Part shown: one piece after another, positions 1 through 64,000 of the stretch | Layout of the letters: every line of letters begins with the position of its first letter | How positions within the stretch are numbered: the stretch's first letter is position 1 | Source of the DNA: Pseudomonadales bacterium | Lineage (GTDB): Bacteria > Pseudomonadota > Gammaproteobacteria > Pseudomonadales > UBA7239 | DNA: 64,000 nt | Assembly: GCA_041395665.1 (NCBI GenBank) | Contig: JAWLAB010000003.1 | Span: 215,285-279,284, forward strand | Direction: 5' to 3' | The notes under the pieces: model-generated | The model's input: the letters and a program-made list of their open reading frames with translations, nothing else | Databases searched by the model: none | What the model was told of the DNA's origin: nothing | Translations under genes and position numbers: made by a program

Positions 1-1104
1 TGATGTTGAGGCCAGATTCAGCCAATTTTTTCGCACCGAGATCAGCATTGTTGCCTTCAAGACGCACAACCACTGGCACTTTTACGCCCACTTCTTTCAC
101 TGCACCGATGATGCCTTCTGCGATCATGTCGCAACGCACGATGCCGCCAAAAATGTTGACGAATACCGCTTTCACATTGGAATCAGAAAGAATGATTTTG
201 AATGCTTCGGTGACGCGCTCTTTCGTTGCGCCGCCGCCTACATCCAAGAAGTTGGCTGGCTGACCACCGTGCAATTTCACAATGTCCATCGTGCCCATTG
301 CCAAGCCTGCACCATTCACCATACAGCCGATGTTGCCTTCGAGAGCAACATAGTTCAGTTCCCACTGCGCAGCTAAGGCTTCGCGCTCGTCGTCTTGCGT
401 TGGATCGTGCATTTCGCGCAGTTGTGGCTGGCGATACAAAGCGTTGCCGTCAGCAGCGATTTTGGCATCCAAGCAATGCAGGTTGCCTTCTTTGGTGATA
501 ACCAATGGATTGACTTCAATTAACGCCAAATCTTTTTCTTGGAACAATTTTGCCAAACCCAAGAAAATATCAACGAATTGTTTGATTTGTACGCCTTTTA
601 AACCCAGCTGGAAAGCCAGTTCACGACCTTGATAGGGCTGTGCGCCAGTCAAAGGATCAATCACAGCTTTCAGAATTTTTTCTGGTGTTTCGTGCGCCAC
701 TTTTTCAATTTCCACGCCGCCTTCTGTAGACGCCATGAAAACGATGCGGCGAGTGCCGCGATCCAATACCGCGCCGAGATACAGTTCTTTGTCGATATCG
801 GTGCAAGTTTCGATCAGAATTTTATTAACTGGCTGACCGTTTTCATCTGTTTGATAAGTCACTAATCGTTTGCCCAACCAGCGAGCAGCAAACTCTTTAA
901 TTTCGTCTTTGGTTTTCACCAATTTCACACCACCGGCCTTACCACGACCACCGGCATGCACCTGAGCTTTAACAACCCATTCCTTACCACCGATTGTGTC
1001 CGCTGCATTCACTGCTTCTTCAGCAGTGCTAACCGCGTGGCCTTTTGATACGGGCAAGCCGTATTGGGCAAACAGTAACTTGCCCTGATACTCATGAAGG
1101 TTCA
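1..1104 (-). CDS. sucC: Succinyl-CoA synthetase beta subunit, 3' end outside window
   Basis: Absent from the ORF track because it runs off the left edge. The reverse complement from the ATG at 1104-1102 reads [25 protein letters not shown]...[20 protein letters not shown]...[10 protein letters not shown] and stays open to position 1. This is a typical SucC ATP-grasp sequence. Confidence 0.93.
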
Positions 1105-1237
1105 TGTTTTACCGCTCTCTGTGACCCGGCAAAAGCCGGTTTGACGAAAATTGATGGACACAAAGCACTGTGTAGCCATCACCCGAAAAATAACGCGCGC
1201 AGATTCTACACTCTGACAGGTTTCAGCCCAACTGTTT

Positions 1238-3536
<2,299 letters not shown>

Positions 3537-3552
<16 letters not shown>

Positions 3553-5261
3553 ATTTGCTTTTGCTCTGCTTGCAAAATATCAGAGAAAGCATTGGTTGGT
3601 ATTGGTTTTGAAAAGTGGTAGCCCTGATAGATGTCACACTTTCTTCCTGCAAGAAACTGCAACACTTCATGGTTCTCTACACCTTCAGCAATCACTTTCA
3701 TATGCAAGTTATGTGACAAACCAATAATGGCCGATGCAATCACGGCATCATCTTCGTTTTTGGTAAGCTCACGAACAAATGACTGATCAATTTTCAAATA
3801 ATCGATCGGGAATTTTTTCAGGTAGCTCAACGAAGAATAGCCAGTGCCGAAATCATCAATAGATAAGTTGACGCCCATTTCTTTCAATGTTTGCAGCACT
3901 TGTTGGCTGAGTTGCGTATCTTCCATCAGCGTGCCTTCGGTCAACTCCAAGTCCAGCATATGTGGTGGCAAATCTGTATCTGCAAGGACATTCCCAACAG
4001 AAAAAACTAAGTCGGCGCCGCGAAACTGATAAGAGGAAATGTTGACGGAAATTACATGACGTTCGGTGATAAGCCCTTGTTTTAACCAATCCATCCATTG
4101 CTGCGTTGCTGTTCTTAGCACCCATTCACCAACGGGTAAAACTAAGCCAGTCTCTTCAAGTAGATCAATGAACTGCGCTGGAGGCACAAGACCTAGCGTA
4201 GGGTGTCGCCAGCGGATTAACGCTTCTGCACCACGCAATAAACCAGATTCAACATGCACCTGTGGTTGATAAAACAATTCAAACTCACCACGCGCCAAGG
4301 CTTGATACAAGTTCTGTTCTAGCTGATTGCGCGATTGCGATTCGTCGCCCATTTCTGCAATATAAAATTGATATTTATTGCGCCCTAAGCTTTTAGCGCG
4401 ACTCATTGCCGCATCCGCTTTGCGTATCAGCATTTCACCACGGCCATCACAATCGCGCGAAAAAACAATACCAATACTGGAGCCGACATACATTTCGTGG
4501 CGATTGATATTAAAAGGCTTGAGGAGTGATTCAATAATGTTTTGCGCAACAGTGGCCGCTTCGTTACGCGACTCTAAGTCTTCCATCAAAATAACAAATT
4601 CATCACTACCGTATCGAGCAATTAAATCTTGTCTTCGTGTGGCTTTGCGTATGCGATCTGCCGCACTTTGTAACAACATATCACCCGTAGTGTGACCAAA
4701 AGTGTCGTTAATAATTTTGAAGCGGTCTAAATCAATAAACAAAACAGCCAGCAACGAATTATCACGCCGCGCGCGTACCAAGCCTTGTTCCAAGCGATCA
4801 TTCAGTAAAGAACGATTGGCAAGATTGGTGAGTGAATCGTGATAAGCAATATGTGATAAAGCTTGCTCGGCTTGATTGCGTGCTTTACGCGTTTCCACAT
4901 CGCGCAACTCGCGTTCAATCGCAGGAATCAAACGCGCCAATTTGTCTTTCATGATGAAATCTTGCGCGCCGCTGCGCATAGCACTAACAGCCACTGATTC
5001 ATCAATGGTCCCTGACACAATGATGACAGGAATATCCATGCCCGATTTTTTGACAATTTTCAGCGCGTCTGCCGAATCAAACCCAGGCAGCGTGTGATCA
5101 GCAATGACCAATTGCCAGTGGTTTTGCTCCAACGCTTTTGTTAACGCTTCACGTGTATCGACACGCTCAAACTGCAACTCGTAGCCGTTTTTATTCAGCT
5201 CACGCACCAACAACAGTGCGTCGTCTTCGCTGTCATCAATAATTAGAACATTCAGATACAT
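3537..5261 (-). CDS. Response-regulator receiver + degenerate GGDEF + EAL protein (c-di-GMP phosphodiesterase-type)
   Basis: N-terminal REC domain (LIIDDSEDD...VIADHTLPG). GGDEF domain with RRQD (RxxD) followed by YGSDEF instead of GGDEF. EAL domain with the GAEALIRW, DDFGTGYSSL and EGVE motifs. Confidence 0.9.
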
Positions 5262-5287
5262 ACAGTCTTCGACTCTCTGTGTTCAAC

Positions 5288-5737
5288 TCAGTTGCTGTTA
5301 ATGGATAAATTCGGCGTGCGATTCACTTCTATCCAATATTTGGCCAAATCATGAATCACCTCAGCAAATTCATCGAAGTTGACCGGTTTTTGTACATAGC
5401 TATTTGCGCCGAGGCTGTAGCCAGCAATGATGTCTGTTTCTTGGCGTGAAGAAGTCATCAGTACAACGGGGTGATAACGCGTACGTGGATCTTGGCGCAC
5501 ACGGCGCAACACATCTAAACCATTGAGTTTAGGTAATTTCATATCCAGCAGAATTAAACTAGGCTGTTCGCGAGTGTCTCGCTCGCTGTATAGCCCACTG
5601 CCAAACAAATAATCTAAGGCCTCAGAACCATCACGGACGACGATAACATCCTGCACCTGCTTACAGCTGCGCAGTGCGCGCAAAGCAAGCAATTCATCGT
5701 CAGCATTGTCTTCAACCAAAAGGATCGTGTTCTGCAT
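5288..5737 (-). CDS. Single-domain CheY-like response regulator
   Basis: Reads LLVEDNADDELLALRAL...LILLDMKLPKLNGLDVLRRVR...VVLMTSS...GANSYVQKP. A REC domain only, with no output domain. Confidence 0.9.
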   Translation of the reverse strand: MQNTILLVEDNADDELLALRALRSCKQVQDVIVVRDGSEALDYLFGSGLYSERDTREQPSLILLDMKLPKLNGLDVLRRVRQDPRTRYHPVVLMTSSRQETDIIAGYSLGANSYVQKPVNFDEFAEVIHDLAKYWIEVNRTPNLSINSN

Positions 5738-5815
5738 AGCGACGGCATACCTATCATTATTGTCTATTTATGTTTACAGCATTGTGCTGTTCGAGCTAGC
5801 CACTGGCAATAGCTT

Positions 5816-7735
5816 TCAGCTCAATACGGCACCCACTTGTGTGGCATCCATCACATTAATCATCGTTTCATTCGTCAAGGACCAATCGCCGCGCATCCAA
5901 TTACCGCCGTCTGGATCTTTGAGTACCGTGCCAACACCGCCTGGGTACTTCACTGTCAGAGAGCTGTCGCCTTGAAAAGCGGCTGCAGGCGGTAAATCCA
6001 TGGCTTCCAGTGCTTGAATAATGCGTGGTGCATCGCAAGAAAAATGATGAATTTCTGTTGAAGGATTGCCTTTGCGCGGGCACAAGGCTTTATCTAAATC
6101 CAACATCCAATCTACACGCTGGTGCAAGGCGGCGCTTGCACCATGCTCCACTAGCCACTCGTTAATTGCCTCACGAATGAGCGCGAAGCTGAGATCAATA
6201 TCATCAAACAATGCCACATAAAGCTCGGCACGATTTTCGTAAATTTTTAGTTTTTCATGCACAGTCAATTCATTCACAGGCGATGTGGTAATGATGTGAC
6301 CAAAATGTTTTAGCAAATGTTTCAAAATAGCGCGCATCAATGGCGAGGCAGGAATACTCGCTTCTAATGCTAAATAACGAATAGTGAATGGCAATAAAGT
6401 GCCATGTACTAACACCATGTGTGCAGCAATCAAGAAGTAACCTTCTAGCCCTTCTTCCACACTAAAAGTGTGGCAGCCAATCACATACTCGCCTTTTGCG
6501 CGACCATAACCAGCCACTGGCACGGCTTCGATTTCATACTCAAAACGCTTTTCGTAAAACTCTGTGCCAGGCAATAAGTTGTAAGTAAAAATATTTACAT
6601 TTGGAAAAGTGGCAATCAACTTATCGAGATTGCGCTCGAAATCCGCCAAATTATCGCCGGGCAATCCCCAAATTAATTCTGCAGCAATCGGCACACCCGC
6701 TTCTGCCATCGCCTTAGCAATTGGCTCGTACTCATTCGCCGCCATGTTTTTGCGATTGGATAATTCAAGCGCCAAAGGCGTTAAGGTTTGCAAGGCCAAT
6801 TGATAATGAGGCAACAAGCCGTGTTGATTGAGCATCAGCACAATTTCTTGCACGCGCGGGTTGTGTTTCTTAGACCAAGATGTTGCAAAAGTTGAAGGCA
6901 AGCCTGTTTTATCTTTCAACTCACAGACAATGCGGGTTTTTTCGATATCTTCTTTCAGCGCACCAAAATTGGAATCTGCAAGCCAGATATTGGCGATACC
7001 AGCGTTAACGATTTTTTCCCAATCGCTACGCGTGCGCTCTAAAGGGAATTGATAAATCTTGGTGCCCAACATGCCTGTGCCCCACTCACAGAACGAGCAC
7101 TTGAACGGACAGCCTCGACTGGTTTCATACGCCACAGATTCGTACAGCGGTTTCCCTTCATCATCCGTTAATGGAATAACCTCCAATGCAGAAGGAAAAA
7201 CAGAGAGATCGGTGGTGCGCGCGCGCGTGGCATTCTTAACGATTGCGCCGTCCTCAACGAAAGCCAAGCCATCAATACTGCGCCAATTTTTAAGATGTGC
7301 GCTGTCTAACCAATCGACAAAAGTAAATTCACCTTCACCCATGGCGATAGCATCGACAGGATCAATCAACAAATAATCTTCCACTTGTTGCACATGCGGC
7401 CCACCGAGAATAATCCAAATTGCCGGGCAGCTTTGGCGTATGCGTTTAATGAGGTTAATAAACTCGGCGGCATTCCATGTATAAACACTAAAGCCGACAA
7501 CAGGTTGTAAGCCTTGCGACAGAGCTTGTTCCGCCAGAGGTAAACACTGCTTGAGCCACTGTTCTTGAAACCAAGGTTCGATATTTTCCCGCACTAAAAA
7601 ATGTACTAGCTCAATATCCGTACTTTCTGCTGTCTTACCGTATTTTTGAAAGCAGGCTTTCAAACCGCCCGTTGTCATCGGTGCGGCAGAAAATCGCTCA
7701 CTGTCCATACTAAATAGCCAAACGGGTCTTTTCAT
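5816..7735 (-). CDS. B12-binding-domain radical SAM protein (class B-like), function unknown
   Basis: N-terminal Rossmann-like region (VGFSVYTWN...ILGGPH), then ETSRGCPFKCSFCEWG (CxxxCxxC). There is a roughly 200-aa C-terminal extension with no motif I recognise. Confidence 0.8.
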   Translation of the reverse strand: MKRPVWLFSMDSERFSAAPMTTGGLKACFQKYGKTAESTDIELVHFLVRENIEPWFQEQWLKQCLPLAEQALSQGLQPVVGFSVYTWNAAEFINLIKRIRQSCPAIWIILGGPHVQQVEDYLLIDPVDAIAMGEGEFTFVDWLDSAHLKNWRSIDGLAFVEDGAIVKNATRARTTDLSVFPSALEVIPLTDDEGKPLYESVAYETSRGCPFKCSFCEWGTGMLGTKIYQFPLERTRSDWEKIVNAGIANIWLADSNFGALKEDIEKTRIVCELKDKTGLPSTFATSWSKKHNPRVQEIVLMLNQHGLLPHYQLALQTLTPLALELSNRKNMAANEYEPIAKAMAEAGVPIAAELIWGLPGDNLADFERNLDKLIATFPNVNIFTYNLLPGTEFYEKRFEYEIEAVPVAGYGRAKGEYVIGCHTFSVEEGLEGYFLIAAHMVLVHGTLLPFTIRYLALEASIPASPLMRAILKHLLKHFGHIITTSPVNELTVHEKLKIYENRAELYVALFDDIDLSFALIREAINEWLVEHGASAALHQRVDWMLDLDKALCPRKGNPSTEIHHFSCDAPRIIQALEAMDLPPAAAFQGDSSLTVKYPGGVGTVLKDPDGGNWMRGDWSLTNETMINVMDATQVGAVLS

Positions 7736-7749
7736 ACTTCACCTACTAA

Positions 7750-8742
7750 TTAACTGAGTAACATCCACTCAATGAGCAATGTTTCTAACAACATCCGCGC
7801 ATTGGGGTTAGCTGTGCCTAATATTTTTCGCCGTGCCACCAACAAAGAGTCATAAAACTTTAACAAAGCTGCACGAGGATTACTGCGTGTTTGTTGATGC
7901 ACTAGCGTCAACCACCAATCCAAAATAATCACGGGATCTTGTTTGGCAAGTGATTCTGCAGCAGACAGATAATTCATGTCTCCATTGCGAGCAGCACTCA
8001 AAGTTTCCATAGTTTCTTTGTGCAACACATCATGCTGTTCGTTCGCAGCGTCCAGTGCTTTTAAGGGGGCGTTATGTGTAAAAGATAGAACAACCTGAGC
8101 ACGATCCGCCGAAATCTGCTGCTGTTGTAACCACTGTATTGACTGCTCTTTGCTGGGTGTTGGACAAAACAATGCTTGGCAGCGGCTGCGTAGTGTCGGC
8201 AATAAACGCGAAGGTTGATGCGAAACGAGAATGATGTGCATATCCTCGCCTGGCTCTTCCAGTGTTTTCAGCAGTGCATTGGCGGCATTGTGGTTCATCC
8301 ACTCCGCAGGCTCAATCAAAGCGACGCGCTTGCCATTTTGGTGTGCTGTTTGCACACCAAATTGAATTAAATCACGGATGCAATCAATTTTAATTTGTTT
8401 GCTCGGCACAGCCGTTTTTTTCGTTTTTGATTTTTTAGGTTCGTCATCGCCATCGATTTTATCGAGACCGTAATGATTATCAGCGAGAAAAAAATCCGGA
8501 TGAGAACCGGCCGCAAACATTTGGCAGGCATAACAGCTGCGGCAAGGTAAATGCTGTTGTGGTTTTTCACACAACAGTGAAAGTGCTAGTAATCGCGCCA
8601 AATGCCCTTTCCCGATTCCTGCGGTACCGTGCAGCAACAACGCATGGGGTAGACGCCGCTGTTCATTACGCTCAACCAAGGATTGCCAAAGTGATGCTTG
8701 CCACGGCAATGGCGCCAATGTCAATACAGTATTGCTACTCAT
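7750..8742 (-). CDS. holB: DNA polymerase III delta-prime subunit
   Basis: Contains HALLLHGTAGIGKGHLA and the Zn-module CRSCYACQMFAAGSHPDF. It overlaps the tmk stop by 4 nt, which is canonical tmk-holB synteny. Confidence 0.9.
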   Translation of the reverse strand: MSSNTVLTLAPLPWQASLWQSLVERNEQRRLPHALLLHGTAGIGKGHLARLLALSLLCEKPQQHLPCRSCYACQMFAAGSHPDFFLADNHYGLDKIDGDDEPKKSKTKKTAVPSKQIKIDCIRDLIQFGVQTAHQNGKRVALIEPAEWMNHNAANALLKTLEEPGEDMHIILVSHQPSRLLPTLRSRCQALFCPTPSKEQSIQWLQQQQISADRAQVVLSFTHNAPLKALDAANEQHDVLHKETMETLSAARNGDMNYLSAAESLAKQDPVIILDWWLTLVHQQTRSNPRAALLKFYDSLLVARRKILGTANPNARMLLETLLIEWMLLS

Positions 8743-9383
8743 GAAGATGTGCAGCTCGCAATAAATTCTTGCAAACAGTGAACAATATTTTCCTGCACTG
8801 CCATCAAAGGCTGGCCTGCATCAATAATGCGAAATCTCTCAGGAAACTGTTTTGCGCGTTGGCGATACATAGCGCGCACTGCTTCAAAAAAGCTGTGCTG
8901 TTCGCGTTCAAAGCGATCAATGTGATCACGATTACTCAAGCGTGCCATGCCTGTACTGACATCCACATCCAACAATAATGTTAAATCGGGCTGCAACTCA
9001 CCTTGCACCAGCGTTTCTAATATAAAAATAGTTTCAATAGATAGCTTGCGGCCACCACCTTGGTAAGCGTAAGTGGCATCCGTAAAGCGATCACACAGTA
9101 CCCACTCACCGCGCTGTAATGCCGGCAAAATCACCTGCTGTAAATGTTGTGCGCGCGCAGCAAACATCAATAACAGTTCTGTTTTTTCACAAACAGCTTC
9201 TTCGCGTGGCGCCAACAACAATTGACGCACTTCTTCAGCCAGCGGCGTGCCGCCAGGCTCGCGTGTTTTGATGAAGGGAATAGATTGCGAGTGTAGAAAG
9301 GTTTCAATGCAATGAATATTGGTCGATTTACCAACACCTTCCCCGCCTTCAACAGTAATAAATTTTCCTCTTGCTGTACTCAT
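8739..9383 (-). CDS. tmk: Thymidylate kinase
   Basis: P-loop sequence KFITVEGGEGVGKSTN and TREPGGTPLAE. Synteny with mltG and holB. Confidence 0.93.
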   Translation of the reverse strand: MSTARGKFITVEGGEGVGKSTNIHCIETFLHSQSIPFIKTREPGGTPLAEEVRQLLLAPREEAVCEKTELLLMFAARAQHLQQVILPALQRGEWVLCDRFTDATYAYQGGGRKLSIETIFILETLVQGELQPDLTLLLDVDVSTGMARLSNRDHIDRFEREQHSFFEAVRAMYRQRAKQFPERFRIIDAGQPLMAVQENIVHCLQEFIASCTSS

Positions 9384-10465
9384 GGCGCGGGCTCTTGTTG
9401 CTGTTGCTCTACTGCAGCAGGCGGTGGCAATGAGCGATAGTTGTCGTTTTTACGCAGCTGATATTCGTTTATAGCATTTTGGTGCTGAACCAGCGTCTCT
9501 GAAAAAGTATGCGTGCCATCGCCTTTAGCCACAAAAAATAGCGTATTGCCTTCTGCAGGATGCAGTGCTGCATTGATAGCCGCACGCCCCGGCATGGCGA
9601 TTGGTGTAGGCGGCAAACCGTCAATCACATAAGTATTCCATGGTGAAGGTTCTTTCAAATGACTTCGTTTTAGGTTGCCTGTAAATCCAGCCCCCAAACC
9701 ATAAATGACTGTTGGATCCGTCTGCAGTTTCATGCCCTTCTGCATCCGGCGCACAAAAACCCCAGAAATTTGTTTTCTTTCATGAGCAGCGCCTGTTTCT
9801 TTTTCAATAATACTTGCCATAGTAAGCGCTTCATACGAGGTTTTATAGGGAAGGTTCTGCGCTCTATTTTTCCATTCTTCTTCTAAGATAGATTTCATTC
9901 TGCCGTGAGCAACTCGCAGCACATCTGACACTTTCATACCACTGACAAAGCTGTATGTGTCTGGAAAAAAGTAGCCTTCCGCTTTATTCCTTTCAAAGCC
10001 TAATAGCTTCTTATAATCTTCATCTTTAAGATGAGTGACATCATCAATTAATTTTTTCTGGCTCAGCAGCAACTTCATTGCATCTGAAAATGTACTTCCT
10101 TCAATCAAAGTAACTTGGTACTGAATCACTTTACCAGATGCTAGTTTCTGTAATAGGGCTTCGCCTGTTATTCCCTGTTGCAACTCATATTCCCCTGCAC
10201 GGATATGTGTTTGATTTTTCCAGCGCGCGTAAACCAATAACCATTTAGGATGACGAACGATACCTTTATCAGCTAAACGCATCACTACACTGGTCAGCGT
10301 CTCCCCCTGACCGACCAAAACTGTATGTGTGTCGTTATCCAACTTGATCGGCCTGTATAGCGTACGGTTAACCTCCCAAACACCGTATAAAACCGAGATA
10401 AGAAAAAGAAATACCAAAGTTTGTACAACATAACGCGCAGTAAACTTAGCCATAAAGCCTCGCAT
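9380..10465 (-). CDS. mltG: Endolytic murein transglycosylase (YceG/MltG)
   Basis: N-terminal TM helix and a YceG-like domain containing LTMASIIEKETG. An alternative start is Met5 (10453). Confidence 0.88.
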   Translation of the reverse strand: MRGFMAKFTARYVVQTLVFLFLISVLYGVWEVNRTLYRPIKLDNDTHTVLVGQGETLTSVVMRLADKGIVRHPKWLLVYARWKNQTHIRAGEYELQQGITGEALLQKLASGKVIQYQVTLIEGSTFSDAMKLLLSQKKLIDDVTHLKDEDYKKLLGFERNKAEGYFFPDTYSFVSGMKVSDVLRVAHGRMKSILEEEWKNRAQNLPYKTSYEALTMASIIEKETGAAHERKQISGVFVRRMQKGMKLQTDPTVIYGLGAGFTGNLKRSHLKEPSPWNTYVIDGLPPTPIAMPGRAAINAALHPAEGNTLFFVAKGDGTHTFSETLVQHQNAINEYQLRKNDNYRSLPPPAAVEQQQQEPAP

Positions 10466-11267
10466 AGCCGAGCATAGAAAGTTTTTGCCAAATTTTTGTT
10501 ACCGTCTCTGTATGCAGTGCAATTTTGCTCACACCGATAGATTGCACAGGCACAATGCCAATCACGCTATTACAGAGAAACATTCCCTCTGCATTCAAGC
10601 AGTCTTGTAATGTCAGGCGTGTTTCTTCGACTGCCATGCCGATATCTGCGGCGAGTTGCTGCAAAACAAAAGCACGCATCACGCCTGCAACACCACAGGA
10701 TTTCAAGTTTGGTGTCAGCAATGTGTTTTTTTGCAAAACAAATACATTGCTACTGATGCCCTCAATCACACTACCTTGTGTATCCAACATCAAGCCGTCG
10801 TCATAAAGTGATTTGTTCAGTTCACCTGTCGTCAATACTTGTTCTAAACGACTGAGATGCTTGATGCCTGCCAGTGCAGGATTGTGTGCTACACGCTGAC
10901 GACACAAATGCAAACGCAGGCCTTGTGTAATGCGCTGCTGCGAGAATTGTGGTGCCGGATAAGCCTTAATACTGACGGAGTAATTGGTGTTTGCTGGTGA
11001 ATAGCCACGCTGACCGCCGCTGCGTGCCACAATAATTTTTACGACCGCTAGCGATTGCTGTTTCGCACATTGTTGAAAACTATTTTCGATAGTGGCGATG
11101 TCGCAATCCATGCGTAAACGCTTTGCCGCATCAATCAATCGCGCACGATGGAAAGCCCATAACGGCGCTTTACCATCGACAACCAAGACAGTTTCAAAAA
11201 AACCATCACCGTAAGAAACAGCGCGTTCCCAATTTTGAGGAATAGCCACTGATTGCACGGCTACCAC
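10446..11267 (-). CDS. pabC: Aminodeoxychorismate lyase (class IV aminotransferase fold)
   Basis: GTG start. Reads YGDGFFETVLV..., with fold-type IV PLP features. It occupies the canonical position between fabF and mltG. Confidence 0.75.
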   Translation of the reverse strand: MVAVQSVAIPQNWERAVSYGDGFFETVLVVDGKAPLWAFHRARLIDAAKRLRMDCDIATIENSFQQCAKQQSLAVVKIIVARSGGQRGYSPANTNYSVSIKAYPAPQFSQQRITQGLRLHLCRQRVAHNPALAGIKHLSRLEQVLTTGELNKSLYDDGLMLDTQGSVIEGISSNVFVLQKNTLLTPNLKSCGVAGVMRAFVLQQLAADIGMAVEETRLTLQDCLNAEGMFLCNSVIGIVPVQSIGVSKIALHTETVTKIWQKLSMLGYARLYG

Positions 11268-11277
11268 CAGCTACGCG

Positions 11278-12516
11278 TCAGATTTTTCCGAACAGCAGCG
11301 TGCCATTAGTGCCACCAAAACCAAACGAGTTCGACATCGCGTAGCGAATTGTCATGGTTTGTGGTTGATGCGGCACAAAATTCAAATCACAGCCGTCGTC
11401 TGGATTATCTAAATTGATGGTTGGCGGCGCGACTTGATCGCGAATGGCCAACACAGAAAAAATTGCTTCAATCGCGCCGGCTGCACCCAACAAATGTCCG
11501 GTCATGGATTTAGTTGAACTCACGGCAACTTGCGCAGCGGCATTACCCATCACACTTTTGACTGCGCGACATTCCGCAACATCACCCGCTGGTGTGGAAG
11601 TGCCATGCGCGTTGATGTATTGCAAATCTGCTGCATTAATTTTTGCATCGCGCAATGCATTCATCATGGAACGCGCTGCACCGTTGCCATCTTCTGGTGG
11701 CGAAGTCATGTGATAAGCGTCATCGCTCATACCAAAACCGCACAACTCTGCATAAATTTTTGCACCGCGTTGTTTGGCGCTTTCGTATTCTTCCAACACC
11801 ACAATGCCTGCGCCGTCGGCGAGTACAAAACCGTCGCGGTCTTTATCCCAAGGGCGACTCGCTGCGGCTGGATTGTCATTGCGTGTCGACAACGCACGCG
11901 CTGCGGCAAAGCCACCCAAACCCACGGGTGTGCATGCCATTTCTGCACCACCGGCGACCATCATGTCTGCTTCGCCGAGTGCAATCATGCGTGCAGCCAA
12001 ACCGATGTTATGCGTGCCTGTTGTGCAAGCGGTAGTGACGGCGATATTTGGGCCGCGCAAACCGTATTTGATCGCTAAGTTACCAGAGACCATATTGATG
12101 ATGCTGCCCGGCACAAAAAACGGCGAAATACGACGGGGGCCTTTGGTGTTGATCAAATCGCGGCTTTCTTCAATCGCACCAATACCACCAATACCAGAAC
12201 CAATCGCAGAACCGCAGCGATCCGCATTTTCTTCTGTCACCACAAAACCGCTGTCTTCAACTGCTTGAATGCTGGCGACTAAGCCATACTGAATAAATGC
12301 GTCCATTTTGCGCGCATCTTTCAAGGGCATGTACTGCTCAATATCCAAACCGCGAATATTGCCGGCAAATTGCGTGGTGAACGGCGAAGCATCGAAGTGT
12401 TCAATCGGCGCAATACCACTTTTCGATGCCAACACGCCTTCCCATGTACTAGCGACGGTGTTGCCCAACGGCGTAACCATGCCCAGACCTGTAACTACCA
12501 CTCTTCTGCCTAACAC
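11278..12516 (-). CDS. fabF: 3-oxoacyl-ACP synthase II
   Basis: GTG start with GAGGAA upstream. Contains [34 protein letters not shown] and [12 protein letters not shown]. Confidence 0.95.
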
Positions 12517-12545
12517 GCCTAAATTTCCTCGTTATGTCACGACCA

Positions 12546-12618
12546 AAAAGAAAAGCCGCACTGCAAAGTAACGGCTTTTCAATTGATAACAGATGGTGAG
12601 CGAGCCGCTAAACGGCTC
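12546..12618 (-). terminator. acpP-fabF intergenic hairpins (attenuator or partial terminator)
   Basis: On the minus strand just after the acpP stop there is GAGCCG-TTTAG-CGGCTC (12602-12618). Then AAAAGCCG...CGGCTTTT (12551-12579) is followed by CTTTTTGG. Confidence 0.5.
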
Positions 12619-12622
12619 AACC

Positions 12623-12859
12623 TCATTTCAGATGAGTATTGGCGTAGTCAATCGCCAACTGAACAGTTGTAATCTTCTCAGCTTCTTCATCTGGAATCTC
12701 AATATCAAACTCTTCTTCCAGAGCCATGACGAGCTCAACAGTGTCCAGAGAATCTGCGCCCAAATCTTCTACAAAAGAGGCTTCGTTTTTAACATCTTCT
12801 TCTTTAACGCCGAGTTGCTCTGCAACGATCTTCTTAACGCGTTCTTCAATGCTGCTCAT
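12623..12859 (-). CDS. acpP: Acyl carrier protein
   Basis: The internal Met of ORF 12623..12898 gives [51 protein letters not shown] (78 aa, DSLD phosphopantetheine site). Confidence 0.96.
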
Positions 12860-13038
12860 GGTTCTAGTTTGCTCCGTAGGGTTTATCAAGATCCGCACTG
12901 TCCTTTTTATTGGGGGTGCCGATTTCGAGCGGCCATTCTACCCGTATTTTTTTTCAAAAGGAAAGACTGTAAATACTTGCAAATATCGTAGTTTTCATGG
13001 CCAAAAAAATTGCTTTCTGTGCCTGCAATCGTAAAGTT

Positions 13039-13068
13039 TTGACATTGCCAGCAGCCCGCAAGGATAAT
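13039..13068 (+). promoter_or_regulatory. Candidate sigma70 promoter for the liv operon
   Basis: TTGACA (13039-13044), an 18-nt spacer, then GATAAT (13063-13068). This lies about 30 nt upstream of the ATG at 13099. Called by sequence pattern only. Confidence 0.35.
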
Positions 13069-13098
13069 CCTGCATCTTGAAAATCAAGGACTTTTCTC

Positions 13099-14280
13099 AT
13101 GCGTTTACCGATGATGGCTGCCTGCGGTCTCCTAGCTTCTGCGGCTTTACTGACTGGTTGTGGCAAATCTCCTGCAACAACTTCCACGCCTGCCGATAAC
13201 AGTGCAAATAGCAACACGCTCACGGTTCGCATTGGTCACGCCGCCCCGCTGACGGGTCCGCAAGCGCATCTCGGCAAAGACAATGAAAACGCTATTCGCT
13301 TGGCGATAGACGAGCTCAACAACGAAAACCTGCAAATCGGTGGCAAAACCGCCCACTTTGAGTTGATGTCGGAAGACGACATGGCTGACCCGCGTACCGC
13401 CACACAGGTGGCGCAAAGCTTGGTTGATGCCGGTGTCAGCGGCGTTATTGGGCATCTCAATTCCGGCACTTCCATTCCCGCATCGAAGATTTACCACGAT
13501 GCTGGCTTGGTGCAAATCTCCCCTTCTGCTACGGCCACCGCTTACACCGCCCAAGGCTTTTCCGGCGCATTCCGCGTCATGGCTAACGACAGCCAGCAAG
13601 GCAAGCAATTGGCACGCTACGCGGTAAATACATTAGGCATGAAGAAGCTGGCGATCATTGATGACCGCACCGCTTACGGGCAAGGCTTGGCCGATGTATT
13701 CGCTAAAACGGCAGAATCTCTGGGCGCAACCATCGTGAAGCACGAGTTCACTACCGATAAATCCACCGACTTCAACGCCATTCTCACCAACATCAAAGGT
13801 TCAGACGCACAGCTGTTGTTCTTCGGCGGCATGGACGCACAAGGCGCACCGATGGTGAAACAAATGCGCGCGCTGGGCATCACCATGCCTTTTATGGGTG
13901 GCGATGGCGTTTACACCGCCGAGTTTCTGAAATTGGCCGGCAATGATGCCGAAGGCGTGATCGGCTCTCTCCCCGGCATTCCACTGAGCAATATGAAAGG
14001 CGGCCCAGAGTTCAAACAGAAATTTGAAGCCAAGTACGGCGTGATCCAGCTGTACGCACCTTATGTTTACGATGCCATGCGCATGATGGCAAAGGCGATG
14101 CAAGAAGCTGGCAGCATTGATCCAGCAAAATACCGCCCCTTGTTAGCGAAAATGGAGTACCAAGGTCTGACCTCCAATATTCGCTTCGATGCCAAAGGCG
14201 ATTTGCTCAACAGCCCCGTGTCTATCTATCAAGTACGCAATGGTCAGTGGCAATTTGCGCTGACAGCTAGCGATCAGTAA
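13099..14280 (+). CDS. Branched-chain amino acid ABC transporter substrate-binding lipoprotein (LivK/BraC family)
   Basis: Signal peptide with lipobox LLTGC. Type I periplasmic-binding-protein features (IGHAAPLTGPQAHLG...VIGHLNSG). It is followed by LivH, LivM and LivG homologues. Confidence 0.85.
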   Translation: MRLPMMAACGLLASAALLTGCGKSPATTSTPADNSANSNTLTVRIGHAAPLTGPQAHLGKDNENAIRLAIDELNNENLQIGGKTAHFELMSEDDMADPRTATQVAQSLVDAGVSGVIGHLNSGTSIPASKIYHDAGLVQISPSATATAYTAQGFSGAFRVMANDSQQGKQLARYAVNTLGMKKLAIIDDRTAYGQGLADVFAKTAESLGATIVKHEFTTDKSTDFNAILTNIKGSDAQLLFFGGMDAQGAPMVKQMRALGITMPFMGGDGVYTAEFLKLAGNDAEGVIGSLPGIPLSNMKGGPEFKQKFEAKYGVIQLYAPYVYDAMRMMAKAMQEAGSIDPAKYRPLLAKMEYQGLTSNIRFDAKGDLLNSPVSIYQVRNGQWQFALTASDQ

Positions 14281-14298
14281 GCGCAGCTCGCCTCCACC

Positions 14299-15225
14299 AT
14301 GGAAATCCTCGCACAACAGCTGGCGAACGGCATCATCCTGGGCAGTGTTTACGCCCTGATCGCTTTGGGCTACACCATGGTTTACGGCATTCTCGGCTTG
14401 ATTAACTTCGCGCACGGCGAAGTCACCATGATGGGTGCGATGATTTCCATCACCCTGCTCAATGTATTGATGACAGTTTTTGGTTTGCCGCCGTTTCTGT
14501 GCATCACGCTGGCGCTCTTTATCACCATTCCCGCCTGCATGCTGCTCGGCATGAGCATTGAACGCATTGCCTATCGACCGCTACGCAACGCCCCACGCCT
14601 TGCGCCACTGATCACAGCGATTGGCGTTTCTATCATTCTGCAAAATGTGGCGATGATGATTTGGGGGCGCGGCTATCAACGCTTCCCTGACATCCTGCCG
14701 ACACAATCTTTCACCTTTGCTTACGCCAGCTTAACGCCCACCAAAGTTGCCATTGTGCTGGTATCAGCCATTGCTTTGATCGGTTTGTGGCTGCTGGTCA
14801 ACCGCACGCAGCTCGGTCGCGCCATGCGCGCCACCGCTCAAGATGGCCAAGTGGCGCAGCTGATGGGCATCAATGTCAATCGCATCATCGCCGCCACTTT
14901 TGCTATCGGTTCTGCACTGGGCTCTTTGGCCGGATTTCTAGTCGCCGCCAATTACGGGCAAGCTGACCCTTACATGGGCTTTATATTGGGCTTGAAAGCC
15001 TTTTCAGCGGCAGTGCTGGGCGGCATCGGCAATCTCACTGGCGCTGTGGTGGGTGGACTGCTATTGGGATTGATTGAGAGCTTGGGCGCTGGCTACATCG
15101 GCGATCTCACCGGCGGTGTGCTGGGCAGCAATTACCAAGATGTTTTCGCGTTTCTCGTGCTGGTTGCCGTGTTGGTATTGAAGCCATCCGGGTTGCTCGG
15201 CAAAGCCACGGTCGAGCGAGCCTGA
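14299..15225 (+). CDS. livH: Branched-chain amino acid ABC transporter permease
   Basis: Reads MEILAQQLANGIILGSVYALIALGYTMVYG, a multi-TM LivH/BraD pattern. Confidence 0.9.
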   Translation: MEILAQQLANGIILGSVYALIALGYTMVYGILGLINFAHGEVTMMGAMISITLLNVLMTVFGLPPFLCITLALFITIPACMLLGMSIERIAYRPLRNAPRLAPLITAIGVSIILQNVAMMIWGRGYQRFPDILPTQSFTFAYASLTPTKVAIVLVSAIALIGLWLLVNRTQLGRAMRATAQDGQVAQLMGINVNRIIAATFAIGSALGSLAGFLVAANYGQADPYMGFILGLKAFSAAVLGGIGNLTGAVVGGLLLGLIESLGAGYIGDLTGGVLGSNYQDVFAFLVLVAVLVLKPSGLLGKATVERA

Positions 15226-16253
15226 TGACAACTGCTATTCCACGCCGCATTTGGATGGGCTATGCCTTGGTGGTACTGGCCGCGCTGCTACTGCCGCTGC
15301 TGACCGGCATGACGCTCGGCAGTGGTTGGGTGCGCACGCTGGATTTTGTGCTGCTCTACGCCATGCTCGCGCTGGGCTTGAATATTGTGGTCGGTTACGC
15401 GGGGCTGCTGGATCTCGGCTATATCGCGTTTTACGCCATCGGTGCGTATTTGTACGCCCTGCTCGCTTCGCCGCATTTGGGTTTGCACTGGTCGCCTTTT
15501 GTAATTTTGCCTTTGGGTGCGGTGGTCGCTGGATTTTTTGGTGTGTTACTAGGCGCACCGACTTTGCGTTTGCGCGGCGATTATTTAGCGATAGTTACTT
15601 TAGGATTTGGCGAAATTGTGCGTTTGTTTATGAACAATCTCGATCGCCCCTTCAATTTGACCAACGGCCCGCAAGGCATCAATTTGATTGATCCGCTTTT
15701 TCCTGCCACATCTTTTTCTTTTCTCGGCTTGCGCATCACTTCCGTTTATTTTTACTACTACTTATTTTTGTTGCTCGCCTGCGTGGTGATTTTTATTTCG
15801 ATTCGTTTACAAAACTCACGCATTGGACGCGCGTGGATGGCGGTGCGCGAAGATGAAATGGCAGCCAAAGCCTGCGGCATCAACACACGCAATATCAAAC
15901 TGCTCGCCTTTGCCATGGGCGCATCTTTTGGCGGTGTCGCGGGCGGTTTGTTTGCCGGCTTTCAAGGTTTTGTCAGCCCAGAAAGTTTTATTTTGCTCGA
16001 ATCCATCATGGTGTTATGCATGGTGGTTTTAGGCGGCATGGGCAATATTGCGGGCGTGATTCTCGGCGCGGTGTTATTGACAATCACGCCAGAAATCTTT
16101 CGCGATCTCGCCATCCCCGCACAAAGAGCCTTGATGGGGCGCGTGATTATTGACCCCGAAAACCTGCGTATGTTGTTGTTCGGCGTAACGCTCGTCGCCA
16201 CCATGTTGTACAAACCGCAAGGTCTGTGGCCTGCGCGTTTTGGTAGCCGCTGA
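15225..16253 (+). CDS. livM: Branched-chain amino acid ABC transporter permease
   Basis: Multi-TM protein containing NIVVGYAGLLDLGYIAFYAIGAY and LRGDYLAIVTLGFGEIVR. It overlaps the livH stop. Confidence 0.9.
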   Translation: MTTAIPRRIWMGYALVVLAALLLPLLTGMTLGSGWVRTLDFVLLYAMLALGLNIVVGYAGLLDLGYIAFYAIGAYLYALLASPHLGLHWSPFVILPLGAVVAGFFGVLLGAPTLRLRGDYLAIVTLGFGEIVRLFMNNLDRPFNLTNGPQGINLIDPLFPATSFSFLGLRITSVYFYYYLFLLLACVVIFISIRLQNSRIGRAWMAVREDEMAAKACGINTRNIKLLAFAMGASFGGVAGGLFAGFQGFVSPESFILLESIMVLCMVVLGGMGNIAGVILGAVLLTITPEIFRDLAIPAQRALMGRVIIDPENLRMLLFGVTLVATMLYKPQGLWPARFGSR

Positions 16254-16254
16254 T

Positions 16255-17055
16255 ATGCAAACCGCCCCGCTGCTGCAAGCACAAAATATCGGTAAAAGTT
16301 TCGGTGGCTTGCGCGCATTGGATGGCGTTTCTTTTAGCGTACCTGCAAAAACCATCTACGGCATTATCGGCCCCAATGGCGCAGGCAAGACTTCGCTGTT
16401 CAATATTTTGACTGGCTTGTATCAAGCGGATACAGGAAAACTATTGCTGCGCGATCAGGATATTTTGAATGCACCGCCGCATCAAATCGTGCAACACGGT
16501 ATCGCCAGAACTTTTCAAAACATTCGCCTGTTTAGCAATATGACGGCATTAGAGAATGTGATGATTGGTCGCCATCCACGCACTAAAACTGGCGCGTTGG
16601 GCGCAGTGCTGCGACATTCGCGAGAGCGCAAAGAAGAAGCCGCGATACAACAACGCGCTATCGAATTGTTGAATTATGTAGGTCTTCCTGCTTATGTTCA
16701 CGACAAACGCGCCGCTGATTTGCCTTACGGCTTTCAGCGTAAATTAGAAATTGCACGCGCACTTGCCACCGAACCTCTCTTGCTCGCGCTTGATGAACCC
16801 GCAGCAGGCATGAACCCAACAGAAACAGAAGAATTGCGCGAATTATTGCTGCGTATTCGCCAGGACGGCATCACCGTATTATTGATTGAGCACGATGTAA
16901 AACTGGTGATGGGGCTGTGTGATTACATCACCGTATTGGATTACGGCAAAAAAATTGCGGAAGGAAAACCAGAGCAAGTGCAGAAAAATCCAGCAGTGAT
17001 TGAAGCCTACCTCGGCGCTGACTATCTGCCAGATATCACCTCACAAGCGCAATAA
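16255..17055 (+). CDS. livG: Branched-chain amino acid ABC transporter ATP-binding protein
   Basis: The ATG sits 1 nt after the livM stop. Walker A GPNGAGKTS, signature-region sequence LPYGFQRKLEIARAL, Walker B LLALDEPAAG, and a C-terminal AYLG. Confidence 0.9.
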   Translation: MQTAPLLQAQNIGKSFGGLRALDGVSFSVPAKTIYGIIGPNGAGKTSLFNILTGLYQADTGKLLLRDQDILNAPPHQIVQHGIARTFQNIRLFSNMTALENVMIGRHPRTKTGALGAVLRHSRERKEEAAIQQRAIELLNYVGLPAYVHDKRAADLPYGFQRKLEIARALATEPLLLALDEPAAGMNPTETEELRELLLRIRQDGITVLLIEHDVKLVMGLCDYITVLDYGKKIAEGKPEQVQKNPAVIEAYLGADYLPDITSQAQ

Positions 17056-17688
17056 GGTTTTTAAAGTAGCAATCGCCGTCTGCGTATCTTGGGTCACTTG
17101 AATGCCCTGCATGCCAAGATTTTTTGCACTCAAAACATTCTGCTCAACATCATCCAAAAACACTGCGCGCTCTGGTGGCACATCACCCATTGCTTGCAGC
17201 GCGTGTTGGTAAATCGCAGGGTTGGGTTTGCGCATACCCAATTCACTGGAATCAAACACACAATCAATCAATTCGTCGACTGGCATCAACGCACGCCAAC
17301 CATCACGAAACTCGCGCACATTGTTAGTGATAATACCTGTGGCAAAACCAGCTGCTTTGACTTCACACAATACATCAATCATTGCCTCTTGCATTAACTG
17401 ACCGCTCGCCATGCGTATCAACAAATCCAACGGATCAACTGTGAGATCATTTTGTTTACCCAATGCAATGATTTGCTCGCGCGCCTCATCAAAACTGAGC
17501 TCGCCGCGCTCTAACTGATGCCAAGGATGATCTGTATCTAAGTGATAGGCGCCAAACATCAATTCCGAAAATTGCTCAACATCGACAGCCATTTCTTTTG
17601 CCATCGCTTCAACAGCAAAAAAAGGTGATGCCGTAAAGACACCACCAAAATCAAACAGCACCAGATCAATATTGGATTGATTAACCAA
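17041..17688 (-). CDS. HAD-superfamily hydrolase (subfamily IA-like)
   Basis: Contains LVLFDFGGVF (DxG-type motif I), ITNN, and FLDDVEQNV (motif IV). Confidence 0.8.
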   Translation of the reverse strand: MVNQSNIDLVLFDFGGVFTASPFFAVEAMAKEMAVDVEQFSELMFGAYHLDTDHPWHQLERGELSFDEAREQIIALGKQNDLTVDPLDLLIRMASGQLMQEAMIDVLCEVKAAGFATGIITNNVREFRDGWRALMPVDELIDCVFDSSELGMRKPNPAIYQHALQAMGDVPPERAVFLDDVEQNVLSAKNLGMQGIQVTQDTQTAIATLKTLLRL

Positions 17689-19231
17689 TGGACTGCCCTG
17701 CTTGCCAATAGCGATCTTTAATCAAACGCTTTTTAATTTTCCCTGTTTCTTCACGCGGCAATTCTCTTTCAAAATCAATACTGCGTGGGCATTTGATAGC
17801 ACTGATTTTTGAACGACAGAATTCGATCAATTCCTTTTCTAAGGCTGGGCCAACCTCTTGCCAGTTCATTGGTTGCACCACCGCTTTCACTTCCTCACCC
17901 ATTTCTGGGTGCGGCACACCAAAGACCGCCACATCAAACACTTTGTCATGCGTGATTAAGCAATCTTCTGTCTCCTGCGGATAAATATTCACGCCGCCAG
18001 AAATAATCATGTAAGACTTTCTGTCGGTGAGAAATAAATAGCCGTCAGCATTGAGATAACCGACATCGCCAATCGTGGTCCAGCCGTCGCGAATGGTGAT
18101 GGATTTTTTCTTATCCGCATCACCGTGGTAATCAAAATTGGTGCCTTGCGAGCAATAAATTGTGCCAATTTGTCCGGCTGGCAATTCTTCACCCGTTTCG
18201 TCATCCACGATATGCACTTTGGCATCCACACATTTACCAACCGTGCCCGGATGCGCCAACCACTCTTGCGGGCTGACCATGAAAATCCCGTTGCGCTCAG
18301 AGCCAGAATAAAACTCCCACAACACCGGTCCCCACCACGCCATAATTTTTTGCTTCACTTCTGCGGGGCATGGTGCTGCACCGTGAATAGCAAATTTCAT
18401 GCTGGATACATCGTATTTTTGCCGCACCGCTTCCGGTAATTTTAGTAAGCGCACAAACATGGTTGGCACCCATTGGCTGTACGCGATCTTGTATTTTTCA
18501 ATCAACTGCAACGCTTTTTCTTCATCAAATTTTTCCATGATGACAACTGTCGAACCCAAACGATGACAGCCCGTTGCAAAGCCAAGCGGCGCAGAGTGAT
18601 ACAACGGTGAAGTCGACAGCGAAACTGTTTCATGATTAACACCCATGAACTGCGCCAAACCCACCGAGCGCACAATATCCGGCGCTTCGCCCAAACCGCC
18701 TTCACTTAATGGAAACTTAATACCTTTCGGGCGACCTGTTGTACCAGAGGAATACAACATTTCACGACCTTCTGATTCATCGGCAATCGGCGTAGTCGGC
18801 ATGGCCGCTGTTGCCTGTTCCCAACTTTGAAAGGGGGCTTGCACGCCATCCATCATGTAACAGACTTTGACTTCGGGAATTTTTTCTAAAATCGGTTTGA
18901 TTTTGTCAGAAAATTTTTCTGCCACAACCAACACTTTGGCGTGACAGTTATTGATGATGTATTCGATTTCATCCGGTTGCAGGTAATAACTGATCGGCGT
19001 GAAATAAAGCCCAGCGCGCGTTGCCCCCCACACCAAATCAAAAAAACGCACATGGTTATCCAACAAAAACGCCATGTGATCGCCGCGCTGTAAACCATGA
19101 CTGCGCATCAGATGTGCAATTTGATTGGAACGCACTTCTAGTTGCCCAAACGAAATCGTTTCACCTGTGCTTGCCATGATAACAGCAGGATGATCAGGGC
19201 GCGTTTTAGCGTGAAAATGTGGATGCAACAT
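17681..19231 (-). CDS. Acyl-CoA synthetase / AMP-dependent ligase
   Basis: AMP-binding motif YSSGTTGRPKGI, TIGDVGYLNADGYLFLTDRK, and a C-terminal GKIKKR. It overlaps the downstream HAD gene by 8 nt. Confidence 0.88.
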   Translation of the reverse strand: MLHPHFHAKTRPDHPAVIMASTGETISFGQLEVRSNQIAHLMRSHGLQRGDHMAFLLDNHVRFFDLVWGATRAGLYFTPISYYLQPDEIEYIINNCHAKVLVVAEKFSDKIKPILEKIPEVKVCYMMDGVQAPFQSWEQATAAMPTTPIADESEGREMLYSSGTTGRPKGIKFPLSEGGLGEAPDIVRSVGLAQFMGVNHETVSLSTSPLYHSAPLGFATGCHRLGSTVVIMEKFDEEKALQLIEKYKIAYSQWVPTMFVRLLKLPEAVRQKYDVSSMKFAIHGAAPCPAEVKQKIMAWWGPVLWEFYSGSERNGIFMVSPQEWLAHPGTVGKCVDAKVHIVDDETGEELPAGQIGTIYCSQGTNFDYHGDADKKKSITIRDGWTTIGDVGYLNADGYLFLTDRKSYMIISGGVNIYPQETEDCLITHDKVFDVAVFGVPHPEMGEEVKAVVQPMNWQEVGPALEKELIEFCRSKISAIKCPRSIDFERELPREETGKIKKRLIKDRYWQAGQSIG

Positions 19232-19266
19232 GACTATCGTTCCTATCTAGCTTGTTAAAGAAAAAA

Positions 19267-19707
19267 TCAATCAGGAATTGTGTGCTGGCTGAATGTTAGA
19301 TATTTATGCCCAAGGAAACTGCTAAACATAGGCACGCCCATACCAATCACATGCGCCAGCTCTTTGGGATACCACAGCAAATTAATTGCGGGGAAAAAGT
19401 GATCTGCCAGCACAATACTAATAATTAAAGTCTGTGCCATTGCAGCCAAAGTGACAAAAACATAGAGAAATGTTTCCTGCCACAAGGGGCGAATACCATC
19501 GCCAAAAACTTTGCGCTGATAAAGGAAAAAAGCAAAAATTGTTCCGACAACATAAGCAATGACGATTGCGTAGGAATAGCCAACATAGGGATCCAACACT
19601 AATCGCACTAAAAAATTAACTGCCGCAGCAGCAAGCGCAGAAAAGAAAAATTTAATGAATTGCAGCGTAAGAAAGTCTTCTACAATTTTTCTTACGATAA
19701 GATTCAT
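19267..19707 (-). CDS. GtrA-family small integral membrane protein
   Basis: 146 aa with four predicted TM helices. Contains FIKFFFSALAAAAVNFLVR and a C-terminal HKYLTF, typical of the GtrA family. It overlaps the upstream gene by 4 nt. Confidence 0.75.
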   Translation of the reverse strand: MNLIVRKIVEDFLTLQFIKFFFSALAAAAVNFLVRLVLDPYVGYSYAIVIAYVVGTIFAFFLYQRKVFGDGIRPLWQETFLYVFVTLAAMAQTLIISIVLADHFFPAINLLWYPKELAHVIGMGVPMFSSFLGHKYLTFSQHTIPD

Positions 19708-21002
19708 ACAACCATGTCCGCCAAGCGATTACCCATTTTTATGCTGTCAGTAATCGCTCTATCTTGCGGGTAGTAATAGCTCGTATCCGCCATAAAGAAG
19801 CCTTCGATTGCGCTTTTCATCGGTGGCAAAGATTCTAGGAAGTTAGTCGTGCAAACTGGCTGCGCGTAGAAATAGCGCGATACATGCATGGCTTTAATCC
19901 AACTTTCATCAAAGTTGGGATTGATATCTTGCAAACACTTGATCGTTTCCAAACGAAATTGCTCGTTATCCCAACTGTATTTGGCGTTGTCTTGCGGCAT
20001 GTAGTATGGAATGTAGACAACCGTATCTGGTAAAGGATTCAGGTTGGTGTATTCGATAACACCTGGGATGCCGTAACGCGTATCAGTAATGTTTAACCAA
20101 AAATAAGGTGTCAGTGATTGCGTTAATTTCAGCTTGACAGTCACCACGCCCACATTGCGAATTGCTGCCAACTTGTCTAAATCCGCCTGTGGCAAATCGG
20201 GAATGATGCGCGCCACATAAGGCAGTGGAATCGTTGAAATCACCGCATCAAATGAACGAATTTCATCGCCAATTTTTAAGCCGTCAATTTTTCCATCTCT
20301 CACTTGCACTCGCTCAATCGGCGTAGCCAAGTGGATATCACCGCCCTTTTCACGAATGGCCCTTTCTATAGCATGCAGAAAAGTATCTGAGCCACCCTCT
20401 AGATAGCCCAGTTTTTCTTTAAATAGACTTTGTCTACTGTGCGCGACGCGCTGCACGCGAGCAGCTATCCACGCAGCTGACACTTCATCTTTAAATTGAT
20501 AAAACTTCAGCGACAGCAGCGGCTCCCACAGAATGGAATACGCCCTCTCTCCCAACATATTTTTCAACCACGCCGTCGCCGTTTTTTTATCCAGCTCAGA
20601 AAAATCTTTCAGATGTTTGCAATACATCACTTTGAATGCATAGCAAATTTTTTCCAGCAGAGACAGTCCTGGAAATTTCAGCAGCGCAAAAGGCTCCCCC
20701 CAGTTGTACAATTTTTTTTGGTGGAATACACCCATGCGGGTATTCACCCAACGCAACTGATCAGCAATCCCTAATTCATTTAGCAATTCAAAATAATCAT
20801 GATCCGTGGTACACAAAAAATGAAAAAATCGTTCGATAGGCAGGCCCTCAAAATCAAATGAAGCCGACATGCCGCCTAAACGATCGCCCGCTTCAAAAAG
20901 ACTGACTTGATGCCCCTGCTTCAGCAAACGCCATGCAGCTGCCAAACCCATGGGACCACCACCTAAAACAGCAATTTTTTTTGTTGTCACTGTCATTGCC
21001 AA
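19704..21002 (-). CDS. NAD(P)/FAD-dependent oxidoreductase (amine-oxidase / phytoene-desaturase-like fold)
   Basis: N-terminal dinucleotide fold KKIAVLGGGPMGLAAAWRLLKQGHQVSLFEAGDRLGG. The length and C-terminal pattern fit the PPO/CrtI-like superfamily. Substrate unknown. Confidence 0.75.
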   Translation of the reverse strand: MAMTVTTKKIAVLGGGPMGLAAAWRLLKQGHQVSLFEAGDRLGGMSASFDFEGLPIERFFHFLCTTDHDYFELLNELGIADQLRWVNTRMGVFHQKKLYNWGEPFALLKFPGLSLLEKICYAFKVMYCKHLKDFSELDKKTATAWLKNMLGERAYSILWEPLLSLKFYQFKDEVSAAWIAARVQRVAHSRQSLFKEKLGYLEGGSDTFLHAIERAIREKGGDIHLATPIERVQVRDGKIDGLKIGDEIRSFDAVISTIPLPYVARIIPDLPQADLDKLAAIRNVGVVTVKLKLTQSLTPYFWLNITDTRYGIPGVIEYTNLNPLPDTVVYIPYYMPQDNAKYSWDNEQFRLETIKCLQDINPNFDESWIKAMHVSRYFYAQPVCTTNFLESLPPMKSAIEGFFMADTSYYYPQDRAITDSIKMGNRLADMVV

Positions 21003-21953
21003 CTAACGCTTAACCACAATGAATGAATAAATAGGATGCAAAAAAGTTTCTCGTATCGCCTGTAAAAACGGCGTTGGTTTCACGCCAAATTCTTGTTCAA
21101 TATCGACACCAACAAAATAATCACCCGCCGACAATGCATGCAATTGTGCGCTGGTAAACGGTGGCTGGCGCATGAGCTTTGCAGCCACTTTCAACAACAC
21201 ATCAAAAAAAGCAAACGGGATATGCAAAATCAGTGTATGCAAATCTTTAACATCACGAATCGTGTTAATAATGGATACATAGTCGATATCTTCGCGACCG
21301 ACTATATCATAAGCATCGCCTGCCCTCTGCGTTTCCAAGCAGGCCAAGATCACGCGACAAAAATCGCGGTTGTATAGTGGTTGGCGTAAAAACTTGCCGT
21401 CGCCCGGAATAGGAAATATCGGTGTGCGCGCCATAAAGCGTGACAACCAACCAAAATGTTTCGGATCAAACCAACCAAACATTAGCGTGGGACGCAAAAT
21501 ACAGTGTGCAATACCTGAATTTTTCACGAGAACTTCTTGCTCTCGCTTGGTGCGCGTATAAGCATCATCCGCTACGGAATGCAAAACAGAAGAACTGACA
21601 TGCAGCAAATACGGCACATTGTGTTGCTGACAAGCGGTGAGCACATGGCGCGTGGCTTCGATGTTATTGCGCTCAAATGCAGCATCTTGCACAGCCGTAA
21701 TTTGTGCGTGCAGCTGTATCACCATATCCGCACCAGCAAAAGTTTGCTGCCACTCTCCCGCTTCCGCTAAATCCGCACACAAGGTTTGCACACTGGGATT
21801 CAAACGGGCTGCAATAGCAAGATTCTCCGCGTGGCGATCAATCGCCAGTACATTGCGATACCCTTTCTCACACAGCAACAACAACAGGTTTTGACCGACC
21901 AAACCGGCGGCACCCGTTACGACGATACGGCGTTGTAGCAACTCTGCTGACAT
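21003..21953 (-). CDS. NAD-dependent epimerase/dehydratase family protein
   Basis: Contains RIVVTGAAGLVGQNL (Rossmann fold) and YTRTK (YxxxK). Its stop abuts the start of the oxidoreductase gene. Confidence 0.8.
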   Translation of the reverse strand: MSAELLQRRIVVTGAAGLVGQNLLLLLCEKGYRNVLAIDRHAENLAIAARLNPSVQTLCADLAEAGEWQQTFAGADMVIQLHAQITAVQDAAFERNNIEATRHVLTACQQHNVPYLLHVSSSVLHSVADDAYTRTKREQEVLVKNSGIAHCILRPTLMFGWFDPKHFGWLSRFMARTPIFPIPGDGKFLRQPLYNRDFCRVILACLETQRAGDAYDIVGREDIDYVSIINTIRDVKDLHTLILHIPFAFFDVLLKVAAKLMRQPPFTSAQLHALSAGDYFVGVDIEQEFGVKPTPFLQAIRETFLHPIYSFIVVKR

Positions 21954-22143
21954 GTGAGTGAATCAAAAAAAGGCGAACCATCATGCCGAAAGCGCCTATC
22001 AAATTCAATGAAACAAATTCCAGTAAATTCATAGGGTTGCTACTAAAACGGTTGGTGCTTCCTTGAATGGCGTGGTAGCTTGACCGGCATCAATCCTAAG
22101 CTGTCTGCCGCTGTGCAGAATTCACGAAAAGATATGTCGCCGA

Positions 22144-22992
22144 GTGCACTATGACCGCCACACCATTAATCCTCACCCATCAGCAAAAAAACTTTTTGAT
22201 ACTTTTGGCTATTTGGTCATCCCCGGCTTGCTGAAGGATTGCATCGAAGAAGTATCAAACACCTTCAATCAGCTGTTTGAGCAAAATGCGTCTGAAGTGG
22301 TGGACTGGCGGCACGAAGCGCACTACATGAAATCACGTCGCTTCTTGCTGCAATTTATTGAAAGAGATCCCAAGCTTTCTGCTCTACTCGATCATCCCGT
22401 TATCAGCGGCATATTTAATTCCCTACTGGGCGAAGATTATTTGTACCGCGCCAGTGACGGCAATATTTTTACTGGCGATACCTACTGGCACTCCGATTTA
22501 TACGGCGCGTTCTTCAAGTATCGCCATGTCAAAATTCTGTTGTATTTAGAGCCACTGGATGCCAATAACGGCGGCTTTCGCGCCATCCCTGGCAGCCATT
22601 TGTTTGGCGACAAATTTGCCAATCTCTGCGAACGCTACGTGTGGAAGCACGAGAAGCATTTAGGGTTGGAAAAGGATGATGTACCGGCGATTACGATTCC
22701 TACGCAACCCGGCGATGCGCTGGTTTTTGATTACCGTCTCAAGCACGCGACAAATCACACGCAATCCAACCGCAGAATGATGAGCATTTGCGCCTCACAG
22801 CGATTTTCGGATGAAGATTTACCGGAGCTCGCCAGACTCACACAAATGTTCCTCGATATGGCTGGTGGCGGAACCGCCTACCATCCGCGCTTCATCGAGC
22901 ATGCAACGCCTACACAGCGTACGCACATGACGCAATGCTTGGAAGCCTATCAATATATTCAAGACGGAAAGCTGGGCAAGCCTGTCGCCTGA
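22144..22992 (+). CDS. Phytanoyl-CoA dioxygenase (PhyH) family Fe(II)/2-oxoglutarate oxygenase
   Basis: Contains [10 protein letters not shown] and YWHSDL (HxD), with HAT downstream as the distal His. The GTG start at 22144 is uncertain. Confidence 0.7.
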
Positions 22993-23597
22993 CAGTGAAT
23001 CGGCGGGCAGTAGCCGTCAGGATTCTTGGCGAGATATTGCTGATGGTAGGGCTCGGCAAAATAGAACGCAGGAGCCGGCAAAATCTCCGTTGTGATTTCT
23101 CCTTTGCCTGCTTGCTTGAGCGCCTGCTGGTACAGCGCCGCACTGCTTTGAGCCGCTTGCTGCTGCGCTGCGTCAAAGCAATAAATCCCTGAGCGATACT
23201 GCGTGCCGATGTCATTGCCTTGGCGCATGCCTAAGGTCGGGTTGTGTCCCTGCCAAAACACTTTTAGCAGCGCCCCGTAAGTGACGACGGCAGGATCAAA
23301 CACCACCAACACCACTTCGTTGTGGCCCGTCAGCCCGCTGCACACCTCTTCATACAGCGGATTGGGCGTAAAGCCACCCGCATAGCCAACCGCCGTTGTA
23401 TATACCCCTTCGCGCTGCCAAAACTTGCGTTCAGCACCCCAAAAACAGCCCATGCCAAACATGGATTGCTGAAAACCTGCAGGAAACGGCGGCTGCATGG
23501 GTGTCTGCAAAACAGCGTGCAAAGTAGGCACTGGCATACTTTCGCCGCGCCCGCGCAGTGCATCTTGCTCTAAAACCATTATTTGTTTATTTATCAT
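22959..23597 (-). CDS. msrA: Peptide-methionine (S)-S-oxide reductase
   Basis: Contains [14 protein letters not shown], the catalytic GCFWG motif, and YHQQYL. Confidence 0.93.
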
Positions 23598-23710
23598 GTA
23601 GTTACACTATATATTTAATCTAAACAATTAAAATATAAACTTGAAGATTAATTATAAAATATTTAACAAATACAATAAGTTGAGAAATATATTTAATGTT
23701 AGATATAGCT

Positions 23711-24562
23711 TTAGGTTTTCTGTGCGATAGCCTGCGATAACAGCAAGATTCGCTCCGCTTCTGCCGCGTGTAAGTTCTCAACCAACTTGCCATCCAACAC
23801 CGCCAAACCTGAGCCATCGCGCTCCGCTGCACGCCATACTTCAAGTACTTTCTCAGCATTGCACACCTCGTCGGCAGAGGGTGCAAACACACGATTAGCC
23901 TCATTGATTTGACTCGGATGGATCAGTGATTTGCCATCAAACCCCAGCCATTTACCCTGCTCACAGAGCGCAGCAAAGCCCGCTTCGTCACGAAAATCGA
24001 GATACACGCCGTCGATAATATCCAGGCCCGCCGCTCGCGCCGCGCACACGCAGCGACCCAAGGCGTACTGCAAACCCGCTCTATCCGCACGATGCAGCAC
24101 GCGCAGCTCTTTCGCCAAATCCGAAGTGCCCATCACCAAAACTTCCAGCGAAGGATGGGCGCAAGCGATGGCATCGACATGCATCACGCCGCGCGGCGTT
24201 TCTATCATCGCCCACAGCTTAGCGCTCTGCGGCAAGCGTTCAGCCACAGCAATGACCGTTTCTGCCGATTCCACTTTCGGCAGCACCACAATCTGCACAC
24301 CACTGCTGCCGATTTGGCTCACATCCTCCTCAAACCAAGGCGTACCCTCGGCATTGATACGCACCGCCACTTCGCGCGAGCCAAAGCCACCTGCTTGCAC
24401 GGCGGTAATTGCCTGCGCCCTAGCCTCCATTTTCGCTTCAGGCGAAACGGCATCCTCCAAATCAATCACGATGCAATCCGCTGGCAACTGCTTGGCTTTT
24501 TCCAAGGCTCTGGTGTTATTGGCTGGCATATACAAAACAGAACGGCGCGGTTTTACAGACAC
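23711..24562 (-). CDS. HpcH/HpaI aldolase / citrate lyase beta (CitE)-like acyl-CoA lyase
   Basis: Reads RRSVLYMPANNTRALEKAKQLPADCIVIDLEDAV...IHPSQI, the CitE/malyl-CoA lyase-like pattern. No citD or citF lies nearby. Confidence 0.75.
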   Translation of the reverse strand: MSVKPRRSVLYMPANNTRALEKAKQLPADCIVIDLEDAVSPEAKMEARAQAITAVQAGGFGSREVAVRINAEGTPWFEEDVSQIGSSGVQIVVLPKVESAETVIAVAERLPQSAKLWAMIETPRGVMHVDAIACAHPSLEVLVMGTSDLAKELRVLHRADRAGLQYALGRCVCAARAAGLDIIDGVYLDFRDEAGFAALCEQGKWLGFDGKSLIHPSQINEANRVFAPSADEVCNAEKVLEVWRAAERDGSGLAVLDGKLVENLHAAEAERILLLSQAIAQKT

Positions 24563-24593
24563 AAAGCACTCTCAGCCATTTGATAAGAAATAT

Positions 24594-24626
24594 AGAAAAA
24601 AAACGCCCCTAAAAAGGAGCGTTTTA
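24594..24626 (-). terminator. Rho-independent terminator after sodB
   Basis: The minus strand reads AACGCTCC-TTTTTA-GGGGCGTT followed by T8, about 20 nt after the sodB stop. Confidence 0.7.
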
Positions 24627-24645
24627 TGACGGATACAACGAAGTA

Positions 24646-25224
24646 TCACGCGAAGTTTTTGGCAACAAAATCCCAGTTGACCAAGTTCCAGAAAGACTCC
24701 ACATACTTAGCGCGCGCGTTGCGATAGTCGATGTAGTAAGCGTGTTCCCAGACATCGCAAGTCAGCAGTGGTTTTTTACCTTCAGTCAGTGGGTTGCCCG
24801 CTGCACCCATGTTGACGATTTCCACAGAGCCATCCGCATTTTTCACCAACCAAGTCCAAGCAGAACCGAAGTTGCCCACAGCCATCGTGCTGAATTTTTC
24901 TTTGAATGCCGCAAAAGAACCGTAGGCTTTGTTGATGGCGTCCGCCAGTGCGCCTGTTGGCTCACCGCCGCCGTTGGGTTTCATGCAGTTCCAATAAAAA
25001 GTGTGGTTCCAAATTTGTGCTGCGTTGTTATACACGCCGCCAGAAGAAGCTTTGATGATGTCTTCCAAGCTCTTACCTTCAAATTCCGTGCCCGGCACCA
25101 AGTTATTCAAGTTGGTGACATAAGCCTGATGGTGTTTGCTGTAGTGGAAATCTAGCGTTTCGGCTGAGATATGAGGAGCCAGAGCATCTTTTGCGTAAGG
25201 TAATGCGGGAAGTTCAAAGGCCAT
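24646..25224 (-). CDS. sodB: Fe superoxide dismutase
   Basis: Contains AFELPALPYAKDALAPHISAETLDFHYSKHH and DVWEHAYYIDYRN. Confidence 0.95.
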   Translation of the reverse strand: MAFELPALPYAKDALAPHISAETLDFHYSKHHQAYVTNLNNLVPGTEFEGKSLEDIIKASSGGVYNNAAQIWNHTFYWNCMKPNGGGEPTGALADAINKAYGSFAAFKEKFSTMAVGNFGSAWTWLVKNADGSVEIVNMGAAGNPLTEGKKPLLTCDVWEHAYYIDYRNARAKYVESFWNLVNWDFVAKNFA

Positions 25225-25312
25225 GAGACTTTCTCCTTAATACAACTACAAATGGGGCTGCCAGTATTGGCTTTTTGACGGTGATTGCAAGTACAAACCT
25301 ATTTTTGTGGCA

Positions 25313-25346
25313 TAAAAAAACCCGCATAAACAGCGGGCTTTTTTAC
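25313..25346 (-). terminator. Rho-independent terminator after aceA
   Basis: The minus strand reads AAAAAAGCCCGC-TGTTTAT-GCGGGTTTTTTT, about 20 nt after the aceA stop. A-run and T-run flanks make it potentially bidirectional. Confidence 0.75.
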
Positions 25347-25362
25347 TTTCATCGACTAAAGA

Positions 25363-26700
25363 TCAATGAAATTGCTCTTCTTCTGTCGAGCCAGTCAGCG
25401 CAGTCACTGATGATGCACCACCTTGGATAACGGTCGTCATGTCATCGAAATAACCAGTGCCGACTTCTTGCTGGTGAGCAACAAAGGTATAACCTTTTTC
25501 GCGTGCAGCAAACTCGGGCTCTTGCACCATTTCAACATAGGCAGTCATGTCTTCGCGCGCATAAGCGTATGCGAGCTGGAACATGCTGTGCCACATATTG
25601 TGAATACCAGCCAAAGTGATGAACTGATACTTGTAACCCATCGCCGACAATTCGCGCTGGAATTTAGCGATAGTTGCGTCATCAATGTTTTTCTTCCAGT
25701 TGAATGATGGTGAGCAGTTGTACGCCAACATTTGATCGGGATATTGTTTTCTGATCGCTTCGGCGAATACTTTTGCTTCTTCCAAATCAGGTTTAGCGGT
25801 TTCACACCACAACAAATCAGCATACGGTGCGTAAGCCAAACCACGGCTGATCGCCTGCTCAATGCCAGCGCGTGTGCGATAGAAACCTTCCGCTGTGCGC
25901 TCGCCAACCACAAACGGTTTGTCGTTTGGATCAAAATCAGAAGTCAACAAATCTGCTGCGTTGGCATCAGTGCGCGCCAGTACAATAGTTGGCACATCAG
26001 CCACATCCGCCGCCAAACGCGCAGCCACCAATTTTTGTACCGCTTCTTGTGTAGGCACCAACACTTTGCCGCCCATGTGACCGCACTTCTTCACAGAAGC
26101 CAACTGATCTTCAAAGTGAACGCCCGCTGCGCCCGCTTCAATCATTGAGCGCATCAATTCATAAGCATTCAATACACCGCCGAAGCCTGCTTCTGCGTCA
26201 GCAACGATAGGCAGGAAGTAATCCACATAACCCGCGTCGCTTGGCTTCAAACCGGCTTTCCATTGAATTTGGTCAGCGCGCTTGAAACTGTTGTTGATGC
26301 GTTTTACCACCGCTGGCACAGAATCAACGGGATACAAAGATTGGTCTGGATACATAGTGGATGCAGAGTTGTTGTCTGCCGCAACCTGCCAGCCAGAGAG
26401 GTAAATCGCTTGCACGCCAGCTTTAGCTTGTTGCACCGCTTGACCGCCAGTCAACGCGCCCATGCAGTTCACGAAATCTTTTTCAGGACGGAAAGCAGGC
26501 TTGGCACCTTTAGTCACCATTTCCCACAATTTTTCTGCACCGCGTTTTGCAATGGTGTTTTCTACTTTGATCGAGCCGCGCAGACGCACAACATCTTCAG
26601 CAGAATACGGACGAGTAACGCCTTTCCAACGAGGGTTTTCAGCCCAATCTTTTTTCAGGCGGGCAATCTCAGCATCGCGGTCATAATTACCGATGGACAT
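25363..26700 (-). CDS. aceA: Isocitrate lyase
   Basis: Contains [19 protein letters not shown] and the catalytic signature [12 protein letters not shown]. Confidence 0.95.
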
Positions 26701-26906
26701 GGTGGTCTCCAGTAAGGGTCTAGGGTGGTGAAAGGAGGCGGCATTCTAGGGATTCAGCGCTGATTTTTCTACCCAAAAGCGTAGATTTGCTGCATTTTTG
26801 CTGTATTGCTTTGAAGTATTTTTACAACACGCTCTGCTATCATGCGCGCGATACAGAAATCACCTGTTTTTTCTGCTTTTCCTCCTTGAAATAAGAGTCA
26901 TCCACT

Positions 26907-29105
26907 ATGAGCAATCACACTACTCCCCGTATTTCTCAAGGTAATTTGCAAATTGCTGAACCACTTTATCGCTTGGTGGCGGATGAAGTGCTGCCTGATC
27001 TCGACATCAGCACAGAAGATTTTTGGAGTGCGTTTGAATCGATCGTGATGGATCTCGGACCGAAGAACAACATCCTGCTCGACAAACGCAACACGCTGCA
27101 AAAACAAATCGACACTTGGCATCAATCGCATTGCGACAAACCTCACGACCACGATAAATACAAAGCCTTCTTAGAAAAAATTGGTTACTTGATGCCAGAA
27201 GGTGCTGATTTCAGTATTAGCACGGGGCATGTCGATGAAGAAATTGCCACACTCGCTGGACCACAATTGGTTGTGCCGGTAAAAAATGCGCGCTATGCGT
27301 TGAACGCTGCGAATGCGCGTTGGGGCTCTTTGTACGATGCACTGTACGGCACCGATGTAATTGACGAAGCTGACGGCTGCGAACGCGGCAACAGTTACAA
27401 CCCTGTGCGTGGTGCAAAAGTTATTGCTTATGTGCGTCATTTTTTAGATGAGGTCGCCCCACTCGCCAACGGCTCGCACGCTGATGCGGTGAAATACGCC
27501 ATCATCAACGCGCAGTTAGAAGTCACGCTAAAGAATGGCGACAAAACTGCACTAAAAAAACCAGAACAATTTGCCGGTTACTGGTTCCGCAATACTGACG
27601 GCAATCCATCCAACCCATCGCATGTTTTGTTGCGCAACAACGGTCTTTACATCGACATTCAAATTGATGCGGAGCATGTTGTCGGTCGCGATGATCCTGC
27701 GCATATCAAAGATGTTGCCTTGGAATCTGCCATCACCACCATTCAAGATTGTGAAGATTCTGTCGCCGCTGTTGACGGTGAAGACAAAACAGAAATTTAT
27801 CGCAACTGGTTGGGCTTAATGAAAGGCACGCTGGTGGATACTTTCCTGAAAAATGGCAAAGAAGTGACGCGAACCCTCGCACCGGATTTGCATGCACTCA
27901 ACCCAAAAGGCGAGCCGATTACTCTGCACGGTCGCGCCTTGATGCTGGTGCGCAATGTTGGGCATTTGATGACCAACGAAGCCGTTTTATTAAAAGACGA
28001 AGAAGTACCGGAAGGTATTTTGGACGCCATGATTACCGTTGCCATCGCGATGCACGACTTGAAAGATAAAGGCACACGCAAAAACTCGCGCACCAATTCA
28101 GTATACATTGTTAAACCCAAAATGCACGGCCCCGAAGAAGTGGCGTTTGCTTGCGAAATTTTTGGTCGCGTTGAACATGCACTCGGCTTAGCACGCAATA
28201 CGGTCAAAATCGGCATCATGGACGAAGAGCGCCGCACCACCGTCAACTTAAAAGAATGCATTCGCGCTGCAAAAGAACGCGTCATTTTTATCAACACCGG
28301 ATTTTTAGATCGCACGGGCGATGAAATTCATACCTCAATGGAAGCTGGTGTGATGGTGCGTAAAAACGAAATGAAACAAAAACCGTGGATCAGCGCTTAC
28401 GAAAATTGGAATGTTGATATCGGCTTGGCGTGTGGACTTTCTGGTAAAGCGCAAATCGGTAAAGGTATGTGGGCGATGCCAGATTTGATGAAAGAAATGG
28501 TTGCTACCAAAATTGCACACCCTATGGCGGGTGCGAATACGGCATGGGTTCCCTCGCCGACTGCTGCCACATTGCACGCAATGCACTATCACAAAGTGAA
28601 TGTGTTTGAACGCCAAAAAGAATTACAGAATCGTACGCGCGCCAGCCTTGATGACATTCTCACGCTGCCGCTATTAGGCGACACCAAATTGAGCGATGAA
28701 GAAATTCAGCAAGAATTGGACAACAACTGCCAAAGCATACTCGGCTATGTGGTGCGCTGGATCGATCAAGGTGTCGGCTGCTCCAAAGTGCCAGACATCA
28801 ATGACATTGGCTTGATGGAAGATCGCGCCACGCTGCGTATTTCTAGTCAACACATTGCCAACTGGTTGCGCCACGATTTTTGCAAACGCGTACAAGTGTT
28901 AGAAACTTTCAAACGCATGGCTGTGGTAGTTGATCGACAAAATGCGGGTGATCCGAACTATCGCAATATGTCACCCAACTTCGATGAGTCTGTTGCGTTT
29001 CAAGCGGCGTGTGAATTGGTGTTTGGTGGTGTGCATCAGCCGAATGGTTACACCGAGCCAGTATTGCACCGGCGCCGTCGTGAATTGAAAGCTGCAGCGC
29101 AATAA
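26907..29105 (+). CDS. glcB: Malate synthase G
   Basis: 732 aa, which matches the length and organisation of G-type malate synthase. Contains [17 protein letters not shown] and [14 protein letters not shown]. It is divergent from aceA. Confidence 0.93.
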
Positions 29106-29121
29106 AACGCGCCGCAGAAAT

Positions 29122-32100
29122 TTAATTCACATCCAGAGACAAGGCGGTCGTCAATGACGCCTTCTCTGGATCAGCATTCACATCCAACACGAATACGCGC
29201 TCTGGTGCGATGGCATTTTTCTCAACCAATTCCGCTTTAATTTGCGTTGCACGCTCCAATGCCAATTGCCTGAGTTCATCATCTTTGACATCCATCGTAT
29301 TGCGCATTGTCTTCCACGCTTGTTCATAAGCGGCGCGCTTGAGGGAGTCGCCGTCCGGTTTCTCGCCTTTTGCACCCAGTTGCGCTTTGAGCTTGTTTTG
29401 CACATCGCCTAAATCTTCAGCCTTGGCTTTTTTGTAATAACGATTTAGCGCGCGATACGCACCGCCATCATCCACCGCAGACACGGGCGACAAATAAGTT
29501 TCCACCGGTGCATTGCTGTCTTGCTGCAAAACCAGCGCCAACTTTTTATCTTGCAAGGCTGCGCGATCGGCATCCGGCAAACTATTGCCCTGTACGGTAA
29601 TCCGCAAGCTAGCGCGCTTATTGAGCAAGTCTGCTGCTGTTTTTAGTTTGGCCATAGACGCGCCATCCAGCTGCGACTGCCCTGCCAGAAAATCAATTCT
29701 GTCGACACCCTCAGCAGCGTCACCGCCACCACCAGCAAGTGAAGCAATGGCTTTGAATGGTGAAGTCACCACCTTCATCACCATATTGCTCAACACTTTC
29801 CACAAAATACCGCCAACAGAAAATTGTGGGTCGTTGAGATCACCACCCACTTCAAAACCTAAATCAATCACACCGTTTTCATCGCGCAGTAGCGCAATCG
29901 CTAAACGCAACGGCAAATCCATTGCTTTAGGGCTCTGTACCGATTCACCCAACTGCAACTGATTCATCACAATTTTGTTCTTGCCTTGAATTTTGTTATC
30001 GACCAACTGGTAATTGAGATCGATCGACAGCTGGCCTTGTTTAATTTTGAAGCCCGCATAAGTGCCGGAATACGGTGTAAAAGTTGTCAGCTCCAAATTA
30101 TTAAACGCAAAATGCGTATCTAAACTCGGCTTAGCGGCTAAAGGATTCATTGTTCCGCTGATCACAACCGGCGCATAGCGATCTACTTTGCCTTTCAGAT
30201 TAATATTCGCCTGCGTTTTAGGGTTGGAAGAAAGCCCTTTGATAGAACCCGACAACTGGCTCATAGCCACTTTGAAGTTCGGCTTCATGGTCATATCGGC
30301 AAAACCCAAATTGGCATTGCGAATATCTATGCTGCCTATAGCCAACTTCATCGGTGCTGCGGGTTTCTCATTTTTTGCTACAGCCGGCTTTGTTGCCGAA
30401 GATTTTTTTGCTGATTCAGGCTTTGACGATTCAACCAACAGTTTTTGGATATTGGTTGAACCATCGTTATAAATAACAAACCCTGTTTCAGGTTTGTCCA
30501 ATGTCACTTTTTCAATATTCAATGCATTGTCAGGCAATTGGAAAGACAAGCCTGCAATATCCAACGCATTCCACTGCAATAGTTTTTTATCACCATTCAA
30601 CTCTTGCACTAACAATTGCTGAATATTTGATGTGCCTTTGATGCCGACAACGGGGTTCTCCGCTGATTCAAAACGCACATCGAGAGCCGCATTGAGCTGC
30701 CCGTTTTTAATTTGTGCGCGCACCGCGCCTTGCACATACGGCTGAATTAGCGACAACGGCAACTTGTCCAGTTTGATTTGTGTGTCCGCCACGAGTGGCG
30801 TCAACTGCAACTGCGTATTGATTTGCAGCTGTCCAGCTTGCGGCACTTTTTCTCCTGCAATACCACTCTGAATTTGCACAGCAAATTTATCGGGTGAAAG
30901 TGGCTTCCACTCATCCATAGCAATGGATAGCGGCGTCAGGCTGAGTGCTAAAACCTGCGCAGGTTTTTCATCACGAATATTGATGGTGTAGTTATCGAAG
31001 CGAATTTTATGAATCAACACATCCCACGGCTTTGCTTCTGCTGGTGGCGCACTTGCCGGTGCTGCGGCGGCAGTATCTGGCTGTACTTGCGACTCAGTAG
31101 ATGCAGAAGTTGCGGTTGGATTTTCTGACACAGGCGGCGCAAACAATGTCTGCAAATTTGCTACACCTTGTTTGTCCATCACTAAATTAATGACGCCGTT
31201 ATCCGCTTGAAAACCGCCGACCACAACCGACTGCTGCACTAGGTTCACATTCACATCATTAACAGCCAATGCGGGCAACTGAATCACAGGCACATCGGCA
31301 TTGTCTTTGCTGTAAATACTCAAATCTTTTAATGCCAGCGAAGTATTGAGCGCCTGAAAATCAAACACATTAGTCGCTTTCACTGAGAACTGTGTTTTGA
31401 AAGCAAGATGCGGCGCTTTGAGATTGAAATTAACCGGCAGCATCAACCACTGCCAAGCAGGCGCGAGATCAAGATTATCAATGGCGAGATGACCATCCAA
31501 CTGCAACGGCTTCAAACTTTCTAATACAGCACCCAACTGCACTGTGCCGCCGCGTGTATCACTGACTTCTAAGGTAAATTGATTAGCGTGCTCGCGTTTC
31601 TTGGTATAAAAATCGCTAATCGAAACAGTCGGCAAATCAATTTTCTGAACGAAACCACCCGCACGGCTGGCATCGCGATAATCAACCACACCACCTTGAA
31701 TATTGAGATTGCCCAACCAAAACGCAGGCGGCGGTGCATTGGTATCCGCTTCTACTTTTTCAGGTTCTGCTGGCGTTGTGCTGGCCAAATTGGCAAAGGC
31801 ATCCAGCAGCGTGAAGCCACCCTTGCCATTGGCATCCAATTTAACAAACGGCTTTGCAAGAATGATGTTCTCAACACCATAACGCAAACGAAATGCAGAG
31901 AGAACGCTGTAATCCACACAGAACAAATCAAATGACAACAACGCGCTATTGTCTGTGTCTGCAATTTTGAAACCTTCAATTTGCAGCTTTACCGCATAAG
32001 GATTAAACCGCACATCGGCAACTTCAACCGTGCGTTGCAATTGTTGGGCAAAGTTATGCGTGAGATAGCGTTGTAAATACCACGGCAAAAAGAAAAAGCC

Positions 32101-32202
32101 GAGCAAGGTATAGAGCAATAAAATGGATGACAGCGTGATCAGTGTGCGGCGATATTTACACGCTATCTGACGGCATTGTTTAATTAACGCTTTACCATCC
32201 AT
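29122..32202 (-). CDS. DUF748-domain giant envelope protein (AsmA-like)
   Basis: 1026 aa. It has an N-terminal TM anchor (LITLSSILLLYTLLGFFFLPWYL), then long beta-rich repeats typical of DUF748/AsmA-like proteins. Family assignment is from memory of the N-terminal pattern. Confidence 0.65.
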   Translation of the reverse strand: MDGKALIKQCRQIACKYRRTLITLSSILLLYTLLGFFFLPWYLQRYLTHNFAQQLQRTVEVADVRFNPYAVKLQIEGFKIADTDNSALLSFDLFCVDYSVLSAFRLRYGVENIILAKPFVKLDANGKGGFTLLDAFANLASTTPAEPEKVEADTNAPPPAFWLGNLNIQGGVVDYRDASRAGGFVQKIDLPTVSISDFYTKKREHANQFTLEVSDTRGGTVQLGAVLESLKPLQLDGHLAIDNLDLAPAWQWLMLPVNFNLKAPHLAFKTQFSVKATNVFDFQALNTSLALKDLSIYSKDNADVPVIQLPALAVNDVNVNLVQQSVVVGGFQADNGVINLVMDKQGVANLQTLFAPPVSENPTATSASTESQVQPDTAAAAPASAPPAEAKPWDVLIHKIRFDNYTINIRDEKPAQVLALSLTPLSIAMDEWKPLSPDKFAVQIQSGIAGEKVPQAGQLQINTQLQLTPLVADTQIKLDKLPLSLIQPYVQGAVRAQIKNGQLNAALDVRFESAENPVVGIKGTSNIQQLLVQELNGDKKLLQWNALDIAGLSFQLPDNALNIEKVTLDKPETGFVIYNDGSTNIQKLLVESSKPESAKKSSATKPAVAKNEKPAAPMKLAIGSIDIRNANLGFADMTMKPNFKVAMSQLSGSIKGLSSNPKTQANINLKGKVDRYAPVVISGTMNPLAAKPSLDTHFAFNNLELTTFTPYSGTYAGFKIKQGQLSIDLNYQLVDNKIQGKNKIVMNQLQLGESVQSPKAMDLPLRLAIALLRDENGVIDLGFEVGGDLNDPQFSVGGILWKVLSNMVMKVVTSPFKAIASLAGGGGDAAEGVDRIDFLAGQSQLDGASMAKLKTAADLLNKRASLRITVQGNSLPDADRAALQDKKLALVLQQDSNAPVETYLSPVSAVDDGGAYRALNRYYKKAKAEDLGDVQNKLKAQLGAKGEKPDGDSLKRAAYEQAWKTMRNTMDVKDDELRQLALERATQIKAELVEKNAIAPERVFVLDVNADPEKASLTTALSLDVN

Positions 32203-32222
32203 CGTAACTCTCCTTAAAACTA

Positions 32223-32708
32223 TTAGTCGTGGTGATGTCCGCCTTCACCGTGCGCATGCCCGTGCGCAATTTCTTCTTCTGTGGCCGCTCTTACGCTAAC
32301 AATTTCAATATCAAAAGTCAGTGTTTTTCCTGCCAGCGGATGATTGGTATCCACTTCTGCCATGAACTTGCCAGGTTTAACCACGGTCACTTGGCGCGGG
32401 CCTTCTTGCGTTTCCACCCAAGCAATATCGCCCGCCTTCAGCTTGCCATTAAATTTCAGGCGTTTGATCGAGATACGCTGTTGCATCTGCGGATTGATCA
32501 CACCGTAAGCGCGCTCAGGCGGCAGCGTGACGCTAACGGCATCTCCTGCTGCTTTGCCAACAAGCACTTCTTCAAGACCCGACAAAATATTGTCGTGACC
32601 GTGCAGATAAGCCACCGGCTCTTCTGTGCGCGAATCCTCGGTAAACGCGCCACCTTGTTCGCTTAAGCGATAGTGAAAAACAACAACGGAATCTTTGGAG
32701 ATTTGCAT
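32223..32708 (-). CDS. slyD: FKBP-type peptidyl-prolyl isomerase with His-rich tail (SlyD-like)
   Basis: The internal Met gives MQISKDSVVVFHYRL. It has an FKBP fold with an inserted flap and the C-terminal tail HGHAHGEGGHHHD. Confidence 0.85.
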   Translation of the reverse strand: MQISKDSVVVFHYRLSEQGGAFTEDSRTEEPVAYLHGHDNILSGLEEVLVGKAAGDAVSVTLPPERAYGVINPQMQQRISIKRLKFNGKLKAGDIAWVETQEGPRQVTVVKPGKFMAEVDTNHPLAGKTLTFDIEIVSVRAATEEEIAHGHAHGEGGHHHD

Positions 32709-32796
32709 AAAGGTTTTCCTCAACAAACTGCTAAAATATGCGCCCAGTATATATTTGTTTATTCCGCCTGAGTTTTATTTATAGGAGCAACTAGGC

Positions 32797-33078
32797 ATGT
32801 TAAAAGTCAATGAATACTTTGATGGGAAAGTAAAATCTATCGCGTTTCAAGGTGAAAAATTACCGGCAACTGTCGGCGTGATGGCGCCCGGTGATTACGA
32901 ATTTGGCACCAGCCAAAAAGAAGTCATGACGGTAGTGAGTGGCCAGTTAGTGGTAAAGCTCCCTGGCAATGAAACTTGGCAAACTTTCAATGCCGGTGAC
33001 GCATTCGAAGTGGCAGCCAATGTTAAATTTCAATTAAAAGTGGCTGCCGATACTGCTTATTTATGCACCTACGAGTAA
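32797..33078 (+). CDS. ppnP: Pyrimidine/purine nucleoside phosphorylase (DUF1255)
   Basis: Begins [18 protein letters not shown]. At 93 aa it closely resembles E. coli PpnP/YaiE. Confidence 0.88.
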
Positions 33079-33088
33079 GCCTTGCGGC

Positions 33089-33832
33089 TTAACTCATGTA
33101 CATCCCGCCGTTGACATGGATCGTCTCGCCGGTGATGTAGCCCGCAGGCTCTGAAGCCAAGAACGCCACGACCGCAGCAATTTCTTCTGGCTTACCCAAA
33201 CGCGCCAGAGGAATCTGATTCAACAGCATTTGTTTTTGCTCTTCCGGCAGCACATGCGTCATGTCGGTGTCGATAAATCCGGGGGCAACGGTGTTCACCG
33301 TGATATTGCGCGAACCAATTTCACGCGCTAATGCACGCGCAAAACCTGCCACACCTGCTTTAGTCGCCGCGTAGTTACTCTGACCCGCATTACCCATCTC
33401 ACCGACAACGGAACTTATATTAATGATGCGTCCCCAGCGCGCTTTTGTCATGCCGCGCAAACACGCGCGCGACAAACGAAACACTGAAGTCAAATTTGTG
33501 GCGATAACATCGTCCCACTCTTCATCTTTCATACGCATCAAAATATTGTCTTTGGTGATGCCTGCGTTATTCACCAAAATATCAATATTGCCAAACTGTT
33601 CATTGATGGATTTGATCGCTGCTTCAACGGAATTAGCATCCGTGACATTCAACACGACGCCATCACCTTTATAAACTTCAGCTTTCAGACGCTCTGCAAT
33701 TGCGGCAGCACCAGATGCGCTCGTCGCAGTACCGATAACAGTAGCGCCCATTTTTGCCAAAGCTTCAGCAATCGCGCGGCCAATACCACGGCTTGCGCCT
33801 GTCACCAATGCTACTTTTCCTTCAATACTCAT
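33089..33832 (-). CDS. fabG: 3-oxoacyl-ACP reductase
   Basis: Contains KVALVTGASRGIGRAIA, NNAGIT and NYAATKAGVAGF. Synteny with fabD. Confidence 0.95.
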   Translation of the reverse strand: MSIEGKVALVTGASRGIGRAIAEALAKMGATVIGTATSASGAAAIAERLKAEVYKGDGVVLNVTDANSVEAAIKSINEQFGNIDILVNNAGITKDNILMRMKDEEWDDVIATNLTSVFRLSRACLRGMTKARWGRIINISSVVGEMGNAGQSNYAATKAGVAGFARALAREIGSRNITVNTVAPGFIDTDMTHVLPEEQKQMLLNQIPLARLGKPEEIAAVVAFLASEPAGYITGETIHVNGGMYMS

Positions 33833-33856
33833 TTCAAAATCCTCGTTAAATACTCA

Positions 33857-34792
33857 TTAAATTTCGAGCAGTGCTTTTTCTAAACCGGCAATGTCTTCAA
33901 TGCCAAATGCTGTCATGTCTTTTTCGATGCGAGTGCAAAGACCGCAAAGCACTTTGCCAGCACCACATTCCACCACTTTTTGAATGCCTGCGTTAACTAA
34001 TGCTTTCACGCAATCCACCCACAATACTGGATGATCAATTTGTTGAATCATCAATGCTTTAATCGCTTCAGGATCAGCAGCAGTTTTTGCATTGACATTG
34101 TGAACAACGGGAATACTTGGTGCACGAAAAACTGTGGCGGCAATATGCTTTGCCATATTTTCTGCGGCAGGTTTCATCAAGGAAGTATGGAAAGGTGCGC
34201 TGACAGGCAGTGGTAGTACGCGTTTTGCACCAGCCGCCTTTAACAATTCAGAGGCTTTATCCACTGCCGCCACTTGACCGGCAATAACCACTTGCCCCGG
34301 CGAATTAAAATTCACCGCTTCCACTACGCCAACATCCGAGGCTTCTTTGCAAATCGATAAAATCTTTTCATCGTCGACATTCAAAACCGCCGCCATGCTG
34401 CCTTCACCTTTAGGCACAGCCGTTTGCATGTAAGCACCGCGTTTACGCACCAAATCTACTGCATCGCCAAACGCTAAAACATCCGCACACACCAGAGCCG
34501 ACCACTCACCCAAACTATGCCCTGCTAATAGAGCTGGCTTTTTGCCCTGCTTTTCTTGCCACACGCGCCACAACGCGACACTGGATGTCAGCAACAACGG
34601 CTGCGTAGTTTCCGTAGCATTTAATTGCTCTTGCTCGCCGTTTTGGCAGAGATTCCATAAGTCATAGCCCAACACTTCAGAGGCTTCGGCAAAAGTTTTT
34701 TGTACGATAGGAAATGCTGCTGCCATTTCAGACAACATACCCACTTTTTGTGAGCCCTGCCCAGAAAAAACAAATGCCAACGGTTTACTCAT
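33857..34792 (-). CDS. fabD: Malonyl-CoA-ACP transacylase
   Basis: Contains FVFSGQGSQKVGM and the active site LAGHSLGEWSALV. Confidence 0.95.
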   Translation of the reverse strand: MSKPLAFVFSGQGSQKVGMLSEMAAAFPIVQKTFAEASEVLGYDLWNLCQNGEQEQLNATETTQPLLLTSSVALWRVWQEKQGKKPALLAGHSLGEWSALVCADVLAFGDAVDLVRKRGAYMQTAVPKGEGSMAAVLNVDDEKILSICKEASDVGVVEAVNFNSPGQVVIAGQVAAVDKASELLKAAGAKRVLPLPVSAPFHTSLMKPAAENMAKHIAATVFRAPSIPVVHNVNAKTAADPEAIKALMIQQIDHPVLWVDCVKALVNAGIQKVVECGAGKVLCGLCTRIEKDMTAFGIEDIAGLEKALLEI

Positions 34793-34840
34793 GAATCCCC
34801 CTTGTTTAAAACCACTGTTTCAAAATACCGTTTCAAAGAA

Positions 34841-35851
34841 TTACTTCAAAGAAAGTTTTTGCAAAGTCTCGCCAATTTTGTGTGGAATTTTTTCTTTTGC
34901 TTCTAGACTTGCCACTTCAATCGCATGAAAAAAAGCATTGGCATCTGCCCCACCATGACTTTTGACTAAAGTAGAAGTAAAGCCCAAAAAACTGGCACCA
35001 TTATAGCGCGATGGGTTAATGCTCGAACGAAAGGCACTCAAAACCGGCGCGACTAAAACACCCAACACGCGGTAAATCCATTTGCGCTTGAACGCTTGCG
35101 ACAAATACTGGCGAATTAAACGCGCTGCGCCTTCGCTAGCTTTCAACGCGACATTACCAACAAAGCCATCGCAAACCACGACATCCACTTGATCAGAAAA
35201 AATTTGGTCTGCTTCGATAAAACCCGTGTAATGCAATGCAGTATCGGCTTGCAACAATGTTGCAGCTTGCTGCACTTGTTCATTGCCTTTGATGTCTTCC
35301 ACGCCAATATTCAGCAAGCCAACACGCGGTTGTGTTCTGCCCAAAACAGCAGAAGCCAATACCGAACCCATGATGGCAAATTGATGCAGGTTCTCAGCGC
35401 CCACTTCAACATTGGCACCGACATCCAACAAATACGCTTTGCCATTCACCGTAGGAATCGGCGCACAAATCGCAGGGCGATCAATACCAGCAAAGCGTTC
35501 GAGTAAATGATGCCCAATCACTAACATCGCGCCGGTATTGCCGGCACTGACAAACGCTTGCACTTCACCTTCAGCGAGCAATTGAATACCGCGATACAAC
35601 GAAGAATCTTTTTTATTGCGCAGTGCTTGCAGAGGCTTGTCATTCATCGACACCGTTTGCGTAGTGTGAACAATGCGCAAGCGCGTGTTGTCATTGTGTT
35701 GTAGTTTAGCTAATTCTTTTTGGATGGCTTCGTTGTCGCCGAGCAACAACAAATTGATATCTGACAGAAACGACAATGCCCGCACACTGGCGGGCACTGT
35801 GACGCGAGGACCAAAATCCCCGCTCATGGCGTCAATAGCAATTGTGATCAT
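34841..35851 (-). CDS. plsX: Phosphate acyltransferase
   Basis: Contains ITIAIDAMSGDFGP, VSAGNTGA and VKSHGGA. Synteny with rpmF. Confidence 0.93.
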   Translation of the reverse strand: MITIAIDAMSGDFGPRVTVPASVRALSFLSDINLLLLGDNEAIQKELAKLQHNDNTRLRIVHTTQTVSMNDKPLQALRNKKDSSLYRGIQLLAEGEVQAFVSAGNTGAMLVIGHHLLERFAGIDRPAICAPIPTVNGKAYLLDVGANVEVGAENLHQFAIMGSVLASAVLGRTQPRVGLLNIGVEDIKGNEQVQQAATLLQADTALHYTGFIEADQIFSDQVDVVVCDGFVGNVALKASEGAARLIRQYLSQAFKRKWIYRVLGVLVAPVLSAFRSSINPSRYNGASFLGFTSTLVKSHGGADANAFFHAIEVASLEAKEKIPHKIGETLQKLSLK

Positions 35852-35900
35852 CAGGTGTTAGCAACTTTGCCAAGCAACTGGTGCACAACTGCACATGATT

Positions 35901-36080
35901 TTATTCGCCAGCGTTTTCAACCACTTTGCGACCGCGGTAGAAACCGTCCGCAGTCATGTGGTGACGCAGATGCTTTTCACCGGTTACTGAATCTACTGAC
36001 AGCGTGCTAGCAGTCAAAGCATCATGTGAACGACGCATGCCACGGCGTGAACGAGATTTACGGCTTTTTTGTACGGCCAT
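35901..36080 (-). CDS. rpmF: 50S ribosomal protein L32
   Basis: Absent from the ORF track, probably because of its short length (59 aa). The reverse complement reads [59 protein letters not shown]. Confidence 0.93.
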
Positions 36081-36160
36081 TGTTTGGAACTCCTACCTAA
36101 ATAATGTTTTGCTTGGCAATTCATGGAAACGCCACTAAGACGTTTTGTTTCCGTCCGTTT

Positions 36161-36682
36161 TCAAGTTTGCCAGCACCTGAAACGGATTGGGGGATTTCTC
36201 TGCCTCTGATGCTTCCGCCAGAAGTTCTTCAAACTGTTGCCGATTTCACACACGCCTTTTTCATGCGTTGCCACAATCGGCAGCGCCAATAACAACCCGT
36301 CTTCTACGGTTGCCAGCACATCCAACACATCGTTTTCCATCAGCACTGGATCCAATGAACGCGACAACTGCGCCGCCTGCTCATCACTCCATACCAAGGC
36401 CAAACTTGTGTCCGCTTGAACGGCTACATCAACCTGCTCTAAGCAGCGCTGACACACCAAAGGCAATACCGCTGTGACCGTACCATGTATCACTTTGCGG
36501 GATTGCTCATCCAACGAAAACTGCCAATCCACTTGCGCTTGACCGTTTTGGTGACACAACTGATCGCCCAAACGATGTAACTGCGCAAACGATGCACTAC
36601 CTGACAGATGCCCGCCCTGCTGACAAAGCTTCACCGCGTCAACATGGTGTGGCAATGGCGAGCTGGCAGATGCACTGTGCAT
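36161..36682 (-). CDS. yceD: YceD/DUF177 (large ribosomal RNA accumulation protein)
   Basis: 173 aa, containing VCQRCLEQV. It occupies the canonical position upstream of rpmF. Confidence 0.85.
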   Translation of the reverse strand: MHSASASSPLPHHVDAVKLCQQGGHLSGSASFAQLHRLGDQLCHQNGQAQVDWQFSLDEQSRKVIHGTVTAVLPLVCQRCLEQVDVAVQADTSLALVWSDEQAAQLSRSLDPVLMENDVLDVLATVEDGLLLALPIVATHEKGVCEIGNSLKNFWRKHQRQRNPPIRFRCWQT

Positions 36683-36742
36683 AGGCGGCGCATTCTATGG
36701 ATAGATCATTGATATGTCAAAGAAATTGCCGCGAAATGCAGG

Positions 36743-38620
36743 CTAAATCTCGATCTGCGTACCCATTTCCACCACGCGGTTAGGCGGGATATTGAAATAG
36801 GTAGTAGCTGGCATCGCGTTGCGTGTCATCACTGCAAAAATCTTATCCAAAACCCAAGACATTCCTGAATCCTTGCTAGGAATCAAATGCTCACGCGACA
36901 GGAAAAAAGTCGTCTCCATAAGATTAAAGTTCACGCCAAACGGTTCACAATCTTCCAGTAATTGAGGGATATTGGGGCTCTCTTGAAAACCGTAAGAGCC
37001 GCGCACAACAAAGAATCCCGGCGCAAGATCTTCCACATGGATACGGTCACCCTGCGGCACAAAGGGGATTTCCTGCGTCTCTATCGTCAGAAAAACAACG
37101 CGTTCGTGTAGCACCTTGTTGTGCTTTAAGTTATGCAACAAGGCATGAGGCACTCGATTCAGCGAGCTCGTCATAAAAACGGCCGTTCCTGGGACAGTAA
37201 CCGGCTCACTGACTTTAATATCTTCCAAGAAAGGACGAAGCGGTTCACTTTCTCTGCCCAAAGCATCAGAAAGAAAGCGTCGACCTTTTCGCCAGGTAAA
37301 CATCAGCAGCATCATGCTGCCTGCAACAAGTAGCGAGAACCAACCACCTTCAGGAATTTTCAAGACATTCGGGAATAAGAATAGTGTATCAATGGTAAAT
37401 AGCACTACGCCTATGACCACAACACTCCACAGTGGCCAACGCCACAAACGATGTGCCACAAAGCAGGCCAGAATCGTATCGACCATCATGCCCATCGTCA
37501 CCGAAATGCCGTAAGCACCTGCGATATTGCCCGAGTTGCGAAAGCCGAGTATCAACAAGATCACTGCTATCATCAAAAACCAGTTCATCATAGGGATGTA
37601 GATTTGGCCAATTTCTTTGGATGATGTATGTGCAATGCGCATACGAGGCCAGAAACCCATTTGAACCGCCTGACGCGTAACAGAAAACACGCCAGAAATA
37701 ACGGCTTGCGATGCAATAACGGTGGCACAAGTAGCAAGCAGCAACAGAGGCCACAAGAACCAATCTGGTGCCAATAAATAGAATGGATTTTCAATTGCTT
37801 GTGGATTGGTTAATAGCAGCGCACCCTGTCCTAAATAGTTCAAAGTCAGCGCAGGCAACACAAAACGCAACCAAGCCACTTGAATAGGCTTCCTACCAAA
37901 GTGCCCCATATCGGCATACAGTGCCTCCGCCCCTGTAACAGCCAGAACGACCGCGCCAAATGCCAAAAGACTACCCAAACCGTGCTCGCTAAAAAACTTC
38001 GCGGCATACCAAGGATTGAGTGCCTCCAAGACAGCCGGGTATTTAATGACATTGATGATGCCAAGCACTGCCAATACCGAAAACCATATCAACATAACAG
38101 GGCCAAATAACGCACCAACGCGCGCTGTACCTTTGCGTTGAAACAGGAATAAGGCCACGAGAATTGAAATAGCAAGAGGGATAGTGACATGGTGCAAACT
38201 TGGTGCCACGACCTTCAAACCTTCCACCGCCGACAACACTGAAATGGCTGGTGTGATAACGCCATCACCATAAAACAGGCTAGCGCCACAGATACCCGTT
38301 AATGCCAAAACACCTTTCAGCTTTTCACTTTTTACGCCTGTGCTGCGTGACAAAGCGAGCAGCGCGAGGATACCGCCTTCACCGTGGTTATCGGCGCGCA
38401 TGATGAACAAAACATATTTGACGGTAACAACGAGCACCAAAGCCCAAAACACCAGAGACAGTACGCCCATGATGTTGTCAGGAGTCAGTGCTACAGGATG
38501 ATGCCCGACAAAGCACTCCCGCAAGGTATATAACGGACTAGTACCGATATCACCGTAAACAACGCCCAAAGCAGCCAGCGCCAATGTGCGCATTGAATTC
38601 GGTGTAGAAGTGCTCGACAT
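36743..38620 (-). CDS. kup: Potassium uptake protein Kup
   Basis: Begins MSSTSTPNSMRTLALAALGVVYGDIGTSPLYTLRECF and has 12 TM-type hydrophobic segments. The start at the internal Met matches the E. coli Kup N-terminus. Confidence 0.92.
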   Translation of the reverse strand: MSSTSTPNSMRTLALAALGVVYGDIGTSPLYTLRECFVGHHPVALTPDNIMGVLSLVFWALVLVVTVKYVLFIMRADNHGEGGILALLALSRSTGVKSEKLKGVLALTGICGASLFYGDGVITPAISVLSAVEGLKVVAPSLHHVTIPLAISILVALFLFQRKGTARVGALFGPVMLIWFSVLAVLGIINVIKYPAVLEALNPWYAAKFFSEHGLGSLLAFGAVVLAVTGAEALYADMGHFGRKPIQVAWLRFVLPALTLNYLGQGALLLTNPQAIENPFYLLAPDWFLWPLLLLATCATVIASQAVISGVFSVTRQAVQMGFWPRMRIAHTSSKEIGQIYIPMMNWFLMIAVILLILGFRNSGNIAGAYGISVTMGMMVDTILACFVAHRLWRWPLWSVVVIGVVLFTIDTLFLFPNVLKIPEGGWFSLLVAGSMMLLMFTWRKGRRFLSDALGRESEPLRPFLEDIKVSEPVTVPGTAVFMTSSLNRVPHALLHNLKHNKVLHERVVFLTIETQEIPFVPQGDRIHVEDLAPGFFVVRGSYGFQESPNIPQLLEDCEPFGVNFNLMETTFFLSREHLIPSKDSGMSWVLDKIFAVMTRNAMPATTYFNIPPNRVVEMGTQIEI

Positions 38621-38700
38621 ACCAGCCCGCCTGTACGGTGAAGGGGGGGGCATCCTAGCATGCGCTATACTGGCGGACTACCGAAAATAACGACAAAAAC

Positions 38701-40983
38701 ATGTTGCGCTTCCTTGTCTTTTTTGCTGTTTTTTTTGCCTTGTTAGGCTGTGAAAAAAAACCATCAGAACCGCCAGTTAACATCACAAGCACGGCTTCAA
38801 CCTCTCAGGAAAAGCACCGCGCAGCAGCCACTTATGTCGGCAGCGAGCAATGCCAATCCTGTCACGCAACTGAACAGCAACAGTGGCAGAACTCCGATCA
38901 CCACAAAGCCATGATGCTCGCTGATAAGAACAGCGTACTCGGCGATTTCTCCGCGCCACCACTGAAACACCATCAACAAAAAACTTCCTTTAACGCGACC
39001 GACAATCAGTACACGATCAGCACCGATCAAGGCACACCTTCCGCTGCAACCGTAAACCTGCAATACACTTTTGGCGTTTTCCCGTTACAGCAATACCTCA
39101 CAGCTTTGCCTGATGGTCGCTGGCAGAGCCTGCCATTTGCGTGGGACTCACGCCCTGTTAATGAAGGTGGCCAGCAATGGTTTCACCTCTACGCCAATGA
39201 GCCCATTACACCCAACGATGTTTTGCATTGGCGTTCGCCCTCTCACAATGCCAATCACATGTGCATTGAATGTCACAACACGGATTTCAAAAAAAACTTT
39301 CAGCCTGATAACAATGCATTTCAATCCACTTGGCTGGAAACCGGTGTAGGCTGTGAATCTTGTCACGGCCCTGGCTCCAAACATATCGCGTGGGCAAAAA
39401 ATCCAAACAATTCTCAAGAAAAAAATAAAGGTTGGGATATCACACTCACCTCAGGCTCACCAGTATTATGGAAACCACAAACAGCGGCAGAAAAGCCGTC
39501 ACGAAATGCTTCCGCTGACAGCACACAAATTGAACGCTGTGCGCAATGTCACAGCCGACGCAGTCGTATTGATACAAGCAACGACAAAGAAAAATTTCTC
39601 GATGCGTTTATGCCAGTTTTATTGGATGAATCACTGTATTTCCCAGACGGACAAATCCAAGACGAAGTCTATGAATACGGATCATTCTTACAAAGCAAAA
39701 TGGCGCAGCACGGTGTCACTTGCAGTAACTGCCACAACCCACACAGTGGCAAGGTAAAAATTGAAGGCAATGGCTTATGTTTGCAATGCCACAGCACCGA
39801 ATACGACAAACCCAAACACACGATGCACCCACCCAATACCGCAGGCAGTTTGTGCGTGAACTGTCATATGCCTGAGCGCACTTACATGACTGTTGATGCG
39901 CGCCGCGATCACAGTATGCGTATTCCGCGCCCAGATTTAACCGAAAGTCTCGGTACACCTAACGCCTGCAACAACTGCCACAGCGATAAATCTGCCGCAT
40001 GGGCAACAAAAGCGATTGATAAAAATACGGATAAAGATTGGCAAACGCCTCATTACGGTAGCGTCATCGCACAGGCGCGCGCAGCAATGCCATCCTCCTA
40101 CAATGCACTGGTCGATTTGATTAAAGATGAATCACAGCCTGCCATCGTGCGAGCTACCACTATCAATTTGCTGCCCAATTTTCCAACGCGAGATTATTTA
40201 CCGCTAGTCATCAATTCACTAAAAAGTAACGATGATCTAATAAAACTCGGCGCATTGCGCGCAGCAGAAACACTGCCGCCCGATCAGCAATCTTCACTAT
40301 TGCCTTTACTGGATGACGACACAAAAGCGATTCGCATTGAAGCTGCACGCTTACTAGCAGGAAATCCTCTTGTGCAAGACAGCACGCGCTTTGCTAATGC
40401 GCGACAGGAATATATCGACAGCCAAAATATTGACGCCGATCGCGCACCAGCATTGACTAACTTAGCCAGTCTCGCCATGCGCGAACAGCGCATAGCCGAT
40501 GCAGAAACCTTGCTGAAAACAGCGATACAGCGAGAGCCTTACTACATTCCTGCATCTGCCAATTTGGCTGATTTATATCGCGCACTGCAACGCGAAACCG
40601 ATGCCGAGCGCGTATTAAAAAAAGCAATGCAACTTGCGCCTAACAATACCGATTTAATGATGTCTTACGCCTTGTGGTCCGTGCGTAACGGCAAACTGGA
40701 CGAGGCCGTTACGCAACTACAAAAAGCCACGCAGCAATCTGAAAACCCTCGCCTCTACTATCTTTACGCATTGGCCTTACAACAAAAAGGCAAAGTAGAA
40801 GAAGCGATGCGTGTTTTGGATAAAGCAGCCGCCCTACCCACCTACAGTCGCGATGTGCAGCTGGCGCGTGTAACGATGGCAATCGACAGCAAACAATACG
40901 AGAAAGCCAATAATTACTTAAAAGCGTGGCAGCAGTTGGATCCACTAGATCCAGCAGTGTTGGAAATGACAAGAAAACGTTGA
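38701..40983 (+). CDS. Lipoprotein multihaem (8 x CxxCH) cytochrome c fused to a TPR/helical-repeat domain
   Basis: Lipobox LLGC. There are eight CxxCH motifs: CQSCH, CIECH, CESCH, CAQCH, CSNCH, CLQCH, CVNCH and CNNCH. The C-terminal roughly 300 aa is TPR-like (e.g. ADAETLLKTAIQREPYYIPASANLADLY). Confidence 0.8.
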   Translation: MLRFLVFFAVFFALLGCEKKPSEPPVNITSTASTSQEKHRAAATYVGSEQCQSCHATEQQQWQNSDHHKAMMLADKNSVLGDFSAPPLKHHQQKTSFNATDNQYTISTDQGTPSAATVNLQYTFGVFPLQQYLTALPDGRWQSLPFAWDSRPVNEGGQQWFHLYANEPITPNDVLHWRSPSHNANHMCIECHNTDFKKNFQPDNNAFQSTWLETGVGCESCHGPGSKHIAWAKNPNNSQEKNKGWDITLTSGSPVLWKPQTAAEKPSRNASADSTQIERCAQCHSRRSRIDTSNDKEKFLDAFMPVLLDESLYFPDGQIQDEVYEYGSFLQSKMAQHGVTCSNCHNPHSGKVKIEGNGLCLQCHSTEYDKPKHTMHPPNTAGSLCVNCHMPERTYMTVDARRDHSMRIPRPDLTESLGTPNACNNCHSDKSAAWATKAIDKNTDKDWQTPHYGSVIAQARAAMPSSYNALVDLIKDESQPAIVRATTINLLPNFPTRDYLPLVINSLKSNDDLIKLGALRAAETLPPDQQSSLLPLLDDDTKAIRIEAARLLAGNPLVQDSTRFANARQEYIDSQNIDADRAPALTNLASLAMREQRIADAETLLKTAIQREPYYIPASANLADLYRALQRETDAERVLKKAMQLAPNNTDLMMSYALWSVRNGKLDEAVTQLQKATQQSENPRLYYLYALALQQKGKVEEAMRVLDKAAALPTYSRDVQLARVTMAIDSKQYEKANNYLKAWQQLDPLDPAVLEMTRKR

Positions 40984-42945
40984 TCAGCTTTTCGGTTGCT
41001 TACGCAACATTGGCGTCACATTTGAAGAGTTTTCTTTACTCGTTTCGTATGAAATATGATTGTGGCGCCAAACCACATCATTAATCGGTTGATCTGAAAA
41101 GCTGCCAACCACTTCACTCAGTAAGTTCTTGATGGTTTGACAATCGTTTTCTGCACAAGCTTGTTGTAGCTGATCAAGGCAAGCCAATAAATTAGAGAGT
41201 GGCAAAAAATTTTCTTCTGCACGCATAATCATTGGATGCCCCGTGCCAGATACTTTGTCACCCAAAATTAATTCTTCATACAGCTTTTCACCCGGGCGCA
41301 AACCACTAATTACAATTTCTATGTCGCCCTCAGGATTTTTTTCATTTCGCAGTGAGCGCCCTAATAAAGTAATCATCCTCTCTGCCAGCTCCATAATGCG
41401 CACCGGCTTGCCCATATCTAAAACAAAGACTTCACCGCCCTCACCCATGCTGCCTGCTTGCAACACCAACTGAGCAGCTTCGGGAATCGTCATGAAGTAA
41501 CGCATGACATCAGGGTGCGTCACTGTGACTGGTCCACCATCATTAATTTGCTCAAAAAACAGAGGCACAACAGAGCCGGAAGATCCCAGCACATTACCGA
41601 AACGCACAATACCGAAACGCGTACTCGTCTTTTCACTGGCATAAGCCTGACAAATTAATTCTGCACAGCGTTTGCTTGCCCCCATTGCGCTGACGGGGCG
41701 TACCGCTTTATCAGTAGAAATCAATACAAAAGTTTCCACGGCATTTTCCGTGGCAGCTTTTACTAGAGACCAAGTGCCCATCACATTATTACGCACACCT
41801 TCGGCCATATTGTTTTCAACAATTGGCACATGTTTGTATGCACCGGCGTGATAAATTGTCTGTACTTGGAAGCTTTTAATGATATGTGCCATTTGCTGTT
41901 GGTTGACCGTATTACCCAACAAAGACACGAGTTCAATGGCTGGAGAATCCATACTCTGTAAAGTTTGCCGCAACTCCATATCAATCTGGTACAAACCAAA
42001 TTCATTGGTATCAACCAACAATAAAATACGCGGCTCGTTTAGTAGAATCTGCCGACACAACTCACTACCAATAGAACCTGCAGCGCCCGTCACCATAACC
42101 ACTCGTTCACGAATGCAGCGATCCAATAAATGCATATCGGGCTCAACTGGGACGCGCCCTAAGATATTGTCATAAACATGCGCAACATCGGTGCCGCGCA
42201 AAGAACTATCCAACAGTTCCTCAATGCCGGGAACCATGTGGGATCCCACACCCATTTCTGCCAATTCTTGAACAATCTCTTTGCGACGCTGCAGTGATGA
42301 AGACGGCATCGCGATCAATACTTTGGTGATGCCGTGTCGTTCAAACAAAGATGGAAGATTCAACGCGGCATACACAGGCAAGCCATCAAGAATCATGCCT
42401 TGCTTGGCCAAATTATCGTCAACAAACAACACCGGCTTGTATTCGTTACTACGCTCTAACGCCTGATAAACCTGCAAGCCTGAAGAACCCGCACCGTAAA
42501 TTGCCACACGCTCACGGTGAATTTCTACACCTTTATGATAGTAAGCGCGAATCACCATTCGCGATCCGCCAATAAAAATATAAGCAAAACATAAATAAAT
42601 GATGGGAACTGAACGCGGCATGAACATGTCGCTCATATAGGCAATCACAGCAACAATCAGCGCAGAAATTAAAACTCCCTGCATCACCGCAAAAATTGCC
42701 TGTTGCCCCATATAGCGAATAATGGAGCGGTATAAACCCAAACGACCAAAAGCAAACAATGACAGAGATAAGCTCAATGCCAACAATGCGTATTGTGACG
42801 CTTGCTGTGGCAGCCACACTTCGCCTAAACGCGCCCAAAAAGCAAACAGTAACGCCGTGGCCAACAAAGCAAAATCCACAAGCAACATGACAATTTGTTT
42901 GTAATATTGATGCAGAGATCGACTAATTTTTCGAGCAATATTCAC
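40984..42945 (-). CDS. Membrane-anchored nucleotide-sugar 4,6-dehydratase (WbpM/PglF/CapD family)
   Basis: N-terminal TM helices, two Rossmann regions (VAIYGAGSSG; VMVTGAAGSIGSEL), and ISTDKAVRPVSAMGASKR. Confidence 0.88.
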   Translation of the reverse strand: MNIARKISRSLHQYYKQIVMLLVDFALLATALLFAFWARLGEVWLPQQASQYALLALSLSLSLFAFGRLGLYRSIIRYMGQQAIFAVMQGVLISALIVAVIAYMSDMFMPRSVPIIYLCFAYIFIGGSRMVIRAYYHKGVEIHRERVAIYGAGSSGLQVYQALERSNEYKPVLFVDDNLAKQGMILDGLPVYAALNLPSLFERHGITKVLIAMPSSSLQRRKEIVQELAEMGVGSHMVPGIEELLDSSLRGTDVAHVYDNILGRVPVEPDMHLLDRCIRERVVMVTGAAGSIGSELCRQILLNEPRILLLVDTNEFGLYQIDMELRQTLQSMDSPAIELVSLLGNTVNQQQMAHIIKSFQVQTIYHAGAYKHVPIVENNMAEGVRNNVMGTWSLVKAATENAVETFVLISTDKAVRPVSAMGASKRCAELICQAYASEKTSTRFGIVRFGNVLGSSGSVVPLFFEQINDGGPVTVTHPDVMRYFMTIPEAAQLVLQAGSMGEGGEVFVLDMGKPVRIMELAERMITLLGRSLRNEKNPEGDIEIVISGLRPGEKLYEELILGDKVSGTGHPMIMRAEENFLPLSNLLACLDQLQQACAENDCQTIKNLLSEVVGSFSDQPINDVVWRHNHISYETSKENSSNVTPMLRKQPKS

Positions 42946-42947
42946 AA

Positions 42948-43958
42948 CTAACCTTTAGTTTCTCTCACTCGTAGCACACGCTCCGAGTACAACGCGATCA
43001 AACCGTAACACACAAACCAAACCAATGGCAGCCCAATCTCAAGCCAACGCCATTGACATACCTGCTGCACAACAACGGAAGCGGCACACAACAACATCAA
43101 ACCGATATTGATACCCACAACGCGGCGGTGGCTGTATCCGGCCAAAACCCATCGCTGATAGTAATGCTGCCGATGAGGTAGCCATACTTTTTCACCACGA
43201 TACAAACGACGCAGCAGCGTCGCTGTAGCATCCACCCAAAAGGGAGAAAAAATCACCATCGGCATCCACAACGGATAAATCTTCAACTTCCAACCCCAAA
43301 CGCTCAATCCCCCCATTGCCAGCCCCAGCAAAGTAGAGCCGCTGTCGCCCATAAAAATGCGGGCTGGTGGGAAATTAAAACAGAGAAAGCCCAAGCAGGC
43401 CGCAGAAATTATTGCGCAGAGCATTGCGAATTCCACCTGCCCTTGCATTACACCCGAAATAGCCAGCGCAGCAAAACCGATGCAAGCCATGCTGCCGGCA
43501 AAGCCATCCATGCCATCCATGAAATTGAATAAGTTGATACTCCACACCAACACCAAAACACCTAATACAGGCCACAACCATGAAAGTATTTGCCAATCGA
43601 CATACAAACCATCTCCCCACACCAAAAGCAGCGCCGCAAAACACTGCACAACCAAGCGTACGAATGGCGGCAAACCCTTTTTGTCATCCCACAGTGCGGC
43701 AGCCAACAAAACCACTGTCGCTGCACACGCAAAAACGCTGATCGCTGCATTCAACGCAAAATGGCACAGAACCACTCCAATAAAAACACCTGCGACAATA
43801 GCAACGCCGCCCAAGCGCGGCACGGGTGTTACATGCAATGAGCGATCATTGGGATGATCAAGCAATATTTTCTTTCCGCGCGTAACAATCCAATAACACA
43901 CAGAAAATGAGACCGCGAATACAAACAATGCCATCAAGATGAATGACGATAACATCAT
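42948..43958 (-). CDS. Polyprenyl-phosphate N-acetylhexosamine-1-phosphate transferase (GT4, WbpL/WecA/MraY family)
   Basis: Multi-TM protein containing DDKKGL, NLFNFMDGMDGFAG and FMGDSGSTLLG. Confidence 0.88.
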   Translation of the reverse strand: MMLSSFILMALFVFAVSFSVCYWIVTRGKKILLDHPNDRSLHVTPVPRLGGVAIVAGVFIGVVLCHFALNAAISVFACAATVVLLAAALWDDKKGLPPFVRLVVQCFAALLLVWGDGLYVDWQILSWLWPVLGVLVLVWSINLFNFMDGMDGFAGSMACIGFAALAISGVMQGQVEFAMLCAIISAACLGFLCFNFPPARIFMGDSGSTLLGLAMGGLSVWGWKLKIYPLWMPMVIFSPFWVDATATLLRRLYRGEKVWLPHRQHYYQRWVLAGYSHRRVVGINIGLMLLCAASVVVQQVCQWRWLEIGLPLVWFVCYGLIALYSERVLRVRETKG

Positions 43959-43959
43959 T

Positions 43960-44935
43960 TCACTGAGCCTGTTTTATTGCAGAAATCATGCTGGGTAATT
44001 CGTGAGAAAAATGAGTACTAGGCTCCCATCCTAATCGTCTTAATTCCTCTGATGAATAAACCGCACTATCCATTAAGCGCGATACAACATCACTATTTAT
44101 CGGCGATGGTAAATGCAGAAACTTCACTATATCACCACCATAACCAAGTACGCGCAATAATGATGGTGGTACACGCCACTTCACGGGCAACTTACCCAAA
44201 GCTTGACGCATTTCATCGTATAAAAAACTTGCTGTGTAAGGCTCGCCATCAGACACAATAAATATTTGACGATGCGCTAGAGGATGCAAAGCAACACGTA
44301 ATATTGCATCGACCACATCTCCTGCAAAAACCATAGAGCGTTGCGATTGCGTTTGTGGTAACGGTGGAAAATATCCCGCATCCACCGCTTGCATCATTTT
44401 TTGTAGATTACCTTTTACACCAGCGCCGTAAATCAGGCAGGGGCGAATAATCACCAACTGCGGAATATCAATCTGGAGTAATTGCTCTTCAGTTTTACGC
44501 TTCCAATAACCGTAAGCATCTGTCGGCCACGCATCCCAAGATTCATCGTAAAGTCGATCATCAATTGGGATCGGCCGCTGCTTTGGTTGTGCTAACAAAA
44601 ACAAAACGCTTTACGCCTACACGTGCTGCTTGTTGCGCTAAATGAATAGCCGCCAAAGAATCTTGCTGATACTGCTCTGCAGAAGCAGATAGATGTGCAG
44701 TGCCTGCTAAATGAAACACGGTATCAATATCTTTCAGCCATGCATCACAAACTGCATTAGGCGACAACGCACCTTCAACCGCTTGGGTATACGGTGAGCT
44801 GTGGTTCACATCAAAAGAACGAACAAGAACGTGCGTTTCAACATTGGCTTGCTGTAATTTTTTCAGCAAATAGCTGCCCAAAAAACCACAACCGCCCGTC
44901 ACGAAACAATGCCCTAGCTCTTGTTGCATTGTCAC
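43960..44935 (-). pseudogene. NAD-dependent sugar epimerase/dehydratase, split by a frameshift
   Basis: ORF 44561..44935 (CFVTGGCGFLGSYL...KRFVFVSTTK) and ORF 43960..44604 (...PTDAYGYWKRKTEEQL...IIRPCLIYG...) are the N- and C-halves of one SDR-type epimerase. They lie in different frames, and the switch falls within about 44570-44604. Confidence 0.75.
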
Positions 44936-44950
44936 TGCTTATCCCCTGAA

Positions 44951-44980
44951 ACAAAAAACCAGGGCAAGCCCTGGTTCTTT
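44951..44980 (-). terminator. Rho-independent terminator after the DUF1329 pseudogene
   Basis: The minus strand reads AACCAGGGC-TT-GCCCTGGTT followed by TTTTTG, about 25 nt after the inferred stop at 45005-45007. Confidence 0.7.
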
Positions 44981-45004
44981 GCATTACTGAAGTAATTACC
45001 CAAC

Positions 45005-46384
45005 TTAGCCCTTGCCCATTACACGCAAATTGGCAGGAGGTAGTAATCACCAGGGCGTTTTTTGCTAGGAATTTTTGAATTCCGCCTTCTTCGTTGACAA
45101 GGTTATTCAACAAATACGCACCTTTTTGCAGATCATGATAGATTTCTTGGCGAGGAGCCATACCAGGCATATCGTATGCGTTCACGAAAGTACGCATGGT
45201 GGTACGCCACAAGCTACCTTGGCTATCGTAGTTATCTGCCAACAATGCTCCCCATGAATCTTCATCCATGTACAGGCGGCGTTTTGCATAAATGTGACGC
45301 TTACCTTCTTTCAAAGTAGCAACCACTACCCATACGCGGTGCAATTCGTAACGCATAAACTCTGGGTTAGGATGACCAACTTTCAAAATATCAGCGTATT
45401 TGTGCTCTGGAGAATCCGCTTCCGTATTGTTGTAAGAACAAAGATTTCGCGCTGCGCTTCTAATTTTCCAATCATAACGATCGGTTGCACCGATAAACGC
45501 CATTGCGTCATCCACCGTTCTCAATCCACCAGGGCCGTCTGGGGAAGTCATACGCAATAGTTGGTGCGCGGCGAACGCGGCGAGTACCTGGCAGATACCG
45601 CCATGCGTTACGCGGCAGTTCAGTCAGATCTTGGAACTCATGCACCAGAGTAACCTTGCCTTTTTCACGCGGTGGATCAGTCACCTCAACCAATACTTTG
45701 GCGTTGAAGTTGTCCTTGTTTACCTGCTCACGCGTCAAGCTGGGATCAAACAAAGGGAAGTAACGGTTTCAAATTGCTTACGCATAGAGATACTACCGTT
45801 ATTGAATACCGCACCACTCGCCACGATACCTTCGTTTAAGTAAATATTAGGCGAGTATTCATGGTTCCACACCACTTCCACACCGTTTTGTGGGATGGGA
45901 ATGGAGGACCGCCTACGCCGCCACGAACACCGTTACCGCTGGGCACGATCTCCGCTTCAACAGCATTTTGTTTAACATTTTTCAGAATGAAGTCGTTGTA
46001 ACGCACATCACGCTTAGTTGGATACACTTTCATTTTGAAAGTATCCGGATACTTTTTGAACAAAGCTAATTGACCGTCAGACAAATTGGCTTTGTATTTT
46101 TCATAGTTCTGTCCATCGATAACAAACAGAGGCTTTTCACCTGGATAAGGATTGGGGTAATAAGTACCTGTTCCCTTGTAATCAACATTTTTAGGCGCAC
46201 CTAAGACATTGCCTGTAAATGCAGGAATGGTGCCTGCGGCATTGCCTTTAGGGTTTGCACCCATCGCTGTTAGCTCTGTGCCCAATTTATTCGCTTCGGC
46301 CTGTGAAACCTTAGCATTTACTTGTACTGCAGATGCCATCAGCAAAATACCTGTGGATACTGCTACCGTTATTTTTGTATTCAT
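45005..46384 (-). pseudogene. DUF1329-family (LolA-like fold) periplasmic/outer-membrane-associated protein, multiply frameshifted
   Basis: Three track ORFs in three different frames (45836..46384, 45508..45753, 44838..45557) read consecutively as one DUF1329-like protein. The segments are a signal peptide MNTKITVAVSTGILLMASAVQVNA, then ...RYLPGTRRVRRAPTIAYDFP, then DGPGGLRTVDDAMAFIGATDRYDWK. Further shifts are needed around 45893, 45750 and 45030-45063. Confidence 0.7.
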
Positions 46385-46637
46385 AAGCTTCCGTGTACTC
46401 CAGAAAGGTGACGGGTTTACGGTCTACCCCAATTAATGAGGATGCCGTAGATTACCGTAAAGATTCACAGCGTGAAAGACACTCTCTCTTTTTTCTCTAC
46501 CTTTGTGATTGAGATAAATGTTGTAGAAATCAGTGGCATCGCCAACAAAGTCATCGCATCAGTAGGAACCTTGATTGCGACTACAGTAGAATGCTGCCTT
46601 TCTTTTACTTTGCCATCCCGTGGTTGGATACAAATTT

Positions 46638-47717
46638 ATGCAACAAGTCACCCATAACGGCGTTGATAACCTCAATGTCGAATCACAGAATATTCTGATC
46701 ACCCCTGCCGAGCTAAAAGCACAGTTACCGCTAACTGCCAATGCCACCGCCACAGTCAAAGCCGGCCGTGAAGCTGTGCGCAATATTCTGGATGGCACCG
46801 ACCCCCGCCTTTTGGTTGTGATCGGCCCCTGCTCTATCCATGACACAAAAGCTGCCATGGAATATGCCAATCGCCTAAAACTGCTGGCAGAACAAGTCAA
46901 AGACAGCATGTTGATTGTGATGCGCGTTTACTTTGAAAAACCGCGCACCACTACGGGATGGAAAGGTCTGATCAACGACCCGCACATCGATGATTCCTTC
47001 AAAATTGAAGAAGGTCTGCACATCGGCAGAAAGCTGTTGTTGGATATTTCAGAGCTCGGTTTGCCTACAGCAACCGAAGCACTCGACCCTATTTCCCCGC
47101 AGTATTTGCAGGATTTGATCTCTTGGTCAGCCATCGGCGCGCGCACCACGGAATCACAAACACACCGCGAATTGGCGTCTGGCTTGTCCTGCGCTGTCGG
47201 CTTTAAAAACGGCACCGATGGCGGTATGACCGTCGCCGTCAACGCCATTAAATCGGCTGTGTCGCCGCACCGTTTCCTCGGCATCAATAATGAAGGGCAA
47301 GTTGCCATTATCACCACTACCGGCAACCGCTACACCCATGTGGTGCTGCGCGGCGGCGATGGCAAGCCCAACTACGATTCCGTCAGCATCGCACTGTGCG
47401 AGCAAGACCTGAACAAAGCGGGCATCAAACCCAACATCATGGTGGATTGCAGCCACGCCAACTCCAACAAGAATCACGACCTGCAGGTCTTGGTCATGGA
47501 CAACGTGGTCAACCAAATTATCGAAGGCAACCAATCCATCATCGGCGTGATGATTGAAAGCCACCTGGGTGCAGGTAACCAAAAAATCCCAGACGATTTG
47601 AGCAAGCTCACCTACGGCGTTTCTATCACCGACGCCTGTATTGACTGGCCGACTACAGAAAAGTGCCTGCTGTCTGCACATGAAAAGCTGCAGAAAGTGT
47701 TGTCCAGTCGCCGTTAA
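46638..47717 (+). CDS. 3-deoxy-7-phosphoheptulonate (DAHP) synthase, class I
   Basis: Contains LLVVIGPCSIHD, RVYFEKPRTTTGWKGLINDP and MVDCSHANS. The isoenzyme type (aroF/G/H) cannot be determined by eye. Start set at the ATG at 46638. Confidence 0.92.
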   Translation: MQQVTHNGVDNLNVESQNILITPAELKAQLPLTANATATVKAGREAVRNILDGTDPRLLVVIGPCSIHDTKAAMEYANRLKLLAEQVKDSMLIVMRVYFEKPRTTTGWKGLINDPHIDDSFKIEEGLHIGRKLLLDISELGLPTATEALDPISPQYLQDLISWSAIGARTTESQTHRELASGLSCAVGFKNGTDGGMTVAVNAIKSAVSPHRFLGINNEGQVAIITTTGNRYTHVVLRGGDGKPNYDSVSIALCEQDLNKAGIKPNIMVDCSHANSNKNHDLQVLVMDNVVNQIIEGNQSIIGVMIESHLGAGNQKIPDDLSKLTYGVSITDACIDWPTTEKCLLSAHEKLQKVLSSRR

Positions 47718-47774
47718 TTTCTTAATTATCCACATTAACAAAACGCTATAACCATTTGATTATATGGAGATATT

Positions 47775-49409
47775 ATGACGAAGCCGCAATTCGATGCACA
47801 GCTTTCTTCAACGCTGTACAACTTTGCCAGCCAAGATGTACCGAGCTTGGTGAAACAGTGGGCCACGCAAACACCCGACAAGCTATTCCTTGCCTGGGAA
47901 CCCAAAGAAGGCGACAGCAAATCGTGGACATTCCAACAGTTTTGGCAGGAGATCAACGAAGTTGCCTGCGGTTTGATCGCTAAAGGCGTAAAAAAAGGCG
48001 ACAAATTGCTGATTCACGCCGAAAACAGCCCCGAAATGATGATTGCCTGGTACGCATCAGCCATTGTCGGCTCGGTGGGCGTTACCACCAATACCCGTTG
48101 CATCGGTGACGAACTCACCTATTTTGCCGAACACTCCGAAGCCGTCGGCTGCATCACCCAACCTAAGTTCATTCAAGCACTGGCAGAAAACGCCAAAAGC
48201 CTACCTTGGTTCATCGTATTGGATGACAACTCCGGCGAAGAACCTTCAGCCGAAGAAGCCGCCTACGCAGCGAAATATGACCGCTGGAGCACACTGTTCG
48301 GCAAAGGCAAAGAAGCGCCAGCGCGCGCTGCAGAACCAATGCGACCTGTCGGCATTCAGTACACTTCAGGCACCACCTCGCGCCCGAAAGCCGTGGTGCA
48401 TACGCACGCTAATGCGTTGTGGGGCGGTCGTACCGGCTCGCAAAACCTGCTGATGACTTCGGACGATGTCTACCTCTGCTTCCTGCCCTGCTTCCATGTC
48501 AACGCGCAGAGTTGGACTTTCTGGAGCATGTTGTGGTGCGGCGGCACAGTTGTCTAGCAACCAAAATTTTCTTCCAGCAAATTCTGGGAGTTGTCACTGA
48601 AATACAAAGTGACACGCGCGTCGATGATTCCTTTCACCATCAAAGCCATGTTTGCACAGCCTGTGCCTGAGCATTCCTACAAAACTTGGTCCACCGGCGT
48701 GAAACTGCACATCATCGAGCAGCATTTCAAAGTCACCACTTTCGCCACTTGGGGCATGACAGAAACCGTTACGCACGCCACACGTTCTGACATTCTGCAA
48801 GACTCACCAGAAATGAACATCGGCGTGCCAACACCTGGTTACGAGTACGCCATCATCAATCCAGAAACTGGTAAATATTGTGCAGTTGGTGAAAACGGCG
48901 ACTTATGGGTGCGCGGCACACGCGGCGTGCAATTGTTTTTGGAATACTACAAAAATCCAGAGGCGATGAAAAAATCTTTCACCGACGATGGCTGGTTCCA
49001 AACTGGCGACATGGCGCGTTTAGAAGCCGATGGCCATATGTATTTCGCTGATCGCGATAAAGATGTGCTGAAAGTCGGCGCAGAAAATGTTTCTGCTCGC
49101 CAGGTAGAAGAATTTATCGGCAACTTACTCGGCATGGGCGTGTTGGATGAACACGCTGTTGTTGCACAAAAACACGATATGCTCGACGAAGTGCCTGTGG
49201 TTTTCGCGATTAAAAGCCCTTGGACACAACTGAGCGAAGAGGAAATTACTCAAAAAATTATGGAAGGCTGCGCAACAGGCTTAGCCGATTTCAAACGCCC
49301 TCGTGCTGTGTATTTCTTGCAAGAAATGCCGCGTGCCACGCTAGAAAAAGTTGCCAAAAACAAACTGCGTGAAATGGCAGATGAGTTAGCGGATCAAGAG
49401 AAAAAATAA
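47775..49409 (+). pseudogene. AMP-dependent synthetase/ligase (CaiC-like) interrupted by an in-frame TAG
   Basis: ORFs 47775..48557 and 48591..49409 are in the same frame. The read-through sequence is ...MLWCGGTVV*QPKFSSSKFWELSLKYKVTRASMIPF.... It contains the AMP-binding motif YTSGTTSRPKAV. The TAG is at 48555-48557. Confidence 0.75.
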
Positions 49410-49433
49410 CTTTCTCTCCACCCATAACTCACG

Positions 49434-49462
49434 AAAAAGCCCACGACAACGTGGGCTTTTTT
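49434..49462. terminator. Bidirectional Rho-independent terminator between convergent genes
   Basis: AAAAA-GCCCACG-ACAA-CGTGGGC-TTTTTT lies between the ligase stop (49407-49409) and the PhyH stop (49461-49463). Confidence 0.8.
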
Positions 49463-50399
49463 ATTGCGGCTTGACTGCCAATGGATAACGCTCGTCAGCC
49501 AAATTGTAATAGCGACTACTGAAATAACCGTCTCCAAATGACTGCCGCGCGTCGCAACCGAAGGTAGAAAAATAACGCGGCTTAGCACTTGCAGGACAAT
49601 AGTGACTCACCAAACTGTAGCGTGTTTTCTCTGGTTGCGTGACGGTGGAACCACCATGCGCAAGATTAGGGTGCCAAATCAACACATCACCGGGTTCCGC
49701 TACAAAAGTTTTAACCACCATCTGCTTTTCATGAGCTTGGCGATGCAAAAAATCCGTGTACTTGCGATGAACGCCTTTGCCGTCTTGGTTTGGCTGCCAA
49801 AATAATCGCTCTTCACCGAATAAAAAAAGCGGATCGCGATGACTGCCCGGGTAGTACATCAACTCACCCTGCCCTGCTTCAATTTTTTCTAAAGCAATCC
49901 AAGTCGCTGTCAGCGTGCAAGGCGGATCAACCACCACGAAGGCAGTGTCTTTGTGCATGGATTGTTCCGTTCCCCAAGTAAAAAACAGGGATTGAAAAAC
50001 CATGGCAGGTTCTTGATAAATTAAATACAAAAATCGTGTGATAGCTGGCGACAAAACCATTTGTCGCGCACGCAAGTTCGGCACATAAAAATCCAGCAAC
50101 CGACTGCGCCAAGGCAAAACAGCCTCTGTCGGCGATGCCAAAATTTGTTTCTGCAAACGCATGATGTAACGGTCAGGCTCATGATGCAGCAGCGGCAATT
50201 CTGCTCTCAAGGCCTCTATTACTTCCAGTGGAATAACTTTACGCCAGACGATGTAGCCATCACGATGAAAATCACGCAACCCATTGGCTTCTATTTCTGT
50301 GCAAGCACCTGAAGCTTGCAGCTGATCGATAACACTCAGTGCATCCTCTCGATCAATCCAAAGTTGCTGCGGTGGAGCGCATGTGTTTATGGGCTTCAT
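49461..50399 (-). CDS. Phytanoyl-CoA dioxygenase (PhyH) family oxygenase
   Basis: Contains FHRDGYIVWRKVIP, SMHKDTAF (HxD) and WHPNLAHGGS (distal His). Confidence 0.7.
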   Translation of the reverse strand: MKPINTCAPPQQLWIDREDALSVIDQLQASGACTEIEANGLRDFHRDGYIVWRKVIPLEVIEALRAELPLLHHEPDRYIMRLQKQILASPTEAVLPWRSRLLDFYVPNLRARQMVLSPAITRFLYLIYQEPAMVFQSLFFTWGTEQSMHKDTAFVVVDPPCTLTATWIALEKIEAGQGELMYYPGSHRDPLFLFGEERLFWQPNQDGKGVHRKYTDFLHRQAHEKQMVVKTFVAEPGDVLIWHPNLAHGGSTVTQPEKTRYSLVSHYCPASAKPRYFSTFGCDARQSFGDGYFSSRYYNLADERYPLAVKPQ

Positions 50400-50419
50400 G
50401 ACACTCCACTCTTACAGAA

Positions 50420-50761
50420 TCAAATCGCTTTGATCGTTCCTTTCGGTAATACCGCATGCACGGCTTGGCGTTGAAATTTCAGTTCGATGTTGTCGCCGGT
50501 ATTTAGTACCAAATAATCGCCGTCGATGCGCACGATTTTTCCCAACAAACCAGAAGTGAGCACCACTTCGTCACCTTTGTTCAAACTACCCATCAAAGCT
50601 TCTTGTTCTTTTTGACGCTTGCGCTGTGGGCGAATGATGACGAAGTACATAAAAATAAACATACCACCCATAATGAGCAGCATGCTGTACGGGCTCTGCT
50701 GACCCGCTGCCGGAGCTGCAGCTGTTGTTTGCGCCATTGCATCAGAAATAAAAAAACTCAT
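50420..50761 (-). CDS. yajC: Preprotein translocase subunit YajC
   Basis: 113 aa with a single TM helix. Contains LLIMGGMFIFMYFVIIRPQRKRQKE and GDEVVLTSGLLGKIV. Confidence 0.88.
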   Translation of the reverse strand: MSFFISDAMAQTTAAAPAAGQQSPYSMLLIMGGMFIFMYFVIIRPQRKRQKEQEALMGSLNKGDEVVLTSGLLGKIVRIDGDYLVLNTGDNIELKFQRQAVHAVLPKGTIKAI

Positions 50762-50802
50762 ACCAACCTCAAATCAATGAAATAAACATTCAAAATAAAA
50801 AA

Positions 50803-51282
50803 TTAAATATCCTTCAACTCGCCCTGCAATAGAGCCACAACATCATCGTGATGCGTCTTGGTCGCCACTTTGTTCATGATGTGACGCAATTTGCCGTCCA
50901 CACCAATAATAAAAGTGGTGCGCAGTATACCCATGGATTCCCGCCCCATGAATTTTTTAAGCCCCCACACACCGTACTTCTCAGCGATGGCATGGTCCGG
51001 ATCTGACAAAAGATCAAAATTCAGTGCATCTCTCTCACGGAATTTCAGCAGTGATTTCGGCTGATCAGGACTCACCCCCAAAGTAACGGCATTTAGTTTT
51101 GCCAAAGTTTTTGCGCTATCGCGCAGACCGCAAGCTTGCACGGTACAGCCAGGGGTCATGGCGCGCGGATAAAAATACAAAATCACGCGTTGACCACGAA
51201 AATCTTTCAACGCAACGGTTTCGCCGTTTTGATTGAGCAAACTGAATGCGGGCGCAAGATTACCGAGCTTGGGGAATGTCAT
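50803..51282 (-). CDS. bcp: Thioredoxin-dependent peroxiredoxin Bcp
   Basis: Contains GQRVILYFYPRAMTPGCTVQAC, which carries the peroxidatic and resolving Cys residues. Confidence 0.9.
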   Translation of the reverse strand: MTFPKLGNLAPAFSLLNQNGETVALKDFRGQRVILYFYPRAMTPGCTVQACGLRDSAKTLAKLNAVTLGVSPDQPKSLLKFRERDALNFDLLSDPDHAIAEKYGVWGLKKFMGRESMGILRTTFIIGVDGKLRHIMNKVATKTHHDDVVALLQGELKDI

Positions 51283-51391
51283 AACAGGAAACCCTTCTAC
51301 ATTGGCAGCGCGCTATTATGCCAGAGCTTTTTAAGCGCAAAACCAGCCATCTGCTATGATGATTCATCCATTTCTTCCAGCAGCTTTACAC

Positions 51392-52222
51392 ATGGCGCGC
51401 ATTCTTATCTTTGATTCTGGCGTTGGCGGGCTATCCATTCTCGGTGCGCTAAAAAGAAATCCTGATATCAGCCAAACCGCGCATGAGTGGCTGTTCTGCT
51501 CCGATAACGCTTTTTTTCCCTACGGCCTTAAGAAAGAAGATGAATTGATTGCGCGAGTGACGCGCGTGCTGCAAGCCATCCACCAGCAATATCAACCCGA
51601 CATCATCGTGCTTGCCTGCAACACCGCTAGCACCGTCGCACTGGAAGCCGTGCGCCAAATACTGCCTGTACCGATAGTCGGCGTTGTGCCTGCCATCAAA
51701 CCTGCGGCACAACTCACGCAATCTGGCTGTATTGGCTTGCTGGCTACACCCGGCACCATCGCGCGTGCTTACACAGAACAGCTGATTAAAGACTTTGCCA
51801 GCAACTGCGATGTAGTACGCGTAGGTAGCAATGAACTGGTGGGGCAGGCGGAACAACAACTGCGCAGTGGGTTTGTCGATCAAACGAAGATTCACGAAGC
51901 ATTGATGCCACTGCGCAACGCAATTGCCAAACATCAATTAGATACGGTTGTGCTGGCCTGCACGCACTTTCCGTTGATTATCACGCACCTACAAGAGCAA
52001 CTGCCTGAAATCAAACATTGGGTAGACTCCAGTGAAGCAGTAGCGCGACGCGTAGCTTGGTTATTGCAACAACCAACACAAAAAAATACAGCTCACTCAT
52101 CTGGGCCAGAAGCAGGTGGCACTGCACTATTTACGCGTATGGATGAATCCATCGAGCAACTAAAACGCACTTTAGGCTATTTTGGTTTAGGAAATATTTG
52201 TTTATTAACGGTGGATAGCTAG
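51392..52222 (+). CDS. murI: Glutamate racemase
   Basis: The internal Met gives MARILIFDSGVGGLSI. Contains VLACNTAS and VLACTHFP, the two catalytic Cys motifs. Confidence 0.92.
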   Translation: MARILIFDSGVGGLSILGALKRNPDISQTAHEWLFCSDNAFFPYGLKKEDELIARVTRVLQAIHQQYQPDIIVLACNTASTVALEAVRQILPVPIVGVVPAIKPAAQLTQSGCIGLLATPGTIARAYTEQLIKDFASNCDVVRVGSNELVGQAEQQLRSGFVDQTKIHEALMPLRNAIAKHQLDTVVLACTHFPLIITHLQEQLPEIKHWVDSSEAVARRVAWLLQQPTQKNTAHSSGPEAGGTALFTRMDESIEQLKRTLGYFGLGNICLLTVDS

Positions 52223-52998
52223 GGCTGAGACTGATCGCCTTCTTCTGCATCAGAATTGCGAGACAGGCCAAATCCATTGTCCCCAAAAACCCCCAAATTC
52301 AATAAATTACCGGAGCTAGAACCATACGGCCAAGCTCGCCACGCGGGGTCGTCAAGAATATCGGATTGCATGCGTATTACGGCAGCCGAAGTGATGGGAA
52401 TGGTATAAGGGTCGTTGGTGCTTGCCTCACAATCCAATAAATTGTGCCCAATGTTGTAAGTTCTAATTGCCTCGCGTATGGCAACGCGAATCACAGGAAA
52501 GCTTAAGTGATAACAAAAAGTAATTTGCAACTTCAGCAAATTGGCGTCTTGGATATTCACACGCGACGCACCCGGCTTGGCATCGCGATACATTAGGTTG
52601 TCATTAGGGATTTTTTTCCATCCAGTGACATCATCGTCTTCACCAAATTCCAAAAACGCCAATCGCGTTGGATTGATGCGGTCAAATTTTACATAACCAG
52701 AACCTACCAAACCATCAACAACACCCACTGCATCCGTCACATTAAAGGAGTTGTTATCGGTGGTATAAAACGGCGCCATACCAATGACAAAGCCTCGGCG
52801 CACTGATGTCAGTGTCGCTCCATTTACAGCGGCAATTCGCGCAGCATTAAATGCCGCATAATTGAGCGTCGTTTTTGCTTGGTAAATCAGAGCAAATTGC
52901 AAACAACCAAATACCAGCATAAAGACTACCGGCGCAATAATAATAAACTCCGTCGCGCTTTGGCCTCGTTGCCGAGTATAAGATAGCGCTCTTTTCAT
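52219..52998 (-). CDS. TadE-like pseudopilin-type protein (last gene of the Tad operon)
   Basis: The N-terminus RQRG/QSATEFIIIAPVVFMLVFGCLQFAL matches the TadE/TadF-type leader and hydrophobic segment. Confidence 0.7.
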   Translation of the reverse strand: MKRALSYTRQRGQSATEFIIIAPVVFMLVFGCLQFALIYQAKTTLNYAAFNAARIAAVNGATLTSVRRGFVIGMAPFYTTDNNSFNVTDAVGVVDGLVGSGYVKFDRINPTRLAFLEFGEDDDVTGWKKIPNDNLMYRDAKPGASRVNIQDANLLKLQITFCYHLSFPVIRVAIREAIRTYNIGHNLLDCEASTNDPYTIPITSAAVIRMQSDILDDPAWRAWPYGSSSGNLLNLGVFGDNGFGLSRNSDAEEGDQSQP

Positions 52999-53729
52999 TA
53001 TTGAGCAGCCTGTTCACTAGGCGATTTTAATAAAGGCGGATGCCAAATATCTTTTCCTTCTGCATCGGTTTTCTTTTTATCAGAAGGTTGTGGTGATTGT
53101 GTTGCTACAGCCTCTTGCTGCTCTATTTGCTGCGACTCGAATGCTTCAGGTGATGTTTGGTCCGGCATCAGCACTGGCGGCAAATCTGAGATTTTTTGTG
53201 GTTTCCCATCCAAAACAATCATTTCAACTTTGCTTACATCAACAGGCTTTTGCTCTTCTTTTTTATTGGCCGAGAGCTTTTCTAAAGCTTGATTCTGCTG
53301 TTCCATCAACTGCAATAATTGCTGGTTATATGACTTTGCAATTTGAAAAACAGGATCGCTCGGTGGCAAATAACGCAATGCCTCTGAAAAAGTTTGGGCT
53401 GATGCACGCAACTGATTAAAGCCTGCGTTATACCAAGCTTTTGCAAAGTGGCTGTCTCTCAGTACAGCTTCGCGATACGCCTTTACCGCTTCGTCTATTT
53501 GATCCATGCGCGCATGTGTATTACCCATGCGAAACCAAACCTCTGCCTCCGACGGTGTCGCCTGCGATAGTTTTTTGTAGTACTGCAACGCAGTTGGGTA
53601 TTGGCCATCTTGGTAGGCTTTATCTGCCTTGGTACGCCACTCCGCCAATGTTGATAAGCTCGGAGAGGACATACATCCGGCAAGCAGCACAACCGCCAGC
53701 AACATCACAATACGCCGCACCATAGACAT
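52998..53729 (-). CDS. TPR-repeat lipoprotein (TadD-like)
   Basis: Lipobox LLAGC and TPR units (AYQDGQYPTALQYYKKL..., AEVWFRMGNTHARMDQIDEAVKAY...). Its position in the Tad operon supports the call. Confidence 0.6.
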   Translation of the reverse strand: MSMVRRIVMLLAVVLLAGCMSSPSLSTLAEWRTKADKAYQDGQYPTALQYYKKLSQATPSEAEVWFRMGNTHARMDQIDEAVKAYREAVLRDSHFAKAWYNAGFNQLRASAQTFSEALRYLPPSDPVFQIAKSYNQQLLQLMEQQNQALEKLSANKKEEQKPVDVSKVEMIVLDGKPQKISDLPPVLMPDQTSPEAFESQQIEQQEAVATQSPQPSDKKKTDAEGKDIWHPPLLKSPSEQAAQ

Positions 53730-54083
53730 TTACTCTTTAGGCAGAAATTTTAATTGGGCGCCAACAGCAAGCCCTAGTTTTTCAGCATCACCAGCGCGCA
53801 ACTCCAAAGCTGATTTGGCTGCAATACACAGCAACACACGCCACGGTGCAACATGGTGGCCAATCTTCAGCACAAACCCTTGTTTATTGATAAACACAAC
53901 ATCAATCGAATAACGCATAAAAAAAGTATGAATTGAATTACAGTGCGTAATCCATAAAGACTCACGAGGCATCAGTTCCACACGCCCTAGTAAACCGCGC
54001 ATTCGCTCAAACACATTGGTGGTCTGTTGGATTCTAGAATCAGGCAGCACATGGTGATTGAGCTGCAACTCACCCAATAACAT
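53730..54083 (-). CDS. DUF192 domain protein
   Basis: Reads RMRGLLGR...LWITHCNSIHTFFMRYSIDVVFINKQGFV...ALELRAGDAEKLG, which matches the DUF192 (COG1430) pattern. Confidence 0.7.
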   Translation of the reverse strand: MLLGELQLNHHVLPDSRIQQTTNVFERMRGLLGRVELMPRESLWITHCNSIHTFFMRYSIDVVFINKQGFVLKIGHHVAPWRVLLCIAAKSALELRAGDAEKLGLAVGAQLKFLPKE

Positions 54084-55030
54084 TATAAAAATCCCTGATT
54101 CATAAATTTCACTACGATGGGGAATGCCAGAATCATGAATGTCACAGGAAAGATAAAAGCCATCAAAGGGAAAATCAGTTTAACTGGCGCTTCCATAGCC
54201 AATTTTTCAGCACGCTGGAATCGTTCATTTCGCCGTTGATCCGATTGCACTTTTAGCACTTTACTCATGCTAGATCCCAATTTTTCTGCTTGGATAACCG
54301 CACGCACAAAAGCACTGACCGCTTTTATATCAAGACGCTCAGCCATACGCGTCAACGCATCTGCCCTGCTCGCACCCGCGCGAATATCACGCATGACCGT
54401 CAGAAACTCATGTTTTAGCGCACCACTCGGCCCTTTTTCTACCGCTTGATTCATTGCACCAGTGAGGTTTAAGCCTGCTTCCACACACATCGAAATAAAC
54501 TCAAGATACATCGGCAACGCACGCATCACTTCTTTTTCTCGTTTGACTTTGGTTTCGCTCAACCAGATTACGGGCAAGAAAAATCCCATCAAAATAGAAC
54601 CAATAAAAATCAACAGAGAAAGCTTTTTCAGCATCAAAGCTGCCAGCAATACTAAAATTGGAAAAAGAAAAGCACTGAATACACGAATCGCGAAAAACTC
54701 CTCCGCATTGACATAGTAGGCAACACCAGTTTGCTGCAAACGCTTTTCTAGTCTATCTAAATATGGGATGGGCAAGTTCGTGCAGAGATAATACGCAATG
54801 ATACGAATCAAAGGCCAGACTAACTTTAATGCGGGCGGTAGCTCATCTTTATATTCACGACTTTCTTCAGGTATACGCGAGCCTAGTATTTTAATGATCA
54901 GCACGATTAGCGCGACAGAAATACCGATACCAATAGCCGATGTATACATTAATACCGGCGCACTGAGGTTTAAGAAAATAAACCACAAGTCAGATAACTC
55001 TTTTTGTATCGATAACCACATAGAGTTCAC
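54083..55030 (-). CDS. tadC: Tad pilus inner-membrane platform protein (T2SS-F family)
   Basis: TM segments flank a cytoplasmic T2SSF-type domain (LPMYLEFISMCVEAGLNLTGAM...). It is the second of two paralogues after the ATPase. Confidence 0.8.
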   Translation of the reverse strand: MNSMWLSIQKELSDLWFIFLNLSAPVLMYTSAIGIGISVALIVLIIKILGSRIPEESREYKDELPPALKLVWPLIRIIAYYLCTNLPIPYLDRLEKRLQQTGVAYYVNAEEFFAIRVFSAFLFPILVLLAALMLKKLSLLIFIGSILMGFFLPVIWLSETKVKREKEVMRALPMYLEFISMCVEAGLNLTGAMNQAVEKGPSGALKHEFLTVMRDIRAGASRADALTRMAERLDIKAVSAFVRAVIQAEKLGSSMSKVLKVQSDQRRNERFQRAEKLAMEAPVKLIFPLMAFIFPVTFMILAFPIVVKFMNQGFL

Positions 55031-55884
55031 ACATCAATCGTCGTAATTTTTCGAATAATTGAAAAGCCAATACCCAGCATGACGACAATGACACCAAGTA
55101 CTACATACCCCATTGTGGTGCTGTACAACTTGCTCATTGCTTCTGGCTCAATCACATTCAACGCACACGCCAGCAAGATAGGTAGCCCCGTCATCACATA
55201 ACCTTGCATCTTGCCTTGTGAAGTTAAGCTAACAATTTTGCCTTCCATCGCTGCCTTTTGACGCAAGGTATCTGCTAGTTTTTCCATCACTTCCACAAGA
55301 TTACCGCCCACTTCGCGTGAAATACGAATAGCAGACAAAGCCACTCTAAAATCTTGCGATGGAATGCGCTTTTCCATATCAACCAGAGCTTGATCGAAAT
55401 TAACACCCAACTTAATTTTTCGCACCAATAAAGAAAACTCTTGCGCCAAGGGTGCTGGCTGCTCCGTTGCCAATGTTTCAATTGCACCCATCAAACTAGT
55501 TCCTGCACCGAGACTACTCGCTAATGACATGAATGCATCCGGTAGCTGTTCATCAAACTTTTTCATGCGTGATTTTTTGATGCTGCCGTAGAACATTTTT
55601 GGCACAACTGCCATCACAACAACAGCGACTATCACACTGAGAAAGTCGCGCTTGATGATCAACACCAGCGTCGGCACCACAATTAATGCTGTGGTGTAGT
55701 AGCGCACCAACATGTCAGGATCCATAAACATAAACATGTCCGACAAGTTCATGTTTGCTTCTTCAGAAAGCTGAGACTCGAAACGCGCTTTTATTTTTGC
55801 ACCCACTGTCATTGCCAAGAAAAACAAAATAGACAGACTGACAAACAGTAGAATAAAGATTACTAAGATACCTGTTCCAGACAT
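55027..55884 (-). CDS. tadB: Tad pilus inner-membrane platform protein (T2SS-F family)
   Basis: T2SSF-type domain (LPDAFMSLASSLGAGTSLMGAIETLA...) lying directly after the ATPase. Confidence 0.8.
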   Translation of the reverse strand: MSGTGILVIFILLFVSLSILFFLAMTVGAKIKARFESQLSEEANMNLSDMFMFMDPDMLVRYYTTALIVVPTLVLIIKRDFLSVIVAVVVMAVVPKMFYGSIKKSRMKKFDEQLPDAFMSLASSLGAGTSLMGAIETLATEQPAPLAQEFSLLVRKIKLGVNFDQALVDMEKRIPSQDFRVALSAIRISREVGGNLVEVMEKLADTLRQKAAMEGKIVSLTSQGKMQGYVMTGLPILLACALNVIEPEAMSKLYSTTMGYVVLGVIVVMLGIGFSIIRKITTIDV

Positions 55885-55893
55885 CGTTATTTC

Positions 55894-57561
55894 TCAGCCA
55901 AATAAACTCATATCGACTTCTAAGCCGCGTTTACGCATATCTTCGTAGAACTCTGGCACTCGACCTGTTGCTACAAATTGGCCACGAACACGCCCTTCTG
56001 CATCGTACCCTTCTTGCTGGAAACGAAAAATTTCTTGCATTTGGATAATGCCCGTTTCCATACCCGTAATTTCATTGATAGCCGTTACACGACGGCTGCC
56101 GTCAGAAAAACGCGACTGCTGCACAATCATATTGACTGCTGAAGAAATTTGCTCACGAATGGCTTGCACGGGCAAATCCATGCCAGCCATCATCACCATG
56201 ACCTCTAAACGCGAAATCATGTCGCGCGGTGTGTTAGCGTGACCTGTTGTCAACGAACCTTCGTGCCCCGTGTTCATCGCTTGCAACATATCTAACGCTT
56301 CACCGCCGCGACACTCGCCGACAACGATTCTGTCCGGTCGCATACGCAAACAGTTTTTCACCAAATCACGAATCGTAATCGCACCTCGCCCTTCCATATT
56401 TGGCGGTCTTGCTTCCAATGAAACTAAGTGTGGCTGCGCCAACTGTAATTCAGCAGCATCTTCAATGGTAATAACGCGCTCGCCATGAGGAATAAAGTTT
56501 GACAACACATTCAATAAAGTAGTTTTACCAGAGCCTGTACCGCCTGAAATCACGATATTGCGTTTCTGTTCTACGCAAATCTTCAAAAACTTCATCATAT
56601 TTTCATTGACAGCTTTGAAGCCAACCAAATCTGATGCTTGTAATTTTTTCTTAGAAAACTTTCGGATAGTGATACAAGGACCTTTTAACGCAAGCGGTGG
56701 AATAATGGCATTCACACGCGAACCATCTTTTAAGCGCGCATCCACCATGGGTGAACTTTCATCTATCCTTCTTCCTAAAGGTGAAACAATCCGCTCAATG
56801 GTGGAAAGCACCGCTTTGTGGCTACTGTAGTTCACATCAGATTTTTGCAAACGCCCACTGCGTTCGATGTAAATATCATTAAAACTGTTGACCATAATTT
56901 CAGTCACAGACTCATCTGCCAACAGTGCTTCCATAGGTCCTAAGCCCACGGCTTCGTTCAATACATCTTCCGTCAAACGCGCACGCGTAATAAAAGGCGG
57001 CAATGCGCCTTCTAACCCGTCCAATACTTCATCAATCAATGCTTTGATGCGATTGCGCAAATCTTCATCTGACATCGTGCCAACATCAATACGTTTCAAG
57101 TCCATGCGCTTGAGCAATTCCTCATGCACATGGCTTTGCCACAAAATCAGTTGCTCCTGCTGCGCACTACCAACGGAGCCAAACGCTGGCGCACTTGCCG
57201 CACCGCCACTCTCTGCAGCAGCTACAGCATCTGACTCCCCGTCTTCGTTGGCGGCAGCTAATGCGTTGCCCACATCCAACTGTTTGCAGCGCAAGTTGTA
57301 CGCACCAATCGTAATCACATCCGATGTTGTCAGTGGCCCGTAGGCATCCACACGTTTTCCGTTAACAAAAGTGCCGGCATCAACCTGGTCGCTAATATGC
57401 AGTCCGTCACCACGCTCTTCAATTTGCGCATGCAAACCAGCGACTTTCCAGCCACGCAACTGTACTAAATTGTCTCTGGATTTCCCTATGCCGCAGCGAT
57501 TTCCCATGCAGCGCACGAGATTATCACTTTCGCCTTTTGTGCTTACTGTAATTTCAAACAT
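55894..57561 (-). CDS. CpaF/TadA secretion ATPase with N-terminal FHA domain
   Basis: The C-terminal two thirds have Walker A GGTGSGKTTLLN, VITIEDAAEL and GHEGSLTTGHAN. The first roughly 95 aa (RCGIGKSRDNLVQL...HAQIEERGDGLHISD...GTFVNGKRV) look like an FHA domain. Confidence 0.88.
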   Translation of the reverse strand: MFEITVSTKGESDNLVRCMGNRCGIGKSRDNLVQLRGWKVAGLHAQIEERGDGLHISDQVDAGTFVNGKRVDAYGPLTTSDVITIGAYNLRCKQLDVGNALAAANEDGESDAVAAAESGGAASAPAFGSVGSAQQEQLILWQSHVHEELLKRMDLKRIDVGTMSDEDLRNRIKALIDEVLDGLEGALPPFITRARLTEDVLNEAVGLGPMEALLADESVTEIMVNSFNDIYIERSGRLQKSDVNYSSHKAVLSTIERIVSPLGRRIDESSPMVDARLKDGSRVNAIIPPLALKGPCITIRKFSKKKLQASDLVGFKAVNENMMKFLKICVEQKRNIVISGGTGSGKTTLLNVLSNFIPHGERVITIEDAAELQLAQPHLVSLEARPPNMEGRGAITIRDLVKNCLRMRPDRIVVGECRGGEALDMLQAMNTGHEGSLTTGHANTPRDMISRLEVMVMMAGMDLPVQAIREQISSAVNMIVQQSRFSDGSRRVTAINEITGMETGIIQMQEIFRFQQEGYDAEGRVRGQFVATGRVPEFYEDMRKRGLEVDMSLFG

Positions 57562-57587
57562 CGGCTAAATCTCTATTGCTATCCTAA

Positions 57588-58934
57588 TTATTCAAACAGA
57601 CCTTTTTCAAAAGAGCTGTTGAAACGATTGATCATGTCATCACGACGCGCCGCTTCTTCACGATTAATGTCATGGTTTACATCAATAATGGTTGGCGTAA
57701 CAAAAATAACCAATTCTGTTTTTTTCGTTTGAAAAAACTTGGAGCGAAATAGTTTTCCAAGGATTGGCAGATCACCCAGCCACTTCACTTTATCCAAGCT
57801 TCTGCTGATTTCTGAATTCGTTAAACCAGAAATAACCAAAGTTTCACCGTCTTTCATGTTGACATCAGTTGTTGTGCCGCGTGTTTTAAATGCTGGATTT
57901 CCATCCACTGCATTCGCTGGATCCAACACACTCACTTCCGTAGAAATTTTTGCCGAAATATTGCCGCGCGTATCCGCTTGAGGTGCGACACTCAACTTAA
58001 TACCAAAGTCTTTGTAATCAACGGATGAGCCGTTGATATTGCTAGTCACGACTGGCACCTGCCCGCCCGCTAAGAACTCCGCTTGCCCGCCGCTGCGCGC
58101 ACTCAAACGCGGTGAAGCAAGTAGGAACGCATCACCCGTGCTGACCAAATAGCTAATTCGCGAAGTAATTTCTGTCGCTATACCAAAGAAAGCCTGCCCT
58201 TCTTCGTTTCTAAACGGCAATGCAGTTAAATCACCTGTAAAATCTTTCGATGGTGCTGGTCTATAAAAAGAATTTGTTTTTACACCCTTATAAAATGCAG
58301 CTGTTGGCCCAGCGATATCTGTTTGCCAATTAATCCCCAACTGCTCTAAGTCATTGGTATTGAATTCGGTGATTTGTACATTCATGTAAACCATTTTTTC
58401 TGAAAACGCATTAGAAACACGCGTTAAGTTGATGACACTAGGGTACAAAGCAACTACACGCTCAACCAATGTTTTATCACGCTCGTAAATATCGCCTTCA
58501 ATCACCGGTCTGCCAGAAACAGACTTCACGCTAATGCCTTCAACATTGCGCAGCAGTGCACTAATTTCAGCGACAGCGCGTGTTGTGCTACCAGGCAAAA
58601 CATAAACAGTCGTGTCGTGTTGCCAACCCGCTTTGCCCCAGAGATGGATATTGGTCATCCCTTCCTCGTCTGCGACGATAACTAATTCACCCGTAGTCAA
58701 TAAGCGCGTGCTGATTACTGAACCGCTCCCTACAACAACACGCTCTACATCACCCACTTTCATGACATAGGTTTCACCTTTATACAAAGACAGCAAAACT
58801 TCTTTGGGTTGAAGCTCTGCCGCTTGCACAGAATGCATCAGCAGAAATGCCATCAATATGGCAAAACATTTCAGCCACTGTTTTTGAAAGTTAAATAACT
58901 TATTCATGTTTTTTTTGATATTCATATTAGTCAT
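57588..58934 (-). CDS. Tad secretin (CpaC/RcpA family)
   Basis: Signal peptide (CFAILMAFLLMHSVQA) and the secretin C-terminus ...LVISGL...VKWLGDLPILGKLFRSK...TELVIFVTPTII. The start is set at Met18 of ORF 57588..58985 to avoid overlapping the upstream stop, and is approximate. Confidence 0.85.
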   Translation of the reverse strand: MTNMNIKKNMNKLFNFQKQWLKCFAILMAFLLMHSVQAAELQPKEVLLSLYKGETYVMKVGDVERVVVGSGSVISTRLLTTGELVIVADEEGMTNIHLWGKAGWQHDTTVYVLPGSTTRAVAEISALLRNVEGISVKSVSGRPVIEGDIYERDKTLVERVVALYPSVINLTRVSNAFSEKMVYMNVQITEFNTNDLEQLGINWQTDIAGPTAAFYKGVKTNSFYRPAPSKDFTGDLTALPFRNEEGQAFFGIATEITSRISYLVSTGDAFLLASPRLSARSGGQAEFLAGGQVPVVTSNINGSSVDYKDFGIKLSVAPQADTRGNISAKISTEVSVLDPANAVDGNPAFKTRGTTTDVNMKDGETLVISGLTNSEISRSLDKVKWLGDLPILGKLFRSKFFQTKKTELVIFVTPTIIDVNHDINREEAARRDDMINRFNSSFEKGLFE

Positions 58935-58956
58935 TCCAAAACTATGCATTACCGCC

Positions 58957-60936
58957 TCACTTGCCTTGCGGCAATGCCTGTGCATCTTTTGATGCCGATG
59001 AAATAGAAGTTTTATCCAGTTTTAGTACGCCGTTTTCTTTGTTACCACCACTCATACTCTCGTAGCTACGACCACTAATACCTCCCTCTGAATCCGCGGA
59101 ATCAATATTGGGAATGTTGCTATCTACCGCTAATAACGGTGCAGCATCCGGTGTCCCTGCGCGCACAGAGACATCCAATACTCTGCCGTCATTTGCTTTC
59201 ACAGAACCGTCAGCACTCACCGTGGCGACGACATTGCCTTTATCGTCATATACCTTGTCGCCAATCACTTTGCCGATTACTTTTCCATCACTGCCGACAA
59301 CTTCGTTGGCAACAATATTTCCTTTTGCGTCAACCAAAGCATCACCTACTGACTGCCCAATCACATTGCCGTTGACATCTGTCACCGTGCCATCTGCGTT
59401 TACTGTGCCGACTACATTGCCCATTGCGTCAATGACTTTTCCATCCACGATGCGCCCTAAAGTTTTGCCATCTTTTCCAATCGCAACTTTAGATTGCTGC
59501 ACACCATCTGACACTTTGCCGACAATTTTTCCATTCAAATCGACCACATTGCCGTTGGCATCAACACGCGCAATCAATTTGCCGTCGGCGTCATACACTT
59601 TGTCACCAACTACTTTACCGATAGGTTTTCCTTTGGCATCAACAGCCACCTTACCAACCGGCGCACCAATCACATTGCCTTTATCGTCAACAACTTGTCC
59701 TTTGTCATTCACTTTACCGATAACATTGCCGTCTTTATCGTAAACAACGCCGTTGACTACATTGCCAATCACATTGCCTTTGGCATCTACCGCAACAGAT
59801 TCGCTGACATGCCCCAGCATACGACCATCGTTTGACACCACTTTGCCATCAACAACACGACCAATTTGATTGCCATTTGCGTCGTACACTTTATCGCCAA
59901 CTACTTGACCAACCGGTCTACCATCAGATCCCAAAGCTATCTGTGCTTTCACTTTTTCACCGATGACTTTGCCTTTGGCATCGACAACCTTGCCATCAGC
60001 ATTCACTTTTCCAATGACATTACCCTGTGCGTCATACACAACACCGCCAACCACTTTTCCTATTGCATTGCCATTGACATCACGCACTACTTCTGTAGAC
60101 GCACGCGCTAGTTCTGCATTGCGTGCTTTTCTCATCAGCGACATTAACTGTGATGGGCGCACTGCATCAAAACCACTTGAACCGCCATCGTTGCGATTAC
60201 GCAGTGCTGCGATAATTCGCCCTGCTTCTTCAGCTACTTTTAACATCGCCACTTGTTCCGGAAACAAATCGACGGTAACGGAGGAATAATCTTTATCCGT
60301 CATCACCGCGCCTGATCGCTGTGATTGCATGGATTTTGAATCTTGACTGCCTGTTGCAATCACCACCACATTTTCCAACACAGGAAAAACTACTTCTTCT
60401 GCACCGGCATTTTCTAAACCGGGTGTTGGTTCTGCCCCCGCCTGACCTGCTGGCATACCAACAAGAATGTCAATGTGATTACCAGGACGAAGCATGCCGT
60501 CCATCGAATTAATACGATCCACTTTAATCGTGATTGCTCTACGACCCGCTGCAATCGAATCCGAAAAATCTCCCATATTGATACCGGATAGAGAATTTAA
60601 CGGAATGGGTTTTCCGCGTGCGGCAGGGTACTGCAGCCGACGACCTTCAACTTTTTTGTAATATTGCGCAGTAATAACATCGGGGCCCACATACTTTTCG
60701 GGTATTTTTCTCGCTGCCACGGTATCCAGCGCAATAATTTCACCCGGCATCAAATCGCGCACCGGCACAACAACGGCCACCTCAACTTCTGGTGGTTTTT
60801 GGTATTGCTTTGCCAATGCAGCCTCTCTATTTTTGAGATACAACACCGCAAGCCCAGCTGCGATTAACCCCAAAAATACAGACACGACCAACATAGACAG
60901 TGTGCTCTGCTTTTTAAACCCTTCGACCAGTGACAT
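58957..60936 (-). CDS. CpaB/RcpC-family Tad assembly protein with a ~400-aa C-terminal repeat extension
   Basis: Residues 1-260 have a TM anchor plus a SAF/RcpC-like region (VVVPVRDLMPGEIIALDTV...; RAITIKVD...PGNHIDILV). Residues 283-591 hold about 19 tandem units of about 16 aa (e.g. VVYDAQGNVIGKVNADG, KVVDAKGKVIGEKV, VAVDAKGNVIGNVVNG). The tail is Ser/Gly-rich. Confidence 0.85.
   Translation of the reverse strand: MSLVEGFKKQSTLSMLVVSVFLGLIAAGLAVLYLKNREAALAKQYQKPPEVEVAVVVPVRDLMPGEIIALDTVAARKIPEKYVGPDVITAQYYKKVEGRRLQYPAARGKPIPLNSLSGINMGDFSDSIAAGRRAITIKVDRINSMDGMLRPGNHIDILVGMPAGQAGAEPTPGLENAGAEEVVFPVLENVVVIATGSQDSKSMQSQRSGAVMTDKDYSSVTVDLFPEQVAMLKVAEEAGRIIAALRNRNDGGSSGFDAVRPSQLMSLMRKARNAELARASTEVVRDVNGNAIGKVVGGVVYDAQGNVIGKVNADGKVVDAKGKVIGEKVKAQIALGSDGRPVGQVVGDKVYDANGNQIGRVVDGKVVSNDGRMLGHVSESVAVDAKGNVIGNVVNGVVYDKDGNVIGKVNDKGQVVDDKGNVIGAPVGKVAVDAKGKPIGKVVGDKVYDADGKLIARVDANGNVVDLNGKIVGKVSDGVQQSKVAIGKDGKTLGRIVDGKVIDAMGNVVGTVNADGTVTDVNGNVIGQSVGDALVDAKGNIVANEVVGSDGKVIGKVIGDKVYDDKGNVVATVSADGSVKANDGRVLDVSVRAGTPDAAPLLAVDSNIPNIDSADSEGGISGRSYESMSGGNKENGVLKLDKTSISSASKDAQALPQGK
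59164..60090 (-). repeat. Coding tandem repeat array (about 19 units of about 48 nt) inside the CpaB-like gene
   Basis: The consensus peptide unit is k-V-v-D-a-k-G-n-v-I-G-k-V-v-d-G. The units are degenerate at the DNA level, so this is an old array, not a recent duplication. Confidence 0.85.
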
Positions 60937-60966
60937 ACCTTTCCTCTAGGAGAGACTTACTAAAAA

Positions 60967-61809
<843 letters not shown>

Positions 61810-62502
61810 TCAAAATGCCGATTTCACTTCATTGAACAGGACGACAGAAGCACCCGCCTGCTCATGAATAGCGATATTGATATCGACACCATCTTTTCTA
61901 TAAGACAGCGCTTGCGAACCTACCGATGGATTCACCGGTGTTAAAAAAGAACTCCAACCTGCGTTTTCATAATGCATACGATAGAAATCCATGTTATCGA
62001 CAATGCTTTTTTCATTGAGTAACACCACCGTACGAGCGCGTTTTCCCGGCATGGAATCGCTAATATCCGATACCACTTCCGAGTTACCCACCATTGGAAT
62101 ACCTCCACCGAGCTCTACTTTTGTCGCACGATTTCCTGGCAACTCAGTAATGACTAAGCGCCCAACGGACTTTTCTGCATCCAGAGGATCCGCTTTAACT
62201 TGCACAGAAAAGAAATATTTTTCATCACCGCGACTGATTTGTTTTAGCTCACCCAAGTCATTTTCGACAAAACCTTTTTCATCAATTTCACCTTCTGCCC
62301 AATGCTTGCGGTAGTAATTGAGAATTTTTTCGTACTGACAATCACAGTGAATATTTTCGATATACATACGCACACCGTTGTACACCATGTCATCAGCTGT
62401 CCACTCTGTTTCAATAAAATCAGGACGATCAAACGATGGCCATGCCTGCGCCCATGTTGGCAAGAGCAAGAAAAAGTAAAAAGCCAGCCAGCGCCTATTC
62501 AT
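61810..62502 (-). CDS. Secreted hypothetical protein within the Tad operon
   Basis: The ATG at 62502 overlaps the upstream stop (ATGAATAG). Signal peptide MNRRWLAFYFFLLLPTWAQA. I recognise no domain. Two segments look internally similar (ILNYYRKHWAEGE / NMDFYRMHYENAGW). Confidence 0.6.
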   Translation of the reverse strand: MNRRWLAFYFFLLLPTWAQAWPSFDRPDFIETEWTADDMVYNGVRMYIENIHCDCQYEKILNYYRKHWAEGEIDEKGFVENDLGELKQISRGDEKYFFSVQVKADPLDAEKSVGRLVITELPGNRATKVELGGGIPMVGNSEVVSDISDSMPGKRARTVVLLNEKSIVDNMDFYRMHYENAGWSSFLTPVNPSVGSQALSYRKDGVDINIAIHEQAGASVVLFNEVKSAF

Positions 62503-63436
62503 TGAACGAACACACGCCATTTTTATCGCAAATATCGGCTTCATCTACACCGATATTGAATGGGTCTGTGTTGTAGCCACCCATATCCCAGCCGTCTGAG
62601 CTACCTGGAGCGGGCTGCTTTAACTTTGGCTCAGACAGTGCTCCGGCTAATACACGACGCATAGTGTTAAGCACATCGTTATTGAGAAATGAACTCGGCA
62701 CCAAACCGCCCGTTTGTGTTTTGAACATCGCAGGGCCTTGCGCGCTCCATGAATCCACTAACAAAGCGGAATCGGCATACATGGCAAGATGTACTGTTTC
62801 AATCGTCTCTAAATCTGATTTTTTTTGGTTGTCAGGCACAACATAAGAAACATTATTCAATGGAATAGCGACAATATGATTATCACTTTCAAAGTAGCCG
62901 TCTAAATTCGGTGAAAAATTACTACGCTTACTTCCAAGCCAACTAAACAGTTTATAAACAGGCTGCAAGGTTTTAGTAAAGAAACGCAACACTTCATAAC
63001 CAATTCCTGGCGTTTCTTTTAATTTATCCACATTGACTTGCACACCGCTAACATCCACCAATGGCTTGCCTTGATAATCGAACAAAAAAGGATTTAACGA
63101 GGAATCATTCAACACCGCGCCTGATTGCGAAAGAATGGGCGCATTCGGCGCTTCCAACATACGCAATTTCGCTTCGTTGGCAATGACGCTGGATGTTTTT
63201 GCAGGGAATGTACTGCCACCGATAATCTCTACGCCGGCGGGAATTTTATTGGGCTCATGCCAAACGCTGCGCTCCCATGCCACATAACGCGCCATTTCTA
63301 CTGAGGTTTGGCTCAACTCACCGTACTTGGTGATCACAGGCAAAATTAAAAATAGCGGCACTAAAACAGCCGCCGCAACGATAGCGAACTCCGTCATCGC
63401 TTGGCCGCGTTGCCATTGGCGGCTCGCGCGGCTCAT
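62495..63436 (-). CDS. TadE-like pseudopilin-type protein
   Basis: The N-terminus QWQRG/QAMTEFAIVAAAVLVPLFLILPV is a TadE-type leader and hydrophobic segment. 313 aa. Confidence 0.7.
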   Translation of the reverse strand: MSRASRQWQRGQAMTEFAIVAAAVLVPLFLILPVITKYGELSQTSVEMARYVAWERSVWHEPNKIPAGVEIIGGSTFPAKTSSVIANEAKLRMLEAPNAPILSQSGAVLNDSSLNPFLFDYQGKPLVDVSGVQVNVDKLKETPGIGYEVLRFFTKTLQPVYKLFSWLGSKRSNFSPNLDGYFESDNHIVAIPLNNVSYVVPDNQKKSDLETIETVHLAMYADSALLVDSWSAQGPAMFKTQTGGLVPSSFLNNDVLNTMRRVLAGALSEPKLKQPAPGSSDGWDMGGYNTDPFNIGVDEADICDKNGVCSFNE

Positions 63437-64000
63437 AAACCAAAAATTCCTTTGATGGCATTTTCGATCATGTCTTTGGCGTAACCATCCATGTCCGTCA
63501 TTTCGTCTATGACTGTTTTCTTGATATTTTCAACTTGCCCCGGCAAATCATTTGCACCTTGTTGTATGCCGGTAAAAGCCCATGCCAACTTAGGCTCTTG
63601 CACAAACATGGCAGAGATCAACACCATGTTATCCACTTGCGCTAAACGCGCGCCCCAATACGGGCTAAATGCATTGGGCTCTTCATCTAAACCGTCTGTG
63701 CGTTTGTAATAAATTTCGCCGCTGGAAATCGCTTGCAAGCCTGGCTTTTGCCCAAAAGGTCCTAAAGAAACAGCATCATCTGAGGATTGCCCCGCTGCCA
63801 TATTTTCAAGCTGTAAATTACCTGTTGGGCTAGCCGTTCCCATGTTGTCTGAAGTGCGCGTATTTTTTTCTGGCATATAAACCCACACCACATACGGCGG
63901 AGGAATGGTGCCAGGCCAATCAAATTGCCAACTCTGCCCTGAAGCATTGAGGTAATCAGGATCAATCGTATGAAACGGCGCTAAATCACCATAGCTTTGC
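63433..64000 (-). CDS. Hypothetical protein, C-terminal 189 aa (5' end outside window); first visible gene of the Tad-type operon
   Basis: The frame of ORF 63433..63891 stays open upstream to the window edge (...QSYGDLAPFHTIDPDYLNASGQSWQFDWPGTIPPPYVVWVYMPEK...). It overlaps the downstream TadE-like gene by 4 nt. It is possibly TadG-like, but no diagnostic motif is visible. Confidence 0.5.
   Translation of the reverse strand, partial: QSYGDLAPFHTIDPDYLNASGQSWQFDWPGTIPPPYVVWVYMPEKNTRTSDNMGTASPTGNLQLENMAAGQSSDDAVSLGPFGQKPGLQAISSGEIYYKRTDGLDEEPNAFSPYWGARLAQVDNMVLISAMFVQEPKLAWAFTGIQQGANDLPGQVENIKKTVIDEMTDMDGYAKDMIENAIKGIFGL

Follow-up and report, generated by a model that had tools for sequence, protein, structure and literature searches.

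The way in which Tad machines connect their inner- and outer-membrane halves is a subject of active research: the structure of RcpC appeared in 2025 (PMC12307814), the first in situ maps of Tad machines followed in 2025-2026, and these papers indicate that the link is solved differently between species. In the characterised systems, D1 and D2 form a ring above the inner membrane, while the terminal hairpin of the protein binds either the N-domain of the secretin (PMC12307814) or a bridge protein (PMC13170226). The Pseudomonas aeruginosa RcpC (303 aa) is anchored in the inner membrane by its N-terminal helix, requires the linker L3 for oligomerisation, and binds the N-domain of RcpA through its hairpin, which is needed for Tad function (PMC12307814). 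The hairpin of Caulobacter crescentus CpaB packs on the bridge protein CpaI (PMC13170226).

The protein studied here has the same order of parts as RcpC (9gzr) and C. crescentus CpaB (membrane helix, SAF D1, RcpC D2, linker, terminal hairpin), and its gene likewise lies directly upstream of the secretin gene. It differs in that approximately 310 aa of hairpins and a 26-aa linker are inserted before the terminal hairpin, and its locus differs in lacking TadZ/CpaE and in encoding an ATPase with an FHA domain. In this subfamily, a large folded module of repeats sits precisely where the inner- and outer-membrane halves meet.

The cpaB gene and its Tad locus

The window (the whole 64,000-nt stretch of DNA that was analysed) contains the long-form gene and Tad operon genes on either side of it. 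The features of the gene are as follows:

58957..60936 (-), long-form cpaB/rcpC gene, whole (ORF with ATG start, 659 aa)
60835..60900 (-), N-terminal membrane anchor, aa ~13-34 (hydrophobic run LSMLVVSVFLGLIAAGLAVLYL; AlphaFold helix 11-44)
60598..60777 (-), D1, SAF domain, aa 54-113 (PF08666)
60199..60570 (-), D2, RcpC domain, aa 123-246 (PF16976)
60100..60156 (-), post-D2 helix, aa 261-279 (AlphaFold helix 261-279, located where RcpC has its L3 linker)
59155..60090 (-), array of 19 beta-hairpin units, aa 283-594 (unit parsing, Pfam, AlphaFold)
59077..59154 (-), low-complexity linker, aa 595-620, 26 aa (pLDDT <50 over aa 598-628; unconserved in the long-CpaB alignment)
59002..59076 (-), conserved terminal beta-hairpin, aa 621-645, SYESMSGGNKENGVLKLDK (counterpart of the secretin- or bridge-binding hairpin)

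The neighbouring features are:

52219..57561 (-), downstream Tad operon: FHA-TadA ATPase, TadB, TadC, DUF192, TPR lipoprotein (TadD-like) and TadE-like pseudopilin (Pfam)
57588..58985 (-), RcpA/CpaC-type secretin (PF00263, 136.8 bits; PF13629 over aa 65-121)
60967..61809 (-), Flp-type pseudopilin, 280 aa (prepilin-like N-terminus G|QSSMEY, Gly/Ser linker, five hairpins)
61810..64000 (-), operon genes further upstream: secreted protein (244 aa), TadE-like pseudopilin (313 aa; G|QAMTEF) and 3' part of a TadG-like gene

The ORF was as originally predicted, and we confirmed that its N-terminal part is an ordinary CpaB/RcpC. From its profile matches, the product is assigned to CpaB/RcpC, the alignment-complex subunit of the Tad/Flp pilus machine: it scored 119.7 bits against TIGR03177 CpaB (cutoff 71), 73.2 bits against PF16976 RcpC over aa 123-246 (cutoff 28.8) and 23.4 bits against SAF PF08666 over aa 54-113 (cutoff 21), and P0001, a protein of 100% identity, carries the name CpaB at NCBI. 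A phmmer search of the whole protein against PDB sequences gave marginal matches only (ComZ, E 0.29; RcpC, E 0.31) and the same search with an array-deleted relative gave no matches, so the link to RcpC was taken from fold comparison. Here, Foldseek matched the AlphaFold model to chains A and B of RcpC 9gzr (E 9e-12 and 6e-11; probability 1.0, target-normalised TM 0.5), as well as to the SAF folds of type III antifreeze protein, the NeuB C-terminal domain and FlgA. By homology to RcpC, the anchor would be oriented with the remainder of the protein in the periplasm, and from its position the helix at aa 261-279 is probably the counterpart of L3.

The gene lies beside those for the secretin, TadA, TadB and TadC (Pfam), in an operon whose gene order is kept in about 50 loci and in which the secretin immediately follows cpaB in all related loci. 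The 280-aa pseudopilin encoded upstream carries hairpins of the same type as the CpaB array at aa 163, 180, 203, 220 and 268 and scored 32 bits against DUF3659 (cutoff 24.8). Across the related loci, the ORF upstream of the long cpaB had a prepilin-like motif in 41 of 50 (one of them, L047, doubtful) and at least one hairpin motif (1-5) in 41 of 50. Orthologues of the 244-aa secreted protein in two loci (L001 and L003) match PF27226. The TadG-like gene leaves the window, with its reading frame open to the window end.

Sequence and predicted fold of the hairpin array

Parsing of the array gave 19 units, each 13-20 aa long and most of them 16-17 aa, with the consensus V-x-D-x-x-G-x-x-I-G-x-V, in agreement with the roughly 19 copies of a 16-residue repeat proposed from the sequence; the span given at that time, aa 283-591, converts correctly to nt 59164-60090. 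When the units were aligned on the turn glycine, G was present in all 19, an aliphatic residue (I/V/L) at +3 in all 19, G at +4 in 15, D at -3 in 14 and V at -5 in 14. The strict motif [VILA]x[DN]xxGxx[ILVM][GA] occurred 14 times in the array region, compared to a mean of 0.29 and a maximum of 3 in 2000 composition-preserving shuffles. Conserved positions were Gly, Asp and aliphatic, and the remaining positions were hydrophilic and variable. The array has a net charge of 0 (Lys and Arg balance Asp and Glu), and its 316 residues include five aromatics, all Tyr, with neither Trp nor Phe. Fixed-shift self-identity was barely above its control (best 0.257 at shift 180; shuffle maximum 0.237) because unit lengths differ, and the motif-count shuffles together with the Pfam E-values replaced it as evidence of periodicity.

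The array has been enlarged by duplication of multi-hairpin blocks. An ungapped window scan detected a super-repeat of about 98 aa, corresponding to six hairpins (aa 280-329 and 378-427, 32/50 identical), and, in a relative (P0029), a perfect recent block duplication (50/50 identical). A BLASTP self-comparison of the array for recent duplications gave nothing usable. The original prediction had named mis-assembly as a risk. Tandem Repeats Finder reported no DNA tandem repeat within the array, the longest exact DNA repeat inside it was 18 nt, the identical protein was found on 14 contigs, and relatives at 84-90% identity are 658 aa long; on these grounds an assembly artefact was rejected. The repeats of 58957..60936 are old and have diverged at the DNA level.

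The prediction had also not recognised the array as a described addition to the Tad machine. The repeat itself is a known one, and the resemblance to DUF3659 that the prediction suggested proved real. The array scored 113.6 bits against PF21785 (Bflower_2; cutoff 38, E = 5e-33), 74.5 bits against PF21784 (cutoff 25) and 62.1 bits against DUF3659 (PF12396; cutoff 24.8, six stretches), passing all three gathering thresholds. Judged by these scores, the repeat belongs to the catalogued Pfam beta-flower families PF21785/PF21784. When the array was cut into thirds of about 100 aa, every third passed the beta-flower and DUF3659 thresholds alone; the matches covered partial profiles only, and domain boundaries could not be drawn from them. 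The array also shares with beta-flowers the [DNEQ]xxG motif at the hairpin tip (PMC10584680); its G occurs in every unit and the D (at -3) in 14 of the 19.

The beta-flower fold (Durairaj et al. 2023, PMC10584680) is so far a predicted one, with no solved structure and no function assigned to it. Each beta-flower described is one small domain with 8-12 strands, and many have a central helix or carry a lipoprotein signal; the hairpins close into a shallow barrel of 4-, 5- or 6-fold symmetry, and the petals of the prototype are tipped by Arg/Lys/Phe (PMC10584680). The array differs in presenting 19 tandem hairpins inside a pilus-machine protein and in lacking a helix: DSSP assigned none to the model over aa 282-592, where the enclosed hydrophobic helix of many beta-flowers is missing. 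AlphaFold gave a confident all-beta model of the array, at pLDDT 77-87 within the full-length protein and pLDDT 87 (pTM 0.66) for the array alone, consistent with the regular beta-hairpin array first proposed. Against solved structures, Foldseek returned no global match to the array model, only local hairpin likeness (TM <=0.2), which speaks neither for nor against the solenoid or fibre first proposed. On the model, the array may form closed flowers or an open sheet; the six-hairpin, 98-aa super-repeat is compatible with closure into flowers and is not proof of it.

The array also resembles the YD/RHS repeats of Rhs effectors, teneurins and Tc toxins, with which it shares a V-Y-D-x-x-G-N hairpin motif. 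The whole protein scored above the cutoffs of the YD/RHS profiles (PF05593, 40.3 bits; TIGR01643, 42.4 bits), and the top Foldseek matches of the array were YD/RHS structures (7q97, E 6e-12). Membership was rejected, as there were no significant single stretches and no match to an Rhs core or toxin domain, and the structural matches had TM 0.09-0.11 with rmsd >22 A. The resemblance is local only.

Protein tail and distribution of the long form

The array had been described as a C-terminal extension ending in a Ser/Gly-rich tail. That tail is present, but it holds a conserved terminal beta-hairpin (~aa 621-645), and the array is instead an insertion between the linker helix and this hairpin, which is common to all CpaBs. 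AlphaFold placed strands at aa 624-629 and 639-644 with low confidence, and G630, G631 and G636 are invariant in an alignment of 64 long CpaBs. In 44 of 50 related loci, the distance between the motif x-I-x-F-I-x-G-G...G-V-x-x-V and the C-terminus is 22 aa, and in three more it is 23 aa; short CpaBs end in the same motif. In BLASTP comparisons of a short CpaB (P0167) with three long ones (P0100, P0134 and P0124), a second HSP paired the C-termini (E 3e-4 to 8e-4; IEFIVGGQSKGGVAAVERLPL vs VDYLVGGNSKDGVAVVNKIPI). Once the array was deleted, the TIGR03177 alignment extended to the tail, spanning positions 3-255 and 4-257 of the 262 in the profile.

The tail was also located with an HMM of the short forms. 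The first version, for which the C-terminal 60 aa of short CpaBs were used, matched where D2 ends instead of the hairpin and was dropped. Of 116 long forms, 114 had their best match to the motif-centred version no more than 45 aa from the C-terminus; scores were weak (median 3.6 bits) and the location was consistent. The 659-aa protein scored only -0.8 bits, yet the match was placed correctly at aa 630-645, and in its clade the motif is divergent. By homology with RcpC, we assumed that the terminal hairpin would dock on the N-terminal domain of the downstream secretin.

The long-array CpaB is widespread among marine and Pseudomonas-type bacteria. The genomes of about 50 species, among them Pseudomonas, Gilvimarinus, Methylophaga and Cellvibrionaceae, encode long hairpin-bearing forms, always in one conserved type of Tad locus with an FHA-ATPase, a DUF192 gene and a hairpin-bearing pseudopilin and without TadZ; the array also occurs in hundreds of metagenome clusters. 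Of 58 sequences representing long CpaB clusters, 44 carried DUF3659-type repeats, and the median length of the short CpaBs surveyed was 333 aa. The arrays of orthologues vary widely in length while the flanking parts are fixed, with 4-30 hairpin motifs across genome loci and 33 in one metagenome homologue. Hairpin number showed no relation to secretin length over 47 loci (Spearman rho -0.20, p = 0.18). An apparent CpaB-secretin fusion (P0016, 1096 aa) was rejected as support for coupling, because it contains the secretin signal peptide in mid-protein and is thus a frameshift or gene-call artefact. The original prediction was to fall if long repeat-bearing CpaBs proved common and already functionally described; common they are, while a literature search found no paper describing a hairpin-array CpaB in a Tad machine.

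Possible roles of the array

With the ring below and the terminal hairpin at the secretin or bridge, the array would have to lie in the periplasm between ring and secretin. The role that we consider most likely, at about even odds, is a structural one, in which the CpaB array would serve as a periplasmic module that lies between the ring at the inner membrane and the secretin. About a dozen array copies would then encircle the pilus path as a built-in extra wall, cage or bridge tier joining the inner- and outer-membrane halves, and the array would do in cis what CpaI does in trans in Caulobacter. The analogy to CpaI of C. crescentus, which occupies the periplasm between the hairpin of CpaB and the secretin, close to the cell wall, is proposed for function alone, and no sequence relationship is claimed: CpaI is a separate small beta-sandwich protein, whereas the module here would lie within CpaB and before the hairpin, not after it. 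Counted for a structural role were the CpaB/RcpC membership of the protein, the position of the array ahead of the terminal hairpin, the part played by that hairpin in the characterised systems, the confident fold of the array, its conserved operon context, its wide spread and its scaffold-like conservation pattern, in which Gly, Asp and aliphatic residues are kept and the rest vary; a catalytic or specific ligand-binding domain is less likely. Counted against it was the hairpin number, as 4-30 hairpins are hard to fit as a rigid in-line spacer in a periplasm of roughly fixed width, and the array may alternatively lie to the side of the machine or be bound to something periodic. The divergence of the terminal hairpin in the clade of the 659-aa protein, and its low modelling confidence, were likewise counted against a structural module. 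A more specific form, in which about 12 arrays form an ordered ring or cage tier that replaces CpaI-like bridges and engages the hairpin pseudopilin so as to keep the tip complex in place until extension, seems to us rather unlikely.

Binding to the cell wall would give the array a different task. A multivalent peptidoglycan or glycan anchor that fixes the machine at the cell wall, like LysM/AMIN in other type IV machines, would fit the location of the Caulobacter bridge CpaI near the peptidoglycan layer (PMC13170226). Copy-number variation fits avidity for a periodic polymer, and the weak matches of the array include hairpin-repeat carbohydrate binders in structure (C. difficile toxin A repeats, 2g7c) and the LytB SH3 domain in sequence. 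The glycan-binding hairpin repeats known so far are aromatic-rich. The array, unlike these, is aromatic-poor (five Tyr, no Trp or Phe in 316 residues, net charge 0); moreover, no curated peptidoglycan-binding family scored above threshold and every Foldseek match had TM <=0.2, so we regard such an anchor as doubtful. The partner could instead be the neighbouring pseudopilin, whose hairpins would interact with the array to hold or prime the pilus tip complex in a CpaB cage before extension. The adjacent pseudopilin has five hairpins of the same type, and of the 50 loci, 41 have a prepilin-type ORF directly upstream of the long cpaB (one doubtful) and 41 an upstream ORF with 1-5 hairpin motifs. 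However, the pseudopilin hairpins are few and are missing in some loci, and common descent or local duplication could explain the shared motif, which makes this interaction quite improbable in our estimate.

The family membership of the repeat might also suggest lipid binding, as the beta-flower families belong to the Pfam Tubby clan (CL0395), whose members bind phosphoinositides or act as scramblases, and a fungal DUF3659 protein was recovered in a screen for lipid-droplet-associated proteins. This seems very unlikely for the array, which has no helix (DSSP) and hence misses the hydrophobic central helix of the Tubby type, and which, without Phe/Trp and with net charge 0, is unlike the prototype's Arg/Lys/Phe-tipped petals; a TPR lipoprotein, a candidate pilotin, is already encoded in the locus. 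Lastly, the array could be dispensable filler that arose when repeats expanded unchecked in a linker able to tolerate them, or it could be an artefact of assembly or gene calling, as its highly variable copy number, the 50/50 identical block duplication in P0029 and the artefactual P0016 fusion might suggest. We consider this extremely unlikely, given that about 50 species and hundreds of metagenome clusters have retained the array, that its structural positions are conserved and its fold is modelled confidently, that the repeats of 58957..60936 are old and diverged at the DNA level, and that the identical protein occurs on 14 contigs.

If the ring or cage tier were real, it would be a new architectural layer of the Tad machine and would give the beta-flower/DUF3659 repeat a first biological role and structural context. 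Its presence in a Tad protein would in itself give the repeat a first cellular context, and if the array were dispensable, the finding would reduce to a common, automatically annotated domain combination. Carriers among culturable bacteria include Stutzerimonas nitrititolerans, Pseudomonas anguilliseptica, P. guineae and Gilvimarinus species, and the role of the array is therefore testable.

The repeat array and its family

We confirmed that the protein in question, here termed the long CpaB, belongs to the CpaB/RcpC family. Its features are:
58957..60936, minus strand, long cpaB ORF, ATG start, 659 aa
aa 54-113, SAF domain (Pfam)
aa 123-246, RcpC domain (Pfam)

As originally predicted, residues 1 to ~260-290 are standard CpaB/RcpC, as judged by these Pfam domains, by the NCBIfam model TIGR03177 (119.7 bits vs a cutoff of 71) and by a Foldseek match of the N-terminal part of the AlphaFold model to the solved P. 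aeruginosa RcpC 9gzr (E 9e-12). Source records name such proteins plainly as CpaB. The regular array predicted to follow was also confirmed: aa 283-594 form 19 consecutive units, mostly of 16-17 aa. With columns aligned on the turn glycine, this glycine was found in 19/19 units, as was an aliphatic residue at three positions past it, while D three residues before the turn and a second G four residues past it were found in 14/19 and 15/19 units, respectively. The strict hairpin motif occurred 14 times, compared to a mean of 0.29 and a maximum of 3 in 2000 shuffles of the array region’s own residues. Six hairpins together make up a 98-aa super-repeat, seen in the identity of aa 280-329 and 378-427 at 32/50 positions; a fixed-shift identity scan of the array was a dead end. 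Judged by their DNA, the repeats are old: Tandem Repeats Finder reported none within the array, and exact DNA repeats there reach 18 nt at most. These diverged DNA repeats, together with the identical protein on 14 contigs and a length of 658 aa in relatives 84-90% identical, make it unlikely that assembly collapsed or expanded the array.

By sequence, the array is assigned to the beta-flower/DUF3659 repeat families. The likeness to DUF3659 suggested originally was borne out (PF12396, 62.1 bits vs a cutoff of 24.8), and the ‘five-fold beta-flower’ PF21785 (113.6 bits, E 5e-33) and the ‘four-fold beta-flower’ PF21784 (74.5 bits) both scored above it. Each third of the array separately passed all three thresholds, and no domain boundaries within the array could be drawn from the Pfam matches. 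The repeat itself is therefore already catalogued. The beta-flower families, so far known from predicted structures only, were defined in 2023 using AlphaFold models and are placed by Pfam in the Tubby clan; they comprise small shallow barrels built of short hairpins whose tips carry a [DNEQ]xxG motif (PMC10584680). RHS/YD repeat scores were present for the whole protein, yet no single stretch was significant; the long CpaB is not an RHS protein. PDB sequence searches led nowhere.

AlphaFold predicted hairpins throughout the array (pLDDT 77-87 in the full-length model), and the array modelled alone reached pLDDT 87 and pTM 0.66, suggesting that the array has a defined overall shape and is not a string of beads. 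Foldseek gave no global fold match for the array against the PDB or viral models. The top PDB matches, to YD shells of Rhs and teneurin (E 6e-12) and to fascin, had TM <=0.2 and rmsd ~17-31 Å throughout, and the best named viral matches were MORN repeats and adenovirus fibre shafts (TM <=0.17). What the YD shells and the other matches share with the modelled array is local hairpin similarity only. The hairpins may form closed flowers or else an open sheet or solenoid.

Position of the array within CpaB

The array had been described as a C-terminal extension; it is instead an insertion upstream of the terminal hairpin, because the tail motif of short CpaBs is kept C-terminal to the array in long forms. 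In an alignment of 64 long relatives, the C-terminal segment x-I-x-F-I-x-G-G-x-x-K-x-G-[IV]-x-P-V was conserved, with G630, G631 and G636 of the long CpaB invariant. The same motif ends ordinary short CpaBs (DHIEFIVGGQSKGGVAAVERLPL in the 329-aa homologue P0167 vs LLVDYLVGGNSKDGVAVVNKVPIK in the 486-aa P0134). In BLASTP of P0167 against long forms, a first HSP covered the N-terminal domains and a second paired both C-termini (E 3e-4 to 8e-4). A first tail HMM was a dead end; a tail-motif HMM built from short forms had its best match <=45 aa from the C-terminus in 114/116 long forms. The motif lay 22 aa from the end in 44/50 genome loci and 23 aa in 3 more, and after in silico deletion of the array the TIGR03177 alignment ran through into the tail. 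In the clade of the window, the motif is divergent (SYESMSGGNKENGVLKLDK) and followed by ~14 further residues; the tail HMM was placed at aa 630-645 of the window protein with only -0.8 bits, and AlphaFold predicted two strands there with low confidence.

In P. aeruginosa, Tad function requires the terminal hairpin, which binds the secretin RcpA at its N-domain, and ring formation requires the RcpC linker preceding the hairpin (PMC12307814). In Caulobacter, the bridge to the secretin is formed by CpaI, close to the cell wall, and the CpaB hairpin packs against this protein (PMC13170226). Given these roles, the insertion puts the array after the ring-forming module and ahead of the docking element.

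Distribution of long CpaBs and their Tad locus

When the N-terminal 281 aa were searched against the full library, 4262 cluster representatives were retrieved (E <= 1e-3). Among the best 150 of these, 58 were at least 380 aa long (DUF3659 in 44, Bflower_2 in 14, Bflower in 13), the others being ordinary short forms with a median of 333 aa. In the first homologue search, the RcpC domain and hairpin repeats occurred together in 120/120 best matches, 484 to 1096 aa in length. The metagenomic P0016 (1096 aa) was rejected as a natural CpaB-secretin fusion; it retains the secretin signal peptide mid-protein, which most probably reflects a frameshift or an error of gene calling. A one-genome-per-species scan gave 61 loci, ~50 with the long form, in many Pseudomonas species, Phytopseudomonas dryadis, Aquipseudomonas guryensis, Gilvimarinus, Cellvibrionaceae, Halieaceae, Methylophaga, Motiliproteus, Litorivivens and other lineages. 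Long repeat-bearing forms are thus common, and as ~50 such loci share their gene order, the long CpaB is a hallmark of one Tad locus subtype and no rarity of this genome. In a Myxococcota MAG (L047, match 10001-11620), a 1585-aa ORF matches CpaB and the genes downstream are in the same order; the CpaBs of the other myxobacterial loci (L057-L064) are short.

Hairpin motifs numbered 4 to 30 per long CpaB in the genome loci (median 15) and at most 33, in a metagenome homologue; correlating hairpin number with secretin length was a dead end. Some long CpaBs carry perfect or near-perfect, apparently very recent duplications of multi-hairpin blocks (P0029, aa 542-591 vs 620-669, 50/50 identical; P0033, aa 332 vs 627, 42/50), so that arrays are either still expanding in some lineages or the assemblies are unreliable there.

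A catalogued repeat and a common long form make the finding less striking than first proposed, and the combination of CpaB with a repeat domain is visible to any Pfam run. In a literature search covering part of the journals, we found no paper mentioning long CpaB/RcpC proteins or this Tad locus type, or linking the beta-flower/DUF3659 families to pili. The finding is worth noting for the location of the array, at the junction that current Tad structural work seeks to explain, and for the existence of culturable carriers.

Gene order, uniform across long-form loci
1 Flp pilin
2 TadG-like protein, ~670 aa
3 TadE-like pseudopilin
4 secreted protein, ~230 aa
5 Flp-type pseudopilin, ~340 aa
6 long CpaB
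7 secretin
8 ATPase with N-terminal FHA domain
9 TadB
10 TadC
11 DUF192
12 TPR lipoprotein
13 TadE-like protein

Genes of this locus in the window
52998-53729, minus strand, TPR lipoprotein, lipobox LLAGC, conserved in this Tad locus type
53730-54083, minus strand, DUF192 gene, conserved in this Tad locus type
55894-57561, minus strand, Tad ATPase, N-terminal FHA domain (PF00498, 38.7 bits)
60967-61809, minus strand, Flp-type pseudopilin, 280 aa, prepilin-like G|QSSMEY, Gly/Ser linker
61810-62544, minus strand, secreted protein, 244 aa, signal peptide, conserved in the locus
63433-64000, minus strand, TadG-like gene, runs off the window end (606-690 aa in relatives)

The FHA-ATPase arrangement is the same in ~50 related loci, and no TadZ/CpaE was found between secretin and ATPase in the window or in these loci. 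An FHA-fused ATPase is likewise reported for the Myxococcus Kil system. The TPR lipoprotein is possibly the TadD pilotin, and the literature search found no mention of DUF192 together with Flp. Orthologues of the 244-aa protein in loci L001 and L003 matched PF27226 (AF_1845), and the window’s own protein had no match in the Pfam copy searched. Because the TadG-like gene leaves the window, the flp pilin gene lies outside it; a relative 92% identical (L004) encodes Flp (90 aa, G|QGMTEY) at nt 5091. A putative glutamate racemase gene (MurI, by sequence motif) flanks the operon at 51356-52222, plus strand.

The pseudopilin carries five DxxGxxIG hairpins of the same type as the CpaB array (DUF3659, 32 bits). 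Across the related loci, a prepilin-like motif was present in 41/50 ORFs lying immediately upstream of long cpaB (one match doubtful), and at least one hairpin motif in 41/50. The Gly/Ser linker of the window’s pseudopilin is encoded by perfect 6-nt tandem repeats at 61424-61501 (GAGCCT x4.8, then ACCGCC and ACCAGA), a run that could change length by slippage.

Possible role of the array

Beyond the parts of the long CpaB, their order and conservation and the predicted folded array, which our analysis establishes, published RcpC/CpaB work would place the array in the periplasm, in about a dozen copies, with the inner-membrane-proximal ring on one side and the secretin on the other. The positions conserved in the repeat have structural residues (Gly, Asp, aliphatic), and those that are exposed vary and are hydrophilic; net charge is 0 and the only aromatic residues are five Tyr. 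These features are more suggestive of a scaffold than of a dedicated binding site. Less likely explanations are that the array binds the cell wall or lipids, that it interplays with the hairpin-bearing pseudopilin encoded next door, or that it is dispensable filler. Our preferred reading, on which the odds are about even, is that the array forms an integral structural tier or bridge within the Tad machine. The chief weakness of this structural reading is the highly variable hairpin copy number, which fits a rigid in-line spacer poorly; the array may instead pack sideways, or act by avidity on a periodic partner.
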